Assembly: GCF_964213995.1 (NCBI RefSeq)
Contig: NW_027590137.1
Span: 372,001 to 436,000 of the forward strand
Length of the DNA: 64,000 nt
Origin: Mustelus asterias
Taxonomy: Eukaryota
Direction: 5' to 3'
Shown here: positions 1 to 64,000 of the stretch, piece after piece
Layout of the letters: every line of letters begins with the position of its first letter
Numbering within the stretch: position 1 is the stretch's first letter
The notes under the pieces: generated by a model
The model's input: only the letters and a program-made list of their open reading frames with translations
Told to the model about the DNA's origin: nothing
Database searches by the model: none
Translations under genes and position numbers: made by a program

Positions 1-57
1 AATGTGAATCTGTGCATGTGTTCTTTGTGTGGACGAGGCTTCAACTAATCACCCAAT

Positions 58-591
58 ATGGAGAGACATGATGATACTGACATCATAGAGAAACCGTGGA
101 TATGTGGGGACTGTGGGAAAGCATTCACTTGCCCATCCAAACTGGAAACTCATCGACGCACCCACACAGGGGAGAGACCCTTCACGTGTCCCGTGTGTTG
201 GAAGGAATTTACTCAATCATCCTGCCTAACATTACACCAGCGAGTTCACACTGGAGAGAGACCATACACTTGCTCTGTGTGTGGGAAGGGATTCGTCCAG
301 ATGGATAACCTACAATTACACAGGAGAGTTCACACTGGGGAGAGGCCGTTCACCTGCTCCGTGTGTGGGAAGCGATTCATTAATTCATCCAACCTTGTGA
401 CACACCAGCGAGTTCACACTGAGGAGAGGCCGTTCAGCTGCACTGACTGTGGAAAGAGCTTCAGACATTCATCCAGCCTCAAAGCTCATCAGCGACTTCA
501 CACTGGGGAGAGACCATTCACCTGCTCAGAGTGTGGGAAGGGATTCACTACCTCCTCCCACCTGGTGACACACCAGCGACTTCACGAGTGA
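58..591 (+). CDS. C2H2 zinc-finger protein, 6 fingers
   Basis: ORF with six CxxC-x12-HxxxH fingers and TGERPF linkers. The usual MEKPW start reads IEKPW (ATA) here and an ATG 9 codons upstream opens the ORF. Upstream exons lie outside the window. Confidence 0.85.
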
Positions 592-809
592 GTGCAGGGA
601 GTGGATTCTGCTGTAGCTGCTGCTGTTAATCACATCCAGGAGTGAGCCACATTCATTGACATTTGAGGTTTGTTTCTGCTGATGTTAATAATCCCTGTAG
701 GTGGGCTGCAGGTTAATATTCTCGATCTAGAGCTGTGTGTGTTTTTGGGGTTGCAGTTTCCTGTTAAGAACCACTGTCTGTGATCTTTCTGCATCATTCA
801 GGAACTCTC

Positions 810-1190
810 ATCACAGATTCTTTACAGTACAGAAAGAGGCCATTCAGCCCATCAAATCTGCACTGGCGCACTGAAAGAGCCGAATCCCATTCCTCTGCCA
901 TTCCCCTGTAACCTTGCACACTCTTTCTTTTCAGATAACAATCCAATTCTCTTTTGAGTACCTTGATCAAACCTGCCTCCACTGCCTTCACAGGAAGTTT
1001 ATTCCAGACTCCAACCACCCACTAGGTGAAAATAATTTTCCTCACATCACTTTGACTCTGTTTTCCCCATTAAGGTAGGTCTGTGCCCTCTAGTTCTTGA
1101 TGTTCTCTTGGTGGGAACATTTTCTCACTATTTCACCTGCCCAACTCCTCAGGATCTTGAGTACCTGTATCAATCTCCTCTCGACCATCT
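810..1190 (-). mobile_element. Degenerate CR1 LINE 3' end
   Basis: Translation VGVWNKLPVKAVEAG...KRELDCYL matches the C-terminus of the CR1 ORF2 copies elsewhere in the window. Confidence 0.7.
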
Positions 1191-2005
1191 TCAATCAGAC
1201 AATTAACATTTATTTATTCAGATGTTAACCTCTAACTGACCTGGAATTTAATATTCTGACATCTGTTAAATAAATCAGCTTTGTTTCAAACACACGGTGT
1301 GTTAAATCCTTGATTTCTCGAGGATAAGAGATTAATTGATGTCCTGTTACTGACTTCTGTTCTTTGGTTCTTTTCTCCTTTTAACTCCAGATTATTTCAG
1401 TCTCAGACCTCGAGTTACACTGATTTTTTAAAATTTGATTTATTATTGTCACATGTATTAGCATAAAGTGAAAAGTATTGTTTCTCATCATGGACAAGTC
1501 CCAGCTCCCTATACCTTCCAGAATGTCTCTCTCAGCCTTGAGATCCAGGGAAGTTTTCAGTATTTAAAAACAGAAAATACTGAAAATTATAATCCATACT
1601 TTTCCAAGTGTCAGTTGATTGTGTCCCAGATTATTGGCTTTTCCCCAACGCTGATGTTAAGCTGATTGTTCTGTAATTGCTGTGTTTTTGAACAGGGATG
1701 TAACATTTACATTCTCTGTCCTTTGTCACCACAACTCTATGAGAAGGATTGGAAGATTGTGGCCAGAGCCTCCACAAGCTCCATGTGAAGGACACTATGA
1801 GTCAGAGTGCAGCAGTCCCTCAATGTCAGACTGCAGTGTCAGCCTAGATAATGTGCTCAGCTTGATGAGTATTTCCTGTTGTTATTGATGTGGATCATTC
1901 AGAAACAATGGACTCTGATGATGTCATCCAGTCCTGCTGCGATGATGTCATAGAGACTATTACATCACAGCGGAGCCTTAGTAGTGAAAACAGTTTTGTT
2001 CCAGA

Positions 2006-2465
2006 TGGGAGGTGATGGCCCAATGGTATTATCCCTAGACTTAATCCATAAACTCAGCTAATGTTCTGGGGACCGGGTTCAAATCCCACCACAGCAAGTG
2101 GTGTAATTTGAACAAAGAACAAGAAAAAAGAAAATTATAGCACAGGAACAGGCTCTTGGCCCTCCAAGCCTGCACTGATTATGCTGTCCGTCTGAACTAA
2201 AAAGGCCTCCGGGGACCATATCCCTCTATTCCCATTTTATTCATGCATTTGTCCAGGTGTCCCTTAAAACTCACTATCATATCTGCTTCCACTACCTCCC
2301 CCGGCAGCGAGTTCCAGGCACCTGCCACTCTTTGTAAAAAAAAACTTGCCTCGTACATTTAATTCAATAAAAATAATTGAATTCAATAAAAAAAATCAGA
2401 ATTAAGAATCTACTGCTGACCATGAAACCATTGTCAATTGTCAGAAAAAAACCATTTGGTTCAGT
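2006..2465 (+). mobile_element. 5' part of a tRNA-derived (DeuSINE/SacSINE1-like) SINE, interrupted by a CR1 tail (~2111-2358); continues at 5622-5820
   Basis: B-box-like GGTTCAAATCCC. The body resumes after about 3.2 kb of insertions (GAAGGAAATCTG...TGTGACTCCAGA...GGGCAATAAATGC...poly-A). Confidence 0.55.
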
Positions 2466-2748
2466 AAAGCAAAAAGTAAAGTTTATTTATTAGTCACAAG
2501 TAGGCTCACGTTAACAGTGCAGTGAAGTTACTGTGAAATTCCCCTGGTTGCCACACTCCGGCATTTGTTCGAGTCAATGTACCGGACCAGCATGTCTTTC
2601 AGACTGTGGGAGGAAACCGGAGCACCCGGAGGAAACCCACGCAGACATGCAGAGAACATGCAAACTCAACACAGACAGTGACCCAAGCTGGGAATTGAAC
2701 CTGGGTCCCTGGCGCTGTGAGGCAACAGTGTTAACCACTGTGCCACCC
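2466..2748 (-). mobile_element. tRNA-derived SINE (V-SINE/HE1-like)
   Basis: Core GGGAGGAAACCGGAGCACCCGGAGGAAACCCACGCAGACA, with A/B boxes on the minus strand. Further copies at about 20770-21100, 21770-21960, 23710-23930, 40945-41245, 41475-41790, 46335-46615 and 55890-56175. Confidence 0.8.
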
Positions 2749-5621
2749 CATGAACAAAGAACAGTACAGCACAGGAAACAGGCCCTTCGGCCCTCCAAGC
2801 CTGTGCCGCTCCTTGGTCCAACTAGACTAATCGTTTGTATCCCTCCATTCCCAGGCTGCTCATGTGACTATCCAAGTAAGTCTTAAACGATGTCAGCGTG
2901 CCTGCCTCCACCACCCTACTTGGCAGCGCATTCCAGGCCCCCACCACCCTCTGTGTAAAAAATGTCCTCTGATGTCTGAGTTATACTTCGCCCCTCTCAG
3001 CTTGAGCCCGTGACCCCTCGTGATCGTCACCTCCGACCTGGGAAAAAGCTTCTGATCTGGGAAAAAGCTTCCCACTGTTCACCCTATCTATACCCTTCAT
3101 AATCTTGTATACCTCTATTAGATCTCCCCTCATTCTCCGTCTTTCCAAGGAGAACAACCCCAGTCTACCCAATCTCTCCTCATAGCTAAGACCCTCCATA
3201 CCAGGCAACATCCTGGTAAACCTTCTCTGCACTCTCTCCAATGCCTCCACGTCCTTCTGGTAGTGCGGCGACCAGAACTGGATGCAGTACTCCAAATGTG
3301 GCCTAACCAGCGTTCTATACAGCTGCATCATCAGACTCCAGCTTTTATACTCTATACCCCGTCCTATAAAGGCATCGAGCATGTGGACATAAAGAAAGAG
3401 GATGTGTTGGAACTATTGAATGGCATCAAGGTTGGTAAGTCGCCGGGACCGGATGGGATGTACCCCAGGTTACTGTGGGAGGCGAGGGAGGAGATTGCGG
3501 AGCCTTTGGCGATGATCTTTGCATCGTCGATGGAGACGGGAGAGGTTCCGGAGGATTGGAGGATTGCGGATGTGGTCCCTATATTCAAGAAAGGGAACAG
3601 GGACAGCCCGGGAAATTACCGACCGGTGAGTCTAACCTCAGTGGTTGGTAAGTTGATGGAGAGGATCCTGAGAGACAGGATTTATGATCATCTAGAGAAG
3701 TTTAGTATGATCAAAAGTAGTCAGCACGGCTTTGTCAGGGGCAGGTCGTGCCTTACGAGCCTGGTTGAGTTCTTTGAAAATGTGACCAAGCACATTGACG
3801 AAGGAAGAGCGGTGGATGTGGTCTATATGGACTTCAGCAAAGCGTTCGATAAGGTCCCCCATGCAAGACTTCTTGAGAAAGTGAGAGGGCATGGGATCCA
3901 AGGGGCTGTTGCCTTGTGGATCCAGAACTGGCTTGCCTGCAGAAGGCAGAGAGTGGCTGTGGAGGGGTCTTTCTCTGCATGGAGGTCAGTGACCAGTGGA
4001 GTGCCCCAGGGATCTGTTCTGGGACCCTTGCTGTTTGTCATTTTCATAAATGACCTGGATGAGGAAGTGGAGGGATGGGTTGGTAAGTTTGCTGACGACA
4101 CCAAGGTAGGTGGTGTTGTGGATAGTTTGGAGGGATGTCAGAAGTTGCAGCGAGACATAGATAGAATGCAAGACTGGGCGGAGAAGTGGCAGATGGACTT
4201 CAACCCGGATAAGTGTGTAGTGATCCATTTTGGCAGATCCAATGGGATGGAGCAGCAGTATAAAATGAAGGGTACCATTCTTAGCAGTGTAGAGGATCAG
4301 AAGGACCTTGGGGTCCGGGTCCATAGGACTCTTAAATCGGCCTCGCAGGTGGAGGATGCGGTCAAGAAGGCGTATGGCGTACTAGCCTTCATTAATCGAG
4401 GGATTGAGTTTAGGAGTCGGGAGATAATGCTGCAGCTTTATAGGACCCTGGTTAGACCCCACTTGGAGTACTGCGCGCAGTTCTGGTCACCTCATTACAG
4501 GAAAGATGTTGAAGCCATTGAAAGGGTGCAGAGGAGATTTACAAGGATGTTGCCTGGATTGGGGGGCATGCCTTATGAGGATAGGTTGAGGGAGCTTGGT
4601 CTCTTCTCCCTGGAGAGACGAAGGATGAGAGGTGACCTGATAGAGGTTTACAAGATGTTGAGGGGTCTGGATAGGGTGGACTCTCAGAGGCTATTTCCAA
4701 GGGCTGAAATGGTTGCTACGAGAGGACACAGGTTTAAGGTGCTGGGGGGTAGGTACAGGGGGGATGTCAGGGGTAAGTTTTTCACTCAGAGGGTGGTGGG
4801 TGAGTGGAATCGGCTGACGTCGGTGGTGGTGGAGGCAAACTCGTTGGGGTCTTTTAAGAGACTTCTGGATGAGTACATGGGATTTAATGGGATTGAGGGC
4901 TATAGATAGGCCTAGAGGTGGGGATGTGATCGGCGCAACTTGTGGGCCGAAGGGCCTGTTTGTGCTGTGACTTTCTATGTTCTATGTTCTATACCATATG
5001 CCTTCTTCATCACCTTCTCCACCTGTGTTGCCACCTTCAAGGATTTGTGGACTTGCACACCTAGGTCCCTGTGTTTCTATACTCCTGATGACTCTGCCAT
5101 TTATTGTATAACTCCTCCCTACATTATTTCTTCCAAAATGCATCACTTCGCATTTATCCGGATTAAACTCCATCTGCCACCTCTCCGCCCAATTTTCCAG
5201 CCTATCTATATCCTGCTGTATTGCCCGACAATGCTCTTCGCTATCCGCAATTCCAGCCATCTTCGTGTCATCCGCAAACTTGCTGATTACACCAGTTACA
5301 CCTTCTTCCAAATCATTTATATATATCACAAATAGCAGAGGTCCCAGTACAGAGCCCTGCGGAACACCACTGGTCACAGACCTCCAGCCGGAAAAAGACC
5401 CTTCGACCACTACCCTCTGTCTCCTATGGCCAAGCCAGTTCTCCACCCATCTAGCCACTTCTCCTTGTATCCCATGAGCCTTAACCTTCTTAACCAACCT
5501 GCCATGTGGGACTTTGTCAAATGCCTTACTGAAATCCATATAGACGACATCCACGGCCCTTCCTTCATCAACCGTTTTTGTCACTTCCTCAAAAAACTCC
5601 ACCAAATTTGTAAGGCACGAC
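2749..5621 (-). mobile_element. 5'-truncated CR1 LINE split by a younger CR1 (pieces about 2749-3374 and 4991-5621)
   Basis: ORFs 4982..5605 ([14 protein letters not shown]) and 2981..3382 (RPHLEYC...RRMRGDLIEVYK) are consecutive parts of one RT ORF. Confidence 0.85.
3375..4992 (+). mobile_element. Young 5'-truncated CR1 LINE with an uninterrupted RT-to-C-terminus ORF (ends at 4909)
   Basis: [39 protein letters not shown] and FADD motifs; 3' tail of (TTCTATG)n. Confidence 0.92.
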
Positions 5622-5954
5622 CTGAATGTCCGTTTGGGGAAGGAAATCTGCTGTCCTTACCTGTCTGGCCTACATGTGACTCCAGAGCCATAGCAATGTG
5701 GTTGACTGTCAACTGCCCTCTGAAATGGCCCAGTGAGCCACTCAGTTCGATGGTAACTGGGGATGGGCAATAAATGCCGGCCATGCAGTGACGCCCATGT
5801 CCCTCAAATGCATAAAAAAATCCTCAGAGTTTAAATTCACACAGCCATTCTGTCTCCTTTTGTAATTACCACTCACTTCACCCGTTTAAAAAAATGGACG
5901 TCAATGAACATAATTCATTCCTGGATGTGATTTACAGTAAAATCCAGTCACTGA

Positions 5955-6992
5955 TTATTTGTGAACTCGCTGGTGACTCATCAGGGTGGATGAGCGAGCG
6001 AATCTCTTCCCACACACGAAGCAGGTGAATGGTCTCTCCCCAGTGTGAATTCGCTGGTGTCTCTGCAGGGTGGCTGATTGAATGAATCCTTTCTCACACT
6101 GCAAACAGATGAACGGCTTCTCCCCAGTGTGAACCCGCTGGTGTGCAGTCAGTTGACATAATTGTCTGAACCCAGTCCCGCAGTGAGAGCACCTGAACGG
6201 TCTCTCGTCAGTGTGAACAAGCTGATGGCGCATCAGGTCCACAGAACCTTTATAGCATTTCTCACAGTCAGCACATTTAAAAGGTCTCTCGTCAGTGTGA
6301 ACTTGCTGGTGTTTCAGCAGAGTGGACGAATCGCTGAATCCCTTCCCACATTTGGAGCAGGTGAATGTTCTCTCCCCTGTGTGAACTCGATGGTGTTGTA
6401 GAAGCCCTGATGATCGAGTGAATCTCTTCCCACATTTGAAACAGATGAACGGCTTCTCCCCAGTGTGAATTCGCTGATGTGCAGTGAGTTCAGATGATTG
6501 TCTGAACCCAGTCTCACAGTGAGAGCATCTGAAGGGTCTCTCGTCAGTGTGAACAAGCTGATGTTGCATTAGATTCTGAGAACTTTTATAGCACTTCCCA
6601 CAGTCCAGGCATTTAAATGGTCTCTCATCAGTGTGAACTTGCTGATGTTTCAGCAGAGTGGATGAATCAGTAAATCCCTTCCCACACTTGGAGCAGGTGA
6701 ATGGCCTCTCCCCAGTGTGAACTCGGTGGTGTTGTTGCAGCCCAGATGATCGAGTGAATCCCTTCCCACACTCGGGACAGGTGAATGGCTTCTGCCCATT
6801 ATGAACACGCTGGTGCCTCAACAGGTTGGATGACCAAGTGAATCCCTTCCCACACTCGGGGCAGGTGAATGGCCTCTCCCCAGTGTGACAGGGCTGATGA
6901 GTTTCCAGCTCAGACAGGGATCTGAATCCCTGCTCACAGTCCCCAGATTTCCACGGTTTATCTACACTGTGAACATTGCTGTTTTCTTGCAT
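5955..6992 (-). CDS. C2H2 zinc-finger protein, 12 fingers (first degenerate)
   Basis: Part of ORF 5955..7241. Candidate splice acceptor at 7075-7076; first in-exon ATG at 6992 (MQENSNVH). The true start could lie in an upstream exon. Confidence 0.85.
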
Positions 6993-7496
6993 GTTAAAAA
7001 CCCGATGATATTCAGATCCTGATGTGATGTTTGGTTTCAGTTTCCCTGACTGCAAATCTTTCCCTTCTAACGCCCTGTGAAATTGATTTAAAACAGAAAA
7101 AAGGGAGTGAGAGAGAACTCTCAAAAACAGAAAGGCAGGTTGTGAAATTGAGCTGGTTTTAGTGCCAATTTCCCACCCCCTCCCCGAATCCTTTGATTCC
7201 CTGAAAGATCTCTCCAGCTCTGGGCTAGAATTTTCCTCCATTTTAATCCTGGGAAAACTGCAGTTATTGTCACCGCTCTCTGCTACAAATTCTACCCATT
7301 GACTCCATCCCTCTCCTCAGAAACTGTCCGAGACTGAGCCAGACTGTTCACAACCAGAGCAAAATATTTCACCCAACCTGAGAATCTGACCACAAATCCA
7401 CATCATTACCAAGACCAGCTCCACCTCAGTAACATCACCCAACTCCAGTCTCCTCTCAGTTCATCTGCTGCTGAAACCGTCACCCATTCCTTTGTT

Positions 7497-10037
7497 TTGA
7501 TTTATTATTGTCACATGTATTAGTATACAGTGAAAAGTATTGTTTCCTGCGTGCTATACAGACAAAGCATACCGTTCATAGAGAAGGAAACAAGACTGTA
7601 ATGCTACAGTCATAGCTAGGGTGTAGAGAAAGATCAACTTAATGCAAGGTAGGTCCATTCAAAAGTCTGATGGCAGCAGGGAAGAAGCTGTCCTTGAGTT
7701 GGTTGGTACGTGACCTCAGACTTTTGTATCTTTTTCCCGACGGGAGAGAGAATGTCCGCGGTGCATGCGGTCCTTAATTATGCTGGCTGCTTTAGCGAGG
7801 CAGCAGGAAGTGTAGACAGAGTCAATGGATGGGACGCTGGTTTGCGTGATGGATTGGGCTCCATTCACGACCTTCTGTAGTTCCTTTGCGGTCTTGGGCA
7901 GAGCAGGAGCTATACCAAGCTGATGCTAATGCTTTCTATGGTGCATCTGTAAAGGTTGGTGAGAATCGTAGCGAACATGCCAAATGTCATAGTCATACAG
8001 GTTTACAGCATGGAAACAGGCCCTTCGGCCCAACTTGTCCATGCTGCCCTTTTTTGAAACCCCTAAGCTCGTCCCAATTGTCTGCATTTGGCCCTCATCC
8101 CTCTGTACCCATCTTACCCATGTAACTGTCTAAACGTTTTTTAAAAGACAAAATTGTACACGCCTCTACTACTACCTCTGGCAGCTTGTTCCACACACTC
8201 ACCACCCTCTGCGTGAAAAACATTGCCCCTCTGGATCCTTTTTGTATCTCTCTCCTCTCACCTTAAACCTATGCCCTCTAGTTTTAGACTCCCCTACTTT
8301 GGGAAAAGATATTGACTATCTAGCTCATCTATGCCTCTCATTATTTTATAGACCTCTATAAGATCACCCCTCAGCCTTCTACGCGCCAGAGAAAAAAAGT
8401 CCCAGTCTATCCATCCTCTCCTTATAACTCAAACCATCAAGTCCCGGTAGCATCCTAGTAAATGTCTTCTGCACTCTTTCTAGTTTAATAACATCCTTTC
8501 TATAATCGGGTGACCAGGACTGAACACAATATTCCAAGTGTGGCCTTACCAATGTCTTGTACAACTTCAACAACTCCTGTATTCAATGTTCTGACCAATG
8601 AAACCAAGCATGCTGAATGCCTTCTTCACCACTCTGTCCACCTGTGACTCCACTGTCAATGAGCTGTGAACCTGTACCCCGAGATGTCTTTGTTCTGTAT
8701 CTCTCCCCAATGGCCTACCATTAACTGTGTAAGTCCTGCCCTGGTTCAATCTACCAAAATGCAATACCTCGCATTTATCTAAATTAAACTCCATCTGCCA
8801 TTCGTCAGCTCACTGACCTAATTGATCAAGATCCTGTTGCAATCCGAGATAACCTTCTTCAATGTCCACTATGCCACCAATCTTGGTGTCATCTGCAAAC
8901 TTACAAACCATGCCTCCAAAATTCTCATCCAAATCATTAATATAAATGACAAATATCAGTGGACCCAGCACCGATCCCTGAGGCACACCGCTGGTCACAG
9001 GTCTCCAGTTTGAAAAACAACCCTCTACAACTACCCTCTGGCTTCTGTCATCAAGCCAATTTTGTATCCATTTAGCTACCTCACCCTGGATCCCGTGAGA
9101 TTTTCCTTAGTCTTCTGAGAAATTAGAGGCGTTGGTGGGCTTTCTTAACTATAGTGTTGGCTTGAGGGGACCAGGACAGGTTGTTAATGATCTGGGCACC
9201 TAAAAACCTGAAGCTTTCGACCATTTTTACTTCATCCCCGTTGATGTAGACAGGGCACGTTCTCCATTATGTTTCCTTAAGTCGATGACAATCTCCTTCA
9301 TTTTGTTTACATTGAGGGAAAGATTATTGTTGTCACACCAGTTCACTAGATTCTCTATCTCATTCCTGTACTCTGTCTCGTCGTTGTTGGAGATGCGACC
9401 CACTACGGTGGTGTCACCAGCAAACCTGAAAATCGAGTTGGAGGGAAATTTGGCCACACAATCATAGGTGTATAAGGAGTATAGTAAGGGCTGAGAACAC
9501 AGCCTTGTGGGGCATCGGTGTTGAGGATGATCGTGGAGGTGTTGTTATCTATCCTTACTGATTGTGGTCTGTGGGTTAGGAAGTTCAGCATCCAGTCGCA
9601 GAGGGAGGAGCCGAGCCCAGGCCACGGAGTTTGGAGATGAGTTTCGTGGGAATAATGATGTTGAAGGCTGAACTGTAGTCAATAAATAGGAGTCTGACAT
9701 CGCTGTCTTTGTAATCTCGATGTTCCAGGGTTGAGTACAGGGCCAGGGAATTGGCATCTGCTGTGGACGTGTTGGGTGGTAGGCGAACTGTAGTGGATCC
9801 AGGCAGTCCGAGAGGCTGGAATTGATTAGTGCCATGACTAACCTTTCGAAGCACTTCATAATGATGGATGTTAAACCCACCGGACGATAGTCATTAAGGC
9901 ACGCTGCTTGGCTTTTCTTTGGTACCGGGATGATGGTCATCTTCTTGAAGCAGATAGGGACCTCAGATTGTTGTAAAGAGAGGTTGATGATGTCGGCGAA
10001 TAGCCCCGTCAGCTGGTCCGTGCAGGATCTGAGTGCT
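7497..10037 (-). mobile_element. Rex1/Babar LINE fragment interrupted by CR1
   Basis: IIPVPKK...[35 protein letters not shown] and PQGCVLSP motifs. CATGCCAAAT (7985) joins TTTCCTTAGTCTTCTGAG (9102), as in the uninterrupted copy at about 28001. Confidence 0.85.
7986..9101 (-). mobile_element. 5'-truncated CR1 nested in Rex1
   Basis: Frameshifted RT pieces ([21 protein letters not shown]) in ORFs 8379-8998. Confidence 0.85.
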
Positions 10038-11184
10038 TGTTACCATTAGACTTAATAATTCTAACACACCCCTGGCCGGTCTCCCTCACTCAACCTGTCT
10101 ATTAACTTGAGGTCATCACAATTCTGCTGCCCACGTGTTTATTCATTCCAAACCTTGTTCACCCACCACCCCTGTGCTACAAAGGCTCCTGTTTACGAAT
10201 CAACATTTTAAATTTCTCATCCTTGTTCTCAAGTACCTCCGTGGTTTCACCCCTCCCTATCTCTGTAATCTCCTCTCGCCTCACAACCCTCCAATATCTC
10301 TGCATTCCTTTCATTCCGGCTTCCTCAGCATTCAGTTTTAATCACTCCATCATACGTGTCCGCACTCCCAGTTACCAAGGCCATAATCTTTGGAATTTCC
10401 CCCTAAACTGCTCCCCCTCTCTATCATCCTTCCCCCCTTTAAGATACTCATTAAAACTACCTCTTTAACCAAGCCTTTACCCATCCACCCTTATGTCTGC
10501 TCACATGACTCTATGTCAAATGTTGCTTTATAACACACCTGAGAAACGCCTCAGAATGCTCCAGTACATGAATAGCCTGTAACTCCTGACCTAAAGGGGA
10601 GCACCTTCACCACATGGACTGCAGCTGATCAAGAAGATAAAACATAATCTTCTCCACAGGTAATTGGGGATGGGAAATATTTTCTGTTGGTCTTGTTAGT
10701 GAAAAGACAGGGTAGTGGGATGAGCTGATTTCCTTGCAGAGAACCAGCACATGCGTGACTGGTTAGTCATTTTCTGTAGTGCAATAATTCTAATGTTTCT
10801 GTGGCTTAATGGAAAGGGACCAATTCTGGAGGCCAGGAACTAACTTCTGGAATCAATGCCCACTGCCTCCTATAGAGGTGGCGGCTGCACATGTGTCCTG
10901 TTGCCCATTGCCCCCTATAAAGATGGCCACCGCCCTGCTGTCCATTGCCCTCTCTGAACTTCCTCACTCCCTGTCACTCTGTGATCCTTGTGAAATCTGA
11001 AACCAGGTATTCGCAACAAGACTCAAAGAGCATCAGCCCACTGGGGGCAAAGTCATGAGACCGGCCAATCCAGCAGAAAGAAACCCTCCGCCCCTCCCCA
11101 TTGACCAACTATGAGAATGAACAAAATGCAGTCCTGGGTGTAACTGAGAGCAGAAACAATAACAGCAGAATCCAACCCCTGGAA

Positions 11185-11859
11185 TCATTCATGAACTTTT
11201 TGGTGTCTCAGCAGCCGGGATGAAACTTTGAACCCCTTCCCACACTGAGAGCAGGTGAACGGCCTCTCCCCAGTGTGAACTCGCTGGTGTATCTGCAGGT
11301 CAGATAATTGACTGAACCCCTTCCCACACTGAGAGCAGGTGAACGGCCTCTCCCCAGTGTGAACTCGCTGGTGTCTACGCAGGGTGGATAAATCAGTGAA
11401 TCCCTTCCCACACTGAGAGCAGGTGAATGGCCTCTCCCCAGTGTGAACTCGCTGGTGTGTCAGCAGGCTGGATAACTGACTGAATCCCTTCTCACACTGA
11501 GAGCAGGTGAACGGCCTCTCCCCAGTGTGAACACGCAGGTGCATCTGCAGGTTAGATAATCGACTGAACCCTTTCCCACACTGAGGGCAGGTGAACGGTC
11601 TCTCCCCAGTGTGAACTCGCTGGTGTGCCTGCAGGCTGGATGACCGAGTGAATCCCTTCCCACACTGAGAGCAGGTGAAGGGCCTCTCCCCAGTGTGAGC
11701 TCGCTGGTGTCTCTGCAGCTGGGATACCCGAGTGAATCCCTCCCCACACTGAGAGCAAGTAAATGGTCTCTCCCCAGTGTGGCTGTGCCGATGATCTTCC
11801 AGCTCTGATGGGGCTCTGTATCTCTTCCCACAGTCCCCACATTTCCATGGTTTCTCCAT
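11185..11859 (-). CDS. C2H2 zinc-finger protein, 8 fingers
   Basis: ACCATGG start (MEKPWKC) at 11859, eight intact fingers, stop at 11185-11187. Confidence 0.9.
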   Translation of the reverse strand: MEKPWKCGDCGKRYRAPSELEDHRHSHTGERPFTCSQCGEGFTRVSQLQRHQRAHTGERPFTCSQCGKGFTRSSSLQAHQRVHTGERPFTCPQCGKGFSRLSNLQMHLRVHTGERPFTCSQCEKGFSQLSSLLTHQRVHTGERPFTCSQCGKGFTDLSTLRRHQRVHTGERPFTCSQCGKGFSQLSDLQIHQRVHTGERPFTCSQCGKGFKVSSRLLRHQKVHE

Positions 11860-12896
11860 GGTGCAGGTGTTCTTTCCTTTCTCTTCAGTTGAACACTCGT
11901 CCACACACAGAACAGTCCCCCCACCCCCGCTGTGAATGGTGTGATATTTATTGCTGTGTAACTGGTTAAAGCTCTTGAGTCAATACACTAGAACACACTC
12001 ACTCCAGTGTTGCAGCGTGTTGGCACTTTTCCAGTCACACTGATGTTTGAAATCTTTTCAAGTCACCAGACCGGACAACCATTTCTCCTTGATTTAAAGG
12101 CCGATGATATTCAGGTCCCGAGGAATATGACTCTGTCAGATCTAGACACAACGTCTGAGATTTCGGCCTGTGATTCCTCTTTCAGTATCCTGTAAAACAA
12201 GTTTGCAGAGGTCATCAGTGTCAGTGCAGGATAGAAATTCAGAACAGACAATTCTAATTTCTATGGAACATTCTTTCCTCTCTCCAGACTCGAAACATTG
12301 GCTCTATTCTCTCTCTATCTGGGGGATAGCGTGGGAAATGATGCTGCGGTAGATCAGCCAATTCTCAATGAATGGTTGAGGCAGTTCGATGGGCTGAATG
12401 GCCAACCGCAGCTCCTGTTTCTTATGATTTGTGTGTGGTGGACAGGAAGCAGTGAGCATGGATCTGTCAATCAGCCTCAATCAGCACCTTCAGGAGAATT
12501 GGGAGGGTGAATATTAGATACAGCAGAGTGAGAATGGAGGGAGAGTGTGTGGGATGGAGATTTACAGCTGTTGGGGAATGAGAGAGGAAAGAATGTTCAT
12601 TAGAATCATAGAATTCCTACATCTTATCAACTGTCCCTGATCCTTCACAATGAATCTCTCTTCTCAAGACACTCTTATCTCTGACTTGTCTGTTCTGCTC
12701 GCAGTCTCACAAAGCAGCTGCCTGTGTGCTGATACAAGGGGCCCTGCGAGGCAAGTTTAATGCTCCATGGCTGTGTCTTTAATGACTGAATAACTATAGG
12801 AATATGGTCAAGTCAGCTAAATCACATGATGCTTTATGTTTCGGTTAGTAACTGTCTATTTTGTTAACATAGCACATTTGGATATATAAATACATA

Positions 12897-13075
12897 TAAA
12901 AGCAAAATATTGCGGATGCTGGAATCTGAAACAAAAACAGAGAATGCTGGAAAATGTCAGCAGGTCTGACAGCATCTGTGGAGAGAGAATAGAGCCACAT
13001 TTAAAGTCTGGATGGCCCTTCATCAGAGTTCTGACAAAGGGTCATCCAGACTCGAAATGTTAGTCTATTCTCTCT
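12897..13075. mobile_element. Penelope-like terminal remnant (family 2), inverted arrangement, degenerate hammerhead core
   Basis: CTGAYRAAGGGTCATCCAGACTCGAAA motif in both orientations. Related remnants at about 20200-20320, 52580-52760, 54960-55050 and 63838-63930. Confidence 0.5.
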
Positions 13076-13545
13076 CTATAAATATATATACGACAGCTGC
13101 CTCAGGCTTGGCCCACTCTAACACATGCACGAAGCAGGACTGACTATGTGGAAATGCTCAGATTAAAGTTTCCTGCCTTCTCTTCAACAGCGAGTGAAAA
13201 TGTTTATCGGCTTGCAGACCTTCAAAGGAGTCAGTGTCTGCTATTTCAGCATGAACAGGCTAATCTTCACCGACGTAGGCCCCAGAACATTCTGCTTTTC
13301 GGCCTTCACCAGAGGGTGAGCAAGACCAGATTTCTCCATAGCAAATACCAAAGGCGAGATATGGGGATATGCTATGCAAATAAAGGATTAGCAGCAGTCA
13401 ATTTTTCATCGAATGCGAAAGGGCAAAAAGCTCAGATTTAATTGGCAAATATGTCCGTCAATGAAGGATTAGAAACATTCCTGGTTTCTGATTTGCTGTA
13501 ATTGACTATTATTGCCAAGTTATTTTTCTGTAACATCAGAACCAC

Positions 13546-14535
13546 TTGCGGGTGGAGTTTAATTTAGACAAATGCGAGGTGATGCATTTTGATAGATTGA
13601 ACCAGGGCAGGACTTACTCAGTTAATGGTAGGGCGTTGGGGAGAGTTACAGAACAAAGAGATCTTGGGGTACATGTTCATAGCTCCTTGAAAGTTGAGTC
13701 ACAGATGGACAGAGTGGTGAAGAAGGGATTCGGCATGCTTGGTTTCAGCGGTCAGAACACTGAATACAGGAGTTGGGATGTTTTGTTGAAGTTGTACAAG
13801 ACATTGGTAAGGCCACACTTGGAATACTGTGTGTAATTCTGGTCACCCTATTATAGAAAGGATATTATTAAACTAGAAAGAGTGCAGAAAAGATTTACTA
13901 GGATGCGACCAGGACTTGATGGATTGAGTTATAAGGAGAGACTGGATAGACTGGGACTTTTTTCTCTGGAGCGTCGGAGGCTGAGGGTTGATCTTGTAGA
14001 GGTCTATAAAATAATGAGGGGCACAGATCAGCTAGATAGTCAATATCTTTCCCCAAAGGTAGGGGAGTCTAAAACTAGAGGGCATAGGTTTAAGGTGAGA
14101 GGGGAGAGATACAAAAGTGTCCAGAGGGGCAATTTTTTCACACAGAGGGTGGTGAGTGTCTGGAACAAGCTGCCAGACTTAGGAGTAGAGGCCGGTACAA
14201 TTTTGTCTTTTAAAAAGCATTTAGATAGTTACATGGGCACAATGGGCAAAGAGGGATATGGGCCAAATGCGGGCAATTGGGATTAGCTTAGAAGTTTTTT
14301 TAAAAAGGGTGGCATGGACAAGTTGTGATGTGGAGATGCCAGCGTTGGACTGGGGTAAGCACAGTAAGAAGTCTCACAACACCAGGTTAAAGTCCAACAG
14401 GTTTATTTGGTAGCAAATACCAGGTATTTGCTACCAAATAAACCTGTTGGACTTTAACCTGGTGTTGTGAGACTTCTTAATGGACAAGTTGGCCAAAGGA
14501 CCTGTTTCCATGCTGTAAACCTCTATGACTATGAC
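13546..14535 (+). mobile_element. CR1 3' fragment
   Basis: ORFs 13546..13836 and 13882..14286 encode the CR1 C-terminus; (CTATGACT) tail. Confidence 0.85.
14326..14479. mobile_element. Penelope-like mini-insertion forming a perfect 57-bp hairpin
   Basis: Arms 14365-14421 and 14423-14479 with a 1-nt loop; flanking duplication ATGGACAAGTTG (14314-14325, 14480-14491). Confidence 0.75.
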
Positions 14536-15008
14536 TGTGTAAAAAACTTGCCTCAAACATCTCCATTAAACCTCGCCCCTCACACCTTAAACCTATGCCC
14601 CCTAGTAATTGACTCTTCCATCCTGGGAAAAAGCTTCTGACTATCCACTCTGTCCACGCCCCTCATAATCTTGTAGAATTCTATCAGTTCACCCCTCAAC
14701 CTCCGTTGTTCCAGTGAGAACAAACCAAGTTTCTCCAACCTCTCCTCATAGCTAATGTCCTCCACACCAGGCAACATCCTGGTAAATCTTTTCTGTACCC
14801 TCTCCAAAGCCTGCTCCTTTTGAATGGACCTACCTCATATTAAGCTGATCTTTCTCTTCACCCTTTCTGTAACTGAAACACTATATTCTGCACTCTCTCC
14901 TTTCCTACTCCCCTATGTACTCTATGAACAGTATGACTTATCTGTATACCGCGCAAGAAACAATACTTTTCACTGTATCCCAGTACATGTGACAATAAAT
15001 CAAATCAA
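14536..15008. mobile_element. CR1 3' fragment (-, about 14536-14812) followed by a Rex1 3' tail (+)
   Basis: ORF 14580..14807; tail GAAACAATACTTTTCACTGTAT...CATGTGACAATAAATCAAATC is the reverse complement of the Rex1 ends at 7497 and 27493. Confidence 0.7.
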
Positions 15009-15179
15009 ACCCATTGCTGCATTTCCTTCCTGAAGCCACATTTGTCCAGTGGGGCCTGTCCCCGGGAGAAAGCGCTGCAGCTGCCGTTGTGTTGGGTGTT
15101 GAGGCGGTGCCGCTAGTTCCTTATTGGGGGTGTTGAAGCCTCCACTGGGTGTGTGGAGCCTCCCCTCCCACCCACTGCC

Positions 15180-15730
15180 CCTAACGCTGCCTCCGCTTAT
15201 CCGCTTCCTTCCCGCCTGAAGATCAGACAAACAAGCGCCTGTCCCTGGACATGAGCCGCACTGCGCGTGCCCAACGTCACAATGCCCGGGGACTGATTGA
15301 CGGCAGCTCTGGACCAATAGGAAAAGGGGGCGGGGCTGGAGGACCGAGCAGGAGCGGCTGGTCCTCCAACCAGAGTGAATAGGGGAGGGGTCTGAAGCAT
15401 GCGCAGTGCGGGTAATGGCGGCGGACGGACGGTTTTAACTCGGAGCTGAGATCAGTTCAAGGTAGAGAGCGGCGCGCGGAGAGCGATGAATGTGGCGGGT
15501 GGGTGGAGAGGCTTCGTAAACATGTTGTTCAACCCAAACTTCGGAAAATAACTTCTCGGGCGCCCTGTTGGTACCAAATTGGAGGCGCAACTTGTCGTGT
15601 TGGGCCTGGGCTGACGGCCGCCAATCTGTTGGTGGCAATGTCTATCAGTGCGCATGTGCGGCCGGCATCTTTGGAAGGGGCAATGTGCAGCAGGGCGCAG
15701 GTGCGATCGCCATGTTTGTAGGGGGCGCAG
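15180..15730 (-). promoter_or_regulatory. CpG-island promoter module shared by ZNF genes (copy A)
   Basis: GC boxes, CCAAT, NRF1-like GCATGCGCAGTGCG; reverse-complement homolog of 37056-37400 and 56440-56900. Confidence 0.7.
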
Positions 15731-15867
15731 GAGTGTCTACCTTTGTGATGTATGGGACCTGAACCCATTGCCGTCCATGTTGTGCAGGTACATCCACCCT
15801 GCTGATAGGGAGGGAATTCCAGGATTTTGACCCAGCGACTGTGAAGGAACGGCGATATATTTCCAAA

Positions 15868-16637
15868 ATGTGGAGATGCCAGTGTTGGATTGGGGTAAAC
15901 ACAATAAGTCTCACAACACCAAGTTAAAGTCCAACAGGTTTATTTGGTAACAAAAGCCACTAGCTTTCGCAGTGCTGCTCCTTCATCAGGTAAGTGGGAG
16001 TTCTGTTCACAAACAGGGCATATAAAGACACAATTTACAAAATAATGGTTGGAATGCGAGTCTTTACAGGTAGTCAAGTCTTAAAGGTGCAGACAATGTG
16101 AGTGGAGAGAGGGCTAAGCACAGGTTAAAGAGATATGTATTGTCTCCAGCCAGGACAGTTAGTCCTCTTGTGTGCGAACTTGGCTATCAGTCTCTGCTCA
16201 GCGACTCTGTGTTGTCATGTGTCGTGAAGGCCGCCTTGGGGAACGCTTACCAAGCGTTGGAGAATGCTTGGTAAGTTCCACACACATGAGGACGGCCTCA
16301 ACCGGGATCTTGGGTTCATGTCACACTATCTGTAACCCCCACGACTTACCTGGGCTTGCAAAATCACACTAACTGTCCTGTCTGGAGACAATACACATCT
16401 CTTTAACCTGTGCTTAACGCTCTCTCCACTCACATTGTCTGTACCTTTGAGACTTGATTACCTGTAAAGACTTGCATTCCAACCGTTATTTTGTAAATTG
16501 AGTTTGTGTCTTTATATGCCCTGTTTGTGAACACATCTCCCACTCACCTGACGAAGGAGCAGCGAGCGCTCCGAAAGCTAGTGGCTTTTGCTACCAAATA
16601 AACCTGTTGGACTTTAACCTGGTGTTGTGAGACTTTT
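15868..16637. mobile_element. Penelope-like element 3' end with inverted pseudo-LTRs
   Basis: ORF end KFHTHEDGLNRDLGFMSHYL* (+), and QGGLHDT..RVAEQRLIAKF (-). About 15900-16165 is an inverted copy of about 16365-16635. Hammerhead motifs at 15958-15992 (-) and 16545-16583 (+). Confidence 0.8.
16545..16583 (+). ncRNA. Minimal type I hammerhead ribozyme motif
   Basis: CAC-CTGACGA-A-GGAGC(agcgagc)GCTCC-GAAA-GC-TA-GTG: both core boxes, stem I CAC/GTG, stem II GGAGC/GCTCC, and palindromic AGCT in place of stem III. Confidence 0.6.
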
Positions 16638-16639
16638 TA

Positions 16640-18095
16640 CAGGGAGGTCCCAGAGGATTGGAGAATAGCCAATGTTGTTCCTTTGTCTAAGAAGGGTAGC
16701 AAGAATAATCCAGGTAATTACAGGCCAGTGAGCCTTACTTCAGTGATAGGGAAATTATTGGGCAGTATTCTTCGAGACAGGATCTACTCCCACTTGGAAA
16801 TAAGTGGATGTATTAGTGAGAGGCAACATGGTTTTGTGAAGGGGAGGTCATGTCTCACTAACTTGATCGAGTTTTTGGAGGAAGTGACGAAGATGGTTGA
16901 TGAGGGTAGGGCAGTGGATGTTGTCCACATGGACTTCAGTAAGGCCTTTGACAAGGTCCCTCATGGCAGACTTGTGCAGAAGGTGAAGTCGCATGGGATC
17001 AGAGGTGAGCTGGCAAGATGGATACAAAACTGGCTTGGTCAAAGAAGACAGAGGGTAGCAGTGGAAGAGTGCGTTTCTGAATGGAGGGCTGTGACCAGTG
17101 GCGTTCCTCAGGGATCAGTGCTGGGACCTTTGCTGTTTGTAATATATATAAATGATTTGGAGGAAAATGTAACTGGTTTGATAAGTTTGCGGTCGACACA
17201 AAGGTTGGTGGAATTGCGGATAGTGATGAGGACCATCAGGGGATACAGCAGGATATACATCGGTTGGAGACTTGGGCAGAGAGATGGCAGGTGGAGTTTA
17301 ATCTGGACAAATGTGAGGTAATGCATTTTGGAAGGTCTAATAAAGACAGGAAATATACAATAAATGGCAGAAACCATAAGAGTATTGCTAGGCAGAGGGA
17401 TCTGGGTGTACAGGTACACAGGTCACTGAAAGTGGCAATGCAGGTGGAGAAAGTAGTCAAGAAGGCACAGGGCATGCTTGCCTTCATCGGCTGGGGTGTT
17501 GAGTTTAAAAATTGGCAAGTCATGTTGCAGCTTTATGGAACCTTAGTTACACCGCACTTGAAATCTAGTGTTCAATTCTGGTCGCCACGCTACCAGAAAG
17601 ATGTGGCGGCTTTGGAGAGGGTACAGAAAAGATTTACCAGGATGTTGCCTGGTATGGAGGGCATTAGCTATGAGGAGAGGTTGGAGAAACATGGTTTGTT
17701 CTCACTGGAAAGACAGAGGTTGAGGGGCGATCTGATAGAAGTCTACAAGATTAGTAGGGGCATTGACAGAGTGGATAGTTAGTTTCCCAGGGTGGAAGAG
17801 TCAAATTACTCGGGAGCATAGGTTTAAGGTGCGAGGGGCAAGGTTTAAAGGAGATGTACGAGGCAAGTTCTTTTACTCAGAGGGTGGTGGGTGCCTGGAA
17901 CTCGCTGCCAGGGGAGATAGTGGAAGCAGATACGATAGTGACTTTTAAGGGGCATCTGGACAAATACATGAATAGGATGGGAAGAGAGGGATATGACCCC
18001 CAGAAGGGTAGGGGGTTTTAGTTCAGTGAGGCAACATGGTCGGTGCAGGCTTGGAGGGCTGAAGGGCCTATTCCTGTGCTGTAATTTTCTTTGTT
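16640..18095 (+). mobile_element. 5'-truncated CR1, frameshifted
   Basis: ORFs 16683..17321 and 17264..17782 carry RT motifs. Confidence 0.88.
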
Positions 18096-18249
18096 GCTTA
18101 TTTAGAAGTGCATTTGCGATACCAAGACATGCAAGGCAACGGTCCAAGTTCTGGGAAATGGGATTAGAATAGTTTGATGATTTGTCTTTGACCAGCATAG
18201 AAATGATGGGTCGAATGGCCTTTTTCTGTGTTGTATAACTCTATGACTA

Positions 18250-18820
18250 ACAGGAAGAAGAGAGTTGGCATAAATAGGTATTTTTCTAGTTGGCTGGATG
18301 TGATGAGCGGTGTGCCACTGGGTTCAATGCTGGAATCTTTTTACCATTTATTTCAATGACTTGGATGAAGGTACTGAATGTATGGTTGCTAAATTTGCTG
18401 ATGATATAAAATAATTAGTAAAATAAGTTGTGAAGAGGATGTGAGGAGGCTACAAAGGGACATAGGTTAAGTGAGTGGGCAAAGAACTGGCAAATGTAGT
18501 ATAATGTGAGTAAATGCGAAATTGTCCATTTTGGCAGGAAGTATAAATACAAAGAATATTGTCTAAACAGTGAGAGATTTAGAGGGATCTGGGTGTCCTT
18601 GTGCATGAATCAGAAAAGGCAGGTACAGCAAGTAATCAGGAAAGTTAATAGAATGTTATTGTTTATTGTGAGGAGAATTAATTACAAAAGAAGGGATGTT
18701 ATTCTTCGTTTATACAGAACACTGGTGAGGTCACATCTGGAGTATTATTAGTCTCCTTATTTAAGAGAGGATGTAAATGCGTAAGAAATGGTTCGGAGAA
18801 GGTCCACTGGACTAATAGAT
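18250..18820 (+). mobile_element. Degenerate CR1 fragment
   Basis: KFADD and KCEIVHFGRK...RSHLEY remnants. Confidence 0.65.
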
Positions 18821-18822
18821 GG

Positions 18823-19411
18823 TGAAAGGGTTAAAAATCATTCAATGCAGCAAAGTTCCTGGGAAACTGCTGGAGCTGCAAGGCACAGCTGCACAAACAA
18901 TAGACAAGGGGGCTTTGATAGGCCACAAGAGGCTGTAACTACAACATCACTGCTTTCAGATAACAGCCCAAGACTGCAGTGTTTTGATAGAAGTCATATG
19001 TCAGCACTCAGGGTGCCAGATCGTCAAGGACCATAGACATGTGTTTATTGATGATGTAGCTATGTGTACGTGCCCTGTTGATAATTGGATATTTCAATTA
19101 GGCAAGGGGAGAGTTGCTGTAATTGGTTAAACATCACTGTGGGAAACAAATGAAGTAATCAGAACTATTAGTTGTGATTGGATAGTGAGTACCTTTAAAT
19201 CAGTGTACAATTTCAATCTGTGTATGTTAATTACCTGTAGTTGATCCTAAAGGTATAATTGCAATAGTATTCCTTTGTTCTGGCAGTCTGTCGCCATGTG
19301 TGTGGAAACCAGTTTGCCCTGCTTTAACTTGAATAAAGGGCAATTTTAGACTCCGAAAATCTTCATCTGGTCTCTTGGGGGAGCAAAGAGCTGGATAGCT
19401 TATGAAATTCA
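18823..19411 (+). mobile_element. Possible solo LTR
   Basis: Begins TGAAAGGGTTAA, ends AATTCA, has an internal AATAAA; no clear target-site duplication. Confidence 0.3.
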
Positions 19412-21379
19412 CTAGCATGGGGAAAAGGCAGGAGAATGGCACTATGCCTTAATGCTCACTTGGGGAGCAGACACAGACACGATGGGCCAAATGGCCTTCT
19501 GTGCCAAACGTCTGTGAAATTCAGGTCCTGATGAAATGAGTGACTGTCAGATGTTTGATCTGAGTTTTCTATCAGTAAATCCTCCCCTTCTAATCCCCTG
19601 TAAAAAGAGTTGACAGTGTCAGTGTCACTATCAGTGCAGGATAGAAATTCAGAATAGACAATTCCAGTTTCTCTGGAACATTCTTTCCTCTCGTTTCCCC
19701 AAACTTGTGATTAAATCAAACTAATCAGCAACAAACCCCCGATAGAATCTCCCTCTCCAGGGTCACCTGGGCACAGACAAGACCACAGAAGATCTGTCAG
19801 AGTGACTCCCGCCACCCCCTTCAGCCCCACCCACCCTGGATTACTGTTCTAACCAGGGTCTAGAGCAGGTCCAGGAGAAGATCCTCCCACTGACCCATCC
19901 CCTCCACACTTTACGGCCTTCTGGACCCAACATTCAGTCCAACAGTTTCAGAGAGTAAACTCTCAGCCCGTTCTGTTTCTTTTTCTTTGATTGTTTCATT
20001 TTTCTTTCTTTCAGTCGGCAGCCCCCCCTGCTCCAGGCACAGCTTCTGTTTCCCTCTTTCTTCTCTTGCTCCATCTCCATTCCCTTTGGCTCTGGGGGTG
20101 ATTCACTTTTCTCTCATTCAATCTCTCCTGTCTTCCACCCTCTCACAGACCTTCCTTTAGTCCCTGTCCCACCCGCCCCTTTCTTCAAACTTGTTACATT
20201 TCTGGCTTTCCCCAGTTCACAGGAAAGGTCACAGACCTGAAATGTTAACTCTGTTTCTCTCTCTCTGCACAGATGCTGCTGAACCTGCTGAGTTTTGTTC
20301 CAGCATTTTCAGTTTTTAAGGATTTCACCAGAATCACCAAATAGTTTTGATGCAGAAGGAGGCCATTTGGCCCATCATGTGTGCACCAGCTCTCCGAATG
20401 AACAACTCGCCTAATTCCATTCTCCCGCCTTCTCCCTGTAATCCTGCACATTCTTCCTTTTCAGATAACATAGAAACTAGAAGCAGGAGTAGACCATTCA
20501 GCCCTTCGAACCTACTGTGCCATTCAATTTGATCATGGCTGATCATCGAATTCAATATCCTGATCTAACCTCCCCACCCCCCCCCCCGCCCCCGCCCCCC
20601 CGCCACATCCCTTGATGCCTTTGGCCCCGAGAGCTATATCTAATTTCTTCTTGAAATCAGACAACATTTTGGCCTCAACTACATTCTGTGATCAGGAATT
20701 CCACACATTCACCACCCTCTGGGTGAAGAAATTTCTCCTCACCTCAGTCCGAAAAGGTTTACCCCTTGTCATAGAATCATAGAAACCCTACAGTGCAGAA
20801 AGAGGCCATTCGGCCCATCGAGTCTGCACCGACCACAATCCCACCCAAGCCCTACCCCCACATATTTACCCGCTAATCCCTCTAACCTACGCATCTCAGG
20901 ACTCCTAAGGGACAATTTTTAACCTGGCCAATCAACCTATCCCGCACATCTTTGGACTGTGGGAGGAAACCGGAGCACCCGGAGGAAGCCCACGCAGACA
21001 CGAGGAGAATGTGCAATCTCCACACAGACAGTGACCCGAGCCGGGAATCGAACCCGGGACCCTGGAGCTGTGAAGCAGCAGTGCTAACCACTGTGCTACC
21101 GTCCTCAAACTACGACCCCTACGTTTGGACTCCCCCACAATTGGGAACATTCTTAATTCCCTTTTGAATGCATCAACTGAACCTGCCTCCATCACACTCT
21201 CAGGCCGTGTATTCCAAACCCTAATCTGGGATTCGCTCAGTCATACTGTCTCACTGAACATCAACTTGTTCACACTGAAAAGAGTTATTTTAAATGATCT
21301 GAATGTGAGAAGAAAGTTAAAAGCAGATGTGAAGTGCTGAAACACCAATTAATTGACACTGCAGAGGTCATTCACTGGC

Positions 21380-21740
21380 TCCATGTGTGGGAAAGTATTC
21401 ATCCATTCTTCTCACCTGTGTTGACAGCAGCAAGTTCCCAAGTGACTGCAGAGATTGGCTTCAGCTGTCACTGCTGCTTTTAATCATATCCAGGATTGAA
21501 CCATGTTTGTTCAGAGAGTCAAATTTTCTTTCTGATGCGAATCACCACTTTAACTTTGCTACAGTTTAATATTTTGAATAAATGTGAAATAATCCAGCTT
21601 TGTTTTGAGACATTGGTGTAGATTTTGTCTTGCCATCCTGAGTGTTTATCACCTGTCTGGAGCTCAGAAAGACAATCTGCGTGGGGATCATATGGCAAGA
21701 ACAGAACTTCAGCCTGGACACAGTCCAGGATCATGACTAC
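21380..21740 (+). pseudogene. Relic of a ZNF last finger plus 3' UTR/flank
   Basis: TGTGGGAAAG...CAAGTTCCCAAGTGA...TAATCATATCCAGGA, followed by sequence similar to 39325-39480. Confidence 0.6.
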
Positions 21741-23085
21741 CATCCATATCTTGTCCCTGTTGATAAAATCAGGGTCACTGTTTGTGGAGTCTGCATGTTC
21801 TCCCCTTTCCTGCTTGGGTTTCCTCCGGGTGCTCCGGTTTCCTCCCACAGTCCAAAAAGATGTGCTGGTTAGGTGCATTGGCCATGCTAAATTCTCCCTT
21901 AGTGTACCCGAACAGGCGGTGGAGTGTGGTGATTAGGGGATTTTCACAGTAACTTCATTGCGTTTATTCTCCATCCAGTTTACCTGACCTTTTCACTGGC
22001 CTTCATGGTGTGTTTCCTTCCCTCATTTCCAATTTGCTAAGATAAGTTTTGCTTTTCCCCAATCTATCTGGAACATCAAATGTACCTTCCCAATTTGCCA
22101 CCTGGCCTCATTTTATAACAATGTTTTTAACATTACTTCATTTCACATTGAACAGTTAGTGTACTGTGTGGGAGTTTCTCCCTGGAGGTGTTGAGATGGG
22201 CAGGATCCATCTTTTCCACTGTCTGTAGCAGGGAGGATGTGAAGATTTGTTGGAGATTCTGAAGAAACTGGCCATGAGTCTGTAGAGTAATGATGGGGTG
22301 TGGAAGCCTGGTGAGATACACAACCTGGATATAATATCGAGGACTCAAAACAGAAATATACCATGCTATGATCCAACAACAATGTATGTAATCCATGTAA
22401 CTAAAAAAGGTTTTAACCATCTTTGTGATACACATCACATCCTTGTGATAGAAAACCTCATCATGTAGGATGGATGAGTTCTTACTTGCTGTGAGGGATG
22501 AAGGAAAGGCTTTCCTATGGTGTGTGGTATCTTTGGCCATACTCACGTCAGGGTCAGAAGGAAAAAACTTGAAAAACTCTCCATTGTTCCAGAAGATAGC
22601 AGTATTTTCATACCTACACTGCAGAAGGAGGCCATTTAACTCATTGAACCTGCACCGAAACCAGTCAGGTTTAACTGGAATCTGTCGTACTGGTGCCAAC
22701 GATTGTGTTTTGGGTGGATCCTATGGAATCTCCTTTAGAGCAGCTTTCCTGCTGAGTCAGTTTGCCTAGTTATTACCATCACCCTCTTCACTAACTCCTG
22801 CTGCTGATGTACCTTCATCTTACAAATAGCAATTTGTCCTGGACACTTACCAGCAATATCCCCATGCATTCTGAGCTTGGATTGATGAGTGAATGATTTC
22901 CTTTCTACTGTGGAGAAGCCATATTTATTTTGCCAGAGAGATTTTCATAGAGAGAATTACAACCGAATATCTGATGATTCTATTATTAATGGTTTGAAAG
23001 GCTGTGATGACAATGCCCTCAGATTTCTGTGTTAACTGTTGCGGCGGATTTTTAGTAATGATACTACTGTCATAGGGAATCAAGT

Positions 23086-23280
23086 CTCACAACACCAAGT
23101 TAAAGTCTAACAGGTTTATTTGGAATCATGAGCTTTTGGAGTGCTGCTCCTTCATCACTCACCTGATGAAGGAGCAGCGCTCTGGAAGCTCATGATTCCA
23201 AATAAACCTGTTGGACTTTAACCCGGTAGTGTGAGACTTTTTACTGTGCCCACCCCAGTCCAATGCCAGCATCTCCACAT
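23086..23280. mobile_element. Penelope-like palindromic mini-insertion
   Basis: Back-to-back CTGATGAAGGAGCAGC halves; flanking duplication TCATAGGGAATCAAGT (23070-23085, 23280-23295). Confidence 0.75.
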
Positions 23281-24224
23281 CATAGGGAATCAAGTAATAG
23301 ACACAACAAAGTAATAATCACAAATAAAGTAGTAATGACAGAGGAACTACTAATTCTGATTTTTGAACCCAGCCAGTGTCTGCATCTTCTGAGAATGAGA
23401 GTCAGGGGAACTAGAAGGAAAAAACTTGAAAAACTCTCCATTGTTCCAGAAGATAGCAGTATTTTCATACCTACACTGCAGAAGGAGGCCATTTAACTCA
23501 TTGAACCTGCACTGACACCAATCCCAGCCAGGTCCTGTAGGGTGGTGGAGGCAGACACGCTGACATCGTTTAAGACTTACCTGGATAGTCACATGAGCCT
23601 GGGAATGGAGGGATACAAACGATTGGTCTAGTTGGACCAAGGAGCGGCATGGGCTTGGAGGGCCGAAGGGCCTGTTTCCTGTACTGTACTGTTCTTTGTT
23701 GTTCTTTGTCCTACCCTGTGCACGTTACAACTTCTGGTCCCCTGACACGATAGGGCAATTCAGCAGGGCCAATCAGCCTAACTCACACATCTTTGGAGTG
23801 TGGGAGGAAACCGGACGAAACCCACGCAGACACAGGGAAAGCGTGCAAATTCCATACGGACAGTGACACGAGGCCGGAATTGAACCCGGGTGCCTGGTGC
23901 TGTGAGGCAGCAATGCTACCCACTGTGCTCCTGTGCTGCATGCATGGTTTCGAGAAATGGAGCACAGCAGAGTGCCCATTCACAATAGACACATTCACAA
24001 TTCACAGAATTCACAATTTATCTGTATAGCACGTGAGAAACAATATTTTTCACCATATACTAACACGTGACAATACTAAAACCAATAATTTATTTTAATA
24101 TTTTTATTAATTGATCTCAATTAGTAACAAATCCATTTTCTGTTGCTATTTGGTTTTTCAATGGTCCTGTTGTTACCCAGCATTCCCCGTGGGTTTGAAA
24201 GTGCCTGATTTACTTCACAAGAGA

Positions 24225-24630
24225 CCAGGGCGCAGGCTCCATGCTGCATCTAGAGCATGCGCAGTGTCACTTGTTCGGATGCTTGTGTGCGGCAGACGCT
24301 TTTCTTCAGCTGGTGAGAATCAGTGGGGCGGAGGGAGGAATTAGCCGGGAGTCGGGGTGGGGAGGGATCGGAGGCTTCACAAACACTTGCTGAAAGCCGA
24401 AGGCCCGAATAAGACCCCGCGGGTCCCGGGTTTGCTGCTTTGGGGATTTTTTTCTTGGAGCAGGCCCAGGTTAATGGCCGCCATCTTGGTCCAGCAAGGA
24501 GCGGAGCGCATGCGTGGCCCTCTTGGTGACGCAACAGAGAGGGGGCGGGGCTTCGGGGTCCCGGTCCCCAGGAGAGAAAATGATTGTGTGATTGATTGAC
24601 AGGCCCTGGTAAACGGAGCTGCTGCAGAGA
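24225..24630. promoter_or_regulatory. CpG-rich promoter-like island
   Basis: GCATGCGCAGTG, GC boxes, YY1-like GCCGCCATCTTG, GCGCATGCG; partly homologous to the other ZNF promoter modules. Confidence 0.6.
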
Positions 24631-24803
24631 CTGTGTGGACATCCTGAGACCATCAGTGTGTTAGCGTCAGGAGTAGGCCATTCAGCCCATTGACCTTGCT
24701 CTGTCATTCAATAAACTCGTGGCTCATCTGATTAATTCTATTATGCTGACTGCCTCCCTCAGATAAAAAATAGTCTAACTCAGCCTTGAATTTATTAAAT
24801 GAC

Positions 24804-24951
24804 ACCAGGTTAAAGTCCAACAGGTTTATTTGGTAGAAAGAGCCACACCGGGAAGTGGCTTTTGCTACCAAATAAACCTGTTGGACTTAAACCTGGTGTT
24901 GTTAAACTTCTTACTGTGTTTGCCCAAGTCCAATGCCGGCATCTCCACATC
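24804..24951. mobile_element. Penelope-like palindromic mini-insertion
   Basis: Inverted ACACCAGGTT.AAGTCCAACAGGTTTATTTGGTAG arms; flanking duplication TTTATTAAATGAC (24791-24803, 24952-24964). Confidence 0.75.
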
Positions 24952-25104
24952 TTTATTAAATGACCCAGCCTCCAGTGCTTTCTGTGGTAGAGAATTCCAC
25001 AGACCAATGAAATTTCTCCATCTGATTTGATTTAAGAACATAAGAAATAGGAGCAGGAGTAGGCCATCTAGCCCCTCGAGCCTGCCCCGCCATTCAACAA
25101 GACC

Positions 25105-37400: not shown

Positions 37401-38308
37401 CGCAAACCCTTCAGAATCATTGTCAGCTCCCTGGTTTGCAGCTGCGGGGCTTCTCCCTCCCTCCCTCCCTCCCGGGAACAGGCCCAGGTTAACGGCCCCA
37501 TCCTGGCTCAGCCACTGGAGGATGGTTCACATCAGAGGATGGGGGAGGGGGACAATAAATAAGAGGTTACACTTTGACCTCAAATCAATGAGGACTCTGA
37601 TCTCTGGGAAGGAAGGAAACCCTGGGAGGTGGGCGGGGAGGATTCACAAACACCCGCTGGAGGCCCCAACACCCCCAATAAGACCCATTGGTTTTATTGT
37701 CAGTCTGCAGACAGGAGCTGGAGAACTGAACCCAGACAGAGGAGAGGGAGGGAGAAAACTGGGAGTGGAGGAAAGAAATGGTAGAGATGGGTTTGGATTT
37801 CAGCCCAGGGAAGAGGGAGAGTGTGTGGGACGGAGATTTACAGATTTGGGGGAACAAGAGAGGAAAAAATGTTCCAGGCGAACTAGAATTGTCTGTTCAG
37901 AGTTTGTATCGTGTTCTGACAGTGATGACTTTTCTAAACTGTTTTTACAGGATATTGGAAGTGAAAGATTGGCAGACAGAAAATTCAAACCGGACATCAC
38001 ATCTGACAAAGTCATTCAGTTCCTTCGGAGCTGAATATCATTGGTCTTTGAATATAGAAAGAGAAATATTTGTCTGTTCTGCCTGTGGGCAAAGAAATTA
38101 AACATCACTGTGACTGGAAAAGCATCGAGACAAACACACACCCGAGTGAGAGTGTTCCAGTGAACCGACTGTGGAAAGAGCTTTAACCAGTTACACAGCC
38201 TGAAAAAACATCACAGTTCACAGCAGGGTGAAACTACGTGTATGTTGTGTGTGTGGATGAGGCTTGAACTGATCATCCAACCTGGAGAAACACAAGGACA
38301 CCCGCACC

Positions 38309-39289
38309 ATGGAGAAACCGTGGAAATGTGTGGATTGTGGGAAGGGATTCGGTTTCCCATCACAACTGGAAGTTCATCGGCGCAGTCACACTGGGGAGAG
38401 ACCGTTCACCTGCTCCGTCTGTGGGAAGGGATTCACCCATTCATACAACCTTCTGACTCACCAACGGGTTCACACTGGGGAGAGGCCGTTCACCTGCCCT
38501 GTGTGTGGGAAGGGATTCACTCGCTCATCCCACATTGTGACACACCAACTTGTTCACACTGATGAGAGAATGTTTACATGTTCTGACTGTGAGAAGAGTT
38601 TTAAATGCAAAAAGGATCTGCTGACACACCAACGAATTCACACTGGGGAGAGACCGTTCACCTGCTCTGTGTGTGGGAAAGGATTCATTCAGTCATCCCA
38701 CTTGCAGACACATCAACTTGTTCACTCTGATAACAAACTTTTTAATTGTTCCCACTGTGCGAAGAGCTTTAAAAATAAAAAGGATCTGCTAACGCACCAA
38801 TATGCTCACACTGGGGAGAGGCCATTCACCTGCTGTGTGTGTGGGAAGGGATTCAGCCGTCCATCTGCCCTATTGAACCACCAGAGAATTCACACTGGGG
38901 AGAGGCCCTTCACCTGCTCAGACTGTGGGAAGGGATTCACTCGTTCATCCAACTTATTGAATCACCAGCGAGTTCACACTGGGGAGAGGCCGTTCACCTG
39001 CTCTGTGTGTGGGAAGGGATTCAGTCAGTCATCCAACCTGCTGACACACCAGAAAGTTCACAGTGCGGAGAGGCCACTTACCTGCTCTGTCTGTGGGAAG
39101 GGATTTTCTCATTTATCTTATCTTCTGAAACACCAGCGAGTTCACACTGGGGAGAGGCCGTTCACCTGTAATGTCTGTGGAAAGGGATTTATTCAGTCAT
39201 CCCACCTGCTAACACACCAGCGAGTTCACAAACGACTGCAAGGTTTGGATTCTACTCTTAATGATGCTGTTAATCATATCCAGGACTGA
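38309..39289 (+). CDS. C2H2 zinc-finger protein, 11 fingers
   Basis: Intact ORF from ACCATGG; paralog of 57808..58956. Confidence 0.9.
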
Positions 39290-39925
39290 ATCGTGTTCAC
39301 TCTGACAGTCTTCATCCGTTGAGGTTTAATATTCTGAATAAATATGAAATAGACCAGCTTTGTTTTTTAAAATTGTTGTAGATTTTTGTCTTTCCCACCT
39401 GACTGTTTAACATCACCAGGCTGGAGCTCAGAAAAGACAATCGGGGGTGGATCATATGGCAAACAGGACGCAGTCCTTCAGGGTCACAGAGGGACAAACA
39501 GCACTTTGCTCTTCCTCGTCTCTCTTCACGACAGCAAAGTACCCGTGTGGTTTAATCCTGAGATGTGCAAGAATCTCAGTCACTCCCTTCTATGTTTCAG
39601 CGCTCCTAGACCAGGAACAGAAGTTCCTTTACAACTGTGTTTAGAGTCAGGAAGAACAACAGTGAATGCTGGAAGCATGCTGCTAAATCAGAGATTGGTG
39701 CAAAACTGGGATCTGTTCCTGACTGAGAGTGAAATGGCAGGATTAGATTTCCAGACTGAAAATGCAGAAAAGTCTAAAATATTTTAATGTGTTTGTGTGT
39801 CAGTGCCAGTTTATTGAACAGAAACCAGCTCAAAATAAATTGGTTAAAGTCTGCATTAAAGTAGCAGCTGGAGAGTTCAAAGGAACCTGTTATCTGCTGG
39901 GACAATTAGACAACAATTTGATTCC

Positions 39926-39974
39926 CACTGAGACCCACAGTGAATGAGGCTCCCGCGGGCCTCATACAAAAAGT
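39926..39974 (+). pseudogene. 3' stub of a TCR V segment with an intact 23-RSS
   Basis: CA CTG AGA CC | CACAGTG (39936-39942), 23-nt spacer, ACAAAAAGT (39966-39974). The flank matches the V end GCG CTG AGC CC at 42391-42401. Confidence 0.8.
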
Positions 39975-40369
39975 GACGCAGACGTTTCAGGGTCAGAGAA
40001 AAAGAGTCGGATCTCAACGAAAATGCGCAGGAAATGAAGGCCACAATACAGCCCCAGCTGAATAATATTCCCCCACTGAGCTCAGCCATTGTCAGTGTTG
40101 TGAAATGTCACATTTGCCATCCTATTATTCCCGGATCAAATCCAACCATTCTCCGATCCCATCCGCACAAAATCTGCAGATTACCCCGGGTGAATAACTT
40201 CCTTAATCTGTACTTAGAAAAATTCTGGATTCGGTGCCTATCTGCCCGGCGACACATTTTAAAAGTGATCTATTATCAAATGCAGCCTCAGAATTGTTCC
40301 ATTTTCAAGTCCGTGGAGCAGAAATAATAACTGATTGAAATCAGAGCTTTTCTATTTGGGGAATAGAGG

Positions 40370-40820
40370 GGTACAGTGAAGATTTACTATGCTGATTCCT
40401 GGGATGGCAGCTCTGTCATATGAGGAGAGATTAAATCCGTTAGGATTATATTCACTGCGGTTTCGAATAGTGAGAGGGGGTCTCATAGAAACTTATAAAA
40501 TTCTAACAGGGTTCGACAGGGTAGATCCAGAAGACTGTTCCCAATGGTGGAATCCAGAACCATGGGTCATCTTTTGAAGATAAGGGAAAAACTGAGGTGA
40601 AGGGAAATTCCTTCATCCAGAGAGTGTTGAATGTATGGAATTCAATACCACCGAATGTAGTTGAGGCCAAAACGTTGTCTGATTTCAAGAAGAAATTTGA
40701 TATAGCTCTTGGGGCTAAAGGGGTCGAGGGGGAAGGAGGATCAGGATATTGAATTCCATGATCAGCTATGATTACGATGAATGGCGGAGAAGGCTCCTGC
40801 TTCTAGTTTCTATGTTATGA
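40370..40820 (+). mobile_element. CR1 3' fragment
   Basis: IPGMAALSYEERLNPLGLYSL...GLIETYKIL. Confidence 0.75.
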
Positions 40821-41800
40821 GTCCGTGAAATATTTCCTGGTGCAGAGTTGAGTGACTACTTATCCCCGGTATACTTACAGCACTAACTATTAATTATGTT
40901 GAGTCCTGGATGCTACTCATTAATCCCTGTACGTTAGGCTGCTGAATCATTGAATCCCGACAATGCAGGATGGAGCCTGTCCCGACAACAATCCCACCCA
41001 GGCCCTATCCCCGTAACCCACATATTTACCCTGCTATCCCCTGACACTTAGGGTAATTTTGCGTGGCCAATCCAGCAAACCTGCACAGTTTAGGAATGTG
41101 GAGGGAAACTGGAGCACCTGAGGAAACCCACGCAGACACGGTGAGAAAGTGCAAACTCCACAGAGACAGTGACCCGAGGCTGGAATCGAACCCGTGTCCC
41201 TGGGGCTGTGAGGCAACAATGCGAACCACTGCGCCACTGTGTCACCCATAAATGATTAAATTAGAAAAAAGGATCTGCCTTAAGAAAGATTGATGGACTG
41301 AGTTCTGAGGAAAGCGAGTTAACCAGTTAATGAGACAGAATAAGTGATGATGTGGGAGAGAGCAGAGAGAGAGCAAAGACTTTAGAAATAAGTTTACGGC
41401 CAGGGAAGGAATGTGATTGGAAAGTGCCAGCTATATTAAATCATTAACTAACAGTGATTGGTTCACTGGTTACGGGGCGGCATGATGCCACAATGGTCAG
41501 CGCTGCTGTCTCACAGTGTCAGGGACCCGGGTTCAATTCCGGCTTCGGATCACTTTCTGTCTGAGTTTGCATGTTCTCCCAGTGTCTACGTGGGTCCCCT
41601 TCGGGTTCTCCTGTTTCCTCCCACAGTCCAAAGATGTGCAGGTTAGGTTGATTGGCCATGCTAAATTGACCCGAGCGTCAGGGGATACGCAGGGTAAATA
41701 CATGGAGTTGCGGGAGTGGAGCCTGGGTGGTATTGTGACCGGTATAGACTCGATGGGGCGAATGGCCTCCTTCTGCACTGCAGGGATTTTATGATTCGCA

Positions 41801-41910
41801 GCTGACGTCAGCTCAGGGAGATGAGCCAATCGCAGCACTGAGAAACGCCTCCCTGTTTCTGAATACTTGAAGCTGCCTCTGATCTGAGTTCACTCTGTGA
41901 TATAAGACTA
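41801..41910 (+). promoter_or_regulatory. V-segment promoter (CRE, CCAAT, TATA)
   Basis: Palindromic GCTGACGTCAGC at 41801-41812, CCAAT at 41826, TATAAG at 41901 (63 nt before the ATG). Confidence 0.7.
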
Positions 41911-41963
41911 GAGGCAGCAACTTATTGTAAACATTGTCGCTGCTTACTGTCCAATCAGGAACC

Positions 41964-42401
41964 ATGTATCTCCTGTGTGCTTTACTGATAACAATGACCA
42001 CGCTGCCCGGTGAGTCTGAGCTCAGATCCTGAGTGTGTGTTTCATGGGTTATATTTGTTCACAGATTTCTCACACATTCTACATTTTGTTGCAGGAATCA
42101 ATGGCCAAGATTCAGTTTCCCAGGACCCGGCTGAATTAACGGTTCAGGAAGGATTGAACGTAATAGTGAATTGTAATTACACAACAACGGATGCTTTTCC
42201 AAATCTCTTCTGGTACATCCAGTATCCCGGGGAAGCTCCGAGATATTTACTGCAGAAATATAGCACGGGGGGCGGAGAAAAGTCTCCAGATTTCCCTGAC
42301 CGGTTTTCTGCTGATTTGGACAAGGACAAGAAAACAGTTCCTTTAAATATCACTGGGGTCCATGTCTCTGACTCTGCCGTGTATCACTGTGCGCTGAGCC
42401 C
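41964..42401 (+). CDS. TRAV: T-cell receptor alpha/delta-type variable gene segment (leader exon 41964-42009, intron 42010-42094, V exon 42095-42401)
   Basis: Leader MYLLCALLITMTTLP-G, then GTGAGT...TTTTGTTGCAG phase-1 intron. V exon INGQDSVSQ...VNCNY...LFWYIQYPGEAPRYLL...RFSADLD...VPLNI...SDSAVYHCALS has the canonical Cys/Trp/Cys. Alpha versus delta cannot be resolved by eye. Confidence 0.92.
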
Positions 42402-42440
42402 CACACTGCTACAGAGGCGCAGTGAGCCCGTACAAAAACC
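42402..42440 (+). other. V(D)J recombination signal sequence, 23-nt spacer
   Basis: CACACTG (42402-42408), 23 nt, then the consensus nonamer ACAAAAACC (42432-42440). Confidence 0.93.
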
Positions 42441-42636
42441 CGCAAAGGCACTCTCACCTCCTCTCACTGAATCAGATCTGTGACCTGGATTGTGAACTGT
42501 TAATACAAACAGAACAATTGTATAACGAAGAGTTAGTCCGAATGTTCTCATTCCATGGTGCTGAATGTGCCATTCTTGTTTAAACACTCTGCAATGCTGA
42601 GACTGGGAGAAGTGAACAACAGGGGGCAGCATTGCA

Positions 42637-43730
42637 GCTTCCATTTTACTATTATTCCTTCCAAAGTGGATAAGCTCACACTTACCAACGCTATACTCCA
42701 TCTGCCAGATCCTCGCCCACTCACTTAGCCTATCCAAATCTCTCTGCAGACTTACCGCATCCTCCACGCAATTCACTTTCCCACTCATCTTTGTGTCATC
42801 CGCAAACTTTGTTACCCAACACTCGGTCCCCTCCTCCAGATCGTCTATGCATATGGTAAATACTTGAGGCCCCAGCACCAATCCCTGTGGCACGCCACTA
42901 GTCACCAACTGCCAACCAGAAAAGCACCCATTTATTCCAACTCTCTGCTTCCTGTTAGATAGCCAATCCCCAATCCACGCTAACACTTTACCCCTAACTC
43001 CGTGCACCCTGATTTTCTGCAGCAACCTTTTGTGAGGCACCTTATCGAACGCCTTCTGGAAATCCAAAAACACCACATCCACTGGTTCCCCTCTGTCAAC
43101 CGCACTCGTTACATCAACATAAAAATCCAGTAAATTTGTCAAACACGACTTTCCCTTCATGAATCCATGCTGCGTCTGCTTGATCAAACCATTTTTTTCC
43201 AGGTGTCCTGCTATTTCTTCCTTAATGATGAATTCCAGCAATTTCCCAACTACGGACGTTAAGCTAACCGGCCTGTAGTTACCCGCCTTTTGTCTACCTC
43301 CTTTTTTAAACAGTGGCGTCACATTAGCTGTTTTCCAATCAGCCGGCACTTCCCCAGAGTCCAGCGTATTTTGATAAATTACAACCAACGCATCCTCTAT
43401 TACTTCTGCCATTTCTTTCAGTCCCCTGGGATGCATTCCATCCGGGCCCAGGGACTTGTCTACCTTTAGTCCCATTAGCCTCCCAAGCACTACCTCTTTA
43501 GTAATAGTAATCATTTTAAGGACCTCATCCCCTACAGTCCCATGACCGTCAATTTTCGGTAAGCTATTTGTGTCCTCTACCGTGAAGACTGATACAAAAA
43601 ACTTGTTTAAGGCCTCAGCCATTTCCTCGTTTCCCATTATTAAATCCCCCTTCTCATCTACTAAGGGTCCAACATTTACTTTAGCTACTCTTTTCCTTTT
43701 TATATATTTGTAAAAACTTTTACTATCTCT
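42637..43730 (-). mobile_element. CR1 RT fragment, truncated at both ends
   Basis: Middle of ORF 42384..43979: SKSFYKYIK...NYRPVSLTS...FADD...KCELIHFGRN. Confidence 0.88.
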
Positions 43731-43734
43731 CTGT

Positions 43735-43934
43735 CCCTCCCCCCCCCCTGGGCTTTGCCCCCCCCCCCCCCCCTGGGCTTTGCCCCCCCCCCCCCCGGCT
43801 TTGCCCCCCCCCCCGGGCTTTGCCCCCCCCCGGGCTTTGCCCCCCCCCCCCCGGGCTTTGCCCCCCCCGGGCTTTGCCCCCCCCGGGCATTGCCCCCCCC
43901 CCGAGCATTGCCCCCCCCCGAGCATTGCCCCCCC
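43735..43934. repeat. C-run minisatellite (C7-17 GGGCTTTG)n
   Basis: About 10 poly-C runs separated by GGGCTTTG, GGGCATTG or GAGCATTG. Confidence 0.85.
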
Positions 43935-44002
43935 AACCCACACATCCTGGGACACTAAGTGGCAATTGAGCATGGCCAATCAACCTAACCTGTACATCTT
44001 AT

Positions 44003-44159
44003 AAACAGTAAGAAGTCTCACAATACCAGGTTAAAGTCCAACAGGTTTATTTGATCGCACGAGCTTTCGGAGCACTGCTCCTTCATCAGGTGAATGGCCA
44101 CTCACCTGATGAACCTGGTGTTGTGTGCCCACCCCAGTCCAACGCCGACATCTCCACGT
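44003..44159. mobile_element. Penelope-like mini-insertion with a hammerhead motif on the minus strand
   Basis: CACGAGCTTTCGGAGCACTGCTCCTTCATCAGGTG; flanking CATCTTAT duplication (43995-44002, 44160-44167). Confidence 0.7.
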
Positions 44160-44898
44160 CATCTTATGGACTGCAGATTGATTCTCTGTAGAATCCTGTT
44201 CTTTCTCTCTATCAACATTCCTCTGCAAGTTTTATTTCCTTCAAGTACCCATCCAATTTCATTTTGAAATGATTGAATCTTCTGTTCCACCATCCTCATA
44301 GGCAGCGAGTTCTAGATCATGTGCTCTCCCTACCTAAATATAAATCTTCCTCAAATCCCTGCTCTACCACTACTCAAGTAATGTCCTGTATGTTACACTT
44401 TTATCCAGTATTATAGACATCTGTCTGGCAGCCTGCATGGAGATTTTCAGCTCCCTGTGTCCAGGACAGGAAGCCGTGAGCATGGATCTGTCAATCAGCC
44501 TCAATCAGCACCTTCAGGAGAATTGGGAGGGTGAATATTAGATACAGCAGAGTGAGAATTGAGGGAGAGTGTGTGGGATGGAGATTTACTGCGTTTGGGG
44601 AATGAGAGAGGAAAGAATGTTCCATAGAAACTAGAATTGTCTGTTCTGAATTTCTGTCCTGTACTGACACTGATGAATTTTGTAATCTCCTTTTGCAGGA
44701 TATCAGAAGGTGGGGATTTACAGACAGAAATCTCGAATCAAACGTCACATCAACATCTGACAGACATTTGATTGATTGGGACCCGAATATCATTGGCCTT
44801 TCAATCTTGAAGGAGAAATCTTTTAATGTTCTGTCTGCGTCAGAATTTTTTATAACATAAATGTGACTGGAAATACACCAAGACACAGACACACCTGA

Positions 44899-45006
<108 letters not shown>

Positions 45007-45056
45007 TGAGATTTAATTGACTGTTTAACCAGGAGGGTGACAAAGACACCTGCACC

Positions 45057-45380
45057 ATGGAGAAACCGTGGAAATGTGGGGACTGTGGGAAGGCATGTCA
45101 GTGCCCATCTGAGCTGGAAACCCATCGACGCAGCCACACCGGGGAGAGACCATTCACCTGCCTTGAGTGTAGGAAGTGTTTCACTCAGTCAAGCAACCTG
45201 CTGAGACACAAGCGAGTTCACACTGGGGAGAAACCGTACACTTGCTGTGTGTGTGGGAAGGGATTCACACATTCGTCCACCCTGCAGGATCACCAGCGGG
45301 TTCACACCGGGGAGAAGCCTGTCACCTGCTCCAAGTGCGGGAAGGGATTCAGTCGGTTATCAAACCTGCAGGAACACTAG
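45057..45380 (+). CDS. Short ZNF gene: 3 complete fingers, TAG in finger 4, a 5th finger following to 45479 (possible pseudogene)
   Basis: ACCATGG start; CAC TAG CGA GTT at 45375-45386; upstream mini-exon and intron 44531-44698. Confidence 0.75.
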   Translation: MEKPWKCGDCGKACQCPSELETHRRSHTGERPFTCLECRKCFTQSSNLLRHKRVHTGEKPYTCCVCGKGFTHSSTLQDHQRVHTGEKPVTCSKCGKGFSRLSNLQEH

Positions 45381-45476
<96 letters not shown>

Positions 45477-47285
45477 TGATGACAGGGGTTGGATTCTGTT
45501 TTATTGCTGCTGTTAATCACATCCAGGACTGAACCATGTTCATTCTGACAGTTGGTGAAGTGGGAGGGTCGGAGGGTTTCTTTCTGCTGGACTGGCCGGT
45601 CTCACGACTTTGCTTCTAGTTCGCTGATGCTCTTTGAGCCTGGGAGAGCACATTGCCACTGAAATGATCCACAAAAGCTGATGAAGGACATTTATTTTAT
45701 CCTGGATAGTAAATAGTGTTTTTCCTACCACTACAGGTAGATTTAAAATAAATACAGAAAGGACTGGAAAAACACAACACGTCTTGCAGCATCTGTGGAG
45801 AGAGAAACAGTGTTAATGTTTCACACTACTGGATTGGGAATCAATCTTGTAAACCTCCTCTGAACTGCTTCCAATGCATTTATATCCTTTGTTTAATAGG
45901 AGACAAAATTGTACCCTGTGTTCAAGGTGCAATCTCAGCAACGCCCTGCACAACTGAAGCATAACATCTTTACTTCTATGTTCAATTTCTCTCAGAATAA
46001 AGGATAACATTCCATTTATAAGAACTTTGATTTGTTTGAACTAAGATTTATGGGGGTTCTCTTGTTTACAATAACCTCCCCAATCGTAAATCACACCAGG
46101 TTCCAGTGACTTAATCATATGGCAAGAAAGAACACTTTAAATGGTGAATTCAGAAAGTTTATTAACCATTAAAAATGTAACGAGTCAGAAAGATAAAAAA
46201 GCAAAGTATCGATCAACAGCAAAAGGAGGAGAGCTTAACTTCAACTTCTCCATCCTTCTCAAACCAGGACATGAAGTGATGGCTCTGAAAACATGGATAA
46301 CTTGTAAAACTAACAGCTCTCAACGTCTCTCTGCGGGGCACAGTGTGAGGCACTGCTGCCTCACAGCAGAGGGTTCGAGTCCCGGCTTGGGTCACTGGCT
46401 GTGCGGAGTTCGCCCATTCTCCCCGTGTGTGTGCAGGTTTCCTCTGGGTGCTCCGGTTTCCTCCCACAGTCCGAAAGACGTGCTGGTTGGGTACATTGGC
46501 CATGCTAAATTCTTCCTCAGTTTACCCAAACAGGCACCAGAGTGTGGCGACTGGGGGATTATCAGAGTAACTTCATTGCAATGTTAATGTAAGTCTATGT
46601 GTGACACTAATAAACAAACTATAAAAAAAGTTAACTTTTAAAAACTTCTACCAGATTGGTTTCTCGAATCCCCTTTTTTATACTTTCAAAATGTAGAAAG
46701 CCATCCTCAGCTAATTGTTAGGAATTAGCCAATTGGTCTATAACTTGTCAATAATGAAATTGATTTGGTTTTTAGCTAATTGCACATATTGTCTTAATTT
46801 TAAGACATACCTTTCTCTCAAACGATATCTCTTAGCTTGGGGTAGCCCAAGTGTTGACCGATAATTGGTTCACATCAGTCATTCAATGTTGAGACATCTT
46901 GAACAGGAGCCGATTCATTCCCTCCAGTCAAGGTTAACAAGTCCTTTCATCTTTCTTTATTCTGTCAGCATGGGAAGGGAACATCTTATAATTCCCACAG
47001 CATTTTAACCATTCTTAAAGTGTTTATAATTCTAAAAGTTATAAACCTGTGTTCAAATTTATATTTCCAGCCTTTATAACATATGTATTAATGAATCATT
47101 TATTATTTAATTGTCTCACAATTAATGCTGTCTATTTAACTAATCTGGCTGCTTTCCAATTGTGGGAACTTCAGGCCACAAAAAAGGTAGTTAGAGTCGT
47201 AGAGGTTTACAGCATGGAAACAGGCCTTTCGGCCCAACTTGTCCATGCTGCCCAGTTTTTACCACTAAGCTAGTCCTAATTGCCC

Positions 47286-47436
47286 TGGAATATTACTCAT
47301 GATCTGTGCTTCCAAGCATTTTGAATGTGCATCTACAACAAGCAAAAACATGTGATTCATGAAAGGCCCCCCAAAGTCCACATGTAGTCTGGACCACGGC
47401 CTATCAGGCCACTCCCGAGGATGAAGTGGTAATGTA
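47286..47436 (-). mobile_element. Gypsy-type integrase fragment
   Basis: PLHPREWPDRPWSRLHVDFGGPFMNHMFLLVVDAHSK. Confidence 0.8.
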
Positions 47437-48148
47437 CCCAGTGTGTTGTGGGGAATGAACTCAGAAGAATCATTCAACACTCAAACCTGATTCAATCGAC
47501 AAACAGTTTATTGAGTTACGCCAGCGGGGAGAAGCCACAGGGGCTGACCATGTGCAACTCCACCCAATAAAGAATATCATCAATTCTTATCCAGTTACTC
47601 AGCCCATCCCGGCTGGACACAATCCAATCAGAATGGTGATCGATTACATACATTATAGGTTCAATAAAATTAGTATCTGGGCATTATGGGGCTTTGTGAT
47701 CATCTCATGGACAGATAGGTGCCCCCATCATGATGTTTTCCAGACCCCCTCGTCTACCATCCTTGGGGTTTTCTTTGTACATAGACTCAGTTTGAAAAGG
47801 GGTGGATTAAAAATTCTCAAATGGATGTCAGCACCCTTCCTTTGTTTCAATCTAATGACCACACGGTCTGGGAACATTTCTATTTAATAATCTCTCCTTT
47901 TAAACTCTGTTCTTCAGTATCCAATTCCAGAATTTTCCTTTTCATTGTGTTAATTGTGTCAGGATTAAATCTTTGGACCTGACAGGAAGTTTAACCCAAG
48001 ATCAATCCAACACAGGATTGGTCAGAATCGTTTCATATGTACCAAATTTTAAATAACTGAAGGGGGCGACCTTTATGCTTAATATCATGGATATTTTTAC
48101 GTGTGTATATCAAATTTATTTTAAAATATTGTCAACAGTTCACAGCAA

Positions 48149-48634
48149 TGCGATGACTCATGGAGAGGCTCCTTGCACCCCCTAATCACTTCAGACAGCC
48201 TTAATCACTTTAGACTCCAAGCAGGGAAACACAGACAATAGCTCAACTGATTAGATTATGCAAGAAGCTCAAATCACAAAGGGAGCTCTCCAGAAACAGA
48301 TCAGCCCAGGGGAAATGGGATCAGCTCCACCTATCTATAATGGCTGTTTTAATATCTCGCTATTGTGCCACTGCTTTGTGTTATGAGCTGGTACTGATCA
48401 TGTAACTTGTCGTAAATGTTGAACCTATTACCATATGTTTGGCATGAAGTTCAAAACCCTATAAACTGTAAAGCGCATAATGGCCAGGCAGAGCAGTTGA
48501 CGAGCAGCTGTCTCTCCCCAGGCCTGCGGTTTTGTTATTTTAAACAGAGAATAAAATTTGTGTTGCCTTTTTGTACTGTACTCATGTCTGCTTGTCTTTC
48601 ATGCTGGTAGGAAGTGAGAAAACTTCCCCTTACA
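48149..48634 (+). mobile_element. Possible solo LTR
   Basis: TG...CA ends, TATAAA near 48460, AATAAA near 48550; target-site duplication not convincing. Confidence 0.4.
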
Positions 48635-49489
48635 ATAACCATGACAAATTAAAACTCTCAATTTCATGAGTGAGTTTTATCTGGATTAAAATTCCCACAT
48701 GTTTAGTAAAATATCCTGGAATCCTGTCTCTGGACAGTAAATATGGCTCCAGGTTCATAACTTTTGAAAAAAAAAGCTTTATTCATTACACTTCCATTTT
48801 AAAAATCTGTTTGATTTAAATCACAGACAAAAAACCTCAAAGCTTAAAGCGTTCAACCCACAAATATCATCCACACACCAACAGAGAAACTTAGCATGTG
48901 CTTTACAATAATAACCAAAATTAATTACTTAAGCATTCTTCTGATTCTGTTTTTAAACTCCCAAAAATGCCTTTAATTAAAGACTCAAGGTAAGGTTAAT
49001 TCCCCAGAAAGATAAACCTTAACAAATGTAGCCCAAAACAATGATAAAACACATCTACAAACATCCACACAAAAACAAACAAAACACACAGATTCTCACA
49101 GCTTGTAAATTTCAAACAATGAATCCTCAGCATTCTCTCTCGCAGCTATAACTTCTTAAAGCGACAGAGCACTACAAGCTCACAACTCCTTGATTAAAAT
49201 AAGATGCAAGATCCTTCATTGTAACTTAACCCTTTTTAAGCCAACTTCCAAGGCCTGATTTTATCAGCAACATCTAATCTTTGTTAATTTAAAATCCCAA
49301 ACACGTTACCACCTGCAAACTCTTTGTTCTTTATCTGGTGTTGAGGTGACAACAAAATAAAATTCTCAGTTATTCCAAATTCCTCCAGGGTATGCTTAAA
49401 ATTTCCACATTTAACTGGCTCCAATAAATCCACAATTATAAACTAAAATAGACACGAGTTTCTGGGTGATTTAAAAACAAGTTAAAAAC

Positions 49490-52200
49490 AAGATGCCAGA
49501 GGAAAGATAGAACAGGAGGAAAGAAAGGAGGGGGAGTTGCACTTTTGATTCAGGAAAACATCACGGCAGTACTGAGAGGGGATATATCCGAGGGTTCGCC
49601 TACTGAGTCAAAAGGGTTGAACTGAGAAAGAAGGGGGAAATCACTTTGATATGGTTGTACTATAGGCCCCCAAATAGTCGGTGGGAAATTGAGGAGCAAA
49701 TATGTAAGGAGATTACAGATAGTTCCAAGAAAAATTGGGTGGTAATAGTCGGGGATTTTAACTTTCCCAACATTGACTGGGACAGCCATAGTATTAGAGG
49801 CTTGGATGGAGAGAAATTTGTTGAGTGTATTCAGGAGGAATTTCTCATTCAGTATGTGGATGGCCCGACTAGAGAGGGGCAAAAGTTCACCTCCTCTTGG
49901 GAAATAAGGAAGGGCAGGTGATAGAAGTGTGAGTGAGGGATCACTTTGGGACCAGTGACCATAATTCCATTAGTTTTAAGATACCTATGGAAAATGATTG
50001 GTCAGGTCCAAAAGTTAAAATTCTAAATTAGGGAAAGGCCAATGTTGATGGTATCAGGCAGGAACTTTCGACAGTTAACTGGGGGAGTCTGTGGGAAGGC
50101 AAAGGGACGTCTGGTAAGTGGGAGGCTTTCAAAAGTGTTTTAACCAGGGTTCAGGGTAAGCACATTGCTCTTAGAGTGATGGGCAAGGCTGGTAGAAGTC
50201 GGGAACCCTGGATGACTCGAGATATTGAAGCCCTCGTCAAGAAGAAGGAGGCACATGACATGCATCGGCAGCTGGGATCAAGTGGATCCCTTGAAGAGTT
50301 TCGAGGGTGTAGGAGTAGAATTAAGAGAGAAGTCAGGAGGGCAAAAAGGGGACACGAGATTGTTTTGGCAGATAAGGCAAAGGAGAATCCAAAGAGGTTC
50401 TATAAATACATAAAGTGCCAAAGAGTAACTAGGTAGAGAGTAGGGCCTCTTAAGGATCAACAAGGTCATCTATGTGCGGATCCACAAGAGATGGGTGAGA
50501 TCATAAATGAATATTTTTCATCATTATTTATTGTTGAGAAAAGCATGGATGTTAGGGAACTTGGGGAAATAAAGTGATGTCTTGAGAAGTGTACTTATAA
50601 CAGAGAAGGAGGTGCTGGAAGTCACAAAGCGCATCAAGGTAGATAAATCCCCGGGACCTGATGAAGTGTATCCCAGAACACTGTGGGAGGCTAGGGAGGA
50701 AATTGCGGGTCTCCTAGCAGAGATATTTGAATCATCGATAGTCACGGGTGAGGTGCCTAAAGATTGGAGGGTGGCAAATGTGGAGCCTTTGTTTAAAAAG
50801 GGCTGCAGGGAAAAGCCTGGGAACTAAAGGGCGGTGTGATTCACATCTGTAAGTTGTCAGAAGGTATTTGAGAGACAGGATCTACAGGCATTTGGAGACA
50901 CAAGGACTGATTAGGGACGGTCAGCATGGCTTTGTGAGTGGAAAATCATGTCTCACAAATTTGATTGAGTTTTTTGAAGGGGTAACCAAGAAGGTAGATC
51001 AGGGCAGTACAGGTGATGCTGTCTACGTGGACTTTAGCAAGGCCTTTGACAAGGTACCGCAAGGTAGGTTGTTGCTTAAGGTTAAATCTAATGAAATCCA
51101 GGGTGAGTTAGCCAAATGGATACAAAATTGGCTTGATGACAGAAGACAGAGGGTGGTTGTAGAAGGTTGTTTTTCAAACTGGAGCCTGAGACCAGCGGTG
51201 TGCCTCAAGGATCGGTGCTGGGTCCACTGTTATTTGTCATTTATATTAATGATTTGGATGAGAATGTAGGAGGCATGGGTAGTAAGTTTTCAGATGACAC
51301 CAAAGTTGGTGGCATTGTGGACAGTGGAGAAGGCTATCTAGGATTGTAGCGCGATCTTGATCAATTGGGCCAGTGGGCTGACGAATGGCAGATGGAGTTT
51401 AATTTAGATAAATGCAAGGTAATCCATTTTGGGCGATCGAACCAGGACAGGACTTACTCAGTTAATGGTAGGGTGTTGGGGAGAGTTACAGAACAGAAAT
51501 CTAGGGGTACAGGTACATAGCTCCTTGAAAATGGAGTTGCAGGTGGACAGAGTGGTGAAGAAGGCATTCTGCATGTTGGTCAGAACATTGAATACAGGAG
51601 TTGGAATGTCTTGTTGAAGTTTTACAAGACATTGGTAAGGCCACACTTGGAATACTGTGTACAGTTCTGGTCACCCTATGATAGAAAGGATATTATTAAA
51701 CTAGAAAGACTGCAGAAAAGATTTACTGGGATGCTACCGGGACTTGATGATTTGAGTTATAAAGAGAGGCTGGATAGACTGGGACTTTTTTCCCTGGAAT
51801 GTAGGAGGCTTAGGGGTGAACTTATAGAGGTCTATAAAATAATGAGGGGCATAGATCAGCTAGATAGTCAATATCTTTTCCCAAAGGTAGGGGAGTCTAA
51901 AACTAGAGGGCATAGGTTTAAGGTGAGAGGGGAGAGATACAGAAGGGTCCAGAGGGGCACTTGTTTCACACAGAGGGTGGTGAGTGTCTGGAAAAAGGTG
52001 CCAGAGGTAGTAGTAGAGGCAGGTACAATTTTGTCTTTTAAAAAGCGTTTAGACAGTTACATGGGTAAGATGGGTGTCGAGGGATATGGGCCAAACGTGG
52101 ACAATTGGGATGAGCACAGGGGTTAAAAAAGGGGCGGCATGGACAAGTTGGGCTGAAGGGCCCGTTTCCAAGCTGGAAACCTCTATGACTCCATGACTAA
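49490..52200 (+). mobile_element. Long decayed CR1 ORF2 (endonuclease plus RT)
   Basis: YYRPPN, VGDFNFPNIDW, SDHN, KSPGPD and [10 protein letters not shown] motifs, with many stops and frameshifts. Confidence 0.9.
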
Positions 52201-53291
52201 ATCAACTGTCTGCTGAAAGGGTTAACTTTTCTACAGAACCGAAAGGGGTGGGGAGTGAGAAGAAACTTGGCACACAGTTACATCACTTTACATAATTTTT
52301 AAAAACTTCTCTAACAACAAAACAAAGTTGATTTTAAACTTTATCTATGAATTCTTTTGTTCTCTTCCTCAAACTAATTATTTTAATTTGTTCAGTTTTT
52401 GTTAGGGATGGGTAACTTCTGTTCTTTATAAACTGGTTCACTCATTTTGTTAATTCTACATGGGCTCGGAGAATCAGAACCCAGACTTTATCATCCTGAT
52501 CCTTTTTCTCCTTCTGCCACCACTCCCTCTGTTTTGAAGGAGGGTCATGGGGATTCCAATCAGAACTAATCATTTCATCAGAAGAGTAAAATACTGCAGA
52601 TACCGGAATCTGAAACAAAAACACAAAATGCTGGAAAATCTCAGTAGGTCTGACAGCACCTGTGAAGAATGGAGCCAAGGTTTCGATAATGGATGACCCT
52701 TCATAACAGCTCTCATGAAGTATCATTCAGACTCAAAATGTTGGCTCTGTTCTCTAATCATTTTATCGATACATTTCTTGTTCTTAGTTTGAGGTTTAAA
52801 GTGAGAGGGGAGAGATACAAAAGGGTCCAGAGGGGCAGTTTTTCACTCAGGTCGTGGTGAGTGTCTGGAACGAGTTGCCAGAGGCAGTGGTAGAGGTGGG
52901 TACAATACTGTCTTTTCAAAAGCATTTAGACAGTTACACGGGTAAGATGGGTATAGAGGGATATGGGCAAAATACGGGCAATTGGGACTAGCTTAGTGGT
53001 AAAAACTGAGCGGAATGGACAAGTTGGGCTGAAGGGCCTGTTTCCATGTTGTAAACCTCTATAACTTCCTAACACCCTGTCACTCTGTGATCCGTGTGAA
53101 ATCTAAAAACCAGGTATTCGCAACAAGACTCAAAGAGCATCAGCCCACTGGAGGCAAAGTCATGAGACCGGCCAGTCCAGCAGAAAGAAACCCTCCGACC
53201 CTCCCCATTGACCAACTGTGAGAATGAACAAAATGCAGTCCTGGATGTAATTGAGAGCAGAAACAATAACAGCAGAATCCAACCTCTGGAA

Positions 53292-54470
53292 TCACTCGTG
53301 AACTCGCTGGTGTCTCAGCAGGTGGGATGAAACTCTGAATCCCTTCCCACACTGAGAGCAGGTGAATGGCCTCTCCCCAGTGTGAACTCGCTGGTGTGTC
53401 TGCAAGTTGGATGACTGAGTGAATCCCTTCCCACACTGAGAACAGTTGAATGGTCTCTCCCCAGTGTGAACTCGCTGGTGTCTCTGCAGGTGGGATGACT
53501 GAGTGAATCCCTTCCCACACTGAGAGCAGGTGAACGGCCTCTCCCCTGTGTGAACTCGCTGGTGTGTCCGCAGATCAGATGAGTTAGTGAATCCCTTCCC
53601 ACACTGAGAGCAGATGAATGGTTTCTCCCCAGTGTGAACTCGCTGGTGTATTCGCAGGCTGGATAACAGAATGAATCCCTTCCCACACTGAGAGCAGGTG
53701 AACGGCCTCTCCCTTGTGTGACGTAGCTGGTGTCTCTGCAGGTCGGCTGACTGAGTGAATCTCTTCCCACACTGAGAGCAGGTGAACGGTCTCTCCCCAG
53801 TGTGAACTCGTTCGTGTGTCCGCAGGATGGATGAGTTCGTGAATCCCTTCCCACACTGAGAACAGTTGAATGGCCTCTCCCCAGTGTGAACTCGTTGGTG
53901 TCTCTGCAGGAGGGATAACAGAATGAATCCCTTCCCACACTGAGAGCAGGTGAACGGCCTCTCTCCTGTGTGAACTTGCTGGTGTTTCTGCAAGCTGGAT
54001 AACTGAATGAATCCCTTCCCACACTGAGAGCAGGTGAATGGTTTCTCCCCAGTGTGAACTCGCTGGTGTATCCGCAGGCTGGATAACAGAATGAATCCTT
54101 TCCCACACTGAGAGCAGGTGAATGGCCTCTCCCCAGTGTGAACTCGTTCATGTGTCCGCAGGGTGGATAATTGAGTGAATCCCTTCCCACACTGAGAGCA
54201 GGTGAACGGCCTCTCCCCAGTGTGAACTCGCTGGTGTCTCTGCAGGTCGGATAACTGACTGAATCCCTTCTCACATTGAGAGCAGGAAAATGGCCTCTCT
54301 CCAGTGTGAACTCGCTGGTGTCTCTGCAGGAGGGATAATCGAGTGAATCCCTTCCCACATTGAGAGCAGGTGAATGGTCTCTCCCCAGTGTGGCTGCGTC
54401 GATGAGCTTCCAGCTTAGATGGGGCTCTGTATCCCTTCCCACAGTCCCCACATTTCCATGGTTTCTCCAT
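53292..54470 (-). CDS. C2H2 zinc-finger protein, 14 fingers
   Basis: ACCATGG start at 54470; intact array; same subfamily as the genes starting at 11859 and 33013. Confidence 0.9.
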
Positions 54471-55059
54471 GGTGCAGGTGTCCTTACCTCTCTCTTGACT
54501 GGACAATTAGTTGAAACTTCGCCCACACTCAGAACAAGATTACAGTCTCTCCCCGCTGTGAATGGTGTGATATTTATTCAGACTGTGTAACTGGTTAAAG
54601 CTCTTTAGTCAGTGCATTGGAACACTCTCACTCAAGTGTGGCAGTGTGTTGATGCTTTTTCACTCACACTGACATTTCAAATCTTTTCAAATCGACAGAC
54701 TGGACAATCATTTCTCCTTCTGGATTCAAAGTCCGATGATATTGAGGTCCCAAGGAATATGACTCTGTCACGTCTAGACATGACGTTTGAGATTTCGGCC
54801 TGTGATTCCTCTTTCAATATCCTGTAAAACGAGTTTACAAAAGTCATCAGTGTCAGTACAGCATAGAAATTCAGAACAGACAATTTCTATGGAACATTCT
54901 TGCCTCTCTCATTCCCCAAAAGCTGTAAATCTCCATCCCACACACTGTCTCCCCATTCTCAGCAGGTCTGGCAGCATCTGTATGGAGAGAAAAGAACTGA
55001 TGTTTCAGAGCTTTGACAAAGGGTCATCGAGACAAGAAACATCAGCTCTTGATGTAGGA

Positions 55060-55378
55060 AGAGAGATTCCTATTCGCTGATTCAGGCAGGCTCCATTGTG
55101 ACGTCACAATGCGGAAGTTGTCCAATGAGCTTCAGATTGAAACTTCCTCTTCTGGACAACATCTGGGAGGAAATCAAAGTTTCCCCCTTTCCATTTCTTT
55201 TCTCATTCTGGGGAAATTGGGGACTTGCAGCAACTGAAGGGAGTGAAGTGAATTCGGTCTGTATATTCCACACATTTTTACTCCAGTAATGTAGACATTT
55301 ATTTGTCTGGCAGCCTGCATGGAAATTTTCAGCTCTCTGCATCCAGGGCAAGAAGCAGTGAGCATGGATCTGTCAATC
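55060..55378 (+). promoter_or_regulatory. 5' end of a ZNF gene (CRE/ETS promoter and first exons) cut off by a Penelope-like insertion
   Basis: 18-bp palindrome CATTGTGACGTCACAATG (55094-55111) followed by CGGAAGT; 55270-55378 matches 44395-44495. Confidence 0.6.
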
Positions 55379-55750
55379 ACACATGAGGACGGCCTCAACC
55401 GGGATCTTGGGTTCATGTCACACTATCTGTAACTCACACTGTCTGTAACCCCCACAAATTGCCTGGGCTTGCAAAATCTCACTAACTGTCCTGGCTGGAG
55501 ACAATACACATCTCTTTAACCTGTGCTTCACCCTCTCTCCACTCACATTGTCTGTACCTTTAAGACTTGATTACCTGTAAAGACTCACATTCCAACCATT
55601 ATTTTGTAAATTGAGTTTGTGTCTCTGTGCCCTGTTTGTGAATAGAACTCCCACTCACCTGATGAAGAGCAGCGCTCCAAAATCTTGTGGCTTATGCCAG
55701 CAAATTAACCTGTTGGATTTTAACCTGGTGTTGTGAGATTACTTACTGTC
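55378..55750 (+). mobile_element. Penelope-like element 3' end
   Basis: THEDGLNRDLGFMSHYL* followed by the same pseudo-LTR as at 16290-16637. Confidence 0.8.
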
Positions 55751-56232
55751 TGAGGCTGAAACAGGCTGTTCACAACCAGGGTGAAATAGTTCATCCCAAT
55801 ATGAGCTTCCAACCACGTCCACATCATCATCAAGACCACCTTCATTCAAAGTAATTAATTAATTAACAGTAATGAATCATAAAATACATTGTAGGAGGAG
55901 GCCATTCAGCCCATCGAGCCTGCACCGACAACAATCCCATCCAGGCCCTATCCACATATTTACCTGTTAATCCCCCTGATGCCAAGGGTTAATTTATCAT
56001 GGCCAATCTGTCTAACCTGCACATCTTTGGACTGTGGAAGGAAACCGGAACACCCGGAGGAAACCCACCCAGACACGGGGAGAATGTAGAAACTCTGCAC
56101 AGACAGCGACCCGAGGCTGGAATTGAACCCGGGTCCCTGGCGCTGTTAGGCAGCTGCGCTAACCACTGTGCCACCGGGTCACATGTCAGTGCCATCGCCC
56201 GACTCCAGCCCAGTGTCAGCTCATCTGGAACC

Positions 56233-56396
56233 CTCACCCATTCCATTGTGACATCACACTCTCACCCATTCCATTGTGACGTCACACTCTCACCCATTCC
56301 ATTGTGACATCACACTCTCACCCATTCCATTGTGACCTCACACTCCCACCCATTCCATTGTGACCTCACACTCTCACCCATTCCATTGTGACGTCA
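56233..56396. repeat. 28-bp minisatellite, about 6 copies, each with a CRE-like site
   Basis: Unit CTCACCCATTCCATTGTGAC(A/G/C)TCACACT starting at 56233, 56261, 56289, 56317, 56345 and 56373. Confidence 0.9.
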
Positions 56397-56439
56397 GGGC
56401 TTCACTCTCCGATCACAATCCCTGCCGGCCTCCCACATG

Positions 56440-56900
56440 CAGCCTCAATGGCGGCAGTCAGCCCGGGTCTAACACTACAAGCTGCCGCTCCATTTGGTAC
56501 AAAGGGGGGGAACCGGGAAGTTCATTTCCGGGGTTTGGGGTTGAACAACATGTTTACAAAGCCTCTCCACCCACCCGCCACATTTATCATTCCCCGCGCG
56601 CCGCCCTCTACCTCGTATTGATCTCGCTACCGAGTTAAAACCGTCCATCCGTCGTCATTACCCGCACTGCGCATGCTACAGGCCCCGCCTCTCATTCACT
56701 CCGATTGGTTGGAGGACCAGCCGCTCCCGCTCGGTCCTCCAGTCCGGCCCCCTCTTCCTATTGGTCCGGAGCTGCCGTCAATCAGTCCCCGGGCATTGTG
56801 ATGTGGAGCATGCGCAGTGTCATTGCTGGCCTTGGCGCTTGTTTGTCCCGGAGAAGCGGAGTCAGCGTTAGGCGGTGGCTGGGAGGATTTGGAAACACTT
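56440..56900 (+). promoter_or_regulatory. ZNF promoter module (copy C)
   Basis: Same motifs as copies A and B, plus CCGGGAAGT. Confidence 0.7.
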
Positions 56901-57807
56901 TGTGGATCCGCAAACCCTTCAGAGTCATTGTCAGCTCCCTGGTTTGCAGCTGCGGGGCTTCTCCCTCCCTCCCTCCCGGGAACAGGCCCAGGTTAACGGC
57001 CCCATCCTGGCTCAGCCACTGGAGGATGGTTCACATCAGAGGATGGGGGAGGGGGACAATAAATAAGAGGTTACACTTTGGCCTCAAATCAATGAGGACT
57101 CTGATCTCTGGGAAGGAAGGAAACCCTGGGAGGTGGGCGGGGAGGATTCACAAACACCCGCTGGAGGCCCCAACACCCCCAATAAGACCCATTGGTTTTA
57201 TTGTCAGTCTGCAGACAGGAGCTGGAGAACTGAACCCAGACAGAGGAGAGGGAGGGAGAAAACTGGGAGTGGAGGAAAGAAATGGTGAGATGGGTTTGGA
57301 TTTCAGCGCAGGGAGGAGGGAGAGTGTGTGGGACGGAGATTTACAGATTTGGGGGAACAAGAAAGGAAAAAATGTTCCAGAAAGACTAGAATTGTTCAGA
57401 GTTTCTATCCTGTTCTGACAGTGATGACTTTTCTAAACTGTTTTTACAGGATATTCAAAGTGAAGGAATGGCAGACAGAAAACTCAAACCGAACATCACA
57501 TCTGACAAAGTCATTCAGTTCCTTCGGAGCTGAATATGATCGGTCTTTGAATATGGAAGGAGCAATATTTGTCTGTTCTGCCTGTGGGCAAAGAAATTAA
57601 ACATCAGTGTGACCAGAAAAGCAGCAGGACAAACACACACCCGAGTGAGAGTGTTCCAGTGAACCGACTGTGGAAAGAGCTTTAACCAGTTACACAGCCT
57701 GAAAAAAAATCACAGTTCACAGCAGGGTGAAACTACGTGTATGTTGTGTGTGTGGATGAGGCTTGAACTGATCATCCAACCTGGAGAAACACAAGGGCAC
57801 CAGCACC

Positions 57808-58956
57808 ATGGAGAAACAGTGGAAATGTGTGGATTGTGGGAAAGGAATCAGTTTCCCATCACAACTGGAAGTTCATCAGCGCAGTCACACTGGGGAGAGA
57901 CCGTTCACCTGCTCTGTTTGTGGGAAGGGATTCACCCATTCATACAACCTTCTGACTCACCAACGGGTTCACACTGGGGAGAGGCCGTTCACCTGCCCTG
58001 TGTGTGGGAAGGGATTCACTCGCTCATCCCACATTGTGACACACCAACTTGTTCACACTGATGAGAGACTGTCTCCATGTTCTGACTGTGGGAAGAGTTT
58101 TAAATGCAAAAAAGATCTGCTGACGCACCAACGTATTCACACTGGGGAGAGACCGTTCACCTGCTGTGTGTGTGGGAAAGGATTCATTCAGTCATCCCAC
58201 TTGCAGACACATCAACTTGTTCACTCTGATAACAAACTTTTTAATTGTTCCCACTGTGAGAAGAGCTTTAAAAATAAAAAAGATCTGCTGACGCACCAAT
58301 ATACTCACACTGGGGAGAGGCCATTCACCTGCTGTGTGTGTGGGAAGGGATTCAGCCATCCATCTGCCCTATTGAACCACCAGAGAATTCACACTAGGGA
58401 GAGGCCCTTCACCTGCTCAGACTGTGGGAAGGGATTCATTAATTCATCCAACCTTCTGATACACCAGCAACTCCACACAGGGGATCGACCGTTCACCTGC
58501 TCTGAATGTGGGAAGGGATTCACCCGTTCATACAACCTTCTGACACAGCAGCAGGTTCACAGTGAGGAGAGGCCATTCACTTGCTCCGTATGTGGGAAGG
58601 GATTCACTCGTTCATCCAACCTATTGAATCACCAGCGAGTTCACACTGGGGAGAGGCCGTTCACTTGCTCCATGTGTGGGAAGGGATTCAGTCAGTCATC
58701 CAACCTGCTGACACATCAGAGAGTTCACAGTGGGGAGAGGCCATTTACCTGCTCTGTCTGTGGGAAGGGATTTTCTCATTTCTCTTATCTTCTGAAACAC
58801 CAGCGAGTTCACACTGGGGAGAGGCCGTTCACCTGTAATGTCTGTGGAAAGGGATTTGTTCAGTCATCCCACCTGCTAACACACCGGCGAGTTCACAAAC
58901 GACTGCAAGGTTTGGATTCTACACTTATCGATGCTGTTAATCATATCCAGGTCTGA
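57808..58956 (+). CDS. C2H2 zinc-finger protein, 13 fingers (finger 9 His-to-Gln)
   Basis: Intact ORF from ACCATGG. Confidence 0.9.
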
Positions 58957-59859
58957 ATCATCTTCACTCTGACTTTTTTCTTCTGTTGAGGTTTGATATT
59001 CTGAATAAATGTGAAATAGACATTTGATTGAATCATTGTTGTAGATTTTTGTCTTTTTCATTTGAGTGTTTAACGTCACCAGGCTGGAGCTCAGAAAGGG
59101 CAATCTGAGGGAGGATCACACAGTAGGAACAGAACTTCATTCTTGACCCAGTCCTTCAGGGTCACGCTGAGAGGGACAAACAGCACTTTGGTCTTTTTCG
59201 TCACTTTTCACTGACAGCAAAGTCCCCGTGTGGGTGAATCCTGAGGTGTGTAAGAAATGTGTCCCAGTCGTTCTTTTCCATGGTTCCGAGCTCCGAGACA
59301 CGGAACAGAAGCTCTTTTACAACTGTGTTTAGAGTTAGGAAGAACAATGGTGAATGCTGGAAACGTGCTGTCAAAGATTGGTGTAAAACTGGGATCTATT
59401 CCTGACTGAGAGTGAAACGGCAGGTTTAGGTTTCCAGACTAAAAATGCAAAAAAGTCTAAAACATTTTAATGTGTGTGTGTGTCAGTCCTGGTTTATTGA
59501 ACAGAAACTGGCTTAAAATAAATTGGTTGAAGTCTGCATCAAAGTAGCAGCTGGAGACGTTCAAAGGAGCCTGTTAACTGCTGGGACAATTAGACAACAA
59601 TTTGATTCCCAGATAGAGAAGGAGCTGCAGTGTGGATCCAAAAATTCTCAGTTTTGTTGTGTGCTTCCCATACACTATCCTTTTAAATAAACCTCACTCC
59701 TATCAGCCTTTAACCATTAGAAACAGAACAGAGAGAAGCTGAGCAGCAACAGAGCCCTCACTGACCATTTAAGAATGAGTGATGTGTTCAGCTGAAGTTT
59801 CCTGTTGGTAGTTTTTTGGGTGATCTTATTTTGATCATTCTCAGTGACCCCTGGGTGTG

Positions 59860-60380
59860 AACCTGCTCTCCTCTCTTTCAGACATTCACTCACTCAACAT
59901 CTCCTCTCTCTCAGAAACTCAATCACTTAACATCTCTCATCTCTCTCACACTCACTGAACATCTCTCTTTCTCTCCAGGCATTCACTCACACTTACCTTA
60001 CCTTCCACCTCTCTTACACTCTAACCTCGCTCCTCTCTCACATTCACTTCACCTCTCTCCTCTCAGAAACTGTCTTCATCACTTAATGTCTCTCTATCTT
60101 TCTTTCAAACACTCACTCATTTAACCTTCCTATTTCAGATCTGCTTAAACTTATTCATTGTTTTCTCTCTCTCATTACCTCTCTCTCAAAAAGCACAAAC
60201 ACACTTCATCTCTCTTCGCTGTCTGAGAAAACATCTCATTGATGGAGATTCAATCCTCTCTGTTTCTCTCTCCCACTTCCTCTGACAGGCCCTGACTCAC
60301 TTTAAATCTCCTCTTTTCTAATAACCCTCTTTGGGAAAACTCATTTGTTCTCTAATTCCTCCTCATTTCTCCCAGTGATG
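59860..60380. repeat. CT-rich low-complexity tract
   Basis: Degenerate CTCTCT and CACTCA repeats. Confidence 0.6.
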
Positions 60381-62356
60381 ACCCTCAGTCCATCTCCCAA
60401 TTCAGTGAATGTGTTAAAAGTCCAAATAATCTCCTTTATTGTTTAAAATGGGAATGGAGGTGAACGTAATGCTGAGACCGGCAGCAATCTGTGTGGTTGT
60501 TCTTGATGCTGTCAGAGTGAGTTCACCCTCACAGGCAGGAAGACTGTTCACGGTGATAACATCAAACTGACATCGGCTGTTTCATTCTCAGGTATCACAA
60601 CTTCCTGTTTCTCTGCTGCCGGTTCCAAACCTCACATCTCACTTCTGAGCAGAAAATAAATCCAGGGACCACAATCTGGTGAGAACATCTGTCAATGCGA
60701 CCGATATCTGTCCACAGAGTCAGGGCAGAGTCTCACAGGTCACATTGTGGTGACATTTACAAATGAGCCAGTTATTTCTGTTCAGAGTTTCCATTCTCAG
60801 ATATAACCAGCTGTGTCTGTGGATCAGTTACTGAGTTCCCTGTGCTCCCCATAGCTGGGAACTGATAGCCTGCTCCCTTACATACAGAGCATTCTCTCTG
60901 TATTGCTTGTTTCCTCTGATTCTCAGCTTTTATCTTTGACCTTCCTCATCTTTCTGCTTTTTAAATCTTTCTCAATTTTTCTCTGTCTTTCTGTCTCTCC
61001 CTTCCTCTGTATCTCTCTCAGGCTTTGTGTGTTCCTATTTAATCAAGCTGTTCAAAATCATGAAGAGTTTCTGATTGATTTTCGAAGGAAAAACAGGGAG
61101 AGAAGCAGAAAAACCCGGCAGGTCCGGCGGCATCTGTTCAGAGAGAAACAGTTAACATTTTGAGTCCATATAATTCTTCAGGGCAGGAAAAACATGGGTT
61201 ATCCATCTTAGATCAGGGAATGTGATGGGGCGATTTAATAGAGATGTTTAAAATGACAAATGATTTATGATAGTGTCAATGGAGAGGAATTATCTCCCAG
61301 GAGCACGAGGGTCTGTCGATGGAGAGAATCGATTTCCTCGGTGCAGGAGGGTCTGTAAGCAGAGGATACAGAGATTTAATATAATTGACAACGGAACTGG
61401 AGGGGGTGATAAGGAGAATTTTTTACACAATAACTTGATATGATCTGGAATGCACAAACTGACAGGTGCCAGAAGCAGGTTTAATAGTAACTTTCAAAGG
61501 GAATTGGATAAATACTTGCAGAAGGTAAATTGGCAGAGTTATGGTGAATGGGATTAATTGGACAGTTCACTCATCTTGGTGACATTCTGAATGTTTCTCT
61601 CCTGAGGTTTTAATATTTGATCTTTTCAGTCACAATGTATCTCAAACAGAAGATTTAAACATTGGGTTTGATGAGCTGTCCGATCTGTTTCCTGTGTGTA
61701 ACTTGAGAACTGCAGATAACCATCAGAAGGAACTGATTATTTTCAGTTCCTCGAACAGATACACCTCAGATATAAGAAATCCCTGGAGTTCCCCATGTCC
61801 TCATTATTCTCGCCTCGAGTATAACAGCTCTCAGTCAGGCCGCGTCAGTCACATGTCTCTGTCGTGATGTTTCCACTTCTATTTTATCACTCACCTCCCA
61901 ATGACACACTGACATAGACACCTTAAAATATCATTGCTCCTTTACAGCTTGTCCTCCTATCATAATCGAATGTTTGTTGGGTGTCGTCTCCCTTAATGCC
62001 AGATTACCTGCAGTTAAAATGACCTCAGAGACACTGGAACCGACCTTTGTGATTGTTATTATACTAGATTCCAATCAGCCCCAGGAGCTGCAGTTGTAAA
62101 ATACAGCAGAATGTAAAATACAGCAGAATTGGAATAACAGACAGGTTATTGTCTGATACTGACAGTGGCAGAGTAACACACACTGGAATCTAAATACATT
62201 ATATCAATAGACCACGACTCACTCACACCATCAAATAAAGCCTAAACTTTGGTTATGGTGCACTAGATACTGACTGTATTACCATTACATTGGATCAAAT
62301 GCTGTGTTCACTAACATACTGCAACGTGACTCTTATTATTTGAACAAACATTGTAT

Positions 62357-63240
62357 TTGTTACACTCAGAGTAAGTCAGTGCTTTGCTGTGTTGTCTCTG
62401 TGCTCCATCCCCACTCTGATTGTATTGGAGCCTGTGTGTGTCATTGTTACACTCAGAGTAAGTCAGTGCTTTGCTGTGTTGTCTCTGTGCTCCATCCCCA
62501 CTCTGATTGTATTGGAGCCTGTGTGTGTCATTGTTACACTCAGAGTAAGTCAGTGCTTTGCTGTGTTGTCTCTGTGCTCCATCCCCACTCTGATTGTATT
62601 GGAGCCTGTGTGTGTCATTGTTACATTCAGAGTAAGTCAGTGCTTTGCTGTGTTGTCTCTGTGCTCCATCCCCACTCTGATTGTATTGGAGCCTGTGTGT
62701 GTCATTGTTACATTCAGAGTAAGTCAGTGCTTTGCTGTGTTGTCTCTGTGCTCCATCCCCACTCTGATTGTATTGGAGCCTGTGTGTGTCATTGTTACAT
62801 TCAGAGTAAGTCAGTGCTTTGCTGTGTTGTCTCTGTGCTCCATCCCCACTCTGATTGTATTGGAGCCTGTGTGTGTCATTGTTACACTCAGAGTAAGTCA
62901 GTGCTTTGCTGTGTGGTCTCTGTGCTCCATCCCCACTCTGATTGTATTGGAGCCTGTGTGTGTCATTGTTACATTCAGAGTAAGTCAGTGCTTTGCTGTG
63001 TTGTCTCTGTGCTTCATCTCCACTCTGATTGTATTGGAGCCTGTGTGTGTCATTGTTACACTCAGAGTAAGTCAGTGCTTTGCTGTGTGGTCTCTGTGCT
63101 CCATCCCCACTCTGATTGTATTGGAGCCTGTGTGTGTCATTGTTACACTCAGAGTAAGTCAGTGCTTTGCTGTGTTGTCTCTGTGCTCCATCCCTACTCT
63201 GATTGTATTGGAGTCTGTGTGTGTCACTGTTACACTCAGA
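62357..63240. repeat. 87-bp tandem repeat, about 10 near-identical copies
   Basis: TACACTCAGAGTAAG recurs at 62361, 62448 and onward; 29-aa periodicity in three ORFs. Confidence 0.95.
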
Positions 63241-63269
63241 CTCTGTCACTGTGATTATTGGACAAGCAG

Positions 63270-63700
63270 CAAGTTACCGTCACAATGTCTGGCTGATTGA
63301 CGGCAGCGCGGACCAATGGGAAGAGGGGGCGGGGCTGGAGGACCCATCTGGAGTAGTCGGTCCTCCAACCAATAGGAGCCAAAGAGGGGCGGGGCCAGCT
63401 TTGACTCGAGCACGCGCAGTGTGAGTAATGGCGATGGAAAGCGGATGTTTTCGGCTCGGAAATCTGTTCGAGGTGATTGGCGGTACGGAGAGAGCAATGG
63501 ATCGCCCAGGTGGGTGAAAACGCTGCGTAACCATGTTGTGTAAGCCGCAAACCGCGGAAGAGTGCTTCCCGGACCCAGTTTGTACCGAGCGGGGCTGCAG
63601 CTCCTCATGTTCGTCCCGGGTTAACGTTCGCCATCTTTATTAGGGGCAATATGCAGCAATGCGCACGTGCGGCCGCCATGTTTGTCGAGGGCAATATTGT
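63270..63700 (-). promoter_or_regulatory. Diverged ZNF-type promoter module (copy D)
   Basis: Colinear with 15280-15720: CCAAT, GC boxes, TGGAGGACC-N14-GGTCCTCCA, GCCGCCATGTTTG. Confidence 0.65.
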
Positions 63701-64000
63701 CAATCAGTGGGAGGCGCTTGTTCCCCAGTGTTCAGAATGGAGACAACTTGTCCATCAAACTGCATCAACCCTCTGAGTCCCAATGTCTTATTGATGAAGC
63801 AGAGCGGTGACAGAGAAGGAAAAAGAAAGGGAAATAAAAACAGTAAATGCTGGAAAATCTCAGCAGATCTGACAGCATCTGTGGAGAGAGAATAGAACCA
63901 ACGTTTCGAGTCTGGATGACCCATAGTCAGAGCTTGTACACGTGTAAACAGAGCATGTAAACTTTGACACCTCCATGTACTCTTGTACACCTCTATCAAT

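What the first reader, a model, noticed from the sequence alone, without database searches (positions are those of the whole stretch)
39915..39974. Second, decapitated V segment: a 23-RSS right at a ZNF duplication breakpoint
Seen: perfect heptamer CACAGTG, 23 nt, ACAAAAAGT, preceded by CA CTG AGA CC, which is in phase with the C-A-L-x-P end of a V exon. Homology to the paralogous ZNF 3' flank (...CAATTTGATTCCCA, about 59611) stops at about 39927, so the duplicated ZNF unit abuts a V of which only ~10 nt remain. Two co-oriented RSSs 2466 bp apart mean 39926-42636 is a piece of a real V array. Known: cartilaginous fish have germline-joined antigen-receptor genes attributed to germline RAG activity. 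Inference: ZNF birth-and-death and V arrays exchange DNA here, and RAG nicking near an RSS may have seeded the break. The junction is not flush with the heptamer, so it is not a canonical RAG joint.
Basis: partly seen in the sequence, partly recalled or inferred. Interest (0 to 1): 0.82.

Follow-up and report, generated by a model that had tools for sequence, protein, structure and literature searches.

The report
Beheaded T-cell-receptor V gene relic
A leftover recombination signal from a lost T-cell-receptor V gene sits directly against the tail of a zinc-finger gene copy in a shark genome, which is the kind of truncated V relic common in antigen-receptor loci and shows no mark of the RAG recombinase.

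Summary
A perfect heptamer CACAGTG, a 23-nt spacer and the nonamer ACAAAAAGT lie at 39936-39974. They are preceded by CTGAGACC, which matches 7 of 8 letters, in the same phase, of the coding end of the intact TCR-alpha-like V 2466 bp downstream. Homology to the paralogous zinc-finger (ZNF) unit stops exactly at 39927/59611.

Two contigs from another sample of the same species match the RSS side, 5 differences in 295 letters and about 85% alike. Both stop matching at 39926 and run on with unlike letters. So the join fuses two unrelated families and shares only the 2 nt CA.

My reading is a 5'-truncated V relic that kept its 23-RSS, joined to the ZNF 3' flank by ordinary deletion or duplication. 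Nothing points to RAG. The coding stub is still attached to the heptamer, and the ZNF side has no cryptic RSS.

Three things stay unproven:
- that the paralogs carry an intact V upstream;
- that the join is present in independent reads;
- any genome-wide enrichment of breakpoints near RSSs.

Truncated V pseudogenes with an intact RSS are well known: 50 of 123 human VH segments are truncation pseudogenes. Unchecked scan notes place V segments inside ZNF clusters elsewhere in this genome. None describes an orphan RSS.

The parts
37056..39927 (+). ZNF unit A: truncated promoter module, C2H2 finger ORF (38309-39289, 326 aa) and 3' flank
   Evidence: blastn against the window: 37056-39230 matches 56567-58729 at 93.8%, and homology runs to 39927/59611. 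Pfam zf-C2H2 E=4.4e-68. The left edge is truncated relative to two paralogous promoter modules: 56449-56700 matches 15623-15374, while unit A begins only at 37056, matching 15506.
39926..39927 (+). CA shared by both sides of the join (2-nt microhomology)
   Evidence: The ZNF-B alignment runs through 39927. Both RSS-side contigs start matching at 39926 (records 3 and 4).
39928..39935 (+). Stub of V coding end, CTGAGACC (Leu-Arg-Pro phase)
   Evidence: 7 of 8 letters identical, in the same phase, to the end of the intact V (CTGAGCCC at 42394-42401).
39936..39974 (+). 23-RSS: heptamer CACAGTG, 23-nt spacer, nonamer ACAAAAAGT
   Evidence: Only 8 of 23 spacer letters match the spacer of the neighbouring V (counted on alignment A1), so it comes from a different V family.
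39975..40369 (+). 3' flank of the lost V; no other copy in the window
   Evidence: No blastn hit within the window. Contigs from X2 (records 3, 4) and X5 (record 16) lie on it at 85-98% likeness. At 40031, X6 and X7 have 2 contigs each.
40369..41797 (.). Repeat-derived spacer: a fragment matching the stretch just after a LINE reverse-transcriptase ORF, and an inverted pair of a very high-copy element (40970-41245 / 41486-41797)
   Evidence: Window self-blast hits. 'Opposite strands' joints and many loose ends at 41019-41797.
41964..42401 (+). Intact TCR-alpha-like V: leader exon 41964-42009, intron, V exon 42095-42401
   Evidence: Read from the sequence. Pfam V-set E=1.4e-17. The best single-domain PDB matches are TCR alpha chains, E about 2e-18.
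42402..42440 (+). 23-RSS of the intact V: CACACTG / 23 / ACAAAAACC
56567..59611 (+). ZNF unit B, the paralogue of unit A; its 3' flank continues into sequence unrelated to the RSS side
   Evidence: Record 15 of X5 has the same length (294 letters) and the same 6 gap letters as unit B over 39630-39927, then runs on for 395 unlike letters.

Best explanation
This is a relic of a TCR-alpha/delta-type V gene segment. Only its last 8-10 coding nucleotides, its intact 23-RSS and about 400 bp of its own 3' flank survive. The rest of the V (leader, intron and nearly all of the V exon) was lost in an ordinary germline rearrangement. That event was either a deletion or the edge of a copied segment, repaired by end joining or template switching with 2 nt (CA) of overlap. 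It set the relic directly against the 3' flank of a C2H2 zinc-finger gene copy. Shown: the motif, the sharp homology edges on both sides, and the existence of other versions of the RSS-side sequence that diverge at the same base. Inferred: that those versions carry a V exon upstream, and the repair mechanism. RAG is not needed and left no mark. The RSS looks competent by sequence, so it could still be cut in thymocytes, but that would be a side effect.
For: - The perfect heptamer, 23-nt spacer and nonamer with the A-run kept occur once in the window. The strict scan expects 0.025 per window.
- CTGAGACC before the heptamer matches CTGAGCCC of the intact V 2466 bp downstream, in the same orientation and phase.
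- That V is V-set and closest to TCR alpha chains among single-domain PDB hits.
- ZNF homology ends at exactly 39927/59611, with 24 identical nt before and none after. The 3' flank is 550 of 629 = 87.4% identical up to that point.
- X2 records 3 and 4 (about 85% alike, and 5 differences in 295) both begin to match at 39926 and have 17 and 12 further unlike letters. X5 record 15 matches 39630-39927 and then runs on unlike for 395 letters.
- Unit A is also truncated at its left edge relative to two paralogous promoter modules, so this neighbourhood has had several breaks.
- Precedent: 50 of 123 human VH segments are truncation pseudogenes, and the table rows I saw include 5'-truncated ones with CACAGTG/23/nonamer intact (passages and table rows read).
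Against: - No V exon was seen upstream of any paralogue.
- Only 8-10 nt of supposed coding sequence remain, too few for a homology test.
- The RSS spacer is unlike the neighbouring V's (8 of 23 letters).
- None of the 32 listed pieces (of 398,704 laid) bridges 39927/39928, so the join rests on the assembly and on X1 holding 0.96 of the sampled words. X1 may be the assembly's own source.
- At 40031 every laid contig of X2, X6 and X7 reads A where the window has G, so the window's own copy was not seen in those runs at that site.
Confidence: 0.75

Rival explanations
1. RAG made or seeded the break. Germline RAG activity nicked at or near this RSS, and repair joined the ZNF flank to it.
For: The RSS looks competent by sequence. 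Germline RAG activity in sharks is in print: Lee et al. 2000, PMC2193156 (search listing and start of abstract only).
Against: RAG cleaves exactly at the border between coding end and heptamer and separates the coding end from the RSS (established knowledge, recalled). Here 8-10 nt of coding sequence are still attached to the heptamer. There is no partner RSS, no heptamer-to-heptamer signal joint and no target duplication. The scan found no RSS-like site at 59611 or 37056. A 2-nt overlap is typical of ordinary end joining.
Confidence: 0.04
2. It is not a V relic. The RSS-like motif is a chance match, or the end of a repeated or mobile element that happens to start at 39926.
For: 5 of 200 shuffled windows give a strict RSS by chance, so a genome of several Gb should hold many. 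The RSS-side sequence exists in several versions, all beginning to match at 39926, as a mobile element's terminus would. No V exon was shown upstream of those versions.
Against: The motif sits 2466 bp upstream of a real V and is co-oriented with it. Its 8 preceding nt copy that V's coding end in phase, with odds of about 4e-4 for at least 7 of 8 by my arithmetic. If it were an insertion into the ZNF flank, homology with unit B should resume after it, and blastn of 59500-64000 finds nothing in 39928-56000. No inverted partner terminus was found.
Confidence: 0.12
3. Assembly artefact: the ZNF flank and the V flank were joined wrongly by the assembler.
For: No listed contig from X2, X5, X6 or X7 bridges the join. 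X2 record 4 is nearly identical to the RSS side but has different letters upstream.
Against: There are no N and no repeat at the join, only 2 shared nt, whereas misjoins usually sit in long repeats. X1 holds 0.96 of the 99 sampled words of 39500-40500. Only 32 of 398,704 laid pieces were listed, so a missing bridge proves nothing.
Confidence: 0.06

Closest known systems
5'-truncated V pseudogenes that keep their RSS (for example human IGHV truncation pseudogenes; Matsuda et al. 1998, PMC2212390)
   Same: The V coding sequence is lost from the 5' side and the heptamer/23/nonamer is left intact. They lie among functional V segments in regions rich in duplications and non-immune gene fragments (50 of 123 VH are truncation pseudogenes; rows such as 1-14P list a 5' truncation with CACAGTG/23).
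   Different: This truncation is extreme, with only 8-10 nt of coding sequence left. The abutting sequence is the 3' flank of an apparently intact zinc-finger gene. The locus is a shark TCR-alpha/delta-type V in a ZNF cluster.
Isolated RSS elements used as deleting elements (human deltaRec with psiJalpha; the kappa deleting element)
   Same: An RSS without a usable coding segment inside an antigen-receptor locus (names and roles recalled; papers on them seen only as listings and abstract starts).
   Different: Those elements have defined partners and a shown role in locus deletion. Here no partner, no use and no conservation have been shown.
Cryptic RSS and RAG by-products (signal joints, hybrid joints, episome reinsertion; PMC1820826, seen as listing and abstract start)
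   Same: An RSS in an unexpected neighbourhood.
   Different: RAG products have the foreign DNA flush with the heptamer, give or take a few nt of processing. Here a V-like coding stub in phase lies between them.
Germline-joined antigen-receptor genes of cartilaginous fish (Lee et al. 2000, PMC2193156)
   Same: Same group of animals and a germline change to a V segment.
   Different: Germline joining removes the RSSs and fuses V to (D)J. Here the RSS is kept and the V is lost, with no J nearby.

Membership tests
Recombination signal sequence (23-RSS) | Heptamer CACAGTG with the first three letters CAC | tested here: met
   Perfect CACAGTG at 39936-39942.
Recombination signal sequence (23-RSS) | Spacer of 23 nt, give or take 1 | tested here: met
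   23 nt, 39943-39965.
Recombination signal sequence (23-RSS) | A-rich nonamer close to ACAAAAACC | tested here: met
   ACAAAAAGT matches 7 of 9 letters and keeps the A-run.
Recombination signal sequence (23-RSS) | Flanks a V, D or J coding segment | tested here: not met
   Only 8-10 V-like nt remain. Upstream is the ZNF 3' flank, and tblastn finds no V remnant anywhere else in the window.
Recombination signal sequence (23-RSS) | Bound and cut by RAG1/RAG2 | not testable with these tools
   This needs a recombination substrate assay or rearranged thymocyte DNA.
5'-truncated V pseudogene (V relic) | Residual sequence homologous to a V coding end, in phase with the RSS | tested here: inconclusive
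   CTGAGACC versus CTGAGCCC of the neighbouring V, 7 of 8 in the same phase. This is too short for a homology statistic.
5'-truncated V pseudogene (V relic) | Lies among V segments and is co-oriented with them | tested here: met
   An intact V with a 23-RSS on the same strand lies 2466 bp downstream. It is the only V in the window.
5'-truncated V pseudogene (V relic) | Paralogues of its 3' flank are preceded by intact V exons | tested here: inconclusive
   Two other versions exist, and both stop matching at 39926 with 12 and 17 further letters.
RAG-made joint (signal, hybrid or transposition) | Foreign DNA flush with the heptamer, a partner RSS, or a short target duplication | tested here: not met
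   A stub of 8-10 nt lies between the join and the heptamer. The only other good RSS is that of the intact V.
Germline-joined antigen-receptor gene | V fused to (D)J with the RSSs lost | tested here: not met
   The RSS is intact, the V is absent, and the scan found no good 12-RSS; its single 11-13-spacer hit (2736) is weak.
Isolated deleting element (deltaRec/KDE type) | An RSS without a coding segment that rearranges to a fixed partner | not testable with these tools
   It is isolated in structure. Its use in lymphocytes is unknown.

The most novel reading that the evidence does not exclude
The orphan 23-RSS is still used by RAG in thymocytes. Lying co-oriented with functional V segments, it would join the ZNF 3' flank to J segments. 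It could then act as a decoy or as a locus-deleting element of the deltaRec/KDE type. If V cassettes are scattered through ZNF clusters across this genome, as unchecked scan notes suggest, such relic RSSs could expose ZNF genes to RAG-driven somatic or germline rearrangement.
Probability: 0.05. Interest if true: 0.6.

Novelty: new member of a known kind. Interest (0 to 1): 0.2.

Why it matters
By itself it matters little. Truncated V relics with a surviving RSS are normal debris of birth-and-death evolution in antigen-receptor loci. Its use is as a clean, base-resolved breakpoint that shows how V cassettes and zinc-finger genes are shuffled together in this shark genome. It also serves as a reminder that sequence-competent RSSs can sit beside ordinary genes. 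The wider pattern of TCR-type V segments embedded in ZNF clusters on many pieces of the genome (unchecked notes) is the more interesting lead. It deserves a whole-genome analysis.

Tried and rejected
- **Remainder of the lost V.** A tblastn search with the V exon at E up to 100 found only the intact V. There is nothing upstream of the ZNF unit or elsewhere.
- **Tandem duplication.** I tested whether a tandem duplication of about 19.7 kb, with the intact upstream V near 20.2 kb, could explain the join. It cannot: 39928-40369 has no copy in the window.
- **Insertion into the ZNF flank.** No homology with unit B's flank resumes anywhere.
- **Shared 3' flank between relic and intact V.** None beyond the coding end, heptamer and nonamer.
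- **CTCF-like motif.** Other notes report one at a fixed distance behind the nonamer. I found none within about 170 bp of either RSS, and none in the window at up to 1 mismatch to the recalled consensus.
- **Relatives of the V exon.** The search of the 5.8-billion protein set gave one hit, P0001 (74% identity). It reads through an RSS like the intact V's, not like the orphan's.
- **Read-through peptide.** phmmer with the 47-aa peptide of the orphan RSS and flank gave two long repetitive proteins (E = 4.7e-07 and 1.7e-05). I take them as spurious.
- **Pfam.** No hit on that peptide. The tRNA-Val-like gene at 36109-36183 is confirmed.
- **Metagenome scan.** A scan for a 24-mer of the RSS found 0.
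- **Copy number.** Depths were not used for copy number, as the tool advises.
- **Literature.** Searches for sharks, TCR alpha and zinc fingers found nothing relevant. PMC12227049 has 0 occurrences of 'zinc finger', ZNF or pseudogene. Supplements were not consulted.

Full report
**What is there.** The window reads ...GACAACAATTTGATTCCCA CTGAGACC CACAGTG (23 nt) ACAAAAAGT... The heptamer is at 39936-39942 and the nonamer at 39966-39974. The exact pattern occurs once in the window and in none of 100 shuffles. My own scan of both strands allowed one heptamer mismatch, spacers of 11-13 or 22-24 nt, and up to two nonamer mismatches. It found four sites. Two are weak (2736 and 6965). The two good ones are this site and the RSS of a real V at 42402-42440 (CACACTG/23/ACAAAAACC).

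**How unlikely is the motif.** Under the strict definition (perfect heptamer, 23-nt spacer, nonamer with at most 2 mismatches), shuffled windows give a mean of 0.025, and 5 of 200 had at least one. The motif alone is therefore not proof in a genome of several Gb. The context carries the case.

**The neighbouring V.** The gene at 41964-42401 is intact. It has a leader exon (41964-42009), a gt...ag intron and a V exon (42095-42401) that ends TGT GCG CTG AGC CC directly before the heptamer.
- The exon matches Pfam V-set at E = 1.4e-17.
- Among single-domain solved structures its best matches are TCR alpha chains, E about 2e-18.
- The eight letters before the orphan heptamer, CTGAGACC, match CTGAGCCC of this V in 7 of 8 places and in the same phase.
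- The spacers agree in only 8 of 23 places, and the flanks behind the nonamers do not align. The lost V therefore belonged to a different family from its neighbour.
- tblastn with the V exon at E up to 100 finds no other V-like coding sequence in the 64 kb. 'Array' here means one V plus this relic.

**The ZNF side.** A self-comparison shows that 37056-39927 is paralogous to 56567-59611. Identity is 93.8% over the promoter and fingers and 550 of 629 = 87.4% over the 3' flank. The last 24 nt before 39927/59611 are identical, and nothing aligns after. The stretch 39928-40369 has no copy in the window. The flank of unit B (59612-64000) has no match in 39928-56000. That argues against a simple insertion into an otherwise continuous ZNF flank. 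Unit A is also cut short at its left edge. Unit B and a third promoter module (15374-15623, minus strand) share a further 118 bp that unit A lacks. Left of 37056 lies unrelated GC-rich sequence behind a tRNA-Val-like gene (36109-36183). Pfam gave no support for that.

**Evidence from outside the window.** Runs of the same species and of related sharks hold parts of 39500-40500. I laid the contigs of four runs on 36700-42650 at 80% likeness. X2 and X5 are the same species from two studies. X6 and X7 are two related organisms. Repeats dominated the output, and only 32 of 398,704 laid pieces were listed. Three of the listed pieces bear on the join:
- X2 record 4 (307 letters) matches 39926-40220 with 5 differences and has 12 further letters before 39926 that do not fit.
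- X2 record 3 (440 letters, about 85% alike) matches 39926-40348 and has 17 further letters beyond 39926 that do not fit.
- X5 record 15 (689 letters) matches 39630-39927 and then runs on for 395 unlike letters. It has the same length (294) and the same 6 gap letters as unit B over that span.

Each side of the join thus belongs to its own family, and members of both families part from the window at the same base. The two families overlap by the 2 nt CA (39926-39927). That is the signature of a fusion of two unrelated sequences in the window's copy.

**Results that cut against my reading.**
- None of the listed pieces bridges 39927/39928.
- At 40031 all laid contigs of X2 (3), X6 (2) and X7 (2) read A where the window has G.
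- The join itself therefore rests on the assembly and on X1 holding 0.96 of the sampled words. X1 may be the assembly's own source.
- I could not see the letters upstream of the paralogues.
A metagenome scan gave 0. The scan's own sequence index returned nothing.

**Mechanism.** The best reading is a V gene beheaded by an ordinary germline rearrangement. Either a deletion ran from the ZNF 3' flank into the V exon, or the edge of a copied segment fell 8-10 nt before the RSS. Repair left a 2-nt overlap, as in end joining or replication template switching. I cannot tell deletion from duplication edge with one window.

The RAG idea is not supported. RAG nicks exactly at the border between coding end and heptamer and separates the two (established knowledge, recalled). 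Here that border is intact. There is no partner RSS, no signal joint and no target duplication. No RSS-like site lies at 59611 or 37056. Germline joining in sharks (Lee et al. 2000, PMC2193156; listing and abstract start only) removes RSSs and fuses V to J, which is the opposite of what is seen here.

**Comparison with what is known.** Truncated V pseudogenes are common. In the human VH locus 50 of 123 segments are truncation pseudogenes. The table rows I read include 5'-truncated ones that keep CACAGTG/23/nonamer, and groups of them spread by later duplication (Matsuda et al. 1998, PMC2212390; passages and table rows read). Isolated RSSs with a function exist, such as deltaRec and the kappa deleting element (recalled; listings). 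Nothing here shows such a use.

Other unchecked first-reader notes on this genome describe lone V segments and V islands inside C2H2 ZNF clusters on several pieces. One such note places an island of seven V segments 340 kb beyond this window's end. No note describes an orphan RSS at a ZNF edge. In such a mixed landscape rich in duplications, a V relic against a ZNF unit is expected debris.

**Verdict.** A RAG role is not supported. This is a new member of a known kind, and its interest is low.

Noticed in passing
window 36109-36183 and 36200-37056: ARAGORN calls a tRNA-Val(GAC)-like gene at 36109-36183. It is followed by GC-rich sequence with short tandem CTGCC-type repeats and an ORF start at 36824 that ends abruptly at the truncated ZNF promoter at 37056. 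Pfam found nothing in the 78-aa piece.
   Followed up: partly
window 42384-43979 (minus strand): A LINE reverse-transcriptase ORF (RVT_1, E=3.2e-30). Its homology to other copies in the window stops near 42640, about 200 bp behind the nonamer of the intact V. The V piece 39928-42640 is therefore bounded by breaks on both sides.
   Followed up: partly
window 40970-41245 and 41486-41797: An inverted pair of a very high-copy short element lies between the relic and the intact V. It gave by far the most laid contigs, and many 'opposite strands' joints, in all four runs.
   Followed up: no
window 62357-63251: A minisatellite with an 87-bp unit, about 10 copies at 94-98% identity, open in several frames.
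   Followed up: no
window 10952-12601 versus 32273-34592, and 53057-54526: Near-identical ZNF flanks (96-98%) around different finger arrays, in inverted orientation. This points to recent duplication or conversion among ZNF genes.
   Followed up: no
window 37264-37663: In run X5, a small contig set of 33 million letters, one contig on the ZNF unit's 5' region has a much higher word depth (74) than the other listed X5 pieces (3.6-9.3). The run's kind is not on record.
   Followed up: no

Follow-up and report, generated by a model that had tools for sequence, protein, structure and literature searches.

An intact TRAV/DV-type V segment and a truncated neighbour within a C2H2 zinc-finger cluster of the shark Mustelus asterias

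Introduction

Is a T-cell receptor (TCR) V segment that sits between zinc-finger (ZNF) genes a working part of a V region with which those genes are interleaved, or a displaced copy beyond the reach of its J and C partners? The question is raised by a stretch of 64,000 nucleotides of the genome of Mustelus asterias (NCBI RefSeq assembly GCF_964213995.1, contig NW_027590137.1, positions 372,001 to 436,000 of the forward strand), which is called the window throughout and to which all coordinates refer. Orphons of immunoglobulin (Ig) and TCR genes, such as those of human TRBV and IG, are V segments with an RSS that lie outside the working locus; they may look intact, and their status is defined by position. 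The V segment of the window resembles them in being RSS-bearing and intact-looking, and whether it should be called an orphon likewise rests on position. The analysis below considers what kind of V segment this is, what surrounds it, how it is represented in genomic DNA, and which account of its presence among ZNF genes fits best.

Results

The V segment has four parts, all on the plus strand:

41964-42009, plus strand: leader exon (L-PART1), 46 nt, with its ATG at 41964, encoding MYLLCALLITMTTLP and the first base of a Gly codon
42010-42094, plus strand: intron of the V segment, 85 nt, phase 1, GT-AG, reading GTGAGT...TTGCAG
42095-42401, plus strand: V exon, open, with a V-set domain, its end reading ...DSAVYHCALSP
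42402-42440, plus strand: 23-RSS, heptamer CACACTG, 23-nt spacer and nonamer ACAAAAACC, directly 3' of the V exon

A leader exon followed by a short phase-1 intron and a V exon is the layout of TRAV/TRDV genes, and a sequence-only reading that had described a 46-nt leader exon, an 85-nt GT-AG intron and an open V exon with Cys-Trp-Cys agrees with these positions to the base, as does its CACACTG-23-nonamer signal at 42402-42440. Translated from 42097, the V exon gives INGQDSVSQDPAELTVQEGLNVIVNCNYTTTDAFPNLFWYIQYPGEAPRYLLQKYSTGGGEKSPDFPDRFSADLDKDKKTVPLNITGVHVSDSAVYHCALSP, 102 codons with Cys26, Trp39 and Cys98, the second Cys in Y-x-C context; the exon has two cysteines only and two N-glycosylation sequons. 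The 841 bases from 41798 to 42638, which hold promoter, V and RSS, have no second match of at least 120 aligned bases within the window.

The heptamer (42402-42408) matches the consensus at 6/7 positions, keeping CAC and differing at position 5 (G-to-C), while the nonamer (42432-42440), separated from it by the spacer at 42409-42431, matches at 9/9. Shuffles lead one to expect 0.01 copies of CACNNTG-N23-ACAAAAACC in the window, which has one, and in a loose RSS scan of both strands of the window the signal of this V was the sole one among 14 matches to have a 9/9 nonamer. When the count starts at 42388, where the Cys codon begins, T8 and G9 are in place and the first heptamer base falls at +15; T8G9 with an RSS at +15 is given as the V-alpha signature of cartilaginous and basal as well as teleost fishes in the available part of Giorgetti et al. 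2023 (PMC10322711). Both features are shared with the 3'-end design that the same part of that report sets out for microhomology-directed V-J joining in fish V-alpha, but the heptamer differs, being CACAGTG in the design and CACACTG in the window's V. Read in frame, the heptamer and the start of the spacer give PTLLQR, and because P0001 and P0009 (proteins only), the closest relatives of germline type, share this read-through, the variant heptamer is probably a family trait and not a sign of decay. The V segment is predicted to be rearrangement-competent.

Candidate regulatory motifs lie on either side of the V segment:

41800-41813, plus strand: palindrome AGCTGACGTCAGCT, candidate V-promoter element, 14 nt, holding a CRE octamer, 154 nt before the ATG
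41803-41810, plus strand: CRE octamer TGACGTCA, inside the 14-nt palindrome
41826-41830, plus strand: candidate CCAAT box, a short motif that alone carries no statistical weight
41901-41905, plus strand: candidate TATAA box, 59 nt upstream of the ATG
42616-42629, plus strand: CTCF-like motif ACAACAGGGGGCAG, a lead only, 2 mismatches, co-oriented with the V, 175 nt behind the nonamer

The CRE, CCAAT and TATA motifs were all found where they had first been read, and a promoter role is a candidate one. For the CRE octamer the window has 4 copies where 0.69 would be expected; the motif is not V-specific, because the other three copies sit near ZNF promoters (55099-56396). CTCF matches were scored against a 14-nt consensus. 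If up to 3 mismatches are allowed, the window has 93 matches, 110 being expected; at 1 mismatch or fewer the window held no match, and none to the consensus was found 23-26 bp behind the RSS of the V.

The V exon holds a Pfam V-set domain (E 1e-17), and the best single-V-domain PDB chains found with phmmer are TCR alpha. In one aligned alpha-beta single-chain construct from the PDB, the alpha domain scores 60.3 bits vs 22.8 for the beta domain. An Ig heavy or light V segment does not agree with the scores of single Ig V domains, 14-22 bits in one aligned multi-domain antibody construct from the PDB vs 60 for a TCR alpha V. In a first protein search, 7 of 8 candidates matched the V, the best being a 146-aa ENA prediction at 74% identity and the second an Ig-like protein of Callorhinchus milii at 52%, with teleost V-alpha-like predictions making up the remainder at 38-50%. 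A second search, with region 29-131 of the unspliced window ORF 42013-42480 as query and candidate chains of up to 275 aa, gave 2 matches among 3 candidates, one of them useful. This protein, P0008 (UniParc UPI0001F848BE), is 210 aa long: a leader and a V are followed by a J (..LLFGNGTRLTVEP) and by the first part of a C domain. Its alignment with solved TCR alpha chains extends to residue 172, inside C-alpha. With 59% identity between the two V parts it is the nearest full-length relative, a rearranged V-J-C alpha chain. Its leader has 8/15 residues identical to the window's leader exon when counted by eye; BLASTP of the leader exon against P0008 returned no alignment, the query being too short.

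The top ESM Atlas clusters for the V are named "T-cell receptor alpha/delta variable" and "TVA4". An AlphaFold2 model (pLDDT 85.4) has the Ig V fold, with TM 0.8-0.87 to V domains, and Foldseek recovered the generic Ig V fold, not separating V types, with TCR alpha chains at the top identity of 37-42%. When the V exon was searched in metagenome contigs, 186 pattern stretches matched and 0 were confirmed.

Two other classes of V-bearing gene were considered and rejected. The V-delta that supports NAR-TCR lacks a leader exon of its own and carries an extra unpaired Cys; the window's V has a leader and only two Cys. A non-rearranging or germline-joined V-type receptor gene does not fit the presence of an RSS, the lack of an FGXG-type motif adjoining the V and the lack of a C exon. 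The V of the window is almost certainly an intact germline TRAV/DV-type segment: the V-set domain, the TCR alpha matches in the PDB, P0008, the Atlas clusters and the 3' signature agree on the intact TCR alpha/delta-type V with a 23-RSS that had been proposed from the letters. In itself it is an ordinary member of a well-known family.

The surroundings of the V are less ordinary in character:

36109: tRNA-Val, one in the window
38309-39289, plus strand: upstream C2H2 ZNF exon, 326 aa, 11 fingers, within the duplicate 37056-39927
40335-41832, no strand assigned: high-copy short repeats, SINE-like, partly mutual inverted copies, depth 10^3 to 10^6, upstream of the V promoter
42640-43979, minus strand: LINE reverse-transcriptase fragment, RVT_1 E 3e-30, starting 200 nt behind the RSS
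45057-45473, plus strand: downstream C2H2 ZNF array, 5 fingers, the fourth interrupted by an in-frame stop

As a whole, the window represents a cluster of C2H2 zinc-finger genes, with about 10 finger arrays on both strands by finger-motif scan vs 1 intact V per 64 kb. The ATG of the V follows the end of the upstream ZNF ORF (39289) by 2675 nt, and from the nonamer it is 2617 nt to the start of the downstream ORF (45057), distances that bear out the description of ZNF genes some 2.7 kb away on either side. Repeat blocks of enormous depth occupy 40335-40762, 40977-41297 and 41405-41832 and resume at about 42640. A long minus-strand ORF overlapping the RSS is only the run-on of the frame of the LINE fragment; among 10 other long ORFs compared with Pfam, 7 are LINE reverse transcriptases and 3 have no Pfam family. 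Neither a TCR C exon nor a J motif accompanied by a 12-RSS was found in the 64 kb. The absence of J, C and 12-RSS that had been reported for the window therefore stood, both by motif scan and with the J-C part of P0008; tblastn with that part and nine V proteins found only the V itself and a remnant at 39928.

Reads from four runs (X1, X3, X4 and X5; one organism, four samples) were mapped on 39800-43000. All four have even depth over unique, non-genic stretches, X1 at a depth of 23-47, and because the depth is even and intron and RSS are kept in the contigs, the runs are genomic DNA. The unspliced, unrearranged V was present in contigs of 4/4 runs at single-copy depth, without frameshift or stop; a spliced or V-J-joined form was not found, nor would DNA of bulk tissue be expected to yield one. 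One X1 contig of 905 nt spans 41765-42669, taking in promoter, V, RSS and the LINE junction. The V unit has seven variable positions, at depths consistent with alleles of a gene present in single copy. The intron has 42031 G>C (all four runs), and the base that follows the nonamer has 42441 C>T (X1). The other five are in the V exon; each of them changes an amino acid (I23T, T31K, K54R, S56G, D73H), and none makes a stop or frameshift. Three of these five fall in CDR1 (NYTTTDAFPN; T31K) or CDR2 (QKYSTGGG; K54R and S56G). Five of five nonsynonymous is not significant, having a chance of about 0.24 if three quarters of random changes are nonsynonymous. Loose contig ends at 42574 and 42641 may reflect a structural variant on the 3' side of the V; one piece of this loose sequence, 13 nt long, is absent from the window.

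The remnant found by tblastn is a second V-derived element:

39928-39974, plus strand: truncated second V, consisting of the last codons (..LRP) and a 23-RSS, the V body missing

Its RSS (39936-39974) reads CACAGTG-23-ACAAAAAGT and is preceded by ..CTGAGACC; in frame the end is LRPTV, a typical fish V-alpha end, and a teleost V protein aligns there in tblastn. Of the RSS-like matches in the loose scan, the other 12 lack a preceding V end and are regarded as chance matches. The intact V is the only one in the window, and the sequence-only description is corrected by the addition of this element about 2.5 kb upstream. Up to 39927 one reads the last part of a ZNF unit of 2.9 kb (37056-39927), duplicated at 56567-59611 (83-94% identity), and beyond the corresponding point the sister copy continues differently. 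The body of the second V is replaced by the end of the ZNF-unit duplication at 39927. Overlapping X1 contigs cover 39800-40498, including the 39927 junction, with zero differences from the assembly. Two X4 contigs begin their match at 39926, the 12 bases in front of it translating as a V end with Y-Y-C, and the match of one X5 contig likewise ends at 39926. From the loose ends at 39926, with Y-Y-C in X4, it follows that an intact form of the second V exists, as an allele or a paralogue. Because the two V-derived elements share an orientation and their RSSs are 2466 nt apart, the V island looks like a piece of an array that was overwritten by a ZNF-unit duplication, rather than a lone V inserted.

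Discussion

The sequence-only reading had offered two alternatives for the V, a segment of a V region in which ZNF genes are interspersed or a displaced orphon, without choosing between them. The evidence leans toward the former, the second, truncated V in the same orientation included, and on balance we favor the view that this is a functional TRAV/DV segment of an interleaved V region and not an unused orphon. The CRE/CCAAT/TATA-type promoter at about 41800-41930 would then drive transcription of the V, and the leader would be spliced to the V exon from 42009 to 42095. Judging from the signals present, RAG would cut at 42402 in thymocytes, the 23-RSS pairing with the 12-RSS of a J-alpha or D-delta, and the V end ..TGTGCGCTGAGCCC (..CALSP) would be joined to a J-alpha or D/J-delta elsewhere on the chromosome, possibly by TG microhomology as in the fish V-alpha treated in the available part of PMC10322711. 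The small island of intact V and truncated neighbour would be a fragment of a V region split by ZNF units and retroelements, with V and ZNF genes presumably alternating over the locus as a whole and presumably linked to J and C.

The same island could instead have been moved by segmental duplication from TRA/TRD into the ZNF cluster, in which case the V would be a young orphon, beyond the reach of any J and hardly used. Such an origin, which we hold to be unlikely although deserving of serious weight, is consistent with the lack of J and C in the 64 kb, with the V being the sole intact one in the window beside a neighbour already destroyed, with a LINE fragment lying 200 nt behind the RSS, and with the lack of a canonical CTCF site adjoining the RSS. 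Against it, a V and its J are normally several hundred kb to over 1 Mb apart in TRA loci (those of opossum, human and mouse, in the available part of PMC2275272), and the V itself has no disabling change in 4/4 samples, a perfect RSS nonamer and an intact V-alpha 3' signature. It is very improbable that the setting is an artefact of assembly, a chimera in which V and ZNF genes were falsely joined through repeats. The repeats at 40335-41832 and from 42640 do break every short-read contig, and no listed contig reaches from a ZNF exon to the V; but the unique pieces between the repeats have equal depth, the X1 contigs pass through 39927 without differences, the 905-nt contig carries the assembly across the whole V unit, and the V remnant is fused directly to ZNF-unit sequence, which joins V and ZNF independently of the repeats.

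The open frame had also been taken to allow use of the V unrearranged, as a single V domain, secreted or otherwise, that reads through the RSS to a stop ending at 42483. The frame is indeed open to that stop, and the tail after the nonamer has 11/13 residues identical to the paralogue P0001, which stops at the same place. Read-through ORFs are nevertheless general in germline V predictions (P0002, P0003, P0004, P0007 and P0009). Because the nonamer reads QKP and the RSS is read through in 6/8 germline-type relatives (these five and P0001), the open frame is a generic by-product. The domain would lack its G strand, which a J has to supply, and downstream there are no transmembrane or C exons, just the opposite-strand LINE fragment. 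Unrearranged use is hardly credible, and that suggestion is abandoned.

The interleaved reading has partial counterparts in known systems. One is the set of germline segments known from the nurse shark (Ott et al. 2018, PMC5931798), likewise TCR alpha/delta V segments of a cartilaginous fish; the sections of that report available here describe 17 on BACs, stated to be a small part of the repertoire, and these sections do not describe neighbouring non-TCR genes. In opossum, human and mouse, according to the available part of PMC2275272, TRAV segments at the 5' end of TRA/TRD are interspersed with olfactory-receptor genes, so that functional V segments stand among an unrelated, tandemly duplicating family, much as in the V/ZNF setting of the window. 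The family differs: olfactory-receptor genes are interleaved in mammals, whereas in the shark window it is C2H2 ZNF genes, which locally outnumber the V (about 10 arrays vs 1). C2H2 ZNF genes flank the 5' end of the marsupial TRM locus (PMC2275272 and PMC7615758, the parts available), where poly-zinc-finger genes directly adjoin TCR segments, as they do in the shark window; in TRM they flank the locus at its 5' end, whereas in the window the V segments lie between ZNF genes. No description of TCR V segments interleaved with ZNF genes was found in the full-text literature searched, in a field where much shark TCR work is not open access, nor in the available parts of salmonid, axolotl, newt and whale-shark papers. 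Non-TCR gene families inside V regions are already known, and the ZNF arrangement, should it be locus-wide, would count as a modest new variant.

A broader picture may be drawn tentatively. The shark alpha/delta V repertoire could consist of small islands scattered through ZNF clusters over hundreds of kb and many assembly pieces, the two families turning over together; and it is conceivable, to the same limited degree, that V segments arise, become separated and, as at 39927, are destroyed through duplications of ZNF units. If the repertoire is so scattered, deletional V-J joining would excise sets of ZNF genes, on one chromosome per T-cell clone, since joining is by deletion if the V is oriented as J-C and the intervening ZNF genes are then lost from that chromosome. 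Interleaving throughout the locus would mean that V regions tolerate, and are remodelled by, a fast-duplicating family at the base of the jawed vertebrates, and would widen what is known from mammals, where olfactory-receptor genes stand among distal TRAV. The V is in addition of use in annotation of the alpha/delta locus of cartilaginous fishes, which is poorly charted, and the junction at 39927 provides a concrete example of a ZNF duplication that deleted a V segment.

Variation within the V unit

Patterns of variation in the intact TCR alpha/delta-type V segment could be compared across four genomic sequencing runs (X1, X3, X4 and X5, each from a different sample). Within the V exon five positions varied among the four samples (42164, 42188, 42257, 42262 and 42313), a number too small for a test of selection; all five variants changed an amino acid (I23T, T31K, K54R, S56G and D73H), with three of the five falling in CDR1 or CDR2. 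In the intron, all four runs carried C at position 42031 where the window has G, and the window base is either a minor allele or an assembly error.

Duplication, decay and a second V end

Features in the window that bear on the surrounding zinc-finger (ZNF) cluster were as follows.

37056-39927 and 56567-59611: ZNF unit, 2.9-kb direct duplication
39926-39974: truncated V-alpha end with a 23-RSS, joined at 39927 to the end of the duplicated ZNF unit
55099, 56277 and 56389: three more CRE octamers, clustered between a divergent pair of ZNF genes, one at 54452 on the minus strand and one at 57826 on the plus strand

The two copies of the ZNF unit were 94% identical in their 5′ part and 83% identical across the finger array and 3′ flank, and they diverged exactly at 39927/59611. 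Ahead of 39926, two contigs from X4 carried an intact V end with the Y-Y-C motif and one contig from X5 likewise broke at that position, so the truncated V also has an undamaged form, either an allele or a paralogue. In-frame stops interrupted fingers at four places, one in the fourth finger of the ZNF array downstream of the intact V (45327-45389) and the others at 34207-34269, 32010-32072 and 38075-38137, indicating that decay is under way in several ZNF units. The clustering of the CRE octamers suggests that some ZNF promoters bear this element.

Sequence behind the RSS

When the V was read through past the nonamer, 11 of 13 residues of the tail (42441-42483) were the same as in its paralogue P0001, and the stop was shared; this is a closer match than in the V proper, where the two are 74% identical. 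Either conservation of a non-coding element behind the RSS or simply a lack of diversifying change may account for this. Further downstream, contigs from X3, X4 and X5 had loose ends at 42574 and 42641 that ran on into sequence not found in the window, possibly reflecting structural polymorphism or a low-copy repeat right before the LINE junction. In P0009, another close germline-type relative from a JGI contig outside the window, the read-through tail behind the nonamer reads ..GDQQRARP, which, as a guess from back-translation, a CTCF-core-like sequence could encode.
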